Assembly (NCBI GenBank): GCA_021791915.1 | Contig: JAJYVQ010000001.1 | Span: 9,875-73,874, forward strand | Direction: 5' to 3' | From: Actinomycetes bacterium | Lineage (GTDB): Bacteria; Actinomycetota; Acidimicrobiia; Acidimicrobiales; JABEUL01 | Length of the DNA stretch: 64,000 nt | Part shown: positions 1 through 64,000 of the stretch, piece by piece | Layout of the letters: every line of letters begins with the position of its first letter | How positions within the stretch are numbered: position 1 is the stretch's first letter | Translations under genes and position numbers: made by a program | Notes under the pieces: model-generated | Database searches by the model: none | Seen by the model: the letters and a program-made list of their open reading frames with translations, nothing else | Told to the model about the DNA's origin: nothing

Positions 1-382
1 CCAGATCCCCCACCTTAAACGCTCGTTCGATAAGCCCTTGGTTTAAATTCACAGCCTGAATTTTGTTTACAGGAACTTCCCGTACTGCTCTCTTTAAAAA
101 CCCATCGGATTCTACAATCCTTCTATTAGTCACAGTTAATATGTAAGTTCTCCATCTCAAGTATTTAGATACTAACCACATAAGTGCAAATATAGCCAGA
201 ACTAAAAAGATATACCCGACGAATCGCGGGGTACTTGACGGTAAAAACCAAATGATTGTAACCAAAACGGCAATAAAAATAACAAAAATGATAATAGATG
301 ATACTACTTTGCCAAAAAACTTTCGTACTTCTGCAAGGATTTCTTCTCCATCGCTTAAATGTTTTTGTGAAAGACCCGACAT
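1..382 (-). CDS. bacterial PH-domain (bPH_2 / YdbT-like) membrane protein, N-terminal part; gene continues past the left edge
   Basis: Hand translation from ATG (complement of 380..382): MSGLSQKHLSDGEEILAEVRKFFGKVV, two hydrophobic helices, then YILTVTNRRIVESDGFLKRAVREVPVNKIQAVNLNQGLIERAFKVGDL. This matches the pattern of bPH_2 membrane proteins. It is absent from the ORF track because it is truncated. Confidence 0.5.
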   Translation of the reverse strand, partial: MSGLSQKHLSDGEEILAEVRKFFGKVVSSIIIFVIFIAVLVTIIWFLPSSTPRFVGYIFLVLAIFALMWLVSKYLRWRTYILTVTNRRIVESDGFLKRAVREVPVNKIQAVNLNQGLIERAFKVGDL

Positions 383-438
383 TTGAATTATCTTAGCTTA
401 AAAAGCATAAAGGAATGTGTCTTTCAATATATTTTCAA

Positions 439-1551
439 TCAGTACATAAGCTTTGAGGCAACTGATTCTGCATTTTTTAAAGCAGAACCATCTGCGCCCT
501 GAGTCGAATAATGTTGCTGGTGATTTATTCGACTTTCAGCAATCATATCTTCAAGTAACTCAATAAACTCTACTTTAGGATCTACAAACATGTATCTTGA
601 AAGCGATCCCGGAATAGTGTTCACTTCGTTTATGTAGACTTCGGTCTCATTTACCATAAAGTCGAATCGCGAAATTCCCCTAACAGCTAATACTTTAGAA
701 GCCAAAACTGCAGCATTTCTAATTTTGTCTGCTATCTTTTGATCTAAGTTTGCAGGTAATTCACGGGAAGCACCTTCCATCCCCTGACCGGGAAGATATT
801 TATCTTTGTAGCTCAAAATTTCATTGGTCATATTCCGTTTCAGAGGTCGTTCTATCGCCGACAGCATCAATGTAGGATAGCTTTTAACTGCTATCTGAAT
901 GTCATATAAGTCATCCCTATAAGGTTCTATAACGGCGCCGGCTTTTAAATGTATATTTGATGAGAGTCGGGACTTTGCGGTAGCTAAGTCAGCTACAACA
1001 TCAATACCAATAGAAGATCCACCAAATCTTGGTTTGACTATATAGGGACCACCAAAAGGTAAACTATCGACGCTATCGTCCAAAAAATATCTTTCTAAAG
1101 TTTCAATACCAGTAGACTTCATTAGCAATCCGAACGAAAGTTTATCCATTCCCAAAAGAGCATAGCTCAGGTTTGGACCAGTGTAATTTAAAGAACAGAT
1201 ATCTAGTGCTCCTTGCAAAGCTCCCGATTCACCGGGACCTCCGTGGCAACAGTTAACTAAGGAATCAAATTCCAGCTTTTTCTCTTTTTTTGACAACCTT
1301 GAAGAAACATCATAAAAACCGCCTGATTCTGTTACTCTAAAACTTAATGGTATACCTTTTTTAGATAAATCTTCAAGAAAATCAGCTGGTTCCAGATCAT
1401 TTGGAATCAAAAGATAATTTCCAGATTTGGTCCAATAGATTGAGACTACTTCATATTTAGAGATTAAGGTCCTTAAAACCTGCAGACCAGTCAAAATACT
1501 AATATCGTGTTCTGGCGATGGACCGCCAAATATTACAGCTATTTTCAACAA
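439..1551 (-). CDS. ddl: D-alanine--D-alanine ligase
   Basis: 370 aa. N-terminus KIAVIFGGPSPEHDISILTG and the ATP-grasp C-terminal block RFDFMV..YINEVNTIPGS follow the Ddl pattern. Confidence 0.9.
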   Translation of the reverse strand: MLKIAVIFGGPSPEHDISILTGLQVLRTLISKYEVVSIYWTKSGNYLLIPNDLEPADFLEDLSKKGIPLSFRVTESGGFYDVSSRLSKKEKKLEFDSLVNCCHGGPGESGALQGALDICSLNYTGPNLSYALLGMDKLSFGLLMKSTGIETLERYFLDDSVDSLPFGGPYIVKPRFGGSSIGIDVVADLATAKSRLSSNIHLKAGAVIEPYRDDLYDIQIAVKSYPTLMLSAIERPLKRNMTNEILSYKDKYLPGQGMEGASRELPANLDQKIADKIRNAAVLASKVLAVRGISRFDFMVNETEVYINEVNTIPGSLSRYMFVDPKVEFIELLEDMIAESRINHQQHYSTQGADGSALKNAESVASKLMY

Positions 1552-1930
1552 CTATTACCTCGTTCAAATATTTGGGGTTTGAGACTTACTGTGACTATTC
1601 ATACTGAACAATTTTAACAAAATGTGACTACTTTACAGTTACTTATACTCGTATTCCGCAAATCTAAAACCCTAACTTAAATCTAAGTCATCTGTTGGTT
1701 AGCCATATCGCTACCTTTGCTAAATTACTTCTTTACTAACAATCTTCTCTTACATCTTTTAGGTTAAAGAGTCTAGAAACAGTCAGATCACATCATTTCA
1801 ACCGATGATTATTGCAAATTAAATATTCTGGCTATAGTTTTATAAGTAGTAGGCCACACGATATTAACTCGTTTAGGCAGTTGGTCGCTTCTCAATAACC
1901 TTGACTTACAAACAAACCCAGTTCAAGTAA

Positions 1931-2525
1931 TTTGCCTACTACATCAATTTTTTAGTAAGTCTATAGATAACCCCGTGAGTTATTTTAGCCTCTTTTAACA
2001 TAAGTCAACTGACGCTAATTCATTGGGTAGTGGGTCAATTTGACCCTACACATTCTAAAACAGACAAATCTGTTTAATCCTGTAAGGCCCTACCAACCTC
2101 TAAAATATTTTAGGTTCAATTTACACTTTAGTTAAATCAGAGGGTATTTTGGTTATAAGCGTACCTAATTTTTCACATTGGTATGCAAGACTTAAAGTTG
2201 GACTTGGCTTATTTGACTATGATAGGCGGGGAATTTTTGACTATGGACATCTCAGGTTCTTTACAATGATTAGTTTGAGCAGAATGTTAGATTCAACTGG
2301 TTTCGAGATTGTTCAACTAAAAAGAACTACGATTCCAACGTCAGTTTTCAAAAGGGGGGAAAATATAATGGTAACCCAAGTATAGGTGACACCGTTCTAG
2401 ATGGTCTAGATACTATCCAAAACCTAGCAGTTAAAACGTATCCTAACTTATTTGCATACCAATTAATTCAGGTAGCTAAAAAACGAGAAATAGACAACGA
2501 CCTATCAACCGTCTACAGTCTTTAA
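1931..2525 (+). pseudogene. decayed, frameshifted remnant of a paralog of the GT2-methyltransferase gene at 12528..14048 (methyltransferase/C-terminal part only)
   Basis: Core in frame 1 (2104..2385): NILGSIYTLVKSEGILVISVPNFSHWYARLKVGLGLFDYDRRGIFDYGHLRFFT versus the intact VLNDLKNLLTQDGMIIISLPNISHWYARLKIGLGLFDYDRRGIFDVGHLRFFT. After the stop at 2383, homology continues in another frame (2385..2525): PNLFAYQLIQVAKK versus PSLFAYQMIFVVKP. A weaker upstream trace lies in a third frame (1931..1996): IFLVSSIDNPVSYF versus AFYKCDLDNPITDTF. No GT2 domain and no intact start are present. Confidence 0.7.
2014..2110. repeat. copy A of a ~95 bp dispersed element containing the palindrome GGGTCAA-T-TTGACCC (2032..2046)
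   Basis: Aligns by eye with 59645..59735. Shared string: GTAGTGGGTCAAnTTGACCCTAnCATTCTAAAnCAGACAAATC ... CCnTACCAACCTC. Confidence 0.75.
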
Positions 2526-2553
2526 CCTGCTTAATTCACATTTTCTAAAAAAG

Positions 2554-4113
2554 TTACGGATAATGATCGGGCAAGTCATTTTCAAACAGTACAACATCTG
2601 AAGGTTTGCTATTTTGTTTAAGCCAAGACTGTACAGCTTTAAGATCTTTAAACCATATGCATCTCAAATTGTCAACCATGAGTGCCAATTTATTTGTATT
2701 TTTCACAACCAGTAAAGTTCCGCCTGCTTTTAATACCTCTTCAGCAAAATCATTGTTAGCGTCATGTTGCATAGGTCCCATCTCAACCATTCCAGGCGTA
2801 ACGACATACAAGTTGCTATCTTTACTACGATAACTAACGGCTTTTTTAAGGGCAAAGCTCGCACCGCTAGGATTTGAGTTGAACGTATCATCAATGATTA
2901 TTACTCCTCTGTCATTTGTCATGGGAATAGCTCGATGTTCTACTTGAGGCAATGCAGCAAGTCCTCTAACTATCTGTTCTGTGCTTAAGTCAAAATAAAG
3001 AACAATTCCGATTGCAACAGATAAGTCTATAAGCGGCACTTCTAGATTTTTATTGTCAAAAGTACCGACACTATTTCCTTTGATAAAGAGTTCAAATGTA
3101 TCTTCAGATCTGGAACATACTACAACATCGCAACTATTTATCTGGCTGGCTGATTTTGAACACTTGCAAACTCGTTTACCTAATTTACTCAGTTCATTTG
3201 AAAAAGCTGCAATCAGTGGATCATCAAAGTTGATCACTGCATATTCAGCTGTTTCAAATATTTCTGACTTAGCTTTTAGTATATTTTCCAAAGATTTCAT
3301 TCTCTCTAAATGAACTGGACCAACTGCAATCAAAGCCGCAACTTGTGGTTTCATCCATGAAACCATCTCCTTAATCTCGCCTTTACCATATGTACCCATT
3401 TCCGCAACCAATATCTGTGTATATTGAGTTAAATATTCAAGTACAGTTCTGGTTAACCCATTTCTACTGTTAAAACTCTTAGGAGAACATAAAACCTCAA
3501 AGGAATTTTGCAATAAGTGACCAACCAACACCTTAGTTGTAGTTTTGCCATATGATCCAGTTATTCCGACTACAACTGGATCTATTTCTGAAAGTTTTTT
3601 TCTAGCTAGCCTTTCATATTTATTGCTTACTAAACCTTCCAGTGGTCTGTTAATAATAAGGACGACATCTAAAAATAACGGAAGGAAGACACCCGACAGC
3701 AACAGGTAAATTCCTAAATATTTTAAACCAATAAATAGATAACTTATAAGATCCAAAATTATATAGATTATTAAAAGCGTAGCCAATACAGTTTTAAGTC
3801 TTCGCGTATAAACCAATTTAGAAGTCTTACCTTTATAAGTAAGTTTTAGCGGACTAAAAATCAAAATTACAACGGTGACTAATGACAACTGCCAGTAAAA
3901 CACCGAGACAAATCCGGAGAAAAAGACCAATGCCAATAACAAAAACGAAAAGTTATACTTGTACCATCTCAAGGCAAATCTAGTAACACTTTTTGGGATA
4001 TAGTGTTCACGCTGTGCAATTCTTAAGTATTTAATTGAAGTTAACAGTATTATCGCAGCTTCAACTACAAACAATGCCCTTATCATCAGAACCCGACTAG
4101 CCACTTTCTGCAA
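2554..4113 (-). CDS. Mur ligase family protein, MurF-like catalytic core behind a 4-5 helix N-terminal membrane domain
   Basis: 519 aa. Residues 1-160 are strongly hydrophobic helices. They are followed by the P-loop VVGITGSYGKTTTK, then AEMGTYGKGEI and IIDDTFNSNPSG (the MurF-like DDxYNANP block). Confidence 0.7.
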   Translation of the reverse strand: MQKVASRVLMIRALFVVEAAIILLTSIKYLRIAQREHYIPKSVTRFALRWYKYNFSFLLLALVFFSGFVSVFYWQLSLVTVVILIFSPLKLTYKGKTSKLVYTRRLKTVLATLLIIYIILDLISYLFIGLKYLGIYLLLSGVFLPLFLDVVLIINRPLEGLVSNKYERLARKKLSEIDPVVVGITGSYGKTTTKVLVGHLLQNSFEVLCSPKSFNSRNGLTRTVLEYLTQYTQILVAEMGTYGKGEIKEMVSWMKPQVAALIAVGPVHLERMKSLENILKAKSEIFETAEYAVINFDDPLIAAFSNELSKLGKRVCKCSKSASQINSCDVVVCSRSEDTFELFIKGNSVGTFDNKNLEVPLIDLSVAIGIVLYFDLSTEQIVRGLAALPQVEHRAIPMTNDRGVIIIDDTFNSNPSGASFALKKAVSYRSKDSNLYVVTPGMVEMGPMQHDANNDFAEEVLKAGGTLLVVKNTNKLALMVDNLRCIWFKDLKAVQSWLKQNSKPSDVVLFENDLPDHYP

Positions 4114-4903
4114 CTAAACTGGCTAACATGTCAGCAAACAACTCAGGTTTCTCTAAGGGCAACATATGAGAGGCTTCTGCAACAACTTTTAGCGTAATGT
4201 CTGCATGTTCTATCGTTTCGAGCGATTTTTTGGCCACTTCAACAGGTATTTCAGTGTCACTATCGCCCCAAACCAATTTAACTGTACATTGAGATCTACT
4301 AAGTTCGTCCAAATAGACACCCTCATTAGTTTCTGCAATAACTTTAACTAGAGTATTTCTAAGCTCACGGGTAGCATTTCTATAATCTAACGACCCATAC
4401 TTTAGTCTTAATTTTTCTACTTTTGTTTCTGGCATAAGGTTTAATCTATTTAATGTCTTATATGTTTTTAACAACTTATTCTGTTTAGTCTTTTTAGAGT
4501 TTGGGTTAGATATTAGTGGTACTCCCGTTAATACTAGTGCCATAACTTGATTAGGAAAAATATTTGCCAAACGTATGGCTACCCTACCTCCAAACGAGTG
4601 ACCTAGAATTATGAAATTGTCAAATTCCGACTGAATAACTGAAGATAGTTTTTTGGCATACTCCAACGAACCGGCGACAAACAAGTCATTTTCATTTGCA
4701 TTTTTGCTAAAACTGTAGTCGCTTACCCCAAACCCCGGCAGGTCAATTGCTACAGAACTAATTGAATAATTTGACTCCAATAGAGCCCCTATTTTAGAAA
4801 AGTCATTAGATGACCTTTGCCACCCGTGCAACATAAGAACTTTAGGTGTTTTGGTACCGAAACTCTGACCGTATAAATTAGATGGTAAAAAAGTCTTTAA
4901 CAT
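4097..4903 (-). CDS. alpha/beta hydrolase
   Basis: 268 aa. Contains LMLHGW, the nucleophile elbow GHSFGG and a late SHM histidine. Its 3-prime end overlaps the Mur-ligase start by 17 nt, so the two are likely co-transcribed. Confidence 0.7.
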   Translation of the reverse strand: MLKTFLPSNLYGQSFGTKTPKVLMLHGWQRSSNDFSKIGALLESNYSISSVAIDLPGFGVSDYSFSKNANENDLFVAGSLEYAKKLSSVIQSEFDNFIILGHSFGGRVAIRLANIFPNQVMALVLTGVPLISNPNSKKTKQNKLLKTYKTLNRLNLMPETKVEKLRLKYGSLDYRNATRELRNTLVKVIAETNEGVYLDELSRSQCTVKLVWGDSDTEIPVEVAKKSLETIEHADITLKVVAEASHMLPLEKPELFADMLASLVAESG

Positions 4904-5109
4904 AAAAGCTAACTTTTGTCAATAACTAAACACTTATAACAATGCCTGAATAAAAGCCCTCTGAAAAATATAAAACCAGCGATAAACAATTTTCAGTACA
5001 CATACATCGAGCTAAAACTAGGTATTATTTGAACAGACAATCTAAATCAAGTAGTAACTTAATTAAATAAGCCTGCGTAACAAACATCATGTTCAGTAAT
5101 TTTTACCAA

Positions 5110-7746
5110 CTATCTGAGTCTTGCATCCAACGAAACACTTACCTCTTGGATTATCTTATTCCTTAAATTGGAAATTTCTTCTTCGGACAATGTTGAACTT
5201 GGATTGCTGGCTCTAATTTTGAAAGCGAGGGATTTTTCATTGCTAGCCAGAGGGACTCCTCTGTAAACATCAAATAACCAAACATATGAGATGTAACCCT
5301 CCAATACAGATTCTATTTCATCTTTCAGAGTTAGTGCATTTACACTACTGTCAACTATAAACGCTAAATCAAATTCTGTGTCTGGATACTTGGAATTGCT
5401 GACTCTGATTATCTTTCTATCGGCGTTTAACAGTTCAAGTAAATCCAGCTCAAAATAGCCACATGCTTCCGTTGAAATGCCAAATACGTCATCATATTTG
5501 TTAGACAATTGACCGAACAGTCCCAGAGGTTTGCCACTTGACAAAATATATGCCGCTGTTCCTGATTTAAAAGTTTTAGAGGTGTTGAGAAGTTCTTCTG
5601 ACGTAAATCTGCTCAAACTGAAAGGCATCCAAGTATGATTTTGCAACTCAGGTTCAAAATCATAAGTACTGTCAAACTCTGTCTGTGAATCAGGATTATA
5701 TTCCCAACTGTTAACAATTTCAACGTCTTTTAGTTTCAGCATATTTACAATGCCATATATCGCTTCTACAACATTTTCTAAACTGTTCTGGTTTTTGTAG
5801 GAAATTGCACCAAGTTTGACAAGTTCAACTGGAGGAGTTTCTTCCTTGTAGTCTTTAAATACGTGTCCTACTTCAAATAAGTTGATATTTGTGAATTTAC
5901 GTTTATCATTATGTTCAGCAACTTTGGCCAAACCAGGTGCTAAAGACATCCGCAATACTGCTTCTTCTTTAGCCAACGGTCTAGAAAGTCTAATTTCTTT
6001 ACCGAAAATATTGACTTTTTCCTGAATGCCAATTGGCAAAAAAGTCGGTGTCCAACATTCATAAAAATTCTGAGAGACCATAAAATATTTAATTTGCTTA
6101 ATCAGTTTGTTTAGATCAAAATTGTATCCAATTTCTGGTGGTCGCACAAATACTTTAGGAATTGTCTCATATCCATAAACTCTTGCGATCTCTTCTATGA
6201 TGTCAATTTCTCTCTCCGAATCGGGCCTGAAACTGGGTATCTCAACGTCTAAAATATCCGCTGACACATTATCGATATCGACTCTTTCTGTACTATTGGT
6301 TTCAGATACATCTAATTTCACCTTAAAACCCAGAGGTTCAATTAGATCTTTGACTTCCTTGCAAGTTAGCTCAATCCCTAAAATTTCTTTTATTCTTTTA
6401 GGTCTTAACATTACTTTTACCTTTTCAAATGCGGTCGACCTTAATATACCTGACGACTTCACGCATATGTCACTTGAAGAGTTCTTCTCCAACAGTCGAA
6501 CGTACCGAACGATTGAAGCGTCAATACCCAAAGGATCAACTCCGCGCTCAAAACGTTTAGATGCCTCAGAGGATAGACCAAGCCTTTTGGATGTTCTGGC
6601 TATTGCAATTGGATTGAAGTTAGCGACTTCAAGTACAATATTTTCAGTTTTATCATCAATCTCTGTGGAAGATCCACCCATTATTCCAGCAATACCTATA
6701 GCGTTTCTACCATCAGAGATAACTAAATCCCCAGTGTCACTACTTATTCCCGGCACCTGCTTGCCTAAAAGTCTACTTTTTGAGTCTAAAGTTTCGATAG
6801 TTTCACCTTCTGAGGCTATTCTGACTCTAATCATTCTGTCGTTGATAAGGTCCATGTTGTAAGGGTGGCTTGGTTGTCCTCGTTCTAACATAAGATAGTT
6901 TGAAATATCGACCACATTATTTAAGGGCCTCATATTAGAAGCTAATAGCCGTTGTTGAATTAAAAAGTTCGACGGACCGACTTTGACATTTGAAATCTCG
7001 ACCATACCGAACGCCTTGCACATATCAGGATCTTCTATAACAACTGAAATCTCATCAAAATTAGCTTTACTTGAAAGAGTCTCATTTAAGTTTTCCACTG
7101 TAAGTTCACCGTCTAAAGGTAAGTTGTCTTTAAATGGTATTCTATACTTAGCGGCAAGATCTCTTGCTATTCCGATTACAGAAAGCGCATCGGGTCTGTT
7201 GCCTTCTGTTTCGATATTGAATATTATGTCTGGGGTTATATTTAAAACCTCAACTATTGACCTCCCTATATCTTGATCTGTAACGTCAAGTAACATCAGT
7301 CCATTTTGATCAGAAAACAAACCAATCTCTGTTGCTGAACACAACATGCCGCAAGAGACCTGACCTCTCATTTTACGTTCCTTTATTTCCAATCCGTTCG
7401 GCAAAGCTGAACCAATTGGCGCATAAGGAACAAAATCCCCAATATTAAAATTCCAAGCTCCACAAACTACCTCAACAGTTTTTTGTTCGGCAGGTTTTTG
7501 TTCGGCAGGTTTTTGTTCGGCCAATTCAACTGTTGCCAATCGAATCTTGTCAGCATCTTTAATCGGAGCTATATTCAAAACTTTACAGATCAAAATCGAG
7601 TCGATTCCGACTCCATAATAAGAGTATTTTTCAACAACTAGGCCTAAAGAGTTAAAGACTTCAACCAAATCAATAACAGAGTTATTGTCAGTTACCGTGA
7701 TCGGTAAATCGACAAATTCCTTTAGCCAATTTAAAGTAACTATCAC
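5110..7746 (-). CDS. pheT: phenylalanine--tRNA ligase beta subunit
   Basis: 878 aa. N-terminus MIVTLNWLKEFVDL is typical of PheT, and the gene lies immediately downstream of pheS. Confidence 0.93.
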   Translation of the reverse strand: MIVTLNWLKEFVDLPITVTDNNSVIDLVEVFNSLGLVVEKYSYYGVGIDSILICKVLNIAPIKDADKIRLATVELAEQKPAEQKPAEQKTVEVVCGAWNFNIGDFVPYAPIGSALPNGLEIKERKMRGQVSCGMLCSATEIGLFSDQNGLMLLDVTDQDIGRSIVEVLNITPDIIFNIETEGNRPDALSVIGIARDLAAKYRIPFKDNLPLDGELTVENLNETLSSKANFDEISVVIEDPDMCKAFGMVEISNVKVGPSNFLIQQRLLASNMRPLNNVVDISNYLMLERGQPSHPYNMDLINDRMIRVRIASEGETIETLDSKSRLLGKQVPGISSDTGDLVISDGRNAIGIAGIMGGSSTEIDDKTENIVLEVANFNPIAIARTSKRLGLSSEASKRFERGVDPLGIDASIVRYVRLLEKNSSSDICVKSSGILRSTAFEKVKVMLRPKRIKEILGIELTCKEVKDLIEPLGFKVKLDVSETNSTERVDIDNVSADILDVEIPSFRPDSEREIDIIEEIARVYGYETIPKVFVRPPEIGYNFDLNKLIKQIKYFMVSQNFYECWTPTFLPIGIQEKVNIFGKEIRLSRPLAKEEAVLRMSLAPGLAKVAEHNDKRKFTNINLFEVGHVFKDYKEETPPVELVKLGAISYKNQNSLENVVEAIYGIVNMLKLKDVEIVNSWEYNPDSQTEFDSTYDFEPELQNHTWMPFSLSRFTSEELLNTSKTFKSGTAAYILSSGKPLGLFGQLSNKYDDVFGISTEACGYFELDLLELLNADRKIIRVSNSKYPDTEFDLAFIVDSSVNALTLKDEIESVLEGYISYVWLFDVYRGVPLASNEKSLAFKIRASNPSSTLSEEEISNLRNKIIQEVSVSLDARLR
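7478..7522 (-). repeat. in-frame 15 bp x3 tandem repeat inside pheT, encoding AEQKP-AEQKP-AEQKT
   Basis: GTTTTTTGTTCGGCA / GGTTTTTGTTCGGCA / GGTTTTTGTTCGGCC on the plus strand. The protein reads VELAEQKPAEQKPAEQKTVEVVCGAWNF. Confidence 0.9.
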
Positions 7747-7756
7747 GCAAACACCT

Positions 7757-8833
7757 CTAGAACTGTCTTAAAAGTCGCAAATCATTTTCGATGAGATCGC
7801 GCATATCGTTTAAAGAGTACTTCATCTGAACTAGCCTGTCTATTCCAAAACCAAATGCAAATCCACTCCACTCTTCTGGATTAATCCCCACAGCAAAGAA
7901 AACTTCGGGGTCCACCATTCCACAACCGCCCAATTCAATCCAACCAGTCATTGAACAAGTCCTACAGCCCACACCCGAACAGACAGTACATGTAATCTCA
8001 AACTCGGCCGAAGGCTCAGTAAAAGGAAAGTATGCCGGTCTAAGCCTTGCATGAATATTAGGTCCGAAATAGCTGGTCGTAAATTTCTCTATTGTACCAG
8101 CCAAGTGTGCAAACGTAATACCCTTATCAACGACCAAACCTTCAATTTGATGAAATGTTGCCAAGTGTCGTGCATCTGGAGTATCGCGTCGAAAACATCT
8201 CCCTGGCATTACGGTATAAATAGGGGGTGAATAGCACTTCATCACTCTAATCTGAACTGGCGATGTATGAGTTCTCATCAAAACGGTTTCGGGAACCCCG
8301 CTTTCTAAATAAAAAGTATCCCACATTCCACGAGCCGGATGGTCTTTAGGTATATTAAGAGCTTCAAAATTATACCAATCCGTTTCAACTTCTGGACCGT
8401 CTGTCACCGAAAACCCCATCGATATAAATATTTCTTCCAAATCCCACTGAGCCTCGGTTACCGGATGTAACCCCCCTGTTTTAACTTTATATGTATTATC
8501 TAATTTCGCCCAAAATTCGGTCAGGTCATTTCGATCGTAGTTCTGTTCTGCAATTAAATTCAGTTCAGATTGTTTTAATTTGAAAGTTTCTTCAACTTTT
8601 TCAAGTGCATCAGTTAGAACTTTGCCTATCTCTTTTCTAGCTGACACCTCAACATTTTTTAACTGCGATCTTAATTCAATTAACTGAGACTTCTTTCCAA
8701 CTGTCATAACAGTTAAGGAATTTAACTCATTAATCGAAACGCATTTACTTATTGTCTCTAATGAATCATTAAGGGCAACCTCAATTTTTTTAATTAGATC
8801 CATTGGATTAATTGTTTTTTCGCTCTGTTCCAC
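7757..8833 (-). CDS. pheS: phenylalanine--tRNA ligase alpha subunit
   Basis: 358 aa. Class II aaRS blocks are present: HPVT, DTFY, RTHTSPVQIR, FRRD and GFAFGFGIDRL. Confidence 0.93.
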   Translation of the reverse strand: MEQSEKTINPMDLIKKIEVALNDSLETISKCVSINELNSLTVMTVGKKSQLIELRSQLKNVEVSARKEIGKVLTDALEKVEETFKLKQSELNLIAEQNYDRNDLTEFWAKLDNTYKVKTGGLHPVTEAQWDLEEIFISMGFSVTDGPEVETDWYNFEALNIPKDHPARGMWDTFYLESGVPETVLMRTHTSPVQIRVMKCYSPPIYTVMPGRCFRRDTPDARHLATFHQIEGLVVDKGITFAHLAGTIEKFTTSYFGPNIHARLRPAYFPFTEPSAEFEITCTVCSGVGCRTCSMTGWIELGGCGMVDPEVFFAVGINPEEWSGFAFGFGIDRLVQMKYSLNDMRDLIENDLRLLRQF

Positions 8834-8953
8834 AATACTGTTGCCTTCTAAACAAATTTTTCGATAATCTCGAGAGATTTACAACTATTTTAAAAATAGT
8901 TAAATTACAAATCAGACGTAACCAACCAGACAGCTAGTAAATAGCTTAGCTGC

Positions 8954-9799
8954 TCACCTTTTAGCCGCATAAATATCTCTTAATATGATACCAGCCGCCA
9001 CGGACAAGTTAAGTGATTCCACCGTTGGTTCTGTTCGAATTTTTAATACCCCGTCAAAAAGTGTCATAAATTTGCTGTCAATCCCTCTAGATTCAGAACC
9101 TAAAACAATTGCTGTGGGGCTGGTATATTTAAGATTTTTGAGCTCTTCCCCATTTTTTACACTAGTACCAAGCAGATAGTATCCATTTTTTTTAAAAATA
9201 CTAAGTGCTGAAGTTAAACTTTCGTGGTGCACATTTTTACAACGCAACACAGCACCCACAGAACTTCTAATAACTTTTGGAGAATACATTTCACAGCTGT
9301 TACCAGTCAAGACTATCTGGCTGATTCCAAAAGCCAAAGAAGAACGAACAATCGGTCCTAAGTTGTTAGGATCGTTAATATCGGCCAAAATTACTATGTC
9401 CTGATTAAAATTCAACTGATCTAAATCAATTGGCGATGGAGTCTTTACTAAGGCCAAACTCCCAGGTGAATTCTTAAGTGCTGAAATATTGTTAAGTACT
9501 TTTGGACTTATCTTAAATATATTGATGTTTTGACAAACATTTTTATCTGTTGAGACTAAATTTTCGAACCTTTCGATTAACCGCGGCTGTGTCGAATCTA
9601 AATATATCTCAATTAAAGAAACTTCTCTTGTGTCTATGTCCTTTATTACAGACAGATTGCGAGGCTCCAATAATTCTAAAATTAACTTCTCGCCTTCTAC
9701 CACAGATATTCCGCTAGCCACCCTAACACTTTTTTCTGAAACAAACCTTCGAAGACGTTTCACCTTTGAATTTGTACCTGAAAGTGATATGAGATTCAC
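8954..9799 (-). CDS. TrmH/SpoU family RNA 2-prime-O-methyltransferase
   Basis: 281 aa. SpoU motifs DPNNLGPIVRSSLAFG, LGSESRGI and ESLNLSVAAGI. It occupies the same position as the TrmH-family gene between rplT and pheS in actinobacteria. Confidence 0.8.
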   Translation of the reverse strand: MNLISLSGTNSKVKRLRRFVSEKSVRVASGISVVEGEKLILELLEPRNLSVIKDIDTREVSLIEIYLDSTQPRLIERFENLVSTDKNVCQNINIFKISPKVLNNISALKNSPGSLALVKTPSPIDLDQLNFNQDIVILADINDPNNLGPIVRSSLAFGISQIVLTGNSCEMYSPKVIRSSVGAVLRCKNVHHESLTSALSIFKKNGYYLLGTSVKNGEELKNLKYTSPTAIVLGSESRGIDSKFMTLFDGVLKIRTEPTVESLNLSVAAGIILRDIYAAKR

Positions 9800-9962
9800 G
9801 CTAAATTACGATAATTAATCTTAAACCTTACTTTATTTTATCCAGGCATAAATAATTTGAGATTAAGCTTCACTCAATTTCACCAATAATTTCACCGCCC
9901 AAAATCGCCAATCAGTTATTACTGCGACTACTTTTAAACTTACTGGTTCTAACTACCAAATA

Positions 9963-10313
9963 TTAATCAGGCTTGAGGGTTTCGCAAAGACTCTTAAATG
10001 CATCAGGGTTTTTTACCGCCAAATCCGCCAATACTTTTCGATCCAATTCAATCTCCGATTTTTTCAACCCGTCCATAAATCTTGAATATGACAGTCCGTT
10101 TGCTCTTGCAGCTGCATTTATCCTTTGTATCCAAAGTCTTCTCAAGTCTCGTTTGCGAGCCCTACGGTCTCGGTAGGCATATTGCAATGAATGCATGACT
10201 TGCTCATTTGCCGCACGGTACGATCGTGATTTATTGCCATAATAACCTTTTGCAAGTTCCAATACCGCCTTGTGATGTTTTTTAGCGTTTACCGATCTTT
10301 TAACTCTTGCCAT
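9963..10313 (-). CDS. rplT: 50S ribosomal protein L20
   Basis: 116 aa. [26 protein letters not shown] is the canonical L20 N-terminus. Confidence 0.95.
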
Positions 10314-10364
10314 AGTCTAGAACTCCTAACTTCAATTCTCTATTCTCAATACTCAACTTTTTAA

Positions 10365-10411
10365 ATTGTCCTAAATAATAAATGTTTCAAATAATAAATG
10401 TTCAAATAATA
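10365..10411. repeat. tandem repeat, AAATAATAAATGTT(T)C x3 (15-16 bp units), in the rpmI-rplT spacer
   Basis: Read directly from the sequence: units at 10365-10380, 10381-10395 and 10396-10411. Confidence 0.9.
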
Positions 10412-10476
10412 AATGTTTCTGCGTCACAATATTCATTGCCTGCATTCATTGTCTGCTTTTTAGCTCAAATAATGTA

Positions 10477-10671
10477 CTACATCCCCAAAAGACGTTTTAT
10501 CTGAACTGCATCTCCATGGGAGAGTTGCACTTCTTTTGAGAGCCTCCGCTTCCTATTGGGTGACTTTTTCTCCAATAAGTGACTTCGCATCGAATTTCGA
10601 CGCATTAATTTTCCGCTCCCCGTTACTTTAAATCGTTTCTTTGCCCCTTTGTCTGTTTTCATTTTCGGCAT
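10477..10671 (-). CDS. rpmI: 50S ribosomal protein L35
   Basis: [21 protein letters not shown] is the canonical L35 N-terminus. The ATG at 10671 with AAGGAG 11 nt upstream is preferred over the GTG at 10680 given in the ORF track. Confidence 0.9.
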
Positions 10672-10759
10672 TAATTTCACTTCTCCTTATATTTGTTAAT
10701 CTTTAGCGAATTAAATTCGACTATTTTTGTATGTTTTACATACATGTGAATCAATGCAT

Positions 10760-11368
10760 TCACAGGCTAGCTTCGGTTGTCTCCACGGTAGAAGTCAGAT
10801 CTTTGCTCGCAATTCCGTTTGCAATACTTTTTTTATTTGATTGCGGTTTTTTATAGGGTGCTAAAACCATGGTCATATTTCTACCCTCTAATTTTGGGTT
10901 CAACTCAATTTTCGCTATGTCTTCAGTGGCTTCAGCCACTCTATCCAATATCTTTCTCCCCAATTCTGGATGGTAAACTTCTCGGCCTCTAAACATTACA
11001 GTTAACTTAACTTTGTGTCCCTGCGCTATAAATTTTACAACCTGTTTGGTTTTAGTCTCGAAATCTCCAGTACCTATTAAAGTACGATACTTCATCTCTT
11101 TTACCGCATTTGAGGTAGATTTTTTGCGAGATTCCCGAACCTTAACTCCGGTGTCAAATTTAAATTTGCCATAATCCATTATCCTACAAACTGGTGGAAC
11201 CCCTTGAGAAGCGACCTCAACTAAGTCTAAATCCAAGTCTTTGGCTATTTTAAGCGCTTCCTTTATAGGCTTTACGCCCAACTGAGCACCGTCAAAACCT
11301 ATAAGTCGCACTTCTCTTGCTTTTATCTGATCGTTAACACGAGTATCAGAACTGTTGTGATTCGGAAT
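10760..11368 (-). CDS. infC: translation initiation factor IF-3, with ATT start codon
   Basis: The ORF-track protein starts mid-domain (EV-RLIGFDGAQLGV). The same frame stays open upstream and reads I-PNHNSSDTRVNDQIKAREV. An ATT codon at 11368..11366 is preceded by AAGGAGG with a 7 nt spacer. Confidence 0.88.
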   Translation of the reverse strand: MPNHNSSDTRVNDQIKAREVRLIGFDGAQLGVKPIKEALKIAKDLDLDLVEVASQGVPPVCRIMDYGKFKFDTGVKVRESRKKSTSNAVKEMKYRTLIGTGDFETKTKQVVKFIAQGHKVKLTVMFRGREVYHPELGRKILDRVAEATEDIAKIELNPKLEGRNMTMVLAPYKKPQSNKKSIANGIASKDLTSTVETTEASL

Positions 11369-11383
11369 TGAGTTGACCTCCTT
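11366..11383 (-). promoter_or_regulatory. infC translation initiation region: Shine-Dalgarno AAGGAGG plus non-canonical ATT start
   Basis: The minus strand reads AAGGAGGTCAACTCATT. IF-3 discriminates against non-canonical starts, which is the basis of infC autoregulation in studied bacteria. Confidence 0.6.
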
Positions 11384-11565
11384 AATAACTGTAATATTTA
11401 ACTACTTTATTAAAGCAGGCACCAAATTAAAATCTTTGATATTCTGACCTTTTCCCTTAAATTCTGAACAACGTTATCAAAAACAATGTTAATCTAGGTT
11501 AAGGTGGAACCATAAAATTTGGTCCGCTTTATTAAAATAATGTTTAACTAATAGAATAGCAAAAT

Positions 11566-11976
11566 ATGAGTACACTGTGGACACCAGAGGGAGAACATCG
11601 AATCCCCAATGCAAAATCTGGACAAAAACCAGCATCAGAATCCTTGAACGACACCAGTTCGCTCCCGGATCTGGAGAATATGACCGAAGAGCAGATCGCA
11701 GAAATGGTCGACAAGGTAAGAGGCGAAGTATTAAATACCCCAGCAATTCAGATAATCTTGAATCATCTATCTGGGCTGGCTGAACTTGCAGCCATACATT
11801 TAAGCGTTGATCAACCAGATTTGGAATCGGCTAAGTTAGCAATTGATTGCCTAGAAGCAATTGTAGAAAAAATAAAAGATAAAGTTGATAACGAAATCTC
11901 AAATGCCGTAACTACGATGTTGAGTCAACTTCAAGTAGCTTGGGTTAGCGCAGACGGAACTTCAAAATCAGATTAA
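11566..11976 (+). CDS. conserved hypothetical protein, DUF1844-like
   Basis: 136 aa, divergent from infC. The pattern LWTPEGEHR ... acidic linker ... IILNHLSGLAELAAIHL ... AKLAIDCLEAIV ... LSQLQVAWV matches my memory of the family found beside infC in actinobacteria. Confidence 0.45.
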   Translation: MSTLWTPEGEHRIPNAKSGQKPASESLNDTSSLPDLENMTEEQIAEMVDKVRGEVLNTPAIQIILNHLSGLAELAAIHLSVDQPDLESAKLAIDCLEAIVEKIKDKVDNEISNAVTTMLSQLQVAWVSADGTSKSD

Positions 11977-12080
11977 CGAAATCACAAAAGCATTCGGCTC
12001 AATCGACAAATTGTACATAAATTCGGTTATTTTTGATTTGCCATCTAAAACATATTTATGTTCATAATTTTCTTATACAG

Positions 12081-12140
12081 TACTTAATGGAATGTATTAA
12101 CACTTAATGAAAAGTATTACCACTTAATGAAATGTATTAA
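12081..12140. repeat. tandem repeat, 20 bp x3 (ACTTAATGRAAWGTATTAMC)
   Basis: Units at 12081-12100, 12101-12120 and 12121-12140, in the spacer upstream of the GT2-methyltransferase gene. Confidence 0.9.
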
Positions 12141-12527
12141 TGTCAAGCCAGCGTAAAAGAATTTATTGCCTTAAACTTCGGAGTCTAACCATTTCTAGCT
12201 GGCAGAAAATTTTACCTTTACTCATGCAAAGAAATTAAACTTCCGATGGATTTATTTGTTATGTTAAGGCACCCACTATTAGCAGCTAACAGATGTTCGG
12301 AAATAGTTATCTATTTCGTTCGGGAGTACCTAAAATGCGATAAATTATTTGCTCACTTGAAGCATATCAAATAAAATCATGGTAAATTATTAATTAGGAT
12401 GTTTGCTTCATTTAATGAAATGGTATGAAGTTACCAACGGTAATAGAACTCAACGTAACAATTAATCGCCGTTTTAAAATGCATTTAGCACCATGGGATG
12501 ATATAGCTAAACCAACAAATAATTCTA

Positions 12528-14048
12528 ATGCTAGAAAAACAACAAGTTAAAAGCAAGGCAAAAAATATTGGACTGATAAGTATTTCAGCTAGCGATGCCT
12601 CGCAACTCTATAGACTTTTTAGCAGCATACCTATTGATATTTCAGCACAAATCAAGAATATCTTCGTGCCATTGTTCTCCTGTAATGAAGATGATCCTAG
12701 AATTAAATCTTTCAGGAATTTAGAATTGGGGCCTGCAACTGAAGTCACATTAGCTATAATTCGAAAGTCGGCTCACCACGGCGAGATTCAGAAACTTGCT
12801 TTAGAGTGGGCGTTTGAAAGTAACTTAGATGTAGTGGTATTTGTTCACGGCGGAGGACTCTTCCCAGTTGAGTTCTTACCCGATGTAGTTGAACCAATAT
12901 TAAGCGATGTTGCAGACATCGTAATTGGTTCCCGCTTTTCCGAATATAAGCTATTATCTCATCAAATCATGCCGTGGATTAAGTATGCAGGGAATATCAT
13001 ACTTACGAATATAGGTAAATCTATGACAAATATTCAACTTACTGACTGGCATTCAGGATTTAGGGCGATGAGAGTTGACAAATTAACTGATATTCCGATA
13101 AATGTGAATTCAGATGGTTTTAATTTTGATTTTCAATTTTTGCTACAGTGCGAAGAGGCAAAATTAAGAGTCTCAGAGGTGCCCATTACACCTTACAGTG
13201 GCGACAATATGTCTTTAAGGGATGGATTCTTGTTCATGAAAGATGTCATAGTTGACATCGTAAGATATAGATCTCATAAAATCGGTTTTGGCACCGGGAG
13301 TACCACTTTTAACAGTATGCATTACGATCTTAAAGATGATGACAATGCGTCACACGGTCAATTATTATCAATTTTTTCCGCTATGGAACCTACTAAGGTC
13401 CTAGATGTAGGTTGCTCAGACGGTAAATTTGGTTCTCTTGTTAAGCGATTTGGGCATGTGGTTACAGGCATAGATTGTCTGGAACTTGAGGGGGTCAGAG
13501 ATAGACTGGATGCATTTTATAAGTGTGATTTAGATAACCCTATTACTGACACTTTTGACGGCCCGTACAATGTAATTTTAGCTGCAGATGTAATTGAACA
13601 TCTTAGAAATACTTCCTCCGTGCTAAACGATTTAAAAAACCTGCTAACTCAAGACGGAATGATAATCATAAGTTTACCTAACATCAGCCACTGGTACGCA
13701 AGATTAAAGATTGGACTAGGACTTTTTGACTATGACCGCAGAGGAATATTTGATGTAGGTCATTTGAGATTTTTTACTAAATTGAGCTTTACGAGGATAG
13801 CTACGAATTGTGGTTTACAATTAATCGATTATAAGCTTGTCCCATTTCCAATTTCAGTAATTGAAAGGGGTGGGTCAATTGCAACTAATTCCAGACAAAA
13901 TATTAGTTGGCACAAATTTCTACATTTTGCTAATAAAATAAATAATCTCTTTCTTAAACTTTGGCCGTCGCTATTCGCCTACCAAATGATTTTTGTTGTA
14001 AAACCAAAACATGGGGGTCTAAGACAAAACGTAACTATTATCAAATGA
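12528..14048 (+). CDS. fusion protein: GT2-type (polyprenyl-phosphate sugar synthase-like) glycosyltransferase domain + class I SAM-dependent methyltransferase domain
   Basis: 506 aa. GT2-like blocks: DIVIGSRFSE, LTDWHSGFRAMRVDKL, GFNFDFQFLL and RVSEVPITPYSGDN. Methyltransferase motif I VLDVGCSDGKFG, then VTGIDC, then motif II NVILAADVIEHL. Confidence 0.75.
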   Translation: MLEKQQVKSKAKNIGLISISASDASQLYRLFSSIPIDISAQIKNIFVPLFSCNEDDPRIKSFRNLELGPATEVTLAIIRKSAHHGEIQKLALEWAFESNLDVVVFVHGGGLFPVEFLPDVVEPILSDVADIVIGSRFSEYKLLSHQIMPWIKYAGNIILTNIGKSMTNIQLTDWHSGFRAMRVDKLTDIPINVNSDGFNFDFQFLLQCEEAKLRVSEVPITPYSGDNMSLRDGFLFMKDVIVDIVRYRSHKIGFGTGSTTFNSMHYDLKDDDNASHGQLLSIFSAMEPTKVLDVGCSDGKFGSLVKRFGHVVTGIDCLELEGVRDRLDAFYKCDLDNPITDTFDGPYNVILAADVIEHLRNTSSVLNDLKNLLTQDGMIIISLPNISHWYARLKIGLGLFDYDRRGIFDVGHLRFFTKLSFTRIATNCGLQLIDYKLVPFPISVIERGGSIATNSRQNISWHKFLHFANKINNLFLKLWPSLFAYQMIFVVKPKHGGLRQNVTIIK

Positions 14049-14156
14049 AGGCTAATATTAGATGAAGACTAAAGGTTAGAAATTTACAATATATCTATAC
14101 GCCCGAAATTGTTCGATAATATCTCATGAAACTGACAGCTCAAAGCTGTTTTTAAG

Positions 14157-14609
14157 ATGAAAAATTTTGTAACCTCAAAAACAGGTAAAACTTTCCTAAA
14201 ATATTCAGCATCATCAGTAATAACAACTATATTAACTGTAGTTGTAATCTATTTAACATACGATTTATTGAATCTCGCATCTGCAGGATGGTGCTCTGCC
14301 ATCGGTTCTATTTCATCTATAGGACCTTCTTATTTATTAAACAGAAAATGGGCGTGGGCTAAAACCGGGAAGTCTAACTTTCAAACTGAAGTACTTCCAT
14401 TTTGGTCAATTGGAATTAGCGGTATAATCATAGCTTCTGTGGCTTCAATTGGTGCAGCTGATTTAGCATCGACCATTAATAATTCGAAGCAACTATCTAC
14501 CCTATTCGTAGAAATCTCTAACATCGGTACATTCGGCATATTGTGGGTCGGTAGATTTCTAATTTTAAATCGATTTTTGTTTCGAGACAACCAAGCGGGA
14601 CCTCATTGA
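14157..14609 (+). CDS. GtrA-like small polytopic membrane protein
   Basis: 150 aa with four hydrophobic helices. Size, topology and position after a GT2 gene fit the GtrA family. Confidence 0.6.
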   Translation: MKNFVTSKTGKTFLKYSASSVITTILTVVVIYLTYDLLNLASAGWCSAIGSISSIGPSYLLNRKWAWAKTGKSNFQTEVLPFWSIGISGIIIASVASIGAADLASTINNSKQLSTLFVEISNIGTFGILWVGRFLILNRFLFRDNQAGPH

Positions 14610-14953
14610 AGAGAATTTTTTTTCAAATATTTGGTGATTATCAAATTCAACTATTGGCAGATCCAAACAATAAAATCAATACTACGACTTGCCAATGGAT
14701 ATTCGAACAGTTATCTTTATACAGTGAGCCAATAATGTTATTTCTCGTACATACCGAGATCACCAAATGTTAAGATAGATTTAGGTACAAATCTTCAGTC
14801 CCCGTGCCATTCAGGAATGTCACTACCTTTGATATAATTGTTTAATACATCTTTATCAAATAAGGCACAACTGTAAATTTACACAATTTGCGGAATAATT
14901 TAACCTCACTTCAGTGGTTAACAAACAAAAGTTTAATATTAAAGTAGAACTTA

Positions 14954-16999
14954 ATGTCAGTTAATGTAGCACAACCAAGAGTCATTCAATCGGTAACAAA
15001 CTCCCAGAATGGCGAATCAGAATCCTTAACACGAAAGTTATCTCGACGTATCTTTGACGTTGAAAACAGGATGGTTCAGGTCAAAAAAGTTTTGGTTGTA
15101 GCACTAATAATTCAATTAATCGTAATGTTTGCTTGGTCCACATTACTTTACAACAGATTTGCACTTACGTGGGATTTTTCGCAATACCAACAAGGAATAT
15201 GGGAAATTCATCATGGTTATTTAAATCCACCTGATACGTCTTTACGCGGTGGGTTATGGGGGAACAGTGGTCAGATTATTTTTTGGATAATCGCTTTGGT
15301 AACTTGGTTCACGCCGCAGGGAATATTGCTTTTATTTTTGCAGGATTTATTTGTTGTTTTAACTGAAGTTGTCGTTCTTGTTTGGGCATATGAACTTATT
15401 ACAGCCAAAGTGGAAAAAAGCTCTATGTGGAGACCAGTTCTTTTAGGGTTATGTGGATTTATTCTAATTTCAAACCCATGGAGCTACTGGACGATTTCTT
15501 GGGATATCCACTCTGAGCCCTTTTGCACTATTTTTTGCGTTTTAGCTGCAAGGGCCTTGTACTATCGACGTCCGAAGTCACTTGCGATTTGGAGTGTTTT
15601 AACTATTACCGGAGGCATGGTAGAATGTGAATACATTGTCGCTCTGGGTATCCTTGCATTAACATTGCCCAAATCAAGCCGAAAATTAGGGATGTACTTA
15701 ATAATCGGAGGCTTGTTTTGGTTCGGCATGCTTGATTATGTCCTACATGCGGCCACTTCAATCCCACCACCAGGGCAGGTGTATGGTTATCTTACTAATG
15801 CTCCATTGAACGGCGCAAATCTTACCTTGCAGCAAATTGTCATTAAGGTTCTGGAGAACCCAACTACGTTGATTAAGCAACTTTGGATAGAGCATCCTAA
15901 CGTTATTGCTGTATTGAGTGCTGGAGGTATTATCGGTATTTTTAACAGATGGGGATTATTTATACCAATCGCAACTATACTGACGAACACCCTTTCGAGA
16001 GCATTTGCGATTACCGCTTTTCAAAATTTTCCTGCGTTTGCATTCTTGACTATTGGCACAATTATGGTAATACTGTCGCTGTTAAATAAAAAGAAATTCA
16101 CAATTAGAAGTATTTCAATAAGTAAAATTATTCCAGCTTTAACTGCAATTATTGCATTTAACTGTCTAATGTGGTCAATCATTTGGATAGCACCAATAAA
16201 GGATCAGTGGTTAAGGACTTCGAATTCCGCAGCAACTATTTTAACTCAAGCATTACATGAAATACCTTCAAGCGACGAGGTTGTTTCTTCTCAAGGTGTC
16301 GCTGGAAGGTTTTCTAAACGAGTTAATGTGTTTATACCTCTTGTAGGAGATTGGAATGTGCCACTTTACGGCAAGACTGTTTGGTGGATTTTAACCTCCC
16401 AGCAAGGCATAGAGTTAGCGAGTCCTGCTTTAACCTATGGGGTAATGGGTACGCTAATCTACCAAATGAATGCAAAGCTTGTAATGCACGGAGGAGATGT
16501 ATGGGTCTTCAAACTTCATAGGCAGCCGAATCAAACTTTATTTACTACCGGTCTTACCAATGAAACTATTCCTGGTTGGACGGTTCCGGGCCCTGCTGGC
16601 AAATCTGTAGTAAGTGGACCTCCATCGAGTTGGCATACTGAATCTAATGGCAAGCGGGGCTATACGGTGGCTTATGCTTATTGGCAAGAGAATCCCGGCC
16701 TCTATCAAATAACACTTAAATTGAAATTAAACGGGAAAGCAAACATTGAGGTCTGGAACTCAACGGCCAACAATATGATCGCTCGAAGAAAAATTATCGG
16801 AAACGGACAAGTAGAAAACCTAACCTATGAATTCAATATAAGCTATGAGATCCCACGAGCCGCTTACTCTGGATGGGGTCCGTTCCAAATCCTTCCAAAC
16901 GAGCCTGCTCAGCAAAACGAATTCGAGATCCGCTTATGGACTCCGGGTCATGTTCAACTTTCTGTTTATCAATTGTCATTTAAACCAGCGCCCGCTTGA
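14954..16999 (+). CDS. DUF2079-like polytopic membrane protein (putative GT-C type transferase) with a ~170 aa C-terminal extracytoplasmic beta-rich domain
   Basis: 681 aa with at least 10 hydrophobic helices. The first loop, FALTWDFSQYQQGIWEIHHG, resembles the DUF2079 D-containing loop motif. The C-terminus (YQITLKLKLNGKANIEVWN...FEIRLWTPGHVQLSVYQLSF) looks like a beta-sandwich. Confidence 0.55.
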   Translation: MSVNVAQPRVIQSVTNSQNGESESLTRKLSRRIFDVENRMVQVKKVLVVALIIQLIVMFAWSTLLYNRFALTWDFSQYQQGIWEIHHGYLNPPDTSLRGGLWGNSGQIIFWIIALVTWFTPQGILLLFLQDLFVVLTEVVVLVWAYELITAKVEKSSMWRPVLLGLCGFILISNPWSYWTISWDIHSEPFCTIFCVLAARALYYRRPKSLAIWSVLTITGGMVECEYIVALGILALTLPKSSRKLGMYLIIGGLFWFGMLDYVLHAATSIPPPGQVYGYLTNAPLNGANLTLQQIVIKVLENPTTLIKQLWIEHPNVIAVLSAGGIIGIFNRWGLFIPIATILTNTLSRAFAITAFQNFPAFAFLTIGTIMVILSLLNKKKFTIRSISISKIIPALTAIIAFNCLMWSIIWIAPIKDQWLRTSNSAATILTQALHEIPSSDEVVSSQGVAGRFSKRVNVFIPLVGDWNVPLYGKTVWWILTSQQGIELASPALTYGVMGTLIYQMNAKLVMHGGDVWVFKLHRQPNQTLFTTGLTNETIPGWTVPGPAGKSVVSGPPSSWHTESNGKRGYTVAYAYWQENPGLYQITLKLKLNGKANIEVWNSTANNMIARRKIIGNGQVENLTYEFNISYEIPRAAYSGWGPFQILPNEPAQQNEFEIRLWTPGHVQLSVYQLSFKPAPA

Positions 17000-17429
17000 A
17001 ACACTTCAAAAATTCCCTAATTTAAGAGCTAACGACTTGCTTTTTGATTCCAAGATCACCACTCTCCTAATAGCAATTCTCGTTAAACTTTAGTTTTAGT
17101 CTGTTTCTAGAACTTAAATCTGACGTAAAAGATTAACAACAATACAAATTCAATCAAGACTCAATAACCGACTAATTTAACGTTAACTTTTTTTCAAAAC
17201 TAAAACAGCAACGATTCAAGTTTTTACGTTTAAACCTTAAACTCTCAGTTAAATACTTAATGGCTATTAGTAATGGATAATCATAAGTCTAGTACTCGAT
17301 AGCTTATCAATCAACTAAATGAATATTCCAGAATGTAATATACTTAGAAAGTGCGACGTATACTTCCGTTTCCTTGACAATGAATCGAATTAGTTTCAAT
17401 TCCCATAGAAGTGCCTTGAAAATAACTTG

Positions 17430-17654
17430 TCAATCACATTTAGTTACTTGAAGTGCCTCAATTAATCCGTTTCTTGCCATTCTCAAAGTTACGACTATTT
17501 GTTTATTGTTGTTTATCGTTTTAGACCCATCAGCAATCGATACACAATGAAACCAAATTTCGTTACCGAAAATATTGATTTTACCCATACCTGAATTTTC
17601 ATCAAAATGATCGACCAAACAAATTATAGGTTCACCAAAAATTAATTCTCTCAC
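17430..17654 (-). CDS. small hypothetical protein, possibly a degenerate cold-shock-domain fold
   Basis: 74 aa. HFDENSGMGKINIFGNEIWFHCVSIADGS...KQIVVTL aligns by eye to CspA [31 protein letters not shown]...GQKVSFTI, but the RNP1/RNP2 aromatic residues are mostly replaced. Confidence 0.35.
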   Translation of the reverse strand: MRELIFGEPIICLVDHFDENSGMGKINIFGNEIWFHCVSIADGSKTINNNKQIVVTLRMARNGLIEALQVTKCD

Positions 17655-17778
17655 TGCTAGAATTTCGTCAATCTCTTTTTGTTACTAATCTCATCTGCCT
17701 TGGTGCCAATAAATTCACAGCTTACTAAAACGTATCGCCAAGCTAAGTATTTCCAATCGTCTACGCTTAAACACCAGA

Positions 17779-18654
17779 TTAATGTATTATCTTGGAAATA
17801 GGAAGTTCTAATATATCGGTTGCACCAATATCTTTAAGTTCAGGTATTAATGTATTAATTTGTGTTTTTAATGCGACAGTTTCAACAGCATATGCATCAC
17901 CAGTCGACAACTGACTTACCGTGGGTGAACGCAACGATGGAATTTTTTCCAATATTTGCTTCAACTTGGAACTTTCTACGTTTAACTTAACTAGTACCTT
18001 GTCCTTTGCTTCAAGACTTCCGACTAGCAGTGTATAAATTTGTTCCATTGCATGAAGTTTATCTTGATGTGATGCAGACTCTCTATTAGCAATCAGTTCT
18101 GTCCGTGATATCAGTAATTCATCTATTATTTTCAAGCCAGCTGCTTTAATTGCATTTCCCGTTTCAGTAATTTCTACTATAGCATCTGCAATATTGGGTA
18201 TTTTGGCTTCTGTTGCACCATAGGACAACCTTATAATCATTTGCTTGCCCAGCTTATCAAAAAAATCTTTAGTGAGATTGGGATACTCTGTTGATATTCT
18301 CGAATTTTCGGGAAGATCTTTTGCCGAACTAAAATCTGATGTCGAATTTACCGCCAACACAACTCGAATTGGATTGGATGTTTTTTTTGAATAACTAAGT
18401 TCACCTAAACTTAAAACATCACTTTTAGTTTCTTCGATCCAATCTCGTCCTGTAATACCGAAATCAAAAAGACCTTCTCTAACATATTGAGGAATCTCTT
18501 GAGGTCTAAGAACTCTGACTTCCGATATCCTTGGATCTTTAATTGAACAGACATAATCCACATCCGATGATCTACTTATGGCTAAATCTGCTGCTGAAAA
18601 TAGCTCAAATGTAGACTTTTCTAACGACCCTTTTGGGACAACAAGCTTTAACAA
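17779..18654 (-). CDS. hisG: ATP phosphoribosyltransferase (long form)
   Basis: 291 aa. MLKLVVPKGSLEKSTFELF and the C-terminal regulatory domain fit long-form HisG. Confidence 0.88.
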   Translation of the reverse strand: MLKLVVPKGSLEKSTFELFSAADLAISRSSDVDYVCSIKDPRISEVRVLRPQEIPQYVREGLFDFGITGRDWIEETKSDVLSLGELSYSKKTSNPIRVVLAVNSTSDFSSAKDLPENSRISTEYPNLTKDFFDKLGKQMIIRLSYGATEAKIPNIADAIVEITETGNAIKAAGLKIIDELLISRTELIANRESASHQDKLHAMEQIYTLLVGSLEAKDKVLVKLNVESSKLKQILEKIPSLRSPTVSQLSTGDAYAVETVALKTQINTLIPELKDIGATDILELPISKIIH

Positions 18655-18719
18655 TTTCTATACCTTAAAAATACCTTTACATTAAAATCTAACAAAACAT
18701 TCGCGTCTATAAAGTTGAT

Positions 18720-19232
18720 CTAGTGAGAATCGATGGAAAGTAGTACATTAGCAGTCCAAATAGCAGTCTCCACAGCTTCAAACCCTTTGTTAGATTCATC
18801 GTTTTTACATCTGTCTTCCGCTTGCTCATCACTATCACAAGTTAATACGCCAAAAATAACCGGAATACCGCTATCGAGTCCAACTTGTAGAATTCCTTCC
18901 ATAGCTGCCGTACATACAAAATCAAAATGCGAAGTATCTCCTTTGATAACCGCTCCCAAACACACAATGGCAGAATACTTGCCACTTGAAGCGATTTTTT
19001 TAGCGACAATCGGCAATTCGAAAGCTCCAGGTACCCATACAGTGACGGTATCTGTTTCCGCAATATTATAATTTTTTAGAGCCTTTCTAGCCCCCTCCAA
19101 AAGCTTATCTGTTATGTGACTGTTAAATCTAGAAACAACTATCCCTAGTCTGATTCCAACTGCTTCCAAACTCCCGCCTAAAATGTTCTCGCCTGACTCA
19201 ACTGGACTTACTTTTGTATACCTACTAGACAT
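18720..19232 (-). CDS. ribH: 6,7-dimethyl-8-ribityllumazine synthase
   Basis: 170 aa. RLGIVVSRFN...VPGAFELP...ALGAVIKGDTSHFD-type blocks. The gene overlaps ribBA by 8 nt. Confidence 0.92.
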   Translation of the reverse strand: MSSRYTKVSPVESGENILGGSLEAVGIRLGIVVSRFNSHITDKLLEGARKALKNYNIAETDTVTVWVPGAFELPIVAKKIASSGKYSAIVCLGAVIKGDTSHFDFVCTAAMEGILQVGLDSGIPVIFGVLTCDSDEQAEDRCKNDESNKGFEAVETAIWTANVLLSIDSH

Positions 19233-20448
19233 CCTCTAACCCATCCAGTAGATGCCCCATCTTCTCTCTTTTTGTCTTTAAATAAGCAATATTTTCTTTG
19301 GTAGGCGCTACCATGAGTGGAACTCGTCCTGTAATTTCAAGTCCGAAACCTTCCAATCCACCATATTTGCTCGGATTATTGGTCATTAGCTGCATTTTAT
19401 TAATACCCAAATCAACCAAAATTTGAGCTCCGATTCCATACTCTCTAGAGTCTACAGGCAACCCTAAATCTAAATTGGCTTCTACTGTATCTCTCCCGTT
19501 TTCCTGCAACGTATATGCCCTTAGCTTATGTGCAATGCCTATACCTCTTCCTTCGTGTCCTCTCAAGTACACCACAACACCCGAACCGTTCTCCGAAATG
19601 AGCTCGAGAGCTTTTGCTAACTGGGGACCGCAGTCGCAACGCTTGGATCCAAAAATATCTCCAGTTAGGCATTCTGAATGAACTCTAACCAATACCGGTT
19701 TTTCAGGATTTATCTCTCCTTTTTGGAGTACTATATGGGTTTCACCGTCCAGGATAGATTCATAAGCAATACAAATGAAATCTCCATATTTTGTCGGAAT
19801 AGTAGCTTGTGAAACCTTCTTAACAAGTTTGTCGGTTTTGGATCTGTATCTTACCAAATCGGCGATCGAGGATAAGACCAAATTGTGTTCTTTGGCAAAC
19901 ACTTTTAATTCATCCAATCTGGCCATTGATTTTTTATCCTTGCTCACCACTTCACATATAACACCTGCTGGATATAGACCAGCAGCTCTACAAAGGTCCA
20001 CAGATGCCTCAGTATGTCCAGCTCGCTTTAATACGCCTCCGTTTCTATACCGCAAGGGAAGTATGTGCCCAGGACGTGCTAAGTCTGCGGGCAAAATATC
20101 AGGGTTTATTAATGCTGCAATAGTTCTTGCACGATCTTCAGCAGAAATACCAGTGGAGTTACCTAACTTGGCATCTACAGTAACAGTAAAAGCTGTCTTT
20201 TGGGATTCAGTATTTTCTTGCACCATTAAAGGTATATTTAGCTCATCTAATCTTTCTGGTAACATCGCTACGCAGATAAAGCCAGAAGTATGGGCCAAAA
20301 AAAATGCGATCGTATCTGGAGTTGCATACTGTGCAGCTACTACCAAGTCTCCCTCATTCTCCCGATCTTCATCGTCCACCAATACAACAATTTCCCCTTT
20401 GGAAATTGCCTTTATTGCTTCTTCTATTGGAGCCAAAGATTGGGTCAT
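19225..20448 (-). CDS. ribBA: bifunctional 3,4-dihydroxy-2-butanone-4-phosphate synthase / GTP cyclohydrolase II
   Basis: 407 aa. DDEDRENEGDL (the RibB part) and the zinc-site CxC motif RVHSECLTGDIFGSKRCDCG (the RibA part). Confidence 0.93.
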   Translation of the reverse strand: MTQSLAPIEEAIKAISKGEIVVLVDDEDRENEGDLVVAAQYATPDTIAFFLAHTSGFICVAMLPERLDELNIPLMVQENTESQKTAFTVTVDAKLGNSTGISAEDRARTIAALINPDILPADLARPGHILPLRYRNGGVLKRAGHTEASVDLCRAAGLYPAGVICEVVSKDKKSMARLDELKVFAKEHNLVLSSIADLVRYRSKTDKLVKKVSQATIPTKYGDFICIAYESILDGETHIVLQKGEINPEKPVLVRVHSECLTGDIFGSKRCDCGPQLAKALELISENGSGVVVYLRGHEGRGIGIAHKLRAYTLQENGRDTVEANLDLGLPVDSREYGIGAQILVDLGINKMQLMTNNPSKYGGLEGFGLEITGRVPLMVAPTKENIAYLKTKREKMGHLLDGLEDV

Positions 20449-20475
20449 ATCGCTTAGTTAGTTCGACTTCTTATA

Positions 20476-21546
20476 TTAATTTTCATTTCGGTTTTTCTCA
20501 AGAATACTCTCAATAAATTTTACAGTAATGTCGCTTAGATAGTCTATTCTAATATCCTCACCCAACTGTTCGACAGATTCGAATGACCCTGTTTTCAGAT
20601 CGGCAATTAAATCTGTCCCTATTCCAGAAAACATCGTTATGCCGTCGTTTGCTCCATAAATTTTAGGTGCCATAAATACCGTAATCTGATTGAGCAAATT
20701 AGACCTTAAAAATTCATAAGCTACTTTTGAACCGCCTTCTATCATTACCTGCTGAAAATCCTTATCTTTAAAACTTTCACAAAACTTATTAACTTCCCCA
20801 CTATATCTTAAATAAGGTGTAGCCTTAAAACTGCCTAAAACTTCTCCAAAAACAATCCTTTCGGGTTGTTTTTTGATTAACTTGTCGTATCCATATCGAA
20901 CTGTAAGCTCTGGATCGTCATTTTTTAAAGTGGCAACACCCACTACAATAGCATCTGAAGTAGCTCGCAAAAAATGAACTGCCTTTCTGGAAGTTTCTCC
21001 CGAGACCCACTTAGAATCGCCACTACGAGTTGCAATTATCCCATCTAAGGTGGTGGCCATTTTAAGCAAAAAGTAAGGATTACCGTTTACTCTATGCCAT
21101 AAATAAGGCAGTAGATTTTTAATTATTTTTAACTTGTCTTGATCTGGGAAAAAGTCTACTGTCACCCCTGATTCTCTTAAAACTTTAATGCCCGACCCGT
21201 TTACATTCTTGTCTGGATCTTTGATCCCTACTACTACCCTTGAAATCTTAGCGTCGATTATTGCCTTAGTGCACGGACCTGTTTTTCCGTAATGGCTACA
21301 TGGCTCCAAAGTTACATAAAGTGTTGAACTTAAAGCCGCCCGACCTGCGGCTTTAATCGCTACTACTTCGGCATGTTCTTTACCAAATTCTTGAGTGTGC
21401 CCCAAAAACCACTTTTTAGGATCGTCTTGGCAATCTTTTGGCACTAATGCTGCACCTACCCAAGGATTAGGACGACTGATTATTTTCGATTTTAGAGATT
21501 CTGTAATCGCTGTCTCAATGGGATCAACTGACTCGTAATTTAACAT
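20476..21546 (-). CDS. ribD: bifunctional diaminohydroxyphosphoribosylaminopyrimidine deaminase / 5-amino-6-(5-phosphoribosylamino)uracil reductase
   Basis: 356 aa. Deaminase zinc motifs HAEVVAI and PCSHYGKTGPC, followed by the reductase half. Confidence 0.9.
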   Translation of the reverse strand: MLNYESVDPIETAITESLKSKIISRPNPWVGAALVPKDCQDDPKKWFLGHTQEFGKEHAEVVAIKAAGRAALSSTLYVTLEPCSHYGKTGPCTKAIIDAKISRVVVGIKDPDKNVNGSGIKVLRESGVTVDFFPDQDKLKIIKNLLPYLWHRVNGNPYFLLKMATTLDGIIATRSGDSKWVSGETSRKAVHFLRATSDAIVVGVATLKNDDPELTVRYGYDKLIKKQPERIVFGEVLGSFKATPYLRYSGEVNKFCESFKDKDFQQVMIEGGSKVAYEFLRSNLLNQITVFMAPKIYGANDGITMFSGIGTDLIADLKTGSFESVEQLGEDIRIDYLSDITVKFIESILEKNRNEN

Positions 21547-21572
21547 TTATTAGACTCTTTTTTTTCTAAATT

Positions 21573-22052
21573 TTAGTGAGATTTGTCCGTACCGAAAATC
21601 AAGTCAAGTCCATGTCTTATAAGTGGCTCTATTTTCATAAATGACTCTTCCACTGCTCTAACTGATCCAGGAAAATTAATGATCAAACAGTCATCTACTA
21701 TTCCAGAAACCCCTCGTGAAAGTTTAGCTTTGCCACTTACCGACCTAATAGCCTCATCAATACCGGGGGTCAGCCGTTCTACTACTTTTAAGGTTGCTTC
21801 TGGAGTTAAATCTCTTTTGGAAAATCCAGTGCCGCCCGTTGTAAATATTACACCTTTAAATAAATGTGCTTCTTTTGATAGCAACTCGGATACCTCTTCT
21901 ATCCCGTCTTTAGTCAGCAATCTTGATTGCAGATAATATCCGGTATCTTTAAGGAGTTTTTCCAAAAGGTCACCAGAAGAATCGACTCTCAAATTTTCAC
22001 TAGCTGAATCCGATACAGTTACAATTTTTGCAGAATACATATCATCACGCAT
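21573..22052 (-). CDS. MoaB/MogA family molybdopterin-binding protein
   Basis: 159 aa. The FTTGGTGFSKRDLTPEAT signature is present. Confidence 0.75.
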   Translation of the reverse strand: MRDDMYSAKIVTVSDSASENLRVDSSGDLLEKLLKDTGYYLQSRLLTKDGIEEVSELLSKEAHLFKGVIFTTGGTGFSKRDLTPEATLKVVERLTPGIDEAIRSVSGKAKLSRGVSGIVDDCLIINFPGSVRAVEESFMKIEPLIRHGLDLIFGTDKSH

Positions 22053-22153
22053 AAGTCACTTTCGCCACTTACTTATTGCCAAATTCTATCGAATATAATA
22101 TTAACCAATGTTAACTTTAGTGAAACTTGTTTAATAGATTCATATTAAATACT

Positions 22154-22813
22154 CTAATGCCGTATGCCTATTGCAAGACTTTTTAGAGCACTTATGATTC
22201 CTATTGGTTGCTCGGATTCAAAAATTGCCGAGCCTACAACTAATATATCTGCTCCAGCGTCGATACATCCAGGTGCGGTAAGTAGGTTTACACCGCCGTC
22301 GACTTCAATTCTAAACGAAAGGTTATTTTCTTCACGATATTTACTTGCAAGTCTTAACTTATCCAAAGCTTCCAACATAAATGTTTGACCGCCAAACCCA
22401 GGAAATACGCTCATAATCAATAGTAAATCTACTTTTTCCAAATACGGTACAACGTGGGAGAAATCTGTATCTGGATTCAGAGCCAACCCTTTGGATAACT
22501 GAAGATCTTCCATCTGATCTATAAGCTCTAAAGTTTTCCCTACTTCTATATGCACTGTAGTTAAATCAGCACCAGCCTCTTTAAAACTTTCTAGATACTT
22601 TCTAGGATTTTCAATCATTAAATGGCAGTCAAAGTAAAGATTAGAATGTTTTCTTAGGGACTTAACTACGGGTGGTCCGATAGTAATATTAGGAACGAAA
22701 TGCCCATCCATAATATCTAGATGACAGTGATCAGTAACTTTTGCGATGTCATCTAAGATATTCGTTAAATAACCAAAATCAGCCGAAAGAATTGAAGGAG
22801 CTACCGTTATCAC
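22154..22813 (-). CDS. rpe: ribulose-phosphate 3-epimerase
   Basis: 219 aa. VAPSILSADF, HLDIMDGHFVPN, PGFGGQTF and VDGG blocks are present. Confidence 0.92.
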   Translation of the reverse strand: MITVAPSILSADFGYLTNILDDIAKVTDHCHLDIMDGHFVPNITIGPPVVKSLRKHSNLYFDCHLMIENPRKYLESFKEAGADLTTVHIEVGKTLELIDQMEDLQLSKGLALNPDTDFSHVVPYLEKVDLLLIMSVFPGFGGQTFMLEALDKLRLASKYREENNLSFRIEVDGGVNLLTAPGCIDAGADILVVGSAIFESEQPIGIISALKSLAIGIRH

Positions 22814-23082
22814 TTATATAATTTTAACTCGTTTTAATCGCCTCTAAGATCTAGTATCTACTACTTAAGCTAATACTCTGTTTCTTGACCTTCTTTCACC
22901 ATGATTTTAACAACCAAAATATTCAAAAAGTTAATTTTGGAATACCAATTATTTAAGGTAACCTGAACACTTTTATATGGGCTCTAATAGCCAAGTTTGA
23001 AAAATTAGTCCTTTTGCAATAAGCTTAAATTCTACCTTTAGATAAATTCAAACTTATTAGATTAACTGATTCGATAAAACTC

Positions 23083-24270
23083 ATGAAGTCACTTTCAAAC
23101 TTAAAGCTCCAAAGTATAAAAGTCACTTGTATTGTAATTTTATTAAGCTTTACTTGCATAACCGCATGTTCTGGTCCATCGTCTAAACCATCTTCAACTT
23201 CAGACTGCTGGCCAAACTGTTCTAATTCCGAAGCGACAATGCGATTTGGCGTAATTCCAGGAGCATTCAGTATGGAACGCTACTTCGGAATTAAAATAAC
23301 TTCTAACAGCAACAATAAGTTGGAACTTGCCGTTTTAAGACAACTTGCAGGTGGAAGACCATTTTACATTCACATGTATGCAGCATGGAAATCTGGTATT
23401 AACTCTCAACTAATCGATCAAATCAATGAATACAAAAACGCTGGTCTTTTAATAAATTTAGCTTTACGGTATATTCCACCTGCTGGACATAACGGAGATG
23501 TAGTTGGATATGCAAACTGGATCAAATCTTCAGTTACAAAGCTCAAACAGGTGTCTATTTTTCAAATTACCAATGAAGCCAATGTCGGAACTACAACAGA
23601 CTCTGACGGTTATTATAAAAACGCACCCCTAGCTCTAGTTAAGGGAATTGAAGCCGCTGCTACAGTTAAAACAAAAAATCAAATTATCGGCTTTAATTGG
23701 TCAAATTCCCCATACGATTCACAAAGCGCACAGTTTTGGTCGCAACTTAAAACATTCGGTAATAAACAACTAATAAAGGATACTGGGTTTGTTGGAATTG
23801 ATCTGTATCCTCAAACTTATTTTCCTCAACTAACTAACACTGGATTAAAATCTCTTGAATCCGAGGTAACAAGTTCCCTTAAGGCTTTGCGGTATAAATT
23901 TATGCCATTGGCAGGTTTTACAAATAAAATTCCAATATTCATTCAGGAAACTTCGTGGCCTGACTATATACCCCCAAACACAAGTTTGCTTGCAGCAAAC
24001 AAACTTTACTCATTTGCTAACAATATCGTTCAAAAGATACTGAACGTAAATGCATTTAACAGGTCTCAAACAGCTCAAGCTAAAGCTCTGAGTCTCATCG
24101 TTAAGGGTGCAGAACAATCACATGTCAACGTAGAACTAATTCAGTGGTTTGATCTTCAGGACGCAAATAACCTTTTAGGCGACGGTTGGGGGCTTGTAAA
24201 TGACAATTTTAATCCGAAACCATCATTTTATGTTTTCAAATCCCTTGTAAAAAATACCCCAAATGGATAA
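23083..24270 (+). CDS. secreted lipoprotein, clan GH-A (TIM-barrel) glycoside hydrolase-like
   Basis: 395 aa. Signal peptide with lipobox ITAC, followed by the Ser/Pro-rich stretch SGPSSKPSSTS. FQITNEANV is a candidate Asn-Glu acid/base and IFIQETSWP a candidate nucleophile Glu, with spacing typical of clan GH-A. Confidence 0.55.
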   Translation: MKSLSNLKLQSIKVTCIVILLSFTCITACSGPSSKPSSTSDCWPNCSNSEATMRFGVIPGAFSMERYFGIKITSNSNNKLELAVLRQLAGGRPFYIHMYAAWKSGINSQLIDQINEYKNAGLLINLALRYIPPAGHNGDVVGYANWIKSSVTKLKQVSIFQITNEANVGTTTDSDGYYKNAPLALVKGIEAAATVKTKNQIIGFNWSNSPYDSQSAQFWSQLKTFGNKQLIKDTGFVGIDLYPQTYFPQLTNTGLKSLESEVTSSLKALRYKFMPLAGFTNKIPIFIQETSWPDYIPPNTSLLAANKLYSFANNIVQKILNVNAFNRSQTAQAKALSLIVKGAEQSHVNVELIQWFDLQDANNLLGDGWGLVNDNFNPKPSFYVFKSLVKNTPNG

Positions 24271-24943
24271 GCATAAAAAGTTATTCGTTGCAAATTCTTT
24301 GTCGGGATTATGTTTGATTCTGTCGTTAACCTTGTCCGAGGTATTCCCAGTATCTTCCACAATTAACAAAACTCCACAATTTTTTACCGCACGCCTTATT
24401 TTGACACCTATATGGGACTCAATTAAGTCACAACATAGCTGGGTTTTATTGGTACCCGCTGTAGTTCTGTTTATCATAAGCTTAAGCCCCTACTTATATA
24501 ACAAAGATACCAAGGAGCTTAAATGGTTTCCGACATGGATCGCAGTGGTTTTAATCGTAATTGGTTTATCTTTCTTTCCTTTGGCTTATTCCATTAAAGA
24601 TGCCCAAAATATTGGGCCCCTGTGGTCACTATTATTTTTTCTCTTTGCTGGAGTAAACCTTGTTGTGCAAAATAAAGATTTCTTTTTTGCTGCCACAATT
24701 TCAGCTTTCTTCTGGGATATGGGAGCTGGAATACAAGGTATAATGCGTTCGATTCCAACCCTTCCTGAACCTTATTACAATACAGCGAGTCCAAAGCTCG
24801 TTCTGGTCGTAGACTCTTTAGCAATTTTGATCACAATTGTGATATGGATTAGCGGGATTAAACCTTCAGACAGCTTAAACAAGCTCTACTTTAAATTCAA
24901 CCAATCTAAAACTAGAAGAATAAAACAAAGTACCGAAATTTAA
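24263..24943 (+). CDS. polytopic membrane protein, unknown function
   Basis: 226 aa with about 6 hydrophobic helices. Its start overlaps the hydrolase stop by 8 nt, which suggests translational coupling. Confidence 0.55.
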   Translation: MDKHKKLFVANSLSGLCLILSLTLSEVFPVSSTINKTPQFFTARLILTPIWDSIKSQHSWVLLVPAVVLFIISLSPYLYNKDTKELKWFPTWIAVVLIVIGLSFFPLAYSIKDAQNIGPLWSLLFFLFAGVNLVVQNKDFFFAATISAFFWDMGAGIQGIMRSIPTLPEPYYNTASPKLVLVVDSLAILITIVIWISGIKPSDSLNKLYFKFNQSKTRRIKQSTEI

Positions 24944-25054
24944 GAAAAACTAAATATTTTAAATTATCAAATTGTTTTTCAAAAGCGTCATCTTTAACCG
25001 TAGCTTCAATTAACATGCTGGTATATCTTGGTCGTAAGTTAATTCTTCAAGTGA

Positions 25055-25999
25055 TTATGGGTATGGATCAATTTTGTATATTTTCTTCATTTTCACAAAT
25101 CCGTTATAAAAATCAGATCCAAACATTTCTTTTTTAGATTGAGGAATCACTTTACAAAGTTCTATAAAGCCATCACTTAAAGTCAAGATCAGCCTGTTAT
25201 CTGAAAGCTTTAGATCAAACAACTCATCATTGTGGATTATCTCGTGGCTGTCCAATATTCTTGCCTCTATCACCTTTACTTTAAGGTCCGTATAGTAAAA
25301 ATAAGCCCCGCCAATTCTGATTTTGGCAAATGCCTGTTTTACTGTATCGTAAGTCGATATTCGTAATTCTTCAGTGGATATCTTCTTTGCCCAAGTTACC
25401 ATTCCTGTTTGTCTTGTTGGTCGACCTAAATTTGCTGCACTGTATGTCATTGGTTCAGTTCTGGCAGTTACGTCGCTCTTCAAGTTCTTCACTAATATAT
25501 CGATGCTTTTTGTAGCAAGTTTTTCATACAAAATATTCAAAGTATCGGTTTCACCAATTCGTACTTCAATCTGATCAAATATATCACCAGCATCTAAATC
25601 TTCGGCAATTTCCATTAACGAAACACCGGTAACATGCTCACCGCTTAAGATTGCCCGTTCAACTGGTGCTGCACCCCTATATTTCGGCAACAAAGAAAAA
25701 TGGATATTTACGAGTCTCAGATTAGAAATTATACGATTTGGAATCAACTTTCCATAAGCTACTACAATTCCCAAACTATAGTTGTTCAAATCAATATCAT
25801 CTAGATTATAAAAGACATTAAGGTTGTAATATTTTGCTACTTTTTCTACGGGAGTCACGGAGAGTGCAGATCCCCTAGTCCGCCGTTTTGGCTCTTTGCT
25901 TACTACTGATGTAATCGGTAAATTTTCATCTATGAGCTTTTTGAGTATGTCTGCTGAAACCGTCGGAGACCCTAAATATAGAAATTGCTCTGATTTCAT
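25055..25999 (-). CDS. fmt: methionyl-tRNA formyltransferase
   Basis: 314 aa. The HFSLLPKYRGAAPVERAIL signature is present, and the gene lies downstream of def. Confidence 0.9.
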   Translation of the reverse strand: MKSEQFLYLGSPTVSADILKKLIDENLPITSVVSKEPKRRTRGSALSVTPVEKVAKYYNLNVFYNLDDIDLNNYSLGIVVAYGKLIPNRIISNLRLVNIHFSLLPKYRGAAPVERAILSGEHVTGVSLMEIAEDLDAGDIFDQIEVRIGETDTLNILYEKLATKSIDILVKNLKSDVTARTEPMTYSAANLGRPTRQTGMVTWAKKISTEELRISTYDTVKQAFAKIRIGGAYFYYTDLKVKVIEARILDSHEIIHNDELFDLKLSDNRLILTLSDGFIELCKVIPQSKKEMFGSDFYNGFVKMKKIYKIDPYP

Positions 26000-26027
26000 A
26001 AGTTAGAACAGCAAATTCAATCTTGTC

Positions 26028-26561
26028 TCAATTATTTTCGTCTTGTAAATAAGATTCGTTCGCTTTATTTGTCAGATACTCTCGTAAGGTCTTCTTTGCT
26101 TCTTTGAGTTGATCGGGATCTAGATATTCTAACATTAACTTACCGTTTAAATGATCTATCTCGTGTTGGATCAACCGACCAAACAGTTCGTCTGCTTCAA
26201 TTTCTAATTCGTTTCCGTCAAGGTCAATCCCCTTCAGGTTCACAACCTTAGGTCTAACGATCGGAAATCTTAACCCCGGTACCGATAAACAACCTTCTTC
26301 GTAAGTCCATTCTCCATCTGACTCCGTAATTACCGGATTAATTATAACCTGAGGGTCACCTTCAGAATCTAAATCGTACACAAAAATTTGCTTATCTATA
26401 CCTATTTGATTTGCTGCAAGACCAATTCCATTTGAAGTTTCCATTAAAGTATCTATCATGTCATCAACTACAGACACCAACCTACCGTTGATATCCGTAA
26501 CTTTATCTGCAACAGCTTTTAAAACAGGATCGCCGTAAATTCTAATTTCTCTTATAGCCAT
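26028..26561 (-). CDS. def: peptide deformylase
   Basis: 177 aa. GIGLAANQIG, EGCLSVPG and HEIDHLNG motifs are present. Confidence 0.95.
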   Translation of the reverse strand: MAIREIRIYGDPVLKAVADKVTDINGRLVSVVDDMIDTLMETSNGIGLAANQIGIDKQIFVYDLDSEGDPQVIINPVITESDGEWTYEEGCLSVPGLRFPIVRPKVVNLKGIDLDGNELEIEADELFGRLIQHEIDHLNGKLMLEYLDPDQLKEAKKTLREYLTNKANESYLQDENN

Positions 26562-27499
26562 ATATTTAATTTACTAACAATTTGTACAGTTTGTTCAACA
26601 TCTTTTTTTATTTGATTGACTAACTCTTCCAACGAATCAAACTTAATTTCATCTCTAAGTCGGTCTATCAAAAAAACTTCTAAATCAATACCGTATATAT
26701 TATTATCAAAGTCAACAATATAAGCTTCAAAACTGACCGTTTCGACGTCATCTATTGTAGGCCGAGATCCTATGGAAACCGCAGTAACGTATTTTTTATT
26801 ATTAATATTGCAGTAACCGGCATAAATCCCATTCTTGGGAAGTACTAACCCTTCGTTAACAAATATGTTCGCTGTTGGAAACCCCAATTTTTCACCCATC
26901 TTATTTCCGTGTACAACTTTGCCTTTGTAGCTATAATATCTTCCCATCAACTCTGAAGCCAAAGAAACTTTCCCATTTAATATCAAAGTTCTCAGCTTAG
27001 TTGAAGAGATCCGGTTTTTTATAACGTCAGTAATAAGAGGCAATCCCAATACCTTAAAGCCCAACTTTTCCCCCCACTGGGTCAATAGTTCCAAATTTCC
27101 TTCTCTGTTGTGCCCAAATTTGAAATCTTCACCTACTACTACCGCTTTAACATTTAAAGAATCTACCAAAAGATTTGAAATAAAGCTTTGTGCCGACTGA
27201 CGAGCCATTACAGTGTCAAATTTAATCACTAGCACTTCGTCTATTCCACAGTCTTTTATTAACTCACAACGTTTTTCAAGTGGATAAATTAGCTTCGGTG
27301 ATATATCTGGTTTGAGCAATGATAACGGATGAGGGTCAAACGTAACACATATTGATTTAAGACCATTTTGTCTTGACAGATTAACTGTTGCATCCAGAAG
27401 GGCCGTGTGTCCACGATGAATACCGTCAAAAACCCCTATTGTTACACAGGTTTCTTCTAATGTCGTATGCTGCGAATCAAAATACTTAAAATACATCAC
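26552..27499 (-). CDS. ribF: bifunctional riboflavin kinase / FMN adenylyltransferase
   Basis: 315 aa. GVFDGIHRGH, then the kinase half GFPTAN. The gene overlaps def by 10 nt. Confidence 0.9.
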   Translation of the reverse strand: MMYFKYFDSQHTTLEETCVTIGVFDGIHRGHTALLDATVNLSRQNGLKSICVTFDPHPLSLLKPDISPKLIYPLEKRCELIKDCGIDEVLVIKFDTVMARQSAQSFISNLLVDSLNVKAVVVGEDFKFGHNREGNLELLTQWGEKLGFKVLGLPLITDVIKNRISSTKLRTLILNGKVSLASELMGRYYSYKGKVVHGNKMGEKLGFPTANIFVNEGLVLPKNGIYAGYCNINNKKYVTAVSIGSRPTIDDVETVSFEAYIVDFDNNIYGIDLEVFLIDRLRDEIKFDSLEELVNQIKKDVEQTVQIVSKLNIWL

Positions 27500-27702
27500 A
27501 GAAACTAAATTTTAACTGGAATCTTTAATAATTTCATTAGGAGCAATTAGTGATAGCGGGTTAGTTTGAATTGGAACCTTTATTTATAAATTGTAACACT
27601 TGGATTATATAATAATAGCTAGCAATAAACAGATTGCTAAAAAATTTGGAAACTATTAAGTAAAAGATCCCAATTAAACAACTATTGCAATAGATCCGCA
27701 AT

Positions 27703-27730
27703 ATACATCACGCTAAATACATCACGCTAA
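27703..27730. repeat. tandem repeat, 14 bp x2 (ATACATCACGCTAA)
   Basis: Units at 27703-27716 and 27717-27730, directly abutting the next array. Confidence 0.85.
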
Positions 27731-27773
27731 GAATATTACTAAGAATATTACTAAGAATATTACTAAGAATATT
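27731..27773. repeat. tandem repeat, 12 bp x3.6 (GAATATTACTAA)
   Basis: Units at 27731, 27743 and 27755, plus a partial unit at 27767-27773. Located in the 472 bp truB-ribF spacer. Confidence 0.9.
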
Positions 27774-27971
27774 TTAGAGGATGGCAAAGCCTTACCGCAC
27801 AAAACAGATAGTCTATTTTTTAATGAGTAGGTTAAAATAGATCGACTGTCCAATTATTATTATTTCTTCGAGAAGTTGCTGAATTAAACTTTTATGACAC
27901 AAGGTAAGTTGGTAAGATCTTAGCTGACCATAACCACAATTACTCTTTTTTTGTTTAAATCTAATTAGCTA

Positions 27972-28853
27972 TTATTTGATAACTAAGGAAGGTTTGAGTC
28001 TGTCTAATCCAAGAGTTTCATATATAGCGATCCAATTATAATTTGGGCTGTATACAACGAAAGGACCAGGTCCTGCAGCGTTTAATTCAACCCTTGAAAC
28101 CGGTGAGCCGTTAATTATTTTGGGTTCTAAGTTGTCATTTACTTCGATCTGAGTTAAAAAAGCTAAACCTTCTTTGATCGATAAAATATCACCGAGAACC
28201 AAACTGTCTAGCTCTATAGCAACATCTATTGTAAATTCTCCTATAGCTGTTCTTACAATATCTTTGGCGTAAGCTCCTCCACCCAAGTACTCTCCTAACG
28301 CTTGCGCCAAAGCTCTCACATATGTTCCAGTTGAACACTTGATTTCAACTTTAAGTTCATTTTTGACTCTGTCTAATACGTCAAACTTATAAATATTAAC
28401 TTTTCTGACAGGCCTATCCACTTCTTTTGATTCTCTTTGATATTCATATAGTTTTTTACCTGCAACTTTTACAGCAGATACCATAGGAGGGATTTGATCT
28501 ATTTCTCCAGTTAACTTTAAAACCGCTTTTTCAATTTCTACATCAGTAACTAAGTCCATATCATACGTATCTGTGATATTGCCCGTATCGTCTAAAGTAT
28601 CTGTGGAAGTTCCCAGCAAAATAGTGCATTGGTAAGTTTTAGGCAATAAATTAAACAATCGTAATGTTCGTGTAGCCCTCCCTAGTGCTACTATCAATAC
28701 TCCAGTAGCAGAGGGATCTAAAGTACCAGCATGCCCGACTTTCCTTTGAACGAATATCCGTCGCACAGAATCAACTACGTCATGACTAGTCATGTTCGGC
28801 GCCTTATTTATTACGACAAAACCTGCTTCGGTACTTCCGATGTCAATTTTCAT
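27972..28853 (-). CDS. truB: tRNA pseudouridine(55) synthase
   Basis: 293 aa. The catalytic block GHAGTLDPSATGVL is present. Confidence 0.92.
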   Translation of the reverse strand: MKIDIGSTEAGFVVINKAPNMTSHDVVDSVRRIFVQRKVGHAGTLDPSATGVLIVALGRATRTLRLFNLLPKTYQCTILLGTSTDTLDDTGNITDTYDMDLVTDVEIEKAVLKLTGEIDQIPPMVSAVKVAGKKLYEYQRESKEVDRPVRKVNIYKFDVLDRVKNELKVEIKCSTGTYVRALAQALGEYLGGGAYAKDIVRTAIGEFTIDVAIELDSLVLGDILSIKEGLAFLTQIEVNDNLEPKIINGSPVSRVELNAAGPGPFVVYSPNYNWIAIYETLGLDRLKPSLVIK

Positions 28854-28857
28854 TTTA

Positions 28858-29229
28858 TTAGTGATTTTTGTCCGCTGACAACTTATTTAAGATTGCGTCA
28901 ATTCTTTCTGCATTGCTTATAGATGGGTCAGGCAAAAATGACAGAATTGGCGTAACTTTAATATGCACCTGACTGGCAATAATTTTTTGTAACTTAATCC
29001 TATTTTGTTGCAAAAATTCTAAGTCGGTATCCGTAAGAGATGAAAAGTAGACTTTGGCTTGTTTTAGATCTCCTGAAACTTCAACTCCTGTCACAGTTAA
29101 GATTTTATCTTCCTGTTCGATTTGCCTCATATCAAACATCGCTTCTGCAAGAACTCTTTGAATTAAAGAAGATACCCTAAATTTACGAGAAATGATACCG
29201 GGCTTTTGAGGTTTTTTACTCATAAACAA
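28858..29229 (-). CDS. rbfA: ribosome-binding factor A
   Basis: 123 aa. RVSSLIQRVLAEAM...VTGVEVSGDLKQAKVYFS follows the RbfA pattern, and the gene lies upstream of truB. Confidence 0.88.
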   Translation of the reverse strand: MFMSKKPQKPGIISRKFRVSSLIQRVLAEAMFDMRQIEQEDKILTVTGVEVSGDLKQAKVYFSSLTDTDLEFLQQNRIKLQKIIASQVHIKVTPILSFLPDPSISNAERIDAILNKLSADKNH

Positions 29230-29274
29230 TAAAAATTCTTAAACTACTGCCATCTCTTAACTAGCAAAATTATA

Positions 29275-30216
29275 TTACTGAATATAAGTCGCTACGTTGT
29301 AACTTTGAATGTTGGACGAGGAGTGAGTATCGACAAGATCATAAATAGTATTCCCATCTGAAGACAGCTCTAGACCAATACAGTCCAATGGAGCTGGTAG
29401 CGTATTGTATATCTCATCAGTTGAGGTATTCACTAAAGCAATATTGCAAAAATTGACAGAACACTTTAATACCAATAGCACGTTCTCATCATTGCTTAGC
29501 GCCAAATTTATACCTGGTTGCTGTAAGTTTATGTATGACTCAATTTGGCCAGAATTTAAGGAAATACTCTGCACGGTTTGGTTATTTTGCAATGCAAAAA
29601 ACGTTGACGGATCTCTGCCGTTTGAGATCGACAACGTACCGTCTGATACAGGAATAATTTTTGAAATATCTTTTGTTGCCATATTGATTACCGCAACCGA
29701 ACGCACAAGATTCGTTGTTAACAACACCAACAGGGATCCTGCCGAAGTTGTCGAAGAGATCATCTTCACTGGATCTGGCAATGGAAGAGTACCTTCAAAT
29801 GCACCTGTTAACCCGTTATAAAACTCTAACGCTCCGGTATTATTTGGCCCAGCAATTCCTATAATTACTTCAGCGATACCATCACTTGAAATTGCCACCG
29901 CATTTTTATTTACAGGAACAATATTTAGTTTTTTGCCGTCGGCCAATCCATATTCGGTTATGGACTTACTCGAAGAATTCCCCGAAAGCACCCACACCCC
30001 TCCGTTAAACAACGGCGGAGAAAGTGAAATCGTATCGAGAGGTACTGGCATCACCTGCACTGGATTCAATCTAATCGGAGGTAACGTGGTGGTTGCATTT
30101 GTACTATTGTTGCTGCTGCTACATCCACAAAGTAGTATCGCAATAAATGTCAACGTTGATAAGGTAAATAGAGAATTAAACTTGGTTCTAAATCTGGGCA
30201 TAGGATAGTGACTCAA
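29275..30216 (-). CDS. lipoprotein with beta-propeller-like repeats (divergent YVTN-type)
   Basis: 313 aa. Signal peptide ending AILLCGC (lipobox-like), then the linker SSSNNSTNATTTLPP, then repeated short beta-strand blades. Confidence 0.5.
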   Translation of the reverse strand: MSHYPMPRFRTKFNSLFTLSTLTFIAILLCGCSSSNNSTNATTTLPPIRLNPVQVMPVPLDTISLSPPLFNGGVWVLSGNSSSKSITEYGLADGKKLNIVPVNKNAVAISSDGIAEVIIGIAGPNNTGALEFYNGLTGAFEGTLPLPDPVKMISSTTSAGSLLVLLTTNLVRSVAVINMATKDISKIIPVSDGTLSISNGRDPSTFFALQNNQTVQSISLNSGQIESYINLQQPGINLALSNDENVLLVLKCSVNFCNIALVNTSTDEIYNTLPAPLDCIGLELSSDGNTIYDLVDTHSSSNIQSYNVATYIQ

Positions 30217-30711
30217 AGCTAAAGAGAGGTAAACTGAAAATATTTACTTAAATAATTGACAACACTAAATTATATCTTAGGCGTAAGAACATTTACTAAC
30301 ATTTCTAAACTTTTGAACACCTGGGGTTCTGGTTCCAGTAGTATAATTAACAAAATAGAAAAGATGTGTAACTTTGCTACAAGCCCTTTCGAATACACAG
30401 GTTATTGTAGGAAACGTGGCAAATCGGCAACAAAATAGGAGTATTTAAGATTAGATATACCCAAATGAGTGTCGAAACTATATTAAAATTACTCATAGTA
30501 AAACTTTCTTACTTTTATAATTATTCATAACACAGACAAAACCTTTACATCAAGACCGTTTTATTTTATTTAAAATGGTTATAGGCTATATCGGTAGAAA
30601 ATATTAACATTTCAGATTAGTTACTTTAATGCACAACAACGGAAATGAGTTGAGATACGAGTCACATAAAGTAAGGTCTCGAAATCGGCAACTAAAAGTC
30701 GCATCTGAACC

Positions 30712-33700
30712 ATGATTACGACGACAACCGAAATACCAGCATCGCACTTAAATAAGATAAATACTTACTTTAAGAAGAATGTTGTATCAGAAATTAAGTC
30801 ACTAGATAAACCTTTTAGTATTTGGCTCATTGTAGTTAGTTCACTTGCCTTTCTAACTAGAGTTTTATTTGTTTCCTTAGCCAAATGGCATCAATATGTG
30901 TGGAACGATGGCGGCTGGTATCATTGCACCGCTCAAGTTTTATTAAATACACATAAGTTCATTGAAGCTGTTCCAGTTATGAAACACGGTTTAGTAACGG
31001 CATGTATCGCACTCAACTATCCAACTGCTGCCCATCCTCCACTTTGGATCGTGGTTCTTTCAATATGTGATATTTTTTCTCTCAATACCCTAGGTTCCCA
31101 ACTTATTGTGAACTGTATAATCGGCACGCTGGCAGTTACGGTTCTCATGGTTACGGCAAAAAGAATAGCTGGGAAAAGAGTGGCTATAATCGCTGGAATA
31201 ATCGGTGCTCTATACCCAGGTATGTGGCTTGAAACAGGACAGCTTACCGCAGAGACCTTGGCCCTCTTGACTGCAAACTTATCACTTCTAGCCTTTTATA
31301 AGCTTATAGACAAACCCACTACAAAAAGTGCAGTTTTGTTGGGTTTATGGTGTGCGCTGGCAGCGTTAACGAGATCTGAACTTGCTCTAACAGGAATACT
31401 ATTTCCAGCAACAATTTATCTACATAAGGGTTTTCGCAAATTCAGCGCTAAGCACAGAATCAAATTAGCATTAGTGGTTATATTTTCAATGGGTTTGACT
31501 ATGGCTCCATGGTTAATTAGGAATAACCTGGAATTTAATCATTTCACGCTAACGTCGACTGAGTTGGGCTTTACACTTGATATGGCCAATTGTAACCAAA
31601 CTTATTTTGCTCCTCATCCAGGTTCAACTAATTTGGACAACCCAAGCTTTGAGGGTTATTGGACCCTGTCGTGTGCACTCAACAGACCACCCAACACCGG
31701 TGAAGGATATGATAATTCTTATTACACAACATCTGCAGAAAAATATATAAAAAATAACATATATCGATTCCCCACTGTAGCTGTTATTAGAGTCGGCAGA
31801 TTATGGCAACTTTTTGACCCATTGGGACAAGCGAGACTTGACTTTCTTTCAGAACAGTGGAATTTACCCGGCGATTGGGTAAAGATATTTTCTCTATATG
31901 CTATGACCCCTTTCATTTTAATCGGAGTATTTATACTTAGGAAAAAGCGGAAAATTGGTTTTCCGTTAGCAGTATATCCGATTATCGCCACTTTTTCAGT
32001 AGCGTTCATTACTGAGGACCCCAGATATAGAGTTATGTCGGAAGGAGCAATTTCAATAGTTGCGGCAATAGGTATATCTTTTATTTTGGATAAAATTCAA
32101 GAAAAGCGACAACTCCCACCTAAATGGCTAGACCTCAATCCAAATTATACTTGGAACAAAACTTTAGACAGCACTGATTTTGTTCCTAGTGAAACTCAAT
32201 TCGGTTCCTTTAGTAGCCTTTTAAAAAAGTTAAGCATAAAATCAACCACTGTTATAAAACCGAGTCGAAAAACTTATATTTTAAGTTTTTTGTCGTTAGT
32301 ATTTTTATTTGGTATTTTATCTATCTCCTTTCCGATGTTATCTGGACCGGATGAAGCAGCAGCCGTTATCCATGCAGCAGGAGCAGCACATGGACAGTTA
32401 ACAGGCAAGGCCATGCCAGATCCTGACCGTAATTACTCATTGTCTTATTCGCCCTTTGAGCTTATAAAACTACCTAATTCGTTTATTCAAGTCACAAGCT
32501 ATGCAAATTGTTTTGGGCTCTCAGGATCAGATGCTAGTTGCGCAAAATTTTACGGCAAGATAAAACCTGGATCTTCATATGTCGTTTCTTATCAAGGAAG
32601 GTATCCGCCTTGGTACTTCGCAGCAATTGGATCAGTGAGTTTATTTACTTCCAGAACCTTAATGATCTATTTAATGAGATTTCTAAGTTTAATTTTAAGT
32701 GCGCTTCTTGTTGCTTCTGCAATCCAAGCTATTCTAGAGAGAAAAAGGCTTCGAATATTCGGGCTCTTGGGACTAGTACTGGCGATTTCGCCTAGTTTTA
32801 TAACACTGCAAGCGGTAATCGGTCCTTCTGCGACAGAAAGTGCGGCAGGGTTATGCTTCTGGGCAGCATCATTAAGACTATTGACTGATCCATTTACTTC
32901 AGGAAAACGACAGATAATGCGAGTAGGGTTATCTCTTTCAATATTTGTTCTTTCGCGACCTGATTCACCGCTATGGGCAGGAATTTCTATTATTTTTATT
33001 TTACTCGGAGTTGCAAAAAAAGAGAATATTGTTTATCTAATCAAGCAATCTTATATGAAGCTTTGGATAGCCATAGGCTTCGTATCTACCTTAGTAACAT
33101 TAACTTGGGACAAACTTGAGCAAGCTACCAATGTTTTAGGGTACACTTACAAACCACCATTTAACTGGTTCTCAATTTTTCACTACACGATTGATACATC
33201 ACCCACTTATCTTGCCCAACAGGTATCTTCTTATGGTGAAAAACTTCCTGGAATATTGGTAATTGTTGATGCTGCGGTTATTCTAAGCTTTGTAATCATA
33301 ACGTTATTAACTTCAACTTTTAGAGCTAAATTTACGATATTGCTATTTTGTATTGTGATATGGCTGATTCCTGTAGTCTCATCAGCTCTTGTTTTCCCGA
33401 AAGCTGGATTTATTTGGCAAGGAAGGTACTCCCTATCGGTTAGTATCGGACTCCCCATCCTTTGCAGTTTTTTAATAGGCGAAAAACAAATTTCGCTACG
33501 GAAATTTCAGCTTCATTACAATACCATTAAATTACAGTATCCTCTCGTTGCCTTTATAATTATCGGTATAGTATATTTCCTCAGTTTTTTCTATATAAAT
33601 TACCAATTCATGGCTGGAACAACAACCCCGATATTAATAAAATATATACTAGATCCACCTTGGCAACCCCCCCTCACGTCTTTAGGATTCATAGTATTGT

Positions 33701-33864
33701 GTGCAATTTCTATAATTGTCTTTCTAAGATTAATCTATCGATTTGGGAAAAATACTCCAGACTCAATTAGAGCAAATACTGAATTTCTCGACAGTTACAA
33801 AAATAACTTAGATGCAAACACTAAAATAGATGGAACTAATCAAATTCCTGCTAAGTTACCCTAA
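30712..33864 (+). CDS. fused polytopic membrane protein: N-terminal PMT_2/ArnT-like GT-C glycosyltransferase module + C-terminal DUF2142-like membrane module
   Basis: 1050 aa. Residues ~30-470 are paralogous to the 489 aa protein at 35246..36715, sharing the blocks PPLW, YPGMWL, ALTRSEL and APWLIRNN. Residues ~520-1010 form a second helix bundle opening with PMLSGPDEAAAVIHAAG, which resembles the DUF2142 PDExxH loop as I recall it. Confidence 0.6.
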   Translation: MITTTTEIPASHLNKINTYFKKNVVSEIKSLDKPFSIWLIVVSSLAFLTRVLFVSLAKWHQYVWNDGGWYHCTAQVLLNTHKFIEAVPVMKHGLVTACIALNYPTAAHPPLWIVVLSICDIFSLNTLGSQLIVNCIIGTLAVTVLMVTAKRIAGKRVAIIAGIIGALYPGMWLETGQLTAETLALLTANLSLLAFYKLIDKPTTKSAVLLGLWCALAALTRSELALTGILFPATIYLHKGFRKFSAKHRIKLALVVIFSMGLTMAPWLIRNNLEFNHFTLTSTELGFTLDMANCNQTYFAPHPGSTNLDNPSFEGYWTLSCALNRPPNTGEGYDNSYYTTSAEKYIKNNIYRFPTVAVIRVGRLWQLFDPLGQARLDFLSEQWNLPGDWVKIFSLYAMTPFILIGVFILRKKRKIGFPLAVYPIIATFSVAFITEDPRYRVMSEGAISIVAAIGISFILDKIQEKRQLPPKWLDLNPNYTWNKTLDSTDFVPSETQFGSFSSLLKKLSIKSTTVIKPSRKTYILSFLSLVFLFGILSISFPMLSGPDEAAAVIHAAGAAHGQLTGKAMPDPDRNYSLSYSPFELIKLPNSFIQVTSYANCFGLSGSDASCAKFYGKIKPGSSYVVSYQGRYPPWYFAAIGSVSLFTSRTLMIYLMRFLSLILSALLVASAIQAILERKRLRIFGLLGLVLAISPSFITLQAVIGPSATESAAGLCFWAASLRLLTDPFTSGKRQIMRVGLSLSIFVLSRPDSPLWAGISIIFILLGVAKKENIVYLIKQSYMKLWIAIGFVSTLVTLTWDKLEQATNVLGYTYKPPFNWFSIFHYTIDTSPTYLAQQVSSYGEKLPGILVIVDAAVILSFVIITLLTSTFRAKFTILLFCIVIWLIPVVSSALVFPKAGFIWQGRYSLSVSIGLPILCSFLIGEKQISLRKFQLHYNTIKLQYPLVAFIIIGIVYFLSFFYINYQFMAGTTTPILIKYILDPPWQPPLTSLGFIVLCAISIIVFLRLIYRFGKNTPDSIRANTEFLDSYKNNLDANTKIDGTNQIPAKLP

Positions 33865-33915
33865 GTCATAAAATGCTCTTGGAATACAATAATTCCACCC
33901 TTTATGGATTCAGAT

Positions 33916-35043
33916 TTAACCGCTTCCATTATTCAAAGGAACTTCTGGGGGCAAATAAGCTAACGAAACCGGCGTGCCTACTATATATTGCGGAATACGT
34001 ATTACATTAGTTAACATGGATACATACCAACAAATACTAGTTTGCGTATTGATACCAAATACATTGTTTCCATATCTACCAGTAGTTATATCGGTCAATT
34101 GCTGATTTAAGCTAATCGTAGATGTGATTATGTTTTGGTCGGTATTTAGTTGAATAAGTTCAGGTGGATTTATTGTAGCGATATCAGCAATATTAGAATT
34201 TTGAGCAAGTGCAATTAAATTCGGGTGGCCACTCAACGGTAAAGTGGATACGACCCTCAGGGTAGTTAGATTTACAGTACTAATGGACTCTGATCCAAAA
34301 TTTGCAACATATAAATGCGAACCAGTAATTTTGCCAATCGCAGCTTGTATAGGATCCGTACCGACTTGAATAGGCGTTAGCTGAGAAATAGAAGTCGAAG
34401 TTAGCGAGATCGGTAAGATTTCGTTTAAACTGGACTCCGTTAAATATAGCATCGTACCTGAAGAATTTACATTCATTGAGGTAGGATCAGGACCTGCAGG
34501 AATCGTTCTGAAATATCGAGGCCCAACCAAATAATATTCAGTTATGGTATTATTTCCCTTGTTTAAGATAAACATTTTTGGCTGGGGTTGTCCAGGGGCA
34601 ATTGAGATCTGAATTGGATCTGGACCTGTTTTGAGGGACTTATAAGCCGTATATGAGAATAAGCTTATTAAACTAACAGTGTTTGACCCACTATTTGCGA
34701 CATACAATTGAAAACCTTCGGGGTCTATGACTATAGAAGAAGGGTCTTTACCTACCTTTATTTTTCCAGTTACCGCCAAACCGCTTTTCAAATTAACTTC
34801 CTCAACAGCATCATCGCTCTGTAAAACAACCCAGTCAAAACTTGGCTCTGAAGTCTGTATCTTAGTCGTTGTAACCGTGGTTGTACTTGGAGAAACTAAG
34901 GTAGCTGTGGGCGAACTATAATTTAGTCCGTTAATTGCAAATACCAGCATCGCAACGACGAATAAGACCACTGCTATTTTTATAATTATTGATATCTTAT
35001 CTTCGATATCATTTACAGCACTTTGTAAATAACCTTTTTTCAC
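33916..35043 (-). CDS. membrane-anchored YVTN-family beta-propeller repeat protein
   Basis: 375 aa. N-terminal signal-anchor IKIAVVLFVVAMLVFAI, then the linker SSPTATLVSPSTTTVTTTKIQTSEPS, then repeated blades such as KVGKDPSSIVIDPEGFQLYVANSGSNTVSLISL. Confidence 0.75.
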   Translation of the reverse strand: MKKGYLQSAVNDIEDKISIIIKIAVVLFVVAMLVFAINGLNYSSPTATLVSPSTTTVTTTKIQTSEPSFDWVVLQSDDAVEEVNLKSGLAVTGKIKVGKDPSSIVIDPEGFQLYVANSGSNTVSLISLFSYTAYKSLKTGPDPIQISIAPGQPQPKMFILNKGNNTITEYYLVGPRYFRTIPAGPDPTSMNVNSSGTMLYLTESSLNEILPISLTSTSISQLTPIQVGTDPIQAAIGKITGSHLYVANFGSESISTVNLTTLRVVSTLPLSGHPNLIALAQNSNIADIATINPPELIQLNTDQNIITSTISLNQQLTDITTGRYGNNVFGINTQTSICWYVSMLTNVIRIPQYIVGTPVSLAYLPPEVPLNNGSG

Positions 35044-35245
35044 TTTAATTGATTTGCAATATCATTAAATTAATACTTTTAAGTCACTTATTAACATTTT
35101 GATTCAATTGATCCTTTTCCCTGATAGTTGTTACTGTAAACTCATAATACTTGGTCTAAAATACCGTACCAACTAATGTTCACTACCCATCCCAGCTGAT
35201 ATCTCACTATCCTAAAAGTATTTTGACATAAATTCTTTTGCATCT

Positions 35246-36715
35246 TTAGGTCATTGCCTCAATTAAAAATTTTATTACAAGCCGCATAAAGTTCTTCCAT
35301 TTTTCTAAAAGGTTAGAGATAAAATTCCGTGTAAACAACCTAGTAAAACCAGAATTATAGAAATGGGTCAGAGAATATGCCGATAAAATACAAAATGCTT
35401 CTTCAGCTACAACTCTAAACCTACAATCATAAGAAAATAGAGCTACGGTAAACGATTCAAGTAACACCAAAGATAAAATCGGCCATATAAACTGCTTTTT
35501 TGTAAAAGCCAAATAAATTCCATACAGCGTCAGAGGGAAAAGAAAATAAAATACGATCATTTTTACGACATCCCAACTGTAGTTCCACTGTTCAAAATTG
35601 TAATCAAATCTCACTTCTCCCAACGGATCGAAAAGCTGATACATTCTACCGAGTCGAATAACCATCACCGCAGGCAACCTAACTAAATTATGGCTTACAT
35701 ACTTAAACGCATAATGCTCAGCACTTGCTGTACCTTGTGATTCATCTCCATTTACTATCGGATAGTTACAGTCTGCATAAGAACCTTCAGTAGAGGGACT
35801 ATTCAAGCTAAATGTAGCTCCAGGTGAAGCATAAAACACTTGGTTGCAATCCGTTATACCAAGAGTTAATCCCAAATCAGTGGAAGTCCAAGTAAAATCC
35901 TTGAACACAATATTATTTCGTATAACCCATGGTGCTATCATTAAAAGCATAATCATTACAGGGATAGAAGCAAATTTTAACTTTTTTCTAAAATTAAATT
36001 TAAAATGTTTTGAGACAAAAATTGGAATAACCAATAGAAATGCCAATAAAAATAGTTCAGATCTCGTAAGTGCAGACAAACCGCACATTATTCCAAGTAA
36101 AACGGCGGAAGAAATATTTTGTCGTTCATAAAATCGATAGGACATTATTACAGCACCAAGAGTAACTACTGTCGCCAAACTTTCAACGGTTAACATACCA
36201 CTAACTAACCACATTCCCGGATATAATGCCGCAATCACGCTAGATACTAAGCCAACTTTTCGCCCGAAAACTCTTTTGGCTACTAAGCCAATTAGCGGAA
36301 CAGCTAATCCATTAATTATACAATTAATTATAAGTTGCCAACCCAGAGTCGTAAAGCCAAGTTCATCAAAGAATGCAAGTACCATGGGCCAGAGCGGCGG
36401 TGCTTGAGCACTATAGCCTCCAAAATCAAGACAGGAAATCGAGGCCCCATGATTAGCTGTTGGAGTAGCCAACGATGGATACAGTTTACCTTGCGTCATT
36501 TCATAGGCAAAACAATGATATAATGCTCCGTTGTTCCAATCAATTGGATGCCAAGCTTCAAGTGAAACAAATGTAATTCGAACTACTAGGCCCAAAATAA
36601 AGATAGCGAAAAGTGCAATTCTGAACCTTTTCTGCTTTAAACGAATTACTTTTCGAGACTTGATCTGATTCAGCGGCCTTCTATTAGATTCGATTTTATT
36701 ACTTATATCAACCAT
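35246..36715 (-). CDS. PMT_2/ArnT-like GT-C family glycosyltransferase
   Basis: 489 aa with about 11 helices. An early extracytoplasmic loop carries Asp (WHPIDWNNGALYH). Blocks PPLWP, YPGMWL, ALTRSELF and APWVIRNN are present. Confidence 0.65.
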   Translation of the reverse strand: MVDISNKIESNRRPLNQIKSRKVIRLKQKRFRIALFAIFILGLVVRITFVSLEAWHPIDWNNGALYHCFAYEMTQGKLYPSLATPTANHGASISCLDFGGYSAQAPPLWPMVLAFFDELGFTTLGWQLIINCIINGLAVPLIGLVAKRVFGRKVGLVSSVIAALYPGMWLVSGMLTVESLATVVTLGAVIMSYRFYERQNISSAVLLGIMCGLSALTRSELFLLAFLLVIPIFVSKHFKFNFRKKLKFASIPVMIMLLMIAPWVIRNNIVFKDFTWTSTDLGLTLGITDCNQVFYASPGATFSLNSPSTEGSYADCNYPIVNGDESQGTASAEHYAFKYVSHNLVRLPAVMVIRLGRMYQLFDPLGEVRFDYNFEQWNYSWDVVKMIVFYFLFPLTLYGIYLAFTKKQFIWPILSLVLLESFTVALFSYDCRFRVVAEEAFCILSAYSLTHFYNSGFTRLFTRNFISNLLEKWKNFMRLVIKFLIEAMT

Positions 36716-37022
36716 TGACGTATGAAATAACTAAACTCAGCTGAATAACTTATCTTTTTCAAACATGACAATTAAATCTAAACTCATATAATCAACTTTA
36801 AATTCTGTTGCTACTACTCGAAATAAGCTTAATGATAATTCAACTAACTTGAAAATAAATTTACAGTTTACTTTTCGGATTAATAAAACCCTATAACCCA
36901 AATTACAAATCTTATCCTTCTATGATTGCACAACTGTATTTTGATAATTTTACTCAACGACTCATAGCCTTCTTCCACCTTTACATCGGTTAACCATTTC
37001 GCACCATTATTTATCCCAAACA

Positions 37023-38114
37023 TTAGGTAGACTCATATTTGCTCGGACTGTATGAAAGAGCAACGGGATCGCCAGTTAAGGGAATTGAATTAATAATACT
37101 TCCCGTCAACAGGGAAAAATATTTGGCTGACAATGATTGCAAGTCAATTACAAATCCATTTCCGTTAGGCAAACAGTACAAACTTGTAGGTTCCCCTGGC
37201 ATGGAGATAGGCTTCAATGGCGAAAATGCAATTAAATCTATAGGAACTATTTGATTGGAGGACCCTAGTGTAACATAAATTAATCCTTGATTGTATTCTT
37301 CACAAATAGATGTCGGCTGACCTCCAATGTTTAGGGTTGCTATTACCTTTGAAGAAATATAGCTAATTATGGATACCGTTCCCGTTGCTTGACTCAAAAC
37401 GTATCCGACACTGTCAGAATTTTGATCCGACATGATCTTCATTGGATCACTTGCCACTGCAATAGGTGCAGCAATGGGTTTAAAAGTTGATAGATTGACT
37501 GGCAACACTGCATTATCTCCTTGATCAACGATATAAGCGACATCGGATGTCTGATCGATTGCAATCGAAACTGGTGCTGGACCACCGTAGAAAGATCGTA
37601 TCACCTTTAGCCCGAGTAACTGGATAGAAGTTATGGAGTTTGAGCCACTATTTACCACATATAAAATACCTGTTGCAGAATCAATTGCAGCAGCAACTGG
37701 GGCATTTCCTACGGCAATCGTTTTATATGCCTTAACGGAAATCATTGATATAACACTTACGTTATTTGAGCCTTTGTTAATAACGTATTGCTGAAGACCA
37801 GTAGGGTCTGGTATCATTGCAACAGGGTCGTTGCCAACTTTTATTACAGTGGGAGGTGAATCGTTATTGTAATTATAAATCTCTATAGAATTCTTGGCAC
37901 TATCCACAACGGAGATATTCGGTGATTGATTAGTTTGAGTTTGTTTCGCATTATTTGTCGACGCACTCGAAGAAACGTTAGCAACATTAGGCGGAGTTGA
38001 TCTTTCAAAACTGTTTATTAAAACTTGTAAAATGATCACAGTCAACAATAAAATTATAAACTTAGTAATTGATGGACTTAATTTTCTAGTTCGCTTCAAC
38101 TGGTTAGGCGTCAA
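37023..38114 (-). CDS. membrane-anchored YVTN-family beta-propeller repeat protein
   Basis: 363 aa. Anchor FIILLLTVIILQVLI, then the linker STPPNVANVSSSASTNNAKQTQTNQSPN, then blades such as KVGNDPVAMIPDPTGLQQYVINKGSNNVSVISM and VGNAPVAAAIDSATGILYVVNSGSNSITSI. Confidence 0.75.
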   Translation of the reverse strand: MTPNQLKRTRKLSPSITKFIILLLTVIILQVLINSFERSTPPNVANVSSSASTNNAKQTQTNQSPNISVVDSAKNSIEIYNYNNDSPPTVIKVGNDPVAMIPDPTGLQQYVINKGSNNVSVISMISVKAYKTIAVGNAPVAAAIDSATGILYVVNSGSNSITSIQLLGLKVIRSFYGGPAPVSIAIDQTSDVAYIVDQGDNAVLPVNLSTFKPIAAPIAVASDPMKIMSDQNSDSVGYVLSQATGTVSIISYISSKVIATLNIGGQPTSICEEYNQGLIYVTLGSSNQIVPIDLIAFSPLKPISMPGEPTSLYCLPNGNGFVIDLQSLSAKYFSLLTGSIINSIPLTGDPVALSYSPSKYEST

Positions 38115-38149
38115 AGATCCTCCAAAGATTTTCTAGTATTCGATATCAT

Positions 38150-38181
38150 TATAACTAAAATCATGGTAATTTCTAATCATG
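38150..38181. repeat. tandem repeat, 16 bp x2 (ATCATGGTAATTTCTA)
   Basis: Units at 38150-38165 and 38166-38181, lying 36-67 bp upstream of the YVTN gene start at 38114. Confidence 0.85.
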
Positions 38182-38681
38182 GTAATTTCTAAGGTCTACC
38201 TTAATATAAAATATTCAAATAATAAGATCTAGATCATCAATAATATTGTAATATTGCACAAAAACAATTCAAAGCCTAGGCAACATTTTTAATAAACTAG
38301 ACGTTACAAAATTGACCTTTTAGATTCAAAGTTTTAATCAAAATTTTAAGTTCAGATCCAGTCTATAACTCAAAACGAATGTTACAAATATTTACCAACT
38401 TATAAAACTTCAGGTTTTTTTGAAATAATGTTTTACTTTAAAAAAAGCTTTTCGAATAAAACGCAATATTTCAAACAATTAGTTGTGCTGAAATTAAAAA
38501 TACTTAAAGTTAGGTTAGTAATTACTTAAGATACAAATTAAACTGACTGCTCAAACTACTCAAACTAGTATAGCAGACACCGAGTTTAGATGAATTTCAC
38601 CGAAAAAACCTACATTTGCCAATAAATTTAACCAAAAAGTTCCTTAAAATACCAACTTAGAAGCGTTGTCTGATCAAACCT

Positions 38682-40556
38682 TCATGCGTTACCATTCCTA
38701 ATGCCGAAGGACTCTAATCTTCTTAATAATCTATCTACCTCCTTGGTTTCATGTTCCATCGGTACTTTTACAGCTATAACTACGATGTTGTCTTTTCTCC
38801 CATCTTTACCAATGCTAACTTTAAACTTGTCAATATTATCTGGTTGTCTAGTTTCAAGTTTAAACTCTTTCGCAATCGCAGATATATCTAGATCATGAGG
38901 TGTTAAAAACAACTCGCTAAACGTATTGGCATCCATTAGTCTAGATTGGGGAAGGTGGTTAAATATTCCACCTCCGTTATTTACGAAAACAACAATCGTT
39001 AGGGTTATTTGTAATGTTTTAACTAGTTTTAAAAGGGTCAAGCTTGAAAGATCGTATAAAAATGCCAAATCGCCTACGAGACAATATACATCTTTGGGCA
39101 AGCCTTCTTCATCGTTTGAACTAGCACCAACAGCGATACCCAATCCGGTCGACAGTACGCCGTCTATACCATTTGCTCCCCTGTTGGAAAATACTTTAAC
39201 AGATTTCGGCAGAGGACCAGAAAAGTCCTCAAAATCCCTAATTGGCATCGATGAAGATAACATCAAATAGCTACAATTAGCCATGCACTGCGCCAAGACA
39301 TTTGAAACTGAAATGCTAGTTAATCCTGGTCCACTAAAGTCTGATTCAATTGTTGAATATATCAAGCGATCTAAACTCTTAAGTTGATCCAAAAACTTAT
39401 TGTCCATGTAGCTCAATTCTAAACTTTTAATCAATAATTTCAAAAACTTATTGACCCCTAAATTAACTGTGACATCTGCAATTCTTTGAGGATCCTGAAA
39501 TTTAAAATCCTCATCCAAAAAAATAAACTTCGTGCCTTGTTTTTTCAATTCATATAGCCAAGTCGTTAATAACTTAGAAGTCGGAACCGACCCACTTACA
39601 ATTACCAAGCTAGGACAAGGTCTCAATTTGTTAGTTTTAAGTATTAAATTAAAATAAGAAATTACGTTCGGATGATCAATCTTTATGCCCGATCGACTTT
39701 CGGCAAATATTGGCCAATTGAGCTTTTCGGCAACATCTAATAACAACTTGGGATCTACCATACTTGGTGGACCCATTGCAACTAATAAACCAGATCCGAA
39801 CTCCGTGTCAACTACCGTATCTTTTATTAGCTCTATAATATGGTTGAAGCTTTTATCTGTCGAAGATTCTCTGTCTAAATCTTTTGTAGAATCAAATTTG
39901 TTACCTTTTAATGTGTTCCAGTTATAACAGTTAGATTTCATCGCTTTTTCTGATTCAATTAGATCATATTTATGTTTTAAAGAATCTTCATCTATTAACG
40001 GTTCTCTAAATTGAACGTTAAGATGTACTGGACCTTTAGAATTTGGTCTAGTAGCTACGCCTATCAGCCTTATTGCGAGGTCTTCCCACATGTACTTGTC
40101 ATATTGAGATGGCGGTGGCATATTAAATTCATACTTAACCGAATTGCCATATATCCCAACTTGATTTATAGTTTGAGGTGAACCAACGTCATATTGGTCA
40201 TAAGGACGATCTGCGGTTATCACTATCAACGGAACACACGACAGTTCAGCTTCTACGATTCCGGGGTGCAACTCAATTGCAGCTGTGCCACTACTTGTGA
40301 CGATAGCAACTGGTCTTTCGGTCACAAGTGAAATACCCAAAGCACAGAACGCCGATGATCTTTCATCTAATCTTATTACATGTTGAATCTTTGGGTGCTT
40401 ATAAAATGCCAATGACAAAGGAGTAGAACGAGACCCTGGTGATAAGACTACGTGTCTCAAACCGTGTTTATAAAATTTATCTACTAAAGTATGGCAAAAC
40501 TCGTCTTGGAAATTCATCTTATAGTGTGTGTCTAAGTAGCTATCGCAATAAACCAT
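38682..40556 (-). CDS. menD: 2-succinyl-5-enolpyruvyl-6-hydroxy-3-cyclohexene-1-carboxylate synthase
   Basis: 624 aa ThDP enzyme. SPGSRSTPL block, the ThDP-binding region GDLAFLYD..NNGGGIF, and men-cluster context. The true start may be the internal Met at 40517 (MNFQDEF). Confidence 0.85.
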   Translation of the reverse strand: MVYCDSYLDTHYKMNFQDEFCHTLVDKFYKHGLRHVVLSPGSRSTPLSLAFYKHPKIQHVIRLDERSSAFCALGISLVTERPVAIVTSSGTAAIELHPGIVEAELSCVPLIVITADRPYDQYDVGSPQTINQVGIYGNSVKYEFNMPPPSQYDKYMWEDLAIRLIGVATRPNSKGPVHLNVQFREPLIDEDSLKHKYDLIESEKAMKSNCYNWNTLKGNKFDSTKDLDRESSTDKSFNHIIELIKDTVVDTEFGSGLLVAMGPPSMVDPKLLLDVAEKLNWPIFAESRSGIKIDHPNVISYFNLILKTNKLRPCPSLVIVSGSVPTSKLLTTWLYELKKQGTKFIFLDEDFKFQDPQRIADVTVNLGVNKFLKLLIKSLELSYMDNKFLDQLKSLDRLIYSTIESDFSGPGLTSISVSNVLAQCMANCSYLMLSSSMPIRDFEDFSGPLPKSVKVFSNRGANGIDGVLSTGLGIAVGASSNDEEGLPKDVYCLVGDLAFLYDLSSLTLLKLVKTLQITLTIVVFVNNGGGIFNHLPQSRLMDANTFSELFLTPHDLDISAIAKEFKLETRQPDNIDKFKVSIGKDGRKDNIVVIAVKVPMEHETKEVDRLLRRLESFGIRNGNA

Positions 40557-40671
40557 GATTACAAAAGCTATTAAGATATTAACAATATTTTTAGTAATAA
40601 ATATTCCTTTTAACTTCCATAATAATTAACTTGGAGATCTTATACTAATTGGATCCAATTCACTGCTTTCT

Positions 40672-41433
40672 ATGACTCAAAATGTAATTTTATTCCACGG
40701 ATTTACCCAAACCAGACACTCTTGGGGCAATTTTCTATATCATCTGGAAGAATTGAATATTCAAACTAAAGCTAAACCATTTCGATTTATAACATTTGAC
40801 CTCCCCGGACACGGTAACTCTAAAGGTTTTAACATTAACTACGATACGATTTATTCTCAAATAGATAAATATCTTCCTGCACATTTTCTCGGATACTCAC
40901 TTGGGGGAAGAATCGTTGCAAAATTGGTAGCAGATCATTTTAACGATGTAAGTTCACTTACTTTAATATCTACTAGTTTAGGAATAGTAGATGAAGATGA
41001 ACGAACGCTCCGGCGTAGTGAAGATGAACAGCTTGCAGAAACTCTTAGGAAAATAAATTTTAAACAGTTTCACAATTTTATTGATGATTGGGTCAAACAA
41101 CCTATATTTGGTAACTTTAAGCCATCACAAGAAGATTTAAATGCCAGATATACCTCTAACCCAAAAAAGTTAGCTGAATCACTTCTAACATTTGGTCAGG
41201 GAAATTTTATACCTCTCTGGAACAAGCTTGAAATTATTAAATCAGCTGGAATTAAAGTTTTGCTTATAGCAGGATACGATGATCCTAAATATCTACAATA
41301 TTTAGAACTTATGTCAAATGAATTTGGGTCATCGGCTCAGCAATTTATAGTAAATAATGCATCCCACGCACCACATCTTGAATATCCGATACAAACCGCA
41401 GAAGTAGTTTTTAACTTTTTAACCAATATCTAA
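40672..41433 (+). CDS. menH: alpha/beta hydrolase, probable 2-succinyl-6-hydroxy-2,4-cyclohexadiene-1-carboxylate synthase
   Basis: 253 aa. ILFHGF, the nucleophile elbow GYSLGG and a late SHAPH. The gene sits between menD and menA. Confidence 0.6.
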   Translation: MTQNVILFHGFTQTRHSWGNFLYHLEELNIQTKAKPFRFITFDLPGHGNSKGFNINYDTIYSQIDKYLPAHFLGYSLGGRIVAKLVADHFNDVSSLTLISTSLGIVDEDERTLRRSEDEQLAETLRKINFKQFHNFIDDWVKQPIFGNFKPSQEDLNARYTSNPKKLAESLLTFGQGNFIPLWNKLEIIKSAGIKVLLIAGYDDPKYLQYLELMSNEFGSSAQQFIVNNASHAPHLEYPIQTAEVVFNFLTNI

Positions 41434-42347
41434 TTGATAAATAATCCTACAGCCAGCAATACTGAAAAGATCAGTTCCAATAGAGCAGTATTTTTTAAAA
41501 CAGGAATTAACGCACTCCCCTTTGCCTGCTTTAAGACCGCAATAGCGGATTTTAAAAATAGTATTAAAGACGCTAATGCGATTATTGCCAAATAGTGTTT
41601 TGTCATGTATGCAATTGCAATGCTCAACAAGATTCCAATTAGAGATACAACGACAAATAAAACCCTTGTAGCTTTTTCTCCAATTAACACTGCAAGCGTA
41701 TTTTTGTGAGAAGCTGAATCGCCGTCAATATCGCGAAGATTGTTCGCCACAAGAATAGAGCAAGCCAGTAGCCCAACTGATATTCCTCCAATAAAAGAAA
41801 GAAAATCAACTTTTAAAGTCTGGCTGTAGTAGCTTCCTACTGTTGCTACTAACCCAAAAAATACCAACACACTCAGTTCCCCTAAAGCCATATATCCATA
41901 AGGCTTTGGCCCTCCACTATAACCCCAAGCAGCCAATAAACTCACCAACCCAACTACTATGAGCCAAAGCGAAGTTATCACTGCTAGAATTAACCCAGCT
42001 ACGGCTGCTACTAATCCGCAAGCAAAAGCTGCATATTTAACATACTTAGGATCAACTAAACCAGATCCCACTAATCTTAATGGTCCTACTCTGTTTTTGT
42101 CGGCCCCTCTAATTCCATCAGAATAATCATTGGCATAATTTACTCCAACTTGTAAGGATAGTGCCACAGCGACACACAACAAAAACTTAACTATTGAGAC
42201 GTTGTCAAAATGTCCGTATTCTCCCAATGCCGTTCCAACTAGTACAGGCGAAATTGCCGCTGGCAGTGTTTTAGGACGTGCGCCTAGATAAAAAAGCTTA
42301 AAATAACTGGCTTTGTGTGAATTAATTTCATCTTCGGAATTATTCAC
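41430..42347 (-). CDS. menA: 1,4-dihydroxy-2-naphthoate polyprenyltransferase
   Basis: 305 aa UbiA-family protein. [11 protein letters not shown] and NNLRDIDGD motifs are present. Confidence 0.88.
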
Positions 42348-43192
42348 GGGCGTTTTGGATATTTAGAAAAATCCGGTTTGCGCTTTTCAACGTAAGCATT
42401 GTGGCCTTCCTGACCCTCTTCGCTCATATAGAAAAGCATAGTAGCATCGCCAGCCAACTGCTGTATTCCAGCCAATCCATCGTCTGCAGCGTTAAAACCA
42501 GCTTTTAACATTCGAAGCGCAATGGGAGATAGCTGAAGTATCTCTCTGGCCCACTTTACGGTCTCTTCTTCCAAGTTATCTACATTCACAACGGCATTCA
42601 CTAAACCCCAATTTAGAGCCTGAGCTGCATCATACTGCCTACATAAAAACCAGATCTCCTTAGCCCTTTTTAACCCTATCGTCCTCGCCAAAAGCGAAGC
42701 TCCATACCCTCCATCAAAACTTCCCACCCTAGGACCAGTCTGCCCAAATCTTGCATTGTCACCTGCAATAGTGAGATCGCACACCAGATGCAAAACATGT
42801 CCGCCACCTATGGCAAATCCAGCAACCATTGCAATTACCGGTTTGGGTAGCCGCCTTATTTGGATCTGAAGATCTAAAACGTTAAGTCTCCCCACGCCTT
42901 GGCTACCCACGGTGTCAGAGCCAACGTAACCGTCTTGACCCCTAACTCTTTGATCTCCACCAGAACAAAAAGCCAGTTTTCCTTCCCCTGTGAAAATTAT
43001 CACACCGACGTTTAAGTCATCTCTTGCCAGGTCAAATGCTGTTTTTAATTCCGCTAACGTCTCTGGCCTAAATGCGTTACGCACTTCCGGCCTGTTTATG
43101 GTAATTTTAGCTATGCCAGATGACACTTCATATTTGATATCAGTAAAATCCGCAGCTTTTTTCCACTCAATATTGTTCGCATTTGAATCCAT
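42344..43192 (-). CDS. menB: 1,4-dihydroxy-2-naphthoyl-CoA synthase
   Basis: 282 aa crotonase-fold protein. [19 protein letters not shown] and GGGHVLH blocks are present. Confidence 0.92.
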
Positions 43193-43470
43193 TATTATAA
43201 GTCCTTAAAGTATTAGATATTTGTATTAATTTGCAATATGTTGCTAAAAACATCTGCAGCTATAATCAAATAAATATTTTTTGCCATACAAAAATAAATT
43301 TGAATAAAATTTATATACAGTTTAATGACAATTTACAGCAAGCAAAAACATCAAGTTAACTGCTTTAAGATCATTGCGAGTTTTACGCTTAGAATAAATC
43401 TATTTAGTGAAATATTACAGGCATTAAAGATATTGGATTAAGTTGTTAAATGTTTTTAAGTTTCACTTAG

Positions 43471-44481
43471 CTATCTAAATCCCATCTCACAGTGAGCTCT
43501 ATTTGAGATGATCCAACGTTTTTCCTCAACCCACTTGTTTGAAACCTTTTTTTCCAAGAAAACTTCCGCATCTCCAATTTCAGTATTTACGCAAACTGCT
43601 TTTTTGCCATCTGGATCTGTATACTCAACTTCAACACATTTTTCTTTATCTAATTTAACTTTAACTTCAATCCTGTAGTCTCCAAACTTTCCGCTTACAG
43701 ACCAATAGTTGTTATCCTGTTTTTTAGATAGTTTCGTCTTAAAAAAAGGAAATGCAGTTAGTGGATTTGAAGGCCAGTCTTCGTTGTTGTACCTTAGCTG
43801 TACAAAAGCAAACGGCTTAAGACGATCAAGCCCTGGCTTAGTCGATACCGCAGTAACAATCTCTAGCATGTCTTTTCCACCAAGATCAAGGTGAAGCCAC
43901 GCCCATTTTTTGGCATTGCCGTGCCCATAGATTCTAGCCAATGCTCCTTTGGCATTAGAAATCTCGAACTCCTTGTTCATTACTGTGATTGTTCCGTTAT
44001 AGGTTAAGTTTGGTCCAGCAACTATTTGACAACTGGGCAATATCTCCTTATCCCACGCCAACTTCGTAAAAGTATAAATAGGCGGGTCCGTAAACTCATC
44101 AGTCTTAAGATCCCAACTTAAGTTATCTGTCTTACCTCGTCGTATATTCGGTGCCACTTTAACTTCGCCGCACTCAAAAAACTCAGAAGATTCAAATTCC
44201 ACTGGCCCAAATCTTTCAAAACCAACCGATATTGTATTTTCGTCATCAGTGAATATCTCAGAGTTAAAAAAATATGCCAACCATCCGTGTACATATGGCT
44301 TTGCATCTTCTGGTGATACCATTTCATGGTGTATCCAAAAGCCTGCTTTGAGTTTTTCATCAGTGAATGTGTCGTACCAAACTTCAAGTCGTTCTTTGGA
44401 ACCATCAAAACGTCCCTTAAGAAGTTCAATTTGAGTGGGTATTTTTTGATCTAAAGTGGATTTCTTCTTCATACTCTTCAT
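43471..44481 (-). CDS. hypothetical protein; weak resemblance to the tocopherol-cyclase-like fold family
   Basis: 336 aa, soluble. LEVWYDTF..GFWIHHEMVSP and IYGHGNAKKWAWLHLDL recall the cyclase blocks FFEGWYxR..FAFMYS and EKNWGxxFPxxWxWxQ. This rests on memory of the motifs only. Confidence 0.25.
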   Translation of the reverse strand: MKSMKKKSTLDQKIPTQIELLKGRFDGSKERLEVWYDTFTDEKLKAGFWIHHEMVSPEDAKPYVHGWLAYFFNSEIFTDDENTISVGFERFGPVEFESSEFFECGEVKVAPNIRRGKTDNLSWDLKTDEFTDPPIYTFTKLAWDKEILPSCQIVAGPNLTYNGTITVMNKEFEISNAKGALARIYGHGNAKKWAWLHLDLGGKDMLEIVTAVSTKPGLDRLKPFAFVQLRYNNEDWPSNPLTAFPFFKTKLSKKQDNNYWSVSGKFGDYRIEVKVKLDKEKCVEVEYTDPDGKKAVCVNTEIGDAEVFLEKKVSNKWVEEKRWIISNRAHCEMGFR

Positions 44482-44664
44482 TCATAACAAAGTAGTAAAA
44501 TAAACATTTAAAGTCAAATTTAGGTTCAAAACTAAAATCTTTGATAGAACTCATTTATATTAAACTCGTTTTTATATATATTCCAATACAAGCGTTATTT
44601 TAAAGTTGTAAAGTAATAGCTTAATTAGAAAAAGCACAACTTAAAACAAGTCAGACAAACATGC

Positions 44665-45564
44665 TTATTTTAAAGCGATTCTTTCAGATTCCACGTTAAT
44701 CTCAGCTCCTATAAATAAAAAATATGAGGTTATATACAACCAAAGCAACAATACAACCACACTTCCAAATAAGCCATAACTCCGAGTTGTGTTGGAAAAG
44801 TGATCGAGATAAAATGAAAAACCAAACAACGATAGTCCCCATGCGACAATTGCAGATATAGCGCCGTAGGAAAATACCGTTTTAATCCTAAAAAACTCTT
44901 TTAAATTTGTTTTTTGATTTGAGCCAAAACAGTAATAGACTGAAAGCAATATCAAACCTAAGCAAATTGAAATTAGTATCCGTGCAATATTTAGTACTAG
45001 CGAGATTAGACCGAATCTTAAAATACCTGAATTGCCGGATATCCCCCTAATTAAAAATGTACCTCCAATTAAATCAGTAAATATTACCAACAAAACAATA
45101 ACCGATATAAATACCAACGGCAAAGAAGAAAGACGCCTTTTAATAAATCCGCGGTCATGCGGGATACCGTAAGCCAAATCAAGTCCAACCTGTAATGATG
45201 CAACAGCACCAGTTAGACTCCATAAAGCGACTATTAGTCCAAAAATCAACTCCAGCGTGCTCGTAGTCGTAGCCTCTCTAGACTTAATAGAATCAGTGAC
45301 GATACTTGCAGCCTGTGAGGGAACTATCAACGTCACATAGTGGATCAGTTTACCCGTTTGACTCGTATTTAAACCTATCAAATGCAACAGTCCAACCAGT
45401 CCGATAATAGCAGGCAACAGTGCCAAGATTCCGTGGAATGAAAGAGAAGCAGCACTAACAGTGATGCGATTTTTAGAAGAATTAGCAATAATTTTTTTTA
45501 CAAAATTATATGTTGCTGACCAAGTCTTTGATAAATATTTGATTTTGAAATTCATCACTGTCAA
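44665..45564 (-). CDS. YihY/BrkB family membrane protein
   Basis: 299 aa with 6 helices. The VSAASLSFHGILALLPAII opening is typical of the YihY family. Confidence 0.7.
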   Translation of the reverse strand: MTVMNFKIKYLSKTWSATYNFVKKIIANSSKNRITVSAASLSFHGILALLPAIIGLVGLLHLIGLNTSQTGKLIHYVTLIVPSQAASIVTDSIKSREATTTSTLELIFGLIVALWSLTGAVASLQVGLDLAYGIPHDRGFIKRRLSSLPLVFISVIVLLVIFTDLIGGTFLIRGISGNSGILRFGLISLVLNIARILISICLGLILLSVYYCFGSNQKTNLKEFFRIKTVFSYGAISAIVAWGLSLFGFSFYLDHFSNTTRSYGLFGSVVVLLLWLYITSYFLFIGAEINVESERIALK

Positions 45565-46098
45565 ATCAGCAAAAACATAATAAACTAACCTGTATTTTTA
45601 TAATCAACGACTCTTAATCTACTGACTAGTTTTCAGCAAAATTAAAGAACTCTAAAATTAAACGACCAATGTTATTTTTAAGTTCTATTCCAATCTAATC
45701 TTACTGCTATGAAATCTTTCGAAACCATCGTTTTAATAATAATAAGTGAACTGTATAACCTTATCGGATTAGACTTGCCATAAATTTTTTTTAAAGACTA
45801 CAAATAAACTTATAGCATTTAGTTAATGGAAGAAATTCTTAACAAAACCCAATATTATTTGTTAAATAACAACTACAACGTACGGTCATGTCACAGCTGG
45901 CTTATTTGAATCACATTTTAAATATTAACTTCACTTAAGCCATTGGACAAATTCGATCGCAAAACTAACGAACCAAACGATTTCAAATTAAAGCTTTAGC
46001 TGGTTGAATACATGCTACGCAAAAATTAAAAGTTACATATAGTTACTTTTCAGATTCAAGCAATTAGTTAATATCTTTTGATGCTAGATGTAATTGGT

Positions 46099-47070
46099 CT
46101 ATCTGTTTACTGTACTCATGTCGACATATCGATCCCCATGTGGCTGACCTATGTTTTCGGTAAGCCACTTTAGATCTTCGTCTTTCAACTTCAATTCTGC
46201 CGCACCTAAATTTTCTTCAAGATATTTAACTTTTTTGGTGCCAAAAATCGGTACGATATTATCATTTCGAGCTAAAACCCAAGCTAGCGCAACCTGTCCA
46301 GGTGTAGCATCGTACTTTATGGCAATTTCGGATACCTTGGCAACTAAATCTAGATTCTTCTCAAAGTTTTCTGGGCTGAACCGAGGAAATCTAGTTGACC
46401 TACTATCTAATTGACCAAAATCAGATGGATTTGAATACTTTCCAGTCAGAATTCCCCTTCCCAATGGTGAATATGCCACCAGCCCAATGTCGAGCTCCTT
46501 AAGGGTTGGAATAACCTCATCTTCCAAATCCCGACTAAATAATGAATACTCAGATTGTACAGCATTAATTCTATGAACTTTATTTGCCCTTTTGATAGTT
46601 GTTGCAGAGGCTTCAGATAATCCCAAGTACTTTACTTTTCCTGCATTAACCAATTCTGACATTGCCCCAACGGTATCTTCAATCGGAACCTCCAAGTCAA
46701 CCCGATGCTGATAATATAAGTCGATATAATCAACACCTAGTCGTGTCAGAGAAGCTTCACAAGCAGACTTAACATATTCGGGTCTGCCATTTATTCCGAG
46801 AAAAGCTCCACTTTCATCTCTCTGATTTCCGAATTTAGTAGCCAAAACAACCTCGTCTCTTCTGGCTTTAATCGCCTTACCTACTAACATCTCATTTAAG
46901 AAAGGGCCGTACATATCTGCAGTATCTAAAAAATTGCATCCCAAATCCAATGCTCTGTGAATAGTGGCAATTGACTCTTCGTCGTTTCTTTCCCCATAAA
47001 ACTCCGACATTCCCATGCAACCAAGCCCAAGAATCGACACTTCAAGTTCACCTAATTTTCGCTTTTTCAT
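46099..47070 (-). CDS. aldo/keto reductase
   Basis: [21 protein letters not shown] and YYQHRVD blocks are present. The start is taken at the internal Met ([11 protein letters not shown], 47070) rather than at 47109. Confidence 0.85.
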
Positions 47071-47189
47071 AAAATTAAGTCTATTAGGTAAATCAGAACA
47101 TATGCCCATTTAATTTGGCAGTTGTGGAAACTAGCCACCTCATGAGATGGCCCAAAAGTCCGAATCTATATTATGGCTAAAATAAAATT

Positions 47190-48353
47190 GTGAATAATCT
47201 AGTTGCTATTGACCTACCTCAAACACAAGACTTGCTGAAACTTATAGCCTCAATCTGGGACGATGGTGATGCTATATATTTTATCGATCAAAGATTTTCT
47301 GATAAATTAAAACAACAGGCTATCGACTCGGTACGTCCCAAATACTTAATTAACTTAGAAGGTAAATGCGAACTTAATAATTCGATTGAAGTATGTCACG
47401 GAGACGCACTGATTATTTCAACAAGCGGCACTACTGGCAAGCCAAAAGCTCTGATTCATACATTCGATAGCTTAAAAAGTCATAGCCGGCTGGTTAACGA
47501 GTATTTAAAAATCAATTCTCAAAAAGATAAATGGATAGCGTGTTTGCCGTTAAATCACATAGGTGGATTGGGGGTAGTATTGCGATCCATGTTTGAAAAC
47601 TTTGAAGTAGCGATATTAGAAAAACCCGATCCTAAGCGAATTAACGACTTGAACCGAGAGGGATTTAATTTAATTTCACTTGTTATTACTATCCTGTCGA
47701 AGATCGATATTTCGCATTTTAAAGCAGTAGTCCTTGGAGGAATGGCAGAACCAGAAAAAACTCAAGACAACGTATTTGCAACATATGGTTTAACTGAAAC
47801 CGGTGGCGGTGTAGTTTATAACGGACAAACACTAAATAAAGTAAGTATTAGAATCGACAAAGATTCTAGTTTAATTTCCGTAAAAACTCCGACCCTATTT
47901 AGGGGATACAGAAGTTTATTCAATGAAACATTACACGTATATGAAATCTCAGCTCAAGGGATAGAACCAGAGTTAACAGATGGTTACTTTCAAACATCTG
48001 ACTGCGGATTTTTTGACAACGACAGGTTAAAGATACTTGGTCGAACCGACGACGTAATCAATACTGGTGGCGAAAAAATCTGGCCCGGTACTATTGAAAG
48101 TGAAATATCTGCAATCGAAGGGATAATAGAAGTTGCAGTTGTGCCAGTCGCAGACGTCAAGTGGGGTCACAAAATAGTTGCAGCTATTACAAAGCAACCG
48201 CAATCAAAAATTACAGTGACTGAGATCGCCAATGTCATACGAGATTCACTATCAGATTGGGCAGTGCCCAAAGAAATAAAGTTTGTACAAGAACTACCTA
48301 AAACCTCGATTGGCAAAATAGATAAACAAGCCGTGATTGAAATGTTTAAATGA
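47190..48353 (+). CDS. menE: o-succinylbenzoate--CoA ligase
   Basis: 387 aa compact adenylate-forming enzyme. STSGTTGKPK, YGLTETGG and GKIDK motifs, GTG start, men-cluster context. Confidence 0.75.
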   Translation: MNNLVAIDLPQTQDLLKLIASIWDDGDAIYFIDQRFSDKLKQQAIDSVRPKYLINLEGKCELNNSIEVCHGDALIISTSGTTGKPKALIHTFDSLKSHSRLVNEYLKINSQKDKWIACLPLNHIGGLGVVLRSMFENFEVAILEKPDPKRINDLNREGFNLISLVITILSKIDISHFKAVVLGGMAEPEKTQDNVFATYGLTETGGGVVYNGQTLNKVSIRIDKDSSLISVKTPTLFRGYRSLFNETLHVYEISAQGIEPELTDGYFQTSDCGFFDNDRLKILGRTDDVINTGGEKIWPGTIESEISAIEGIIEVAVVPVADVKWGHKIVAAITKQPQSKITVTEIANVIRDSLSDWAVPKEIKFVQELPKTSIGKIDKQAVIEMFK

Positions 48354-48607
48354 TGAGGAAGGTCACTAATAATTTCCTACCCAGGTTAATAAAACTTGGA
48401 TACATCACTTGTGATTGAAACAGTTAAGTTAATCGATCAAATAACTTGTTAACTGCCAAATAGATGAGACGATAAATAAGGTTGTTAACTCAGACAACGA
48501 AAATCAGAACGACGAATTAAGTGAAACTAGCCTTTAAATATACAAGATTAAGTCGTATTTATGAAACCACTTGGGATTGAATTTCATACCTAGTAGTTAA
48601 ATGTTTA

Positions 48608-49195
48608 CTAAACCTCTAAATCGCTAAGGACCTCTCTAGCATAATCCCCATCTATTTCTACCCGAAAGTTATAGTTTTTATGTTCTATTCCCACAATGAA
48701 TTTGCCTACCGTTAAATCTTCTTTCAAACTGCTTAAGTTAAAACTAATATAATGAACGCTTGCTGTTATATCTTCTTTGGTCAACAGTTTTTCATGTTCT
48801 GACAGTGGAACTGAGTAAATTACCTCCTTGAGATTAACATCTGAGATAAAAACTGACTTTTCAATTCCAACTAATTTTGGGAGCCATTCTTTAAGGTCTG
48901 CTTCAGAAGTAAGCTCTATAAATAAAGTAGCTTTCAATTCCGACAAGTCAGGTATTAAAGAGTTATAAATGTCCAGTTCAACTTGAATCCCCTCATCGGT
49001 TGAAATCTTTTCAGCTCGAGCCATCTCCTGGATTTGAAACACAACAGTGTCTCTATTTTCAAAAACTAAAGAAACTAGCGGACCTACGTGAACTCTTCTA
49101 AGTTTCTTTTTGGCAATGATTTTTTGCAGATATTCAGGCCGAACTCTTTCATACTCTCTTAAATCTAAAATATCAGCTAACTCAAGTCGTTTCAC
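48608..49195 (-). CDS. DUF3501-like protein
   Basis: 195 aa, last gene of the rubrerythrin/Fe-S operon. The family assignment comes from my memory of a recurrent Fe-S protein/DUF3501 gene pair. Confidence 0.45.
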   Translation of the reverse strand: MKRLELADILDLREYERVRPEYLQKIIAKKKLRRVHVGPLVSLVFENRDTVVFQIQEMARAEKISTDEGIQVELDIYNSLIPDLSELKATLFIELTSEADLKEWLPKLVGIEKSVFISDVNLKEVIYSVPLSEHEKLLTKEDITASVHYISFNLSSLKEDLTVGKFIVGIEHKNYNFRVEIDGDYAREVLSDLEV

Positions 49196-49216
49196 AATTG
49201 ATATCCTAAGCCAAAA

Positions 49217-50515
49217 CTAACTCTTTTTATCTATACCGTAAGCTTTTTCTAATAGTTCGATAGGATGAACTACAGTAGATCCAGTTTGTTCAAAGATGGA
49301 AGTATTTGCCAAATGACAGTCGCCTACAACTAACGAAGATTTAAGAGTCTCAACTTTTTCAATAAGCGGTTTGCTTACTTTCATCGCCAATTCCATATTT
49401 TTTTCTCTGTAACCCCAAGTACCGTCGATTCCCGAACACTCCTGAATCAGATCTACTTTTATTCCCGCAAGTTTCATCAAATCTCTTGCCTTGTAGCCGT
49501 TCATCTGAGCGCGTAAATGACAGGCGCAGTGATATGAAACACTTTCAGGAATCTCACCGTCAAAATCTAATTTTAGAACTCTATCATCTGAGTTCTTTAA
49601 CCCAATCAAGTACTCCGAAATATCCAAAGTATTTTCTGCTACGTTTTTAGATTTTTCTGTTTTTAAATAACGGGGATAGTCTTGCTTTAAAATATAAGCA
49701 CAAGTTGGCTGAGATACTACTATCTTTCTGTTTTGTGCTACTTCAATAGCGAGCCGATCTACATTTAATTTAGCCGAATCTACAAACTTATCTATTTCTC
49801 CAGAGTGCAAATATGGAGCACCGCAACACCTTATCCCCGAAGGATTGGTTACTGATATGTCGTTGTGCTCTAGTACTCTAACAGTACTTTTACCTATTGA
49901 AGGTTGCATATATTCAACAAAACATGTAGTAAAAAGTGCTACAGATTCCTGAGGATTCTTAACGGTATTTACCTTTCTTTTTCTCCACCATGTCGAAAAT
50001 CTCTGCTTGGCGTAAGGCGGCAACAACCTTTTTGAACTAATCCCGATTGTCGACTCTGTTAATTTACGAACAAAAGTATTGGGTTTAGTTACAAGCTTAT
50101 TGGTTAACTCAGGAAAAATGGTTGCCACGTTTCCAGATAAGTCGGTCTTTGCCAAGGCTTTTTTTGCTAGAGCCTCTTTTTTTGAATCTAATCTATTTTT
50201 GACGCGTACCGCTTGAGCACGCATCATCATTCTGGGAAAATCCAGATCCCACTCGTGAGGCGGAATGTAAGGGCATTTGAGGTAACATAGTTTACACTGA
50301 TAACATTCGTCAATTACTTGATCCCGCTGAGGCCTACTTAACTTTTCAACTTGACCATCCAACTCGTCTATAAAGCTAAATAGAGTCGGAAATGACGGAC
50401 AAAGGTTGTAGCACAACCGACACCCATGGCAGATATCAAAAACCCTAAGCGACTCTGCTTCAAAATCGCCTTCGTTATAATAAGCCTTATCAGCGGGATC
50501 GTAAGTAGTAGTCAT
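49217..50515 (-). CDS. (Fe-S)-binding protein, HdrD/GlpC-like (2x[4Fe-4S] ferredoxin motifs + CCG domains)
   Basis: 432 aa. CHGCRLCYNLCP and CYQCKLCYLKCP (CX2CX2CX3CP twice), then FTTCFVEY...CCGAP and a second Cys-rich half. Confidence 0.8.
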   Translation of the reverse strand: MTTTYDPADKAYYNEGDFEAESLRVFDICHGCRLCYNLCPSFPTLFSFIDELDGQVEKLSRPQRDQVIDECYQCKLCYLKCPYIPPHEWDLDFPRMMMRAQAVRVKNRLDSKKEALAKKALAKTDLSGNVATIFPELTNKLVTKPNTFVRKLTESTIGISSKRLLPPYAKQRFSTWWRKRKVNTVKNPQESVALFTTCFVEYMQPSIGKSTVRVLEHNDISVTNPSGIRCCGAPYLHSGEIDKFVDSAKLNVDRLAIEVAQNRKIVVSQPTCAYILKQDYPRYLKTEKSKNVAENTLDISEYLIGLKNSDDRVLKLDFDGEIPESVSYHCACHLRAQMNGYKARDLMKLAGIKVDLIQECSGIDGTWGYREKNMELAMKVSKPLIEKVETLKSSLVVGDCHLANTSIFEQTGSTVVHPIELLEKAYGIDKKS

Positions 50516-50526
50516 TTATGTATCAG

Positions 50527-50946
50527 TTAGGAGACGGCCTCTAATCCTTTTGTAAATCTACCTGCATGACTTTTTTCTGCTTTTGCCAAAGTTTCCATCC
50601 GCTCAGCAATCGAATCAAATCCTTCTTCTCTTGCTATTTTGGCAAATCCAGGATACATTTCTGTATATTCGTAGGTTTCACCGGTAATGGCAGATTTAAG
50701 GTTGTCTTCAGTAGGTCCAACTGGCACTCCAGTCACTGGATCTCCGACTTCTGCTAAAAAGTCAAAATGACCGAAAGCGTGACCTGTTTCTCCTTCAGCA
50801 ACTGACCTAAACAGTGCAGCTACGTCGGGGTACCCTTCTACATCAGCTTTCTGAGCAAAATAAAGATATCGCCTATTTGCTTGGCTTTCACCAGCAAAGG
50901 CTTCCTTTAAATTTGCCTCTGTTTTGCTTCCTTTTAATGATGGCAT
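50527..50946 (-). CDS. rubrerythrin-family diiron protein (no rubredoxin domain)
   Basis: 139 aa. ESQANRRYLYF, EGETGHAFGH, ETYEYTEMYP and AEKSHAGRF are the paired ExxH diiron ligand helices. Confidence 0.85.
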   Translation of the reverse strand: MPSLKGSKTEANLKEAFAGESQANRRYLYFAQKADVEGYPDVAALFRSVAEGETGHAFGHFDFLAEVGDPVTGVPVGPTEDNLKSAITGETYEYTEMYPGFAKIAREEGFDSIAERMETLAKAEKSHAGRFTKGLEAVS

Positions 50947-51017
50947 ATTGTTTCCTTTCTTTTTTCTAATTTATTTTTTTCTTAAAATCTCTTTAATACT
51001 GGTGTTAAAAGTAAAAC

Positions 51018-51039
51018 TGTTTAATTTAAACAAAACAGT
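51018..51039 (-). promoter_or_regulatory. palindrome TGTTTAA-T-TTAAACA overlapping the Fur-like gene stop; alternatively a weak hairpin plus U-tract between the Fur-like gene and rubrerythrin
   Basis: 51018-51032 is a perfect 7-1-7 inverted repeat. The alternative 7 bp stem ACTGTTT/AAACAGT (51016-51022 with 51033-51039) is followed on the minus strand by TTTTACTTTT. The site lies 72-86 bp upstream of the rubrerythrin start. Confidence 0.3.
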
Positions 51040-51451
51040 CTACACACAGCCCCCTTAATACAATATCAATTTTGTCAATTTTAAAATTGTTTAAAGCATC
51101 ATCAGACAAATCTATCATTTTGCTGTTAACTTTTAGATCTACATCATTTACCTTAGAACATTTTTTACATACTAAATGCTGGTGTGAGATCTTTACGTTT
51201 GGATCGTACCGAATTGTTCCTGTACCTAAATCGATTATCTCTAGTTGATTTAACTCTGCTAACTCATTTAAGATTTGATAAACGGTTTTTAGGGAAATAT
51301 TACCGATTTGAATCTTAGCTTGATTGTATATGTCCTCAGCAGACGGATGGCTACTATTTGATTGCAATATCTTGAAGATGCATAGACGCTGTGGCGTAAT
51401 CTTTCGCTTGTGCCTATGGTACATTTCAACTAAACTGTCTACTGAATCCAC
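51026..51451 (-). CDS. Fur family transcriptional regulator (PerR/Fur-like)
   Basis: 141 aa. The winged-helix part ITPQRLCIFKIL..HPSAEDIY, plus two CxxC pairs (CKKCSKV, CVDC). GTG start at 51451, or ATG at 51424. Confidence 0.8.
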   Translation of the reverse strand: MDSVDSLVEMYHRHKRKITPQRLCIFKILQSNSSHPSAEDIYNQAKIQIGNISLKTVYQILNELAELNQLEIIDLGTGTIRYDPNVKISHQHLVCKKCSKVNDVDLKVNSKMIDLSDDALNNFKIDKIDIVLRGLCVDCFV

Positions 51452-51461
51452 AAATTATAGT

Positions 51462-51478
51462 TTAACAAATATTGTTAA
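51462..51478. promoter_or_regulatory. candidate operator: perfect inverted repeat TTAACAA-ATA-TTGTTAA just upstream of the Fur-family gene
   Basis: Read directly from the sequence. It lies 11-27 bp upstream of the GTG start. The AT-rich 7-3-7 dyad is of the size used by Fur/PerR regulators. Confidence 0.35.
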
Positions 51479-51619
51479 CTAACATTTCAGATAAATACAT
51501 GACGAGTGATTCTTCGTAGTTTACGGAAATATTTAACTCTATAAAATTTTATTATTATTTCGACTTTAGAATAAATTAGAGATTAGCCACAAATACAGTA
51601 TCTGCTGTAGCATTAAATT

Positions 51620-53095
51620 TTAAAAACTAATTTCTGAAAGCTCAGGAATCCACTTTAATGCTCTTTTTTTGGCCTCAGCCCACTTTTCACGTGTAGAATG
51701 ACCGTTGGGTTCAATGATTTGAGAGGGCTTATATAGACTTTGTATGTCAGAAAATGACTTTAAGTAACCCAATTGGAGATAGACCAAATAGGCAACTCCT
51801 AAAGTTGTAGCTTCAGCAACTCCTGAGACTTCAATTGGTATCTCGCAGGCATTTGCAAGTAACTGACAAAAGACCTTATTTTGGACCATCTTGCCGTCTA
51901 CTTTTAGTGTCTCAATTAAAAGTTTGGAATCTTTAATCATGGCGTCTCTCATATCTGCAGCCATATTTGCTATCCCGTCTAATACTGCAACTATTATCTT
52001 ATTTTTATCAGTGGCCAAGCTCAATCCAAAAAAAGCTCCCGTAGCTCCAAAATCCCAATTTGGAGTACCAATCCCAGATAAACCAGGAACAAAATATACA
52101 TCGGAGCTTTGAGAATAGTCACAAGTCACACTATTTGCATCCTCTACGGTGCTTATTAACTTGAGATTATCTTTTAGCCACTGAATGTTAGATCCTGCTG
52201 ACAACATAACAGCTTCAAGTCCCCAAGTTAATTTACCGTTAGTTGCCCACGCTACTACCGGAATCGTGCCGTTTGAACTTTGTCCATAAATTGAAGGCTT
52301 TGACTCTATAACCTGATCTAACATTGATCCTGTACCGAACGTAGCTTTTGTATCTCCTGCTACCACACAGCTTTGGCCTATTAAAGATGCCTGTTGATCC
52401 CCTAATATTGCCAGAATCGGTGGACTCCCTTTTAAATTGCTTGCAACTGCCAGTTCTCCAACCGAATCGGTTACAACAGGAAGCATGTGACGAGGAATAT
52501 CTAACTTTTTTAATAGATCACTGTTCCATTCAAAAGGATTAGTATATACTAATCCGCTCAAAGCAACGTTTGAAGCGTCAGTAATATGAGTTCCCGTCTT
52601 AGAGTTGTTTTCGTGACTAAGACAGTATACGACGTACGAATCTATTGTTCCAACACATAAGTCTTCGTCCCTAAGCACTGGATTTTGATTTAAAACATAA
52701 GCAAACTTACTAGCAGAGACATTGGGAGCCAGCCTAAAGTTTTCATTTTGTAACGCAAGACACTCCCCTACCGTACGAAGGCCTTGCCAACTAATACCTT
52801 TAAACACCGGATCACCAGTGGACCTGTTCCAAACAATAGCAGATGCCCTTTGGTTACTAATACCTATACCCTTAGGAACTCCATAATCTATAATTGCATT
52901 GTTACAGAGTTCTAATACTTTAGTTCTCAGTTCAGTTGGCTCAAATTCGACAACTCCATCTGCATCTGTTGTAGGTAAAAAAGCAGTGGCATAAATCTTT
53001 ACAAAATTAAAGTTGGAATCGATAACAGATACCCTTATCGAAGAACTGCCAACGTCTATTACGCAAATTTTGTCTGAGTCACTCATTAAAGCCAC
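51620..53095 (-). CDS. glpK: glycerol kinase (FGGY family)
   Basis: 491 aa. The N-terminal phosphate loop VIDVGSSSIRVSV is divergent from the usual DQGTTSSR, but ILGDQQASLIGQ and the FGGY C-terminal half are present. The gene lies next to glpD. Confidence 0.7.
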   Translation of the reverse strand: MALMSDSDKICVIDVGSSSIRVSVIDSNFNFVKIYATAFLPTTDADGVVEFEPTELRTKVLELCNNAIIDYGVPKGIGISNQRASAIVWNRSTGDPVFKGISWQGLRTVGECLALQNENFRLAPNVSASKFAYVLNQNPVLRDEDLCVGTIDSYVVYCLSHENNSKTGTHITDASNVALSGLVYTNPFEWNSDLLKKLDIPRHMLPVVTDSVGELAVASNLKGSPPILAILGDQQASLIGQSCVVAGDTKATFGTGSMLDQVIESKPSIYGQSSNGTIPVVAWATNGKLTWGLEAVMLSAGSNIQWLKDNLKLISTVEDANSVTCDYSQSSDVYFVPGLSGIGTPNWDFGATGAFFGLSLATDKNKIIVAVLDGIANMAADMRDAMIKDSKLLIETLKVDGKMVQNKVFCQLLANACEIPIEVSGVAEATTLGVAYLVYLQLGYLKSFSDIQSLYKPSQIIEPNGHSTREKWAEAKKRALKWIPELSEISF

Positions 53096-53202
53096 CGCCT
53101 TTTAGATTTATACTTTATTTAGACCAATCTGGCTAAATCTTATATACGAATACGAACAAACAAATATGTCAGTTAAATTTGGAATTACACTTAACTCTAA
53201 AT

Positions 53203-54717
53203 TTAGGGTAGTTCGGAAATAATTTCCTCAACTTTTAAACCAAGCTTAAATGGATTCAAAATTCCCTTAGGGTCCAACTGACTTTTTATTCCTTCTAATA
53301 CGCTAAATGACTCCTTTAAGGCTGTTTTCATATAGCCCGACCTGTTTAAACCAATCCCATGATGGTGACTTATGGCTCCATTGTATTTTTCAACCGTTTG
53401 CATTACTGCATCCCAACAAAGCCTGTAGTAAGTCTCATTGAAATTTTCACCCGAGTTTTCTCCACTAATTCCAGCAAACGTAAAATACAAACAAGCTCCA
53501 GACATATAGGCATGGCTTTGATGAGCGGACGCATTTACAGTCCCTTCCACTGCTTTTAATGAAGTTACTACTTCATCATACAATAAGGGCAGACTAGTCC
53601 AATCTGATGAAATCTCAATTGTATCTAAACAAACTCCCATTTTTGTGAAATGCCCCAAGCCGCTTACGTCATTTCTATTTTCCAACCAATCGTCTACAAG
53701 CTTTTCGTCCAAAACTTCTAAGTCTTTGCACTCTTCTAATAAAATACTAAAGTTGGCATCGACCAAAAACCTCTCACCTTCATCCATTACTATGATGATG
53801 TTCTTATCTTTTAATTTAAAATTTCTTTCTGACTCGACCGAGTCATAAAGTCTCAGAACCGCTATATTTGCTTCTCGTTGAATTATATTTTGGCAGACTT
53901 TTAGGCCGTTAGCAAAACTTTGTGCGCTAAATGCTGCTTTGCGCTTATACTTAGGTAAACTATGAACCCTAAATGTCGCTTTGGAAATTATACCTAAGGT
54001 ACCTTCGGATCCTACGAACAACTGGTTTAAGTCAGGTCCGACCGCAGATTTTGGCGCATTTGTTCCAGTTTTTATAATTGAGCCGTCGGACAGTACTACT
54101 TCCAAGGAAAGTACCATATCTTCAATCTTTCCATACTTATTGGAAAGTTGACCGGCCGATCTGCATGCCAACCAGCCTCCCACTGTAGATATGTCAAATG
54201 ACTGCGGGAAGTGACCAAGAGTCAAAGCAAAATCCTCCTGTAGCTTAGATTCCACTTCTGGTCCAAAGTAGCCACAAGAAACCGTGAGTGTCTTGGAGTC
54301 TTCGTTAACCGAAAACTCTTCTTTCACATTTGTAAGATCTAAGCTAATAGAACCAGGAATGCATATAACTCCTCCAGATACACCGGATCGTCCAGCAGCC
54401 GGAGTTACAGGGATGACATACTCGTAGGCCAACTTTAAAATCTTTGAGATCTCATTTGTACTCGTCGGATAAATTACGACTCCTGGAAAAGTTGGAACCA
54501 TCGCCTTTTGCGCCCATTGAAGGCTCAATGGCCACCAGTCTCGGGAATGCTCAGCTAAAGCTTGCAGCTTTATATCAAATCTAATTCCCAAATCTGACAA
54601 TCGATCATAGAACTCCTGTGGAATTATTACATTTTTGTTTATATTGAGTCTCTGTTTTAAGTCTTCGTAACCTACGGAAAATTCAACTGGAGGATCAGGC
54701 TCTATTTTTGGGGTCAT
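53203..54717 (-). CDS. FAD-linked oxidase (FAD_binding_4; GlcD / alkyl-DHAP-synthase-like)
   Basis: 504 aa. PAAGRSGVSGG and GSEGTLGII FAD-binding blocks are present. The C-terminal HHHGIG is typical of this family. Confidence 0.75.
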   Translation of the reverse strand: MTPKIEPDPPVEFSVGYEDLKQRLNINKNVIIPQEFYDRLSDLGIRFDIKLQALAEHSRDWWPLSLQWAQKAMVPTFPGVVIYPTSTNEISKILKLAYEYVIPVTPAAGRSGVSGGVICIPGSISLDLTNVKEEFSVNEDSKTLTVSCGYFGPEVESKLQEDFALTLGHFPQSFDISTVGGWLACRSAGQLSNKYGKIEDMVLSLEVVLSDGSIIKTGTNAPKSAVGPDLNQLFVGSEGTLGIISKATFRVHSLPKYKRKAAFSAQSFANGLKVCQNIIQREANIAVLRLYDSVESERNFKLKDKNIIIVMDEGERFLVDANFSILLEECKDLEVLDEKLVDDWLENRNDVSGLGHFTKMGVCLDTIEISSDWTSLPLLYDEVVTSLKAVEGTVNASAHQSHAYMSGACLYFTFAGISGENSGENFNETYYRLCWDAVMQTVEKYNGAISHHHGIGLNRSGYMKTALKESFSVLEGIKSQLDPKGILNPFKLGLKVEEIISELP

Positions 54718-56435
54718 TAGACAGTTTTGCTTTCGTTTTCAAAAGAGTAAAATCTCTCAACTTCGGTAGTAAATTCTTTAATCTGAGCCTGTTTATACGA
54801 ATCGGTCCAGTTTAAATGCTCTGCCATGAAGGTTGCCACTTCTGGAACTGCCTTAAGGGTAGAAGCTTTATCGAAAATAACCGATCTTGTTCTTCTTGAA
54901 AGTATGTCATCTAAAGTTAAGGCCCATTCGTGATAGATTCCATAGTAGATTTCTACATACAAATAAGGTAAACCATCAACTACCTGCTTTCCTAATTTCG
55001 GATCCTTCTCAATTGCGGCGATCAAGTCATTTGCGACAATCCCATATCTACCAAATAGGTGATCGAATAAAATAACATCAACGTTATCTGGATACTTAAT
55101 CTCAAGATTAGGCATACCAAACCGAACAAGTTTTTTGTCGACTGGAGAACCCATCAATGCAAGCCTTCTAGTTCGACATTTCAATTTAGTTAAATTTAAT
55201 TGGCAAACTAAATCTACTGTATCTTCAGCCATTTTCCTATAAGTCGTAAGTTTACCACCGGTGACGGTGATCACGTTAGACTCTGATTTAGTAACTTTGT
55301 GCTGTCTGGAAAGATCCGCCGTCTTTGAAGTAAGCGTTTTGGTATGTGTTTCTTGCTTCAAGAGAGGTCTTAGTCCCGACCAAGCTCCTAGTACATCCGA
55401 TCTGGATATGTTAGCGGTAGTCGAATCGTTAACAGCTTCAATTAAGTAATCGACATCTTCTAGGGTGCAATCTGGATCAAATATATCTCCACTATAACCT
55501 GTATCGGTAGTACCGATATAAGTTTCAGTTCCCCATGGAATCACAAAAATGGATCGTTTGTCTTTTCGCACCGGTATAACACAAGCAATATTGCAGGGCA
55601 ATTTCTTTCCGTCGACCGCAATATGGATACCCTTAGCAGCCACGATGCTTTTCGGGTGGAGTCCCTCATCTTGTGCCCTAACTTCATCGCTGTACACCCC
55701 AGTAGCGTTAACTACGGCTTTTGCCTTAATTTCAAAAGTCTCAGTTTCATCTTCTGAACCTGTGGGCTTCTTTGCAGTTACTTTTATCCCTCGTACTTTA
55801 GAATTGTTGTCATAGATAAATCCCACCGCTTCTGCATAGTTTAGTAATATTGCCCCGTAGTTTGCTGCCGTCTTTGCAACTGTTAAAGTTAAACGCGAAT
55901 CATCTGTTCTGGCATCATAATAGATCATTCCCGCAGCGACTATCTCTTTTTTTAATGACGGTAATAACCTTAAAGTCTCTTCGGCGGTAATCCTCCTGTG
56001 AAGCTTTCCTATCCTAAACCCACCCGTAATATCATATGCCGACAGTGCAACTGACATTAGTCTGGCAAAACTTTTATTAACTACACCCTTTCGCCCATAA
56101 AGCGGGATTAAAAACGGTAGTGGTTTTACGATGTGTGAGGCATTCAACAAAAGTCTTTGCCTCTCGGCTAAAGACTCATAAACTAGTTTCACTTCCTTTT
56201 GTTGCAAATATCTAAGACCACCATGTACTAGTTTGGAAGACTTAGAAGAAGTACCGGAAGATAAGTCGTTTTTTTCCACCAATGCAGTCTTAAGACCTCG
56301 GCTTTGAGCATCCAGAGCAATACCTGCACCCGTAATTCCCCCTCCGATCACTACTAAATCAAATTCTGAAGTCTTCAGATTCTCAATTTGTTTCAAACGA
56401 CTTTCAATAGGTGACTTCAAATTTTTTCTTTCCAA
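54717..56435 (-). CDS. glpD: glycerol-3-phosphate dehydrogenase (FAD-dependent)
   Basis: 572 aa. Dinucleotide fold DLVVIGGGITGAGIALDA, SSKSSKLVHGGLRYL and the C-terminal GlpD extension are present. Confidence 0.88.
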   Translation of the reverse strand: MERKNLKSPIESRLKQIENLKTSEFDLVVIGGGITGAGIALDAQSRGLKTALVEKNDLSSGTSSKSSKLVHGGLRYLQQKEVKLVYESLAERQRLLLNASHIVKPLPFLIPLYGRKGVVNKSFARLMSVALSAYDITGGFRIGKLHRRITAEETLRLLPSLKKEIVAAGMIYYDARTDDSRLTLTVAKTAANYGAILLNYAEAVGFIYDNNSKVRGIKVTAKKPTGSEDETETFEIKAKAVVNATGVYSDEVRAQDEGLHPKSIVAAKGIHIAVDGKKLPCNIACVIPVRKDKRSIFVIPWGTETYIGTTDTGYSGDIFDPDCTLEDVDYLIEAVNDSTTANISRSDVLGAWSGLRPLLKQETHTKTLTSKTADLSRQHKVTKSESNVITVTGGKLTTYRKMAEDTVDLVCQLNLTKLKCRTRRLALMGSPVDKKLVRFGMPNLEIKYPDNVDVILFDHLFGRYGIVANDLIAAIEKDPKLGKQVVDGLPYLYVEIYYGIYHEWALTLDDILSRRTRSVIFDKASTLKAVPEVATFMAEHLNWTDSYKQAQIKEFTTEVERFYSFENESKTV

Positions 56436-56610
56436 GTAGTAAGTTGACCATCCACCAGTTCAATGCAAACTAGTTTCTAATATAAAATATGCAATCATAG
56501 CTTATCTTCAAATTTTTAATAAATTATAAATAATTTGACTTGATGCATATACATCTTAAGTTATTATGCACTGTTTTCTGACAAACTTTAAGGGAGGTAA
56601 AGTAAAGATT

Positions 56611-57195
56611 CTAAAGATAAGTTCCCGGTCGCAATTCACCCCTAGGAGCTGAACCATCGGAGTTAAGACTACCTGGTGCTTGCATTTGAGACCGTAATGC
56701 CATCTGCTGTGCGAAAAGAGTAGCTTGAATACCGTGAAACAGCCCCTCCAACCAACCCACTAACTGGGCTTGTGCCACCCGAAGCTCAGCTTCCGAGGGA
56801 GCTTCATCATTAAACGGTAGGGAAATTCGTTCCAACTCTCGAATCAAATCCGGAGAGAGGGTCTCGGACAACTCCTTTATGGAAATATTGTAGATCTCGC
56901 CCAATCTCGAACGCGCTTGCTCATCTAACTTTGAACGTCGGACTTCATCTAGTAGTTGTTTGACCATAGATCCTATACGCATAACCTTTGCGGGTTGCTC
57001 AACCATCTCTACCATCTGAAGATCTCCACCAGTCTCATTTTTGAGAACTTCTACTAGATCGCCGTGTGACTTATCCTCTACTTCACCTTTATCACTTAAT
57101 TCGAATTGATCGCCTTCAACACTTAAAGTAGAAAAGCTTAAGCCGGAGCAAAAACTTCTGTATCCCAACATATCTTTATTCGAGAAAAATTTCAT
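56611..57195 (-). CDS. bpa: bacterial proteasome activator (Bpa/PafE family)
   Basis: 194 aa. Helical core MRIGSMVKQLLDEVR...AELRVAQAQLVGWLEGLFHGIQATLFAQQMA and the C-terminal tail ...GTYL (the Mycobacterium protein ends GQYL). Confidence 0.75.
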   Translation of the reverse strand: MKFFSNKDMLGYRSFCSGLSFSTLSVEGDQFELSDKGEVEDKSHGDLVEVLKNETGGDLQMVEMVEQPAKVMRIGSMVKQLLDEVRRSKLDEQARSRLGEIYNISIKELSETLSPDLIRELERISLPFNDEAPSEAELRVAQAQLVGWLEGLFHGIQATLFAQQMALRSQMQAPGSLNSDGSAPRGELRPGTYL

Positions 57196-57619
57196 TCTAA
57201 ACCTTACTTATTTGAAATTAACATTTGAAACTGTTAGACAACATTCGAAATTCGCTCGCACTCACAAGTGGCGATTGTTTTCGACGATTAATTACAACTT
57301 TCACATATAAAGTCTTAATATACGCTATGCAACAATCTCTGGCTTAAATACGCTGCGATAATAATATTGCCCTATAAATTATCATAACAGGTAGGCCGAT
57401 CAGTTGATGCAAACTTTTCCTACCCGTTGACAATTTTTAAAAATTGAACCGAACTTAGAATCAGACGAAAACTTGATTGAATAACCTTATAGATACTTTC
57501 GAACTTATCTTTTGTCCTTTTTTTATTAGCCGTTAACATTAAATTAAAATTAGACGGATTAAGTGTATAACATATTCTTGTATTCACAGGTTATTAAAAA
57601 TCAAACTAATATATACACT

Positions 57620-58063
57620 ATGCGAGTATCAACCCGGGGTGACTATGCCTCAAGAGCTTTACTTTCTTTAGCCCTACATACCCAAGACATCGGACCCACT
57701 TCAGTAAAAGACTTGGCCGACAGAACCGGACTACCCCAACCTTATCTAGAACAGATATTGCTAGCGCTAAAAGGTGCCGGTATAGTAACCTCTAAGAGAG
57801 GTGTCGGTGGGGGCTATATACTTGCCAAGCCTTTTAATCAAATCACCTTAGGTGACATAGTAAGTGCAGTCGACGGACCAATATCCGCAGGTGATTTTGG
57901 AAGACCTCACGAAAACGGAGCCTGTGAACACGAAGGACAGTGTGTATTGCTTGAAGTTTGGGATGAAGTAGGAAAACATATGAAAGAACATTTATCGACA
58001 TTTACGATTCAAGACATGGTTGACCGGGCTTTGGGCAAAACCGACGCTAAACGCCTTCACTAA
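57620..58063 (+). CDS. Rrf2 family transcriptional regulator
   Basis: MRVSTRGDYASRALLSLA, the winged HTH LPQPYLEQILLALKGAGIVTSKRGVGGGY and a Cys pair CEHEGQC. The start is moved to the ATG at 57620, inside ORF-track 57563..58063. Confidence 0.85.
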   Translation: MRVSTRGDYASRALLSLALHTQDIGPTSVKDLADRTGLPQPYLEQILLALKGAGIVTSKRGVGGGYILAKPFNQITLGDIVSAVDGPISAGDFGRPHENGACEHEGQCVLLEVWDEVGKHMKEHLSTFTIQDMVDRALGKTDAKRLH

Positions 58064-58140
58064 GGGGTTAAACAGTTGTATCCGTAGAAGATCACTATAA
58101 GAATTTTACCGTAGGTTGCAATAATATATAAAAACTCACT

Positions 58141-58177
58141 GGAATAATTCACCTGGAATAATTCACCTGGAATAATT
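58141..58177. repeat. tandem repeat, 14 bp x2.6 (GGAATAATTCACCT)
   Basis: Units at 58141-58154 and 58155-58168, partial unit at 58169-58177. Located between two convergent genes. Confidence 0.85.
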
Positions 58178-58190
58178 AATTCGTTAGAAT

Positions 58191-58754
58191 TCAGTCAATT
58201 GTGTAGTTCCACTTTAAAATTGCTCTTGTCTCATGTTCGTAACCTAAAATACTTATCGAGCAAGGACTTAAAACCAATTGAGATGCCAATGAAGCGTCGC
58301 AATTTATCCAAGCAGCTCCGATTAATCGCAAAATATGTCCGTGAGCAAACATTAAGACATTTTCTTTTTCGTACTGCTCAACAAGTCCAATTACTTTTTG
58401 AGCCCTGACGTAGACTTGGGATAAAGTTTCTCCATTCTCCACACCATTTTTGAATAAAGACCATCCAGGATATATTTGACGCATCTGTTCTGTGGTCTTA
58501 CCTTCTGTATCGCCATAGTCCCATTCAACGAGCAGTGGTTCTATGTCAACATTTTCATAGCCTGCATTAAATGCAGTATCAAGTGCTCTAGTTTTTGGCG
58601 AGCTCAATACCTTGCTAAAACTAATATTATTCAAATACGACCTAAGTAGCTTAGCTTCTGCAATTCCATTTTCGGTTAATGGGATGTCCGTAGTTCCAGT
58701 ATGCTGACCCGTAATTGACCACTTTGTTTGCCCATGTCGAACTAAATAAATCAC
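58191..58754 (-). CDS. histidine phosphatase family protein (phosphoglycerate mutase-like)
   Basis: 187 aa. IYLVRHGQTKWS contains the catalytic RHG, and a later HGH is present. Confidence 0.8.
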   Translation of the reverse strand: MIYLVRHGQTKWSITGQHTGTTDIPLTENGIAEAKLLRSYLNNISFSKVLSSPKTRALDTAFNAGYENVDIEPLLVEWDYGDTEGKTTEQMRQIYPGWSLFKNGVENGETLSQVYVRAQKVIGLVEQYEKENVLMFAHGHILRLIGAAWINCDASLASQLVLSPCSISILGYEHETRAILKWNYTID

Positions 58755-58875
58755 AATTAAAAAAAGGTTCTAAAGGTTTAAAAAATTATTTACGATTTAC
58801 AAAAGTATATAGGAAGTACTGGCTCAGATATATATCAGTACATAAATTCATAACGTATTGTATAAATTAATGAGC

Positions 58876-59109
58876 TTAGATATCATTTAGAAATTTACCT
58901 TCAGCAATATATACCCGTTTCCCGTCTGTTGTATCTACCCAAACGCGCATAAGTCTATTCGTGCTTGGATCTCGAAAGATCTCGTCTGTTTTAACAAGAT
59001 TTCTTGTATCAGCAGAAATTAACTCCCCGTGTCTCTTGCGAAAAAAACTATAGATTACGGTGCTAATTATCACCACCAAAACAATTACGATAACTGTTAC
59101 GACAATCAT
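58876..59109 (-). CDS. small single-pass membrane protein, unknown function
   Basis: 77 aa. The N-terminal helix IVVTVIVIVLVVIISTVIY is followed by a charged soluble tail. Confidence 0.4.
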   Translation of the reverse strand: MIVVTVIVIVLVVIISTVIYSFFRKRHGELISADTRNLVKTDEIFRDPSTNRLMRVWVDTTDGKRVYIAEGKFLNDI

Positions 59110-59200
59110 TTGTACTCTGATGCAATTTAGATAGCAAAAATAATCTGTTAAATATCAGCCTGCAACAATCATCCAAGAAGGCATGCTTTCGTTTGGCAGA

Positions 59201-59581
59201 TCAGACTGTAGTTCTATTTTGAGGTATTACGACCACCGCAGTTCCGTAAGCAACCACCTCGGTCACGCCCTGAACAATTTCTGACGAATCAAATCTCATG
59301 CCAATAATAGCATTAGCACCAATTACCCTTGCGTTATCTATCATTCTATCCAATGCATGTCTTCTTGAGTCTTCAACCAATTGTGTATACTGTTTAATTT
59401 CTCCACCAGCAATTTGTTTAAAACTCGCACCGATCGATTTACCGACTCCCACTGACCTGGCAACAATCCCATATACAATACCCAATTCCTGTACTACTTG
59501 AGTACCAGCAATGTTAATTCCGGTAGTAATGGGAAGAACCACCTGTGGGTTAAGTTGTTCATTCTGTTCGCTATAAGTCAT
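59201..59581 (-). CDS. YbjQ family (UPF0145) protein
   Basis: 126 aa. GIVARSVGVGKSIGASFKQIAGGEIKQYTQLVEDSRRHALDRMIDNARVIGANAIIGMRFD matches the YbjQ pattern. Confidence 0.75.
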   Translation of the reverse strand: MTYSEQNEQLNPQVVLPITTGINIAGTQVVQELGIVYGIVARSVGVGKSIGASFKQIAGGEIKQYTQLVEDSRRHALDRMIDNARVIGANAIIGMRFDSSEIVQGVTEVVAYGTAVVVIPQNRTTV

Positions 59582-59644
59582 TCATGCTCCAAACTTTGTC
59601 AATTAATTATATCTATTTCGATAGTGTAGCACTATTATCAACCC

Positions 59645-59735
59645 GCTAACTAGTAGTGGGTCAAATTGACCCTAACCATTCTAAATCAGACAAATCATTC
59701 TAAAATGCGAGACCATACCAACCTCGATAATGTTT
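59645..59735. repeat. copy B of the ~95 bp dispersed element, with palindrome GGGTCAA-A-TTGACCC (59658..59672)
   Basis: Aligns by eye with 2014..2110. It starts 64 bp upstream of the ybjQ-like start codon. Confidence 0.75.
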
Positions 59736-59840
59736 ACAACTACAGTTATTTAAGCATTTTCTAATTACACACGTCTTATAAATTTAAATCTGTTTATAAA
59801 TTACAATCTGTCTTGCGTCGCGAGGTTCTGTTTTAGAATA

Positions 59841-59857
59841 TGTTCACAATGTGAACA
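59841..59857. promoter_or_regulatory. perfect 8-1-8 inverted repeat TGTTCACA-A-TGTGAACA (candidate operator)
   Basis: Read directly from the sequence. Located in the 613 bp spacer between the carboxypeptidase gene and the ybjQ-like gene. Confidence 0.3.
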
Positions 59858-59872
59858 CCTTTGAGATGTTTA

Positions 59873-59912
59873 TTGTGGTATGACTGTGTAATTTGTGGTA
59901 TGACTGTGTAAT
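59873..59912. repeat. tandem repeat, 20 bp x2 (TTGTGGTATGACTGTGTAAT)
   Basis: Units at 59873-59892 and 59893-59912, identical. Confidence 0.9.
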
Positions 59913-60194
59913 CTTTTCTACTAGCTTATTCTTTCTAATATAAATCTTGTAATAGCAGATTTCAACCTACTTCAAATTCTGATCTGCTTAAATCTTTCTT
60001 TGTTGTGTATTAGTTCCAGGATTATCTGTGGTTCCTTCGCTTGATTTAGACAGAGTTGCAACTTTCAAATCTTCGTGAGTTATTAAATCGAAAATATTTA
60101 CTATCTGCTTTCTTCATTTGTGGGTAAAATCTTTCCTTTGATCAGCGATTTTCCTGTAAATCGTAGATTAGTTTTAACTAACTTTTTAATAGGT

Positions 60195-61505
60195 TCAAAC
60201 TGTATATATTTTTAGGACATAGTTGTTAATATTTCCAACCGTGACATAAATCGTACCGATAACAGAACCTTTCACCATCATTGCCTTATTTAACTTATTG
60301 ATCTTTTTCTTAAAACTTATCAACGTGCCGTTTTCAGCATAAAATGAAATTGGTGTGACACTGAGTTGTAGGCTCTCCGAAGTACTTCCTTTTTCATATA
60401 TCCTACCGATAAAGCTATCGGACGGAAAATTAACTAAACTTAACCCTTTGACGAAACTTCCATACATGATTTGGCCGTACTTGGCAAGTTGTCTTAAGAT
60501 GGAAAAAGTTCCCGCCAAACCTATCAATGCTCCAACAACTGTTAAAATCTTTCCTTGGAAATTTGCAGGAGTCGCAAATACCAAGACCCCGCCCGCCTGA
60601 GGGGTATATCCAGTTTTAATTCCAAAAGTACCGTCTACGCCCAACATCGGATTTGTACTTTGTTGCCAACCCGAAATCGGAAAGTTTATGAAAGGCTGAT
60701 CCACAATTTGTTTTACTACGGGATTTGAAATTAAAGCCATGGCGAGTAAAGTCTGATCATAAGCCGTGGAGATATCTCCAGGACTTAACCCACTCGGATC
60801 TACATAATCAGTATTTTTCATCCCCAGTAAAGCAGCTTGAGCATTCATCTTAACCACAAAACTTGAAACTGTTTTGGCATCAATCCTAGCCAATATCAAA
60901 GCTACATTATCAGCACTGGGTACCAACAGATAAGTTAGCAGCTGTCGTTCGGTTAATACTTCTCCCGCAACTATTTTTGATTCTGAATCACCTTGAGATA
61001 CTGCTTGAGCCCACTCCTGTTGATCTAATTGAGTTGCGGTATAACTAAATCCATTTGAAGTTGATGAAAGTGGATAGTCTTTAAGGATTATATATGCCGT
61101 CATCAGCTTAGTAACACTCGCCAAGGGTTTGGGAATATTATCTCCACTGGTGGCTAAAACACCGGATCCTACAACTCCAACTGCAGATTCTATGGGACTG
61201 GGAGGCCATTGAATATTCTGAACTGATTGATTTAACTGTGAGGGTGCTACATTAACTTGTGACGACTGTGTAGGCGGTAGTGACTGTCCTGTTGATTGCG
61301 ACACCAAGTATGCATTTGGTATCGAAAGTGTCACCTTAAAAGTCGGTACGATCTTATTTGATACAAGATTATCGTATACAAAGAACGAACAAATAGCGAT
61401 CACGACCAAAAATACAATAAGACTGAGTCTTCGGCGCCTCCTTAGAACCGCTTTACGTCTATGGTTCCTAATATATATTCGATTTTCATATACCGAGTTA
61501 GTCAT
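60195..61505 (-). CDS. D-alanyl-D-alanine carboxypeptidase (serine-type, PBP5/S11-like) with N-terminal membrane anchor
   Basis: 436 aa. Anchor LSLIVFLVVIAICSFFVY, then the active-site triad of motifs SVTK (SxxK), SADN (SxN) and KTGYT (KTG). Confidence 0.82.
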   Translation of the reverse strand: MTNSVYENRIYIRNHRRKAVLRRRRRLSLIVFLVVIAICSFFVYDNLVSNKIVPTFKVTLSIPNAYLVSQSTGQSLPPTQSSQVNVAPSQLNQSVQNIQWPPSPIESAVGVVGSGVLATSGDNIPKPLASVTKLMTAYIILKDYPLSSTSNGFSYTATQLDQQEWAQAVSQGDSESKIVAGEVLTERQLLTYLLVPSADNVALILARIDAKTVSSFVVKMNAQAALLGMKNTDYVDPSGLSPGDISTAYDQTLLAMALISNPVVKQIVDQPFINFPISGWQQSTNPMLGVDGTFGIKTGYTPQAGGVLVFATPANFQGKILTVVGALIGLAGTFSILRQLAKYGQIMYGSFVKGLSLVNFPSDSFIGRIYEKGSTSESLQLSVTPISFYAENGTLISFKKKINKLNKAMMVKGSVIGTIYVTVGNINNYVLKIYTV

Positions 61506-61718
61506 TTAACTAAAAAAGAATTTTAACAGAAATAGATATAGTTTTTGTGTTCTAAAAGGTTATTTACCTCTATACAAATTTTTCGCAAAAGTAACAACAT
61601 TTACAAATTGCACAGCACGCTTAAAAACGATTGTAAAAACATTTCTGCTTTTAATCTAAATATTGGTAACACTTTTGCACTTTTTATCGATTTAACTTAA
61701 TGAGTCATATTAAAAGTA

Positions 61719-61788
61719 AATATTCACAGAATAATATTCCCAGAGTAATATTCCCAGAGTAATATTCCCAGAGTAATATTCACAGAAT
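61719..61788. repeat. tandem repeat, 14 bp x5 (AATATTCMCAGARТ-type unit: AATATTCACAGAAT / AATATTCCCAGAGT)
   Basis: Units start at 61719, 61733, 61747, 61761 and 61775. The outer two units read CACAGAAT and the inner three read CCCAGAGT. Confidence 0.9.
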
Positions 61789-61874
61789 ATAGGGAATTAG
61801 AAGTCGTGATTTAAATGTATAAAGTAATGCAAGTTTAAACACAGTAACTAAATTGTACTACCTAGAAATATAAA

Positions 61875-61941
61875 ACATTGGACATAGTACCAGACATTGG
61901 ACATAGTACCAGACATTGGACATGATATTAGACATTATTAG
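61875..61941. repeat. tandem repeat, 19 bp x3 plus a degenerate tail (ACATTGGACATAGTACCAG)
   Basis: Units at 61875-61893 and 61894-61912, a diverged unit at 61913-61931, then ACATTATTAG. Confidence 0.85.
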
Positions 61942-62018
61942 ACAACAACTTCAATTAAGGATCAAACTAAATTACTACCATGGCTTTTATGGCCAAAACA
62001 GTTACTAAGACGCTCAAG

Positions 62019-62076
62019 GTTATTGACATATTTAAAAAGTTATTGAGATATTGAACAGGTTATTGACATATTAAAA
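62019..62076. repeat. tandem repeat, ~20 bp x3 (GTTATTGACATATTTAAAAA), each unit carrying a TTGAC/GA -35-like hexamer
   Basis: Units start at 62019, 62039 and 62059. The last TTGACA (62063-62068) lies about 50 bp upstream of the ATG at 62116. Confidence 0.85.
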
Positions 62077-62115
62077 GTTCTATACGTAAGCTAAAACAAA
62101 TGAAAGCGAGGATAT

Positions 62116-64000
62116 ATGAGAAAAATTAACTTCAACAGAAGTCGTTTTACTTTAAGCAAAATTCCATTAAAACAAAAGCACACTACCCGCTTAATAAAAT
62201 TACAGTCGGCAAATAGCTCCAGAGATACCACATTTTTCAGACGATTAACTAAGACACTTACACTTGCAGTGGTAATTACACTACTGTCTGCTTACATGTT
62301 TGTTATGATCCCTATGGGGACGAACAAACTAAAAAATTCCTCTCTTACCTCCAATTCGACGCCATTAGCATGGACTGCTTACGTTGGCAACCCTGGCTCT
62401 AATAATATTGTGCCCTTTAACACATCTACAGAAAATCTTGGAACTCCAATCAGTGTGGGAAACGGACAAAGGTCCGTAGCCATAACTCCCAATGATTCGA
62501 CACTATATATTTGCAATCATGCAGGAACTATTTCATATGTTAATATAGCCACGGGATCTGGATCTGGAAATATAGGCATTGGTGGCGGGTCTGCTCCGTA
62601 TGCTATGGCAATCACGCCCAAAGGGACCGCAGGTTATATTGCTGATTACGGCGGAAGCAAAATAATTCCAGTTAACACCGTTACGAATTCACCTGGATCA
62701 TCTATAGTATTAAGCGGTGCGCCTAATGATGTTGCGGTGACACCGAACGGAGACTATGTTTTAGCTACGGTCCCTTCAAGTAATCAAGTAGTAATATTGT
62801 CAACTTCCACAACCGCTATTTTAAATACGGTTACAGTACCAGGCGCATCGGGAGTAAGTATTCAGCCAAACGGCCAAGTCGCATGGATAGCCAGTTCTTC
62901 TAGTGATTCGATCTATCCTCTATACTTGGCAAGTGATACCGTTGGGACAGCAATTCAGGTCGGGAAAGACCCTCAGGGAATAGCAGTAACCCCAAACGGA
63001 CAACAGGTTCTCGTTACAAACTATAACTCTAACACTGTAAGCGTTATATCTACAAGTACCTTTCAGGTTTTGAACACTTTTACAGTTGGCCAAAATCCCA
63101 TCGCAATAGCTGTAACTCCCGATTCAAAGATGGCTTATGTCGTAAATAGCGGAGACGGAACTGTTATGCCAGTAGTATTAGCTACAGATACTCCCCAAAC
63201 AGCATTTAGTATCGGAGTAGGAATAGATTCAATAGCAATCGATCCAGATCAAGCTCCCGTAGCACAACTCAGCGTCACGCCAGCTCCTGCAGGAAGTGCG
63301 ACCACCTTTGACGCCTCACACTCAACGGTCACGTTTGGAACCATAGTCAAGTATGTATGGAACTTCGGAGATGGTACTTCTCAAACTACAACAGTGCCAA
63401 CAACCAGCCACACTTATCTGGTGGGTGGAAGCTATTTGGCCTCCGTTACCGAAACTGACTCAGCCGGAACTTCTATAACGAGGACCTTTACTGGTCAAAC
63501 TATGTCTCAAAACGGCGGGTATTCTGCGGTTGCTTCACAAGACGTATACGTTCCGACATTTACTACACCTAACTGGGAAGCATACGTAGCTAACTCATCA
63601 GCTAATACCGTAACTCCCGTTAACGTTGCAACTGACGTAGCTGGCTCCCCTATAACAGTAGGAACTGATCCGGTGGCTTTAGCGATCACCCCTAACGCAT
63701 TTGATGTATTGGTTGTAAATAAAACATCAAACACCGTAAGTGAAATTGCGACTTCAAACAACTCCGTAGTAAAAACAGTAACTTTGGCTAGTGCTCCCGA
63801 TGCAATTGCAATTTCACCAGACGGTACCACCGCTTGGATCGCAGAGTATGGGGCAAATCAAGTAGTCCCGATTAACTTAAATTCAATGACAATCGGTACT
63901 TCAATTTCAGTAGGAACGGAACCAGACGCCATAGCAATTTCTCCAGACGGAACAACATTATATGTTGCCAACTACAACAATGCAAACGTTTCTGTCATTG
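62116..64000 (+). CDS. large membrane-anchored surface protein: YVTN beta-propeller + PKD-like domain + second YVTN beta-propeller; runs off the right edge
   Basis: Hand translation from ATG 62116 (GAGGA upstream) stays open to 64000. It reads MRKINFNRSRF..., anchor LTLAVVITLLSAYMFVMI, blades VGKDPQGIAVTPNGQQVLVTNYNSNTVSVIST and VGQNPIAIAVTPDSKMAYVVNSGDGTV, a PKD-like segment FDASHSTVTFGTIVKYVWNFGDGTSQTT..SHTYLVGGSYLASVTETDSAGTS, then new blades VGTDPVALAITPNAFDVLVVNKTSNTVSEI and VGTEPDAIAISPDGTTLYVANYNNANVSVI. It is absent from the ORF track because it is truncated. Confidence 0.8.
   Translation, partial: MRKINFNRSRFTLSKIPLKQKHTTRLIKLQSANSSRDTTFFRRLTKTLTLAVVITLLSAYMFVMIPMGTNKLKNSSLTSNSTPLAWTAYVGNPGSNNIVPFNTSTENLGTPISVGNGQRSVAITPNDSTLYICNHAGTISYVNIATGSGSGNIGIGGGSAPYAMAITPKGTAGYIADYGGSKIIPVNTVTNSPGSSIVLSGAPNDVAVTPNGDYVLATVPSSNQVVILSTSTTAILNTVTVPGASGVSIQPNGQVAWIASSSSDSIYPLYLASDTVGTAIQVGKDPQGIAVTPNGQQVLVTNYNSNTVSVISTSTFQVLNTFTVGQNPIAIAVTPDSKMAYVVNSGDGTVMPVVLATDTPQTAFSIGVGIDSIAIDPDQAPVAQLSVTPAPAGSATTFDASHSTVTFGTIVKYVWNFGDGTSQTTTVPTTSHTYLVGGSYLASVTETDSAGTSITRTFTGQTMSQNGGYSAVASQDVYVPTFTTPNWEAYVANSSANTVTPVNVATDVAGSPITVGTDPVALAITPNAFDVLVVNKTSNTVSEIATSNNSVVKTVTLASAPDAIAISPDGTTAWIAEYGANQVVPINLNSMTIGTSISVGTEPDAIAISPDGTTLYVANYNNANVSVI

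Follow-up and report, generated by a model that had tools for sequence, protein, structure and literature searches.

Why would genes for membrane-anchored beta-propellers alternate with genes for glycosyltransferases? In the 64-kb window (the whole stretch of DNA that we analyzed; 64,000 nucleotides), a 9-kb chromosomal cluster encodes three GT-C modules, in two genes, that alternate with three genes for membrane-anchored beta-propellers. PMT_2/ArnT-type GT-C enzymes transfer sugars from polyprenyl-phosphate donors at the membrane's outer surface. It is plausible that these GT-C enzymes glycosylate the linkers of the adjacent propellers. The cluster and two other loci in the window contain these features:

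29275..30216, minus strand: 313-aa lipoprotein, a YVTN-type propeller (ORF, family profile, lipobox)
30712..33864, plus strand: 1050-aa tandem double GT-C protein (continuous ORF)
30712..32121, plus strand: N-terminal PMT_2 module of the 1050-aa protein, ~aa 1-470 (PF13231)
32260..33864, plus strand: C-terminal DUF2142-like module of the 1050-aa protein, ~aa 517-1050 (homologs, fold)
33916..35043, minus strand: 375-aa YVTN beta-propeller with a type-II signal anchor (TIGR02276, model)
35246..36715, minus strand: 489-aa standalone PMT_2 GT-C paralog (PF13231)
36880..37023, minus strand: putative 47-aa ORF (gene call in every contig; no family match)
37023..38114, minus strand: 363-aa YVTN beta-propeller with a type-II signal anchor (TIGR02276)
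12528..14609, plus strand: candidate donor arm, a 506-aa protein and a 150-aa GtrA-family protein (sub-cutoff GT2 match, PF04138)
62116..64000, plus strand: 5' part of the gene for a 2,039-aa signal-anchored YVTN/PKD protein (full gene in contig L024, 3304-9423)

By their ORF coordinates, the two GT-C genes and the three anchored propeller genes occupy the 9 kb between the flanking genes, with nothing else in between save the putative 47-aa ORF. Its ATG and the stop codon of the 363-aa propeller gene, which lies upstream, overlap (TAATG). The five ORFs lie exactly where the initial annotation of this DNA had placed them, on the same strands and in the order and orientation that it described. 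It also recognized the flanks. On one side is rbfA (PF02033), with the gene for the 313-aa lipoprotein 45 bp upstream of it on the same strand, and on the other side, menH/menA/menB-like genes come after a gene for a TPP enzyme. (In one MAG of the same population, an IS is inserted in the nearby menH-like gene; contig L005.) The 375-aa propeller gene and the fusion gene are convergent, with a gap of 51 bp. Intergenic regions in the island are otherwise long for the window, and gaps of 200–570 bp speak against tight operons.

In actinobacteria, rbfA is normally preceded by nusA-infB, and the initial annotation pointed out that this island is found there instead. Named homologs hint that the DNA of the window is actinobacterial. 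Indeed, nusA and infB are both absent across the entire 64-kb window. An rbfA gene without a preceding infB, along with the unusually long intergenic regions, might indicate that a recently acquired genomic island displaced nusA-infB. However, the island and its surroundings have the same GC content (0.371), and its GC3 is like that of the flanking housekeeping genes; the island's composition is native to the chromosome. We looked for integrase, transposase, and tRNA genes in the island, and for flanking repeats around it, and found none; that the first two are missing had been noticed before. Also, the paralogs within the island have diverged in place to 30–40% identity. Of the hallmarks of a mobile genomic island (integrases or transposases, tRNA or repeat boundaries, and deviant composition), none was found. 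An inserted island is not borne out, and a recent acquisition seems very improbable.

The two membrane proteins are paralogs, as had been proposed. The 489-aa protein is 40% identical to the N-terminal module of the fusion across 455 residues (E = 7e-102), and the four blocks that they were said to share (PPLW, YPGMWL, ALTRSEL, and APW(L/V)IRNN) are found in the alignment. Their assignment to PMT_2 also held up: the 489-aa protein and the N-module match PF13231 with 42.4 and 34.4 bits (the gathering score is 26.1 bits). By a simple hydropathy scan, the 489-aa protein has 8–9 strong hydrophobic segments and the N-module has 7, in keeping with the polytopic architecture of this family (8–13 TM helices). 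PF13231 was the sole match at E ≤ 1 for both membrane proteins: neither one matched the Pfam family for YfhO, or PF02366 (Pmt). The sequence matches support the view that both are GT-C glycosyltransferases, not transporters. The absence of a match to PF02366 excludes the Pmt family proper, to which the enzymes had been linked, as the identity of either enzyme.

The first-loop motif of the N-module is W-N-D66-G (the D66 codon is at 30907-30909). The aspartate in this loop is present in 14 of 15 members of the PMT_2 family and aligns to D47 of AfAglB, albeit in a weak match (E = 0.018). In the 489-aa paralog, the motif is D59-W-N-N62-G (the N62 codon is at 36530-36532), so this protein has Asn62 instead of the family's aspartate and keeps only D59, which is not conserved.

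The 1050-aa protein is a double GT-C enzyme with its modules in tandem, since the C-terminal half of the fusion also has a GT-C fold and is a divergent member of DUF2142. That DUF2142 might be involved was a guess, and for this half, homologs and fold agree with it. The C-module (aa 497-1050) has no match in Pfam, even at E ≤ 5, and hence is below the threshold for PF09913 (DUF2142); its closest homolog (P0090) does not match PF09913 either. The C-module homologs with E values from 4e-39 to 2e-8 all contain PF09913, and 17 of 19 aligned homologs match it (1.9e-48 at best). The AF2 model of the C-module has a pLDDT of 83.6 and a pTM of 0.88, and its top hits in Foldseek are ArnT (5F15; E = 1.1e-4, prob 1.00), EmbC, AglB, AftB, DPY19, and PglB. 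After the first TM helix, the C-module has an invariant G-P-D547-E motif (the D547 codon is at 32350-32352), and there is a conserved pair of cysteines in the loop that follows. The linker between the two modules (aa 460-521) is rich in Lys and Arg and is probably cytoplasmic. If so, then the first loops of both modules would face outside.

The fusion gene is intact in contigs L001, L002, and L007, which are from different samples. In the nearest relative, both halves are separate genes, which are divergently transcribed. The N-module is 49% identical to a standalone ortholog (P0003) from contigs L013/L018, and the C-module is 36% identical to the product of a standalone 533-aa gene that adjoins this PMT_2 ortholog. 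As judged by homology, these split genes establish a Rosetta-stone link between PMT_2 and DUF2142.

The YVTN repeat (TIGR02276) was defined largely from archaeal cell-surface proteins. The 375-aa and 363-aa proteins match TIGR02276 with 51.6 and 42.6 bits (the cutoff is 27.85), and each has at least four blades of the type VG.(D/N)P..(I/M)...P.G...YV.N.GSN.VS.I, spaced ~42 residues apart. These two propellers are paralogs (30% identical, E = 1e-32). The 375-aa protein was modeled with a confident propeller core; six blades are confident and one has low confidence. Its best structural match is 1L0Q, the YVTN domain of a Methanosarcina S-layer protein (E = 6.7e-18, TM 0.63).

The initial annotation described three anchored propellers with this blade motif and with linkers rich in Ser, Thr, Pro, and Asn. 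All three are indeed anchored, YVTN-type, and have such linkers, but the motif is not found in the 313-aa protein. In pairwise comparisons, this protein also is not significantly similar to either of the other propellers, and its direct matches to families are all sub-threshold. Of 40 proteins in its family, only 8 match TIGR02276, and the family profile (from 183 representatives) matches PDB 1L0Q with E = 8.6e-35. This implies that the 313-aa protein is a YVTN-type propeller from a subfamily distinct from the other two. By sequence comparison, this subfamily of ~300-aa proteins is separate and widespread.

Each of the three propellers has a single hydrophobic segment at its N terminus. That of the 313-aa protein ends with a lipobox (L-C-G-C32), and C32 is kept in at least 90% of the family. 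(Gene callers place the start of this protein 5 codons downstream, which gives 308 aa.) Behind this signal peptide, the linker is rich in Ser, Asn, and Thr. In the 375-aa protein, a TM helix (~19-37) is followed by a Ser/Thr/Pro linker (~41-66) that is disordered in the model, and in the 363-aa protein, the linker is rich in Ser, Asn, Thr, and Gln. In a stretch of 25 residues after each anchor, 64–68% of residues are Ser, Thr, Pro, or Asn, as compared to 35–37% for the whole proteins. Each island protein has one propeller and no PKD domain, and its tether is either a lipid or a TM helix.

Three-component systems for extracytoplasmic glycosylation consist of a GT2 polyprenyl-P-sugar synthase, GtrA, and a GT-C. 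Here, the components are not encoded together: a candidate GT2/GtrA gene pair is separated from the GT-C genes by ~16 kb that include housekeeping genes. The N-terminal domain of the 506-aa protein (12528-14048) matches polyprenyl-phosphate sugar synthases only (AglJ, 3e-12; PpgS, 2.3e-7; and Dol-P-hexose transferase, 5.4e-6), and all of these matches are far below the cutoffs. The 506-aa protein does not match PF00535. Its C-terminal domain is a methyltransferase. The 150-aa protein (14157-14609) is a marginal match to GtrA (PF04138; 27.2 bits, with a cutoff of 26.1). This candidate donor arm may be tied to the island. Near the GtrA gene is also a gene for a 681-aa protein with a weak match to GlfT2_N.

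The 2,039-aa protein, which is encoded 24 kb from the island, has YVTN propellers that alternate with PKD domains, as in S-layer proteins. Among the YVTN proteins of this genome, it is the largest, and there is no GT-C gene beside it. This protein is a possible further acceptor, in trans.

At least 10 contigs have the GT-C and propeller genes co-located in the identical way, and these contigs come from one near-clonal population (at most 17 differences per 21 kb). A search for closer relatives yielded none whose flanks were usable. We also considered nine independent loci with distant homologs of the PMT_2 or DUF2142 modules. These homologs are ~25–49% identical to the island proteins, and none of the nine loci has a YVTN gene within 7–10 kb. 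The nearest relative has no YVTN gene in the 10 kb on the one side that is present. The distant homolog loci do contain genes for GT2, GT4, sugar-nucleotide enzymes, methyltransferases, and acyltransferases. What is conserved is the linkage of PMT_2 with DUF2142 or of PMT_2 with PMT_2 (in contigs L011, L021, and L022), not of GT-C with propeller. On the other hand, one of these distant GT-C homologs (in contig L015) has a BamB/PQQ-type lipoprotein propeller (ASA|C-TSSTDVSP) encoded 25 bp upstream, inside a polysaccharide cluster. So, for the conserved GT-C/YVTN neighborhood that the initial annotation had proposed to look for, the outcome is weakly negative at these identities, with L015 as a counterpoint. 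Because the paralog pairs could stem from a single duplicated propeller-plus-GT-C unit, there may have been just one or two independent adjacency events.

Given the gene identities, folds, motifs, anchors, and linker disorder described above, our tentative reading, which we rate at somewhat less than an even chance, is that this is a native chromosomal locus for the glycosylation of cell-surface proteins, by analogy to a kind of locus known from streptococci with other protein families. The three GT-C modules would be in the cytoplasmic membrane, with the acidic motifs of their first loops on the outer face, where they would transfer sugars from polyprenyl-phosphate-linked donors. The PpgS/AglJ-like GT2 would probably make these donors, with the GtrA-family protein handling them. 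The likeliest acceptors would be the linkers, disordered and rich in Ser and Thr, by which the three adjacent YVTN propellers are tethered to the membrane, and the 2,039-aa YVTN/PKD protein would probably be modified as well. The fused enzyme could perform two successive steps, such as priming and then extension. The 489-aa paralog, with its Asp-to-Asn change, may be catalytically altered or non-catalytic.

In favor of this reading are the GT-C identity of the enzymes, the first-loop aspartate and its weak alignment to AfAglB, the invariant GPD547E, the Lys/Arg-rich linker between the modules, the 9 kb filled by GT-C and propeller genes, the Ser/Thr/Pro/Asn stretch after every anchor, the candidate donor arm in the window, the instance in L015, and the precedent of the Pgf cluster of Streptococcus mutans. 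Several points argue against it. Anchored proteins commonly have linkers rich in Ser and Thr, and the propellers here have a high content of Ser, Thr, Pro, and Asn overall. The adjacency of the propeller and GT-C genes was observed in one near-clonal population only. The enzymes belong neither to Pmt nor to YfhO, which is a family of proven protein O-glycosyltransferases. The DUF2142 proteins in the literature are predicted to function in cell-wall polysaccharide assembly, and several of the distant homologs are found among polysaccharide genes. Finally, the GT2 of the donor arm was recognized by sub-cutoff matches, and the arm is distant.

Emb/Aft, ArnT, and GacL act on non-protein envelope glycans, as is predicted for the DUF2142 proteins WpsI and WpsJ, and the GT-C modules of the island might similarly build or decorate a cell-wall polysaccharide or a glycolipid. 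The propellers would then be surface proteins with no relation to these enzymes, from a family that has expanded here, and the adjacency would be due to clustering of envelope genes and local duplication. This would fit with published work that places DUF2142 proteins in rhamnan and CWPS pathways, with the glycan-type genes and the missing YVTN genes at the distant homolog loci, and with the conserved linkages among GT-C modules. The fourth YVTN protein, which is encoded elsewhere without a GT-C, and the 681-aa GlfT2_N-like protein near the GtrA gene would fit as well. However, we found no polysaccharide-synthesis genes within the island or next to it (its flanks are rbfA and men genes), and chance is an unlikely reason for three anchored propellers to be interleaved with both GT-C genes. 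Furthermore, the acceptor specificity of GT-C enzymes shifts readily (some members of YfhO act on teichoic acids and others act on proteins), so genomic context at 25–30% identity is weak evidence. Overall, we consider a non-protein target to be rather unlikely.

The propellers could also be non-catalytic extracytoplasmic partners of the GT-C enzymes, such as a scaffold, an acceptor-presenting subunit, or a chain-length regulator, rather than substrates. Comparable cases are WpsH, a predicted co-polymerase with WpsI, for which a partner role and an extracytoplasmic loop have been described; the BamB-type lipoprotein propellers; and a propeller that stabilizes MmpL3/TtfA. The island propellers do match the model for the MmpL3/TtfA stabilizer (NF048007), but these matches are far below the cutoff and are common to every YVTN family. 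A flexible tether would allow a propeller to reach the membrane-proximal loops of a GT-C. Propeller and GT-C genes are adjacent both here and in L015, but not at most of the homolog loci. We know of no characterized GT-C enzyme with a propeller subunit, and we think that this explanation is quite unlikely.

If the propellers are glycosylated by the GT-C modules, then the protection of disordered juxtamembrane Ser/Thr-rich tethers through extracytoplasmic O-glycosylation, as seen in streptococci, would have been reused in a distant lineage with unrelated GT-C families. There would be a concrete class of substrates for the large and uncharacterized PMT_2 and DUF2142 families, and the natural fusion of two GT-Cs would be a compact model for the coupling of successive GT-C steps. 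A bolder speculation, which we consider unlikely, is that an uncultured low-GC lineage, probably of actinobacteria, is coated with YVTN glycoproteins, including the S-layer-like 2,039-aa protein; that their membrane-proximal linkers are glycosylated by a type of enzyme not described before, with the two halves of the PMT_2 and DUF2142-like fusion acting successively; and that the Asn paralog is a non-catalytic or re-specialized subunit. This would extend protein O-glycosylation to PMT_2 and DUF2142 and would be the first protein-directed role for DUF2142. If the target is a wall glycan instead, then this is an ordinary envelope-biosynthesis cluster, and only the fusion and the Asp-to-Asn paralog are unusual.

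How does a glycosylation locus of this kind compare to known systems? The best structural or profile match for the island propellers is the surface-layer protein of Methanosarcina mazei (PDB 1L0Q), and the 2,039-aa protein has the same alternating YVTN/PKD architecture. In contrast to that archaeal protein, with its tandem YVTN and PKD domains, the island proteins are single tethered propellers. Pmt (PF02366), with Ppm1, has a GT-C fold, uses polyprenyl-phosphate-mannose as the donor, and modifies Ser/Thr-rich regions of secreted proteins and lipoproteins. Unlike the actinobacterial and eukaryotic Pmt proteins, the island enzymes match only the sister family PF13231, and not PF02366 or PMT_4TMC.

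The DUF2142 proteins WpsI and WpsJ are encoded in the loci for cell-wall polysaccharides (rgp loci) of lactococci and streptococci, and their roles are themselves predictions. The C-module of the fusion is a distant relative of these proteins with the GT-C fold, but it is below the threshold for PF09913 and is fused to PMT_2, and its locus lacks rhamnan or polysaccharide genes. In the GtrB/PgtC2 glucosylation pathway of S. pyogenes and S. pneumoniae, a GT2 synthase makes Und-P-sugar for a GT-C. As with the candidate acceptors here, the acceptors are Ser/Thr-rich disordered extracytoplasmic segments of membrane-associated proteins. However, those enzymes are from Firmicutes, belong to another GT-C family, and are not encoded beside their substrates.

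The initial annotation knew of no characterized example of this arrangement, but characterized analogs exist. In Pseudomonas aeruginosa, tfpW is directly downstream of pilA, which encodes its O-glycosylated substrate; similarly, the GT-C genes of the island adjoin the genes for their candidate substrates. TfpW arabinosylates pilin, has a periplasmic TPR domain, and is not related in sequence to the island proteins. Another analog is the Pgf cluster of S. mutans (PgfS, PgfE, PgfM1, and PgfM2), which has two GT-C paralogs and whose substrates are the Ser/Thr-rich surface proteins Cnm, CnaB, and CbpA. PgfM1 and PgfM2 are from the YfhO family, rather than PMT_2 and DUF2142-like; the Pgf substrates are LPXTG collagen-binding adhesins, rather than anchored YVTN propellers; and the genes for the GT-A enzyme and the epimerase are inside the Pgf cluster, whereas the candidate donor genes here are 16 kb away. 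In the Pgf system, the GT-A enzyme makes a polyprenyl-phosphate sugar, from which proteins are glycosylated on the outer face, and the island enzymes may follow a similar route. As in the Pgf cluster, two paralogous GT-C enzymes are encoded together with Ser/Thr-rich surface proteins.

An ORF check recovered five genes, at exactly the positions in the initial annotation. They are flanked on one side by rbfA-truB-ribF-def-fmt; on the other side is a menD-like gene, and beyond it are menH-, menA-, and menB-like genes. The five are:

29275-30216, minus strand: 313-aa lipoprotein propeller
30712-33864, plus strand: 1050-aa double GT-C fusion
33916-35043, minus strand: 375-aa YVTN propeller
35246-36715, minus strand: 489-aa standalone PMT_2 paralog
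37023-38114, minus strand: 363-aa YVTN propeller

The gaps between these genes are 51–495 bp. A simple promoter and terminator scan performed at chance (38 versus 37.3 expected, and 7 versus 6.2 expected). The island does not contain an integrase or a transposase, as first reported, and it does not contain an RNA gene either. Neither nusA nor infB is in the 64-kb window, in line with the earlier remark that the island stands before rbfA in their place. The GC content (0.371) and GC3 of the island are the same as those of its surroundings, and a search for flanking repeats found none. The absence of repeats and the unchanged composition argue against a mobile island, and for the same reasons we consider it very improbable that the island was recently acquired. 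Across the entire window (1-64000), the Rfam scan found no family at its gathering score, including no rRNA or tRNA; there is no FMN riboswitch, despite the rib operon (~18.7–21.5 kb) and ribF (26.5–27.5 kb).

At least 10 contigs have the same arrangement, with identical proteins; their sources are ENA, JGI, Logan, and NCBI MAG assemblies, among them GCA_027390115.1, GCA_027390195.1, and GCA_027390165.1. None of these contigs has more than 17 differences from the window per 21 kb, which is too little variation for a selection test. This agreement indicates that the locus is real, although just one population was sampled. In one MAG from this population (GCA_027390115.1), an insertion sequence with HTH_Tnp_1 and an rve transposase (contig L005, 126-1919) splits the menH-like hydrolase gene. 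The insertion site corresponds to about 40.8 kb in the window, or about 2.7 kb from the island, and the element is not in the window itself. On another contig (L009, 2005-3186), the 375-aa propeller gene has an altered C-terminus; the variant encodes 393 aa and extends into the 3' end of the fusion gene, with which it converges. Also, the gene calls for all of the contigs include a 47-aa ORF (MFGINNGAKW...VIWVIGFY; 36880-37023, minus strand). It has no family match, and its start codon overlaps the stop codon of the 363-aa propeller gene (TAATG).

Both of the membrane proteins exceed the Pfam gathering score for PMT_2 (34.4 and 42.4 bits; the threshold is 26.1 bits), and they are paralogs, with 40% identity over 455 residues (E = 7e-102). 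The sequence blocks that were quoted initially are indeed common to both proteins in the alignment. Assignment to the Pmt family proper was rejected by the Pfam search. Homologs are sparse: two have 40–45% identity, the remainder have about 31% or less, and the named ones are annotated as ArnT-like. The family has a near-invariant aspartate in the first loop (motif WNDG), which is D66 in the N-terminal module of the fusion. This residue aligns with Asp47 of AglB from A. fulgidus, although the profile match is weak (E = 0.018); Asp47 is the catalytic first-loop residue of that enzyme. The standalone paralog has Asn62 at this position (WNNG; codon 36530-36532), and it is the sole exception among 15 sequences. 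It also has an upstream aspartate, Asp59, which is absent from the N-terminal module of the fusion. Because of the substitution of the near-invariant aspartate, the standalone paralog may be catalytically altered, re-specialized, or an inactive pseudo-enzyme.

The C-terminal half of the fusion (approximately residues 497–1050) has no Pfam match of its own. A standalone 533-aa protein, encoded on contigs L013 and L018, shares 36% identity with this half (E = 2e-98), and the more distant homologs of this half all contain DUF2142 (PF09913; 17 of the 19 in the alignment). The named DUF2142 homologs are from Modestobacter and Nocardioides; overall, the homologs with names suggest that the organism may belong to Actinomycetota or Terrabacteria. 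A fold search with a confident AlphaFold model of the C-terminal half (pLDDT 83.6, pTM 0.88) gave probabilities of 0.98–1.0 for ArnT, EmbC, AglB, AftB, DPY19, PglB, and Pmt. Matches to MFS transporters had probabilities of 0.35 or less, so we rejected a transporter. Given the split-gene homolog, the PF09913 homologs, and the GT-C fold matches, the 1050-aa protein carries two different GT-C modules in tandem. The gene for the 533-aa protein adjoins, divergently, the gene for P0003, which is the ortholog of the fusion's N-terminal module (49% identity). These split genes in the relative indicate that the PMT_2 and DUF2142-like modules function jointly. In the second module, G-P-D547-E is invariant after the first helix, and the loop that follows has a conserved pair of cysteines. 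Of the 62 residues in the linker between the modules, 11 are Lys or Arg, which fits a topology in which the linker would be cytoplasmic and both first loops would be outside. We rejected an assembly artifact because the fusion is present in independent assemblies. We did not find a PMT_2-DUF2142 tandem among about 100 homologs or in a literature search on tandem GT-C enzymes.

As described initially, each of the three propeller proteins has an N-terminal anchor and a linker rich in Ser, Thr, Pro, and Asn; the anchor is a single hydrophobic segment, and these residues make up 64–68% of a 25-residue window after it. The quoted blade motif applies to two of the three. The 375-aa and 363-aa proteins, which are paralogs (30% identity), pass the TIGR02276 threshold and have at least four blades each with the quoted motif. 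The 313-aa lipoprotein has no such blade, is not significantly similar to either of the other two in pairwise comparisons, and belongs to a different family of ~300-aa proteins. The model of the 375-aa protein begins with an N-terminal helix. In the linker (residues 48–66), pLDDT is below 50, whereas the propeller core scores ~85–98. The core has 24 confident strands, or six blades, and a low-confidence seventh blade. The best structural match is the YVTN domain of a Methanosarcina S-layer protein (1L0Q, E = 6.7e-18). The profile of the 313-aa family matches the same structure (E = 8.6e-35). This family is populous (P0151–P0299; 183 representatives at 50% clustering) and its lipobox cysteine is conserved. 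Neither Pfam nor NCBIfam has a dedicated model for it, and 27 of the 40 members tested have weak matches to the model for the MmpL3/TtfA complex stabilizer.

The initial annotation implied that GT-C and YVTN genes would be conserved neighbors. We searched for YVTN neighbors at distant homolog loci with HMMs for the two propeller subfamilies. Nine independent loci (L011, L012, L013/L018, L014, L015, L020, L021, L022, and L023) had no YVTN gene within 7–10 kb. A scan of reference genomes with four close sequences found just two distant loci and no close relatives, and two metagenome scans did not find close relatives of the locus either. For conservation of the pairing, the outcome is mostly, if weakly, negative. 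What recurs at the distant loci is PMT_2 with DUF2142 (L013/L018 and L015) or tandem pairs of PMT_2 (L011, L021, and L022); some loci also have GT2, GT4, sugar-nucleotide, or methyltransferase genes. Distant members of this PMT_2 subfamily are often adjacent paralogs (L011, 8283-11281; L021, 2381-4956; L022, 3810-8326), and the pair in L021 is preceded by a 579-aa polytopic protein with no family match. Looking for Ser/Thr-rich anchored neighbors at the distant loci, we found only scattered lipoproteins and no systematic pattern. The exception to the absence of propeller neighbors is L015: its GT-C gene has, 25 bp upstream, the gene for a lipoprotein propeller of the BamB/PQQ type, in which the lipobox ASA|C is followed by TSSTDVSP.

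About 16 kb from the island is a glycosylation-related group of three genes that may be relevant (12528-16999, plus strand). For the N-terminal domain of a 506-aa protein, the sole matches are to polyprenyl-phosphate sugar synthases (AglJ, PpgS, and Dol-P-hexose transferase), all far below the cutoffs; the C-terminal domain of this protein resembles sugar methyltransferases (the best PDB matches are 3CC8 and TcaB9). A 150-aa protein belongs to the GtrA family (27.2 bits; the cutoff is 26.1), and a 681-aa protein encoded nearby has a weak match to GlfT2_N and no PDB or NCBIfam match. A fourth signal-anchored YVTN gene starts near the end of the window and runs off its edge (62116-64000, plus strand). 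On longer contigs, it encodes 2,039 amino acids with alternating YVTN and PKD domains (L024, 3304-9423), an architecture that it shares with the Methanosarcina S-layer protein. Its neighbors there encode a D-Ala-D-Ala carboxypeptidase, a rhodanese/lactamase_B protein, a CsoR-like repressor, a DUF302 protein, and an epimerase; none is a GT-C gene. Elsewhere in the window, two overlapping ORFs on the minority strand (395 and 226 aa; 23083-24943, plus strand) match nothing in Pfam or NCBIfam, and a 336-aa protein beside the menaquinone genes (43471-44481, minus strand) is below the gathering score for tocopherol cyclase (PF14249; 21.0 versus 26.6 bits).

What do the GT-C enzymes modify? DUF2142 proteins have been placed, by prediction, in the extracytoplasmic assembly of cell-wall polysaccharides, with WpsI as the polymerase, WpsJ as a transferase, and WpsH as a partner (PMC12599335, PMC9746298). 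The family-level context of the homologs similarly favors a non-protein envelope glycan as the acceptor, with the propellers merely co-located. Within the island, both GT-C genes are interleaved with genes for three anchored proteins that have disordered, Ser/Thr-rich tethers at the membrane surface. We gave slightly more weight to this locus-specific evidence because the homologs that provide the context are just 25–30% identical and because acceptor specificity is known to change within GT-C families. We therefore view an envelope glycan as somewhat less likely than a protein acceptor, and we think it quite improbable that the propellers are non-catalytic partners of the GT-C enzymes. Our best explanation, which we hold tentatively, is a substrate-linked O-glycosylation locus in which the GT-C enzymes would glycosylate the proteins encoded beside them, as in the Pgf cluster.

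GT-C enzymes are also known to O-glycosylate proteins outside the membrane. The Pgf cluster of S. mutans includes genes for a GT-A enzyme, an epimerase, and two GT-C paralogs, together with those for the Ser/Thr-rich adhesins on which these enzymes act (bioRxiv 10.1101/2024.05.05.592596). Similarly, tfpW is directly downstream of the gene for its substrate, pilA (bioRxiv 10.1101/2020.04.19.049825). Because the proposed logic has these characterized analogs, the initial annotation was incorrect in stating that there was no characterized example of the arrangement. Each component of the island is of a known kind: a PMT_2 GT-C, a DUF2142-like GT-C, and YVTN propellers. What is new here is the set of GT-C families, the fusion of PMT_2 and DUF2142-like modules in tandem, the paralog with Asn in place of Asp, and propellers as the candidate acceptors.
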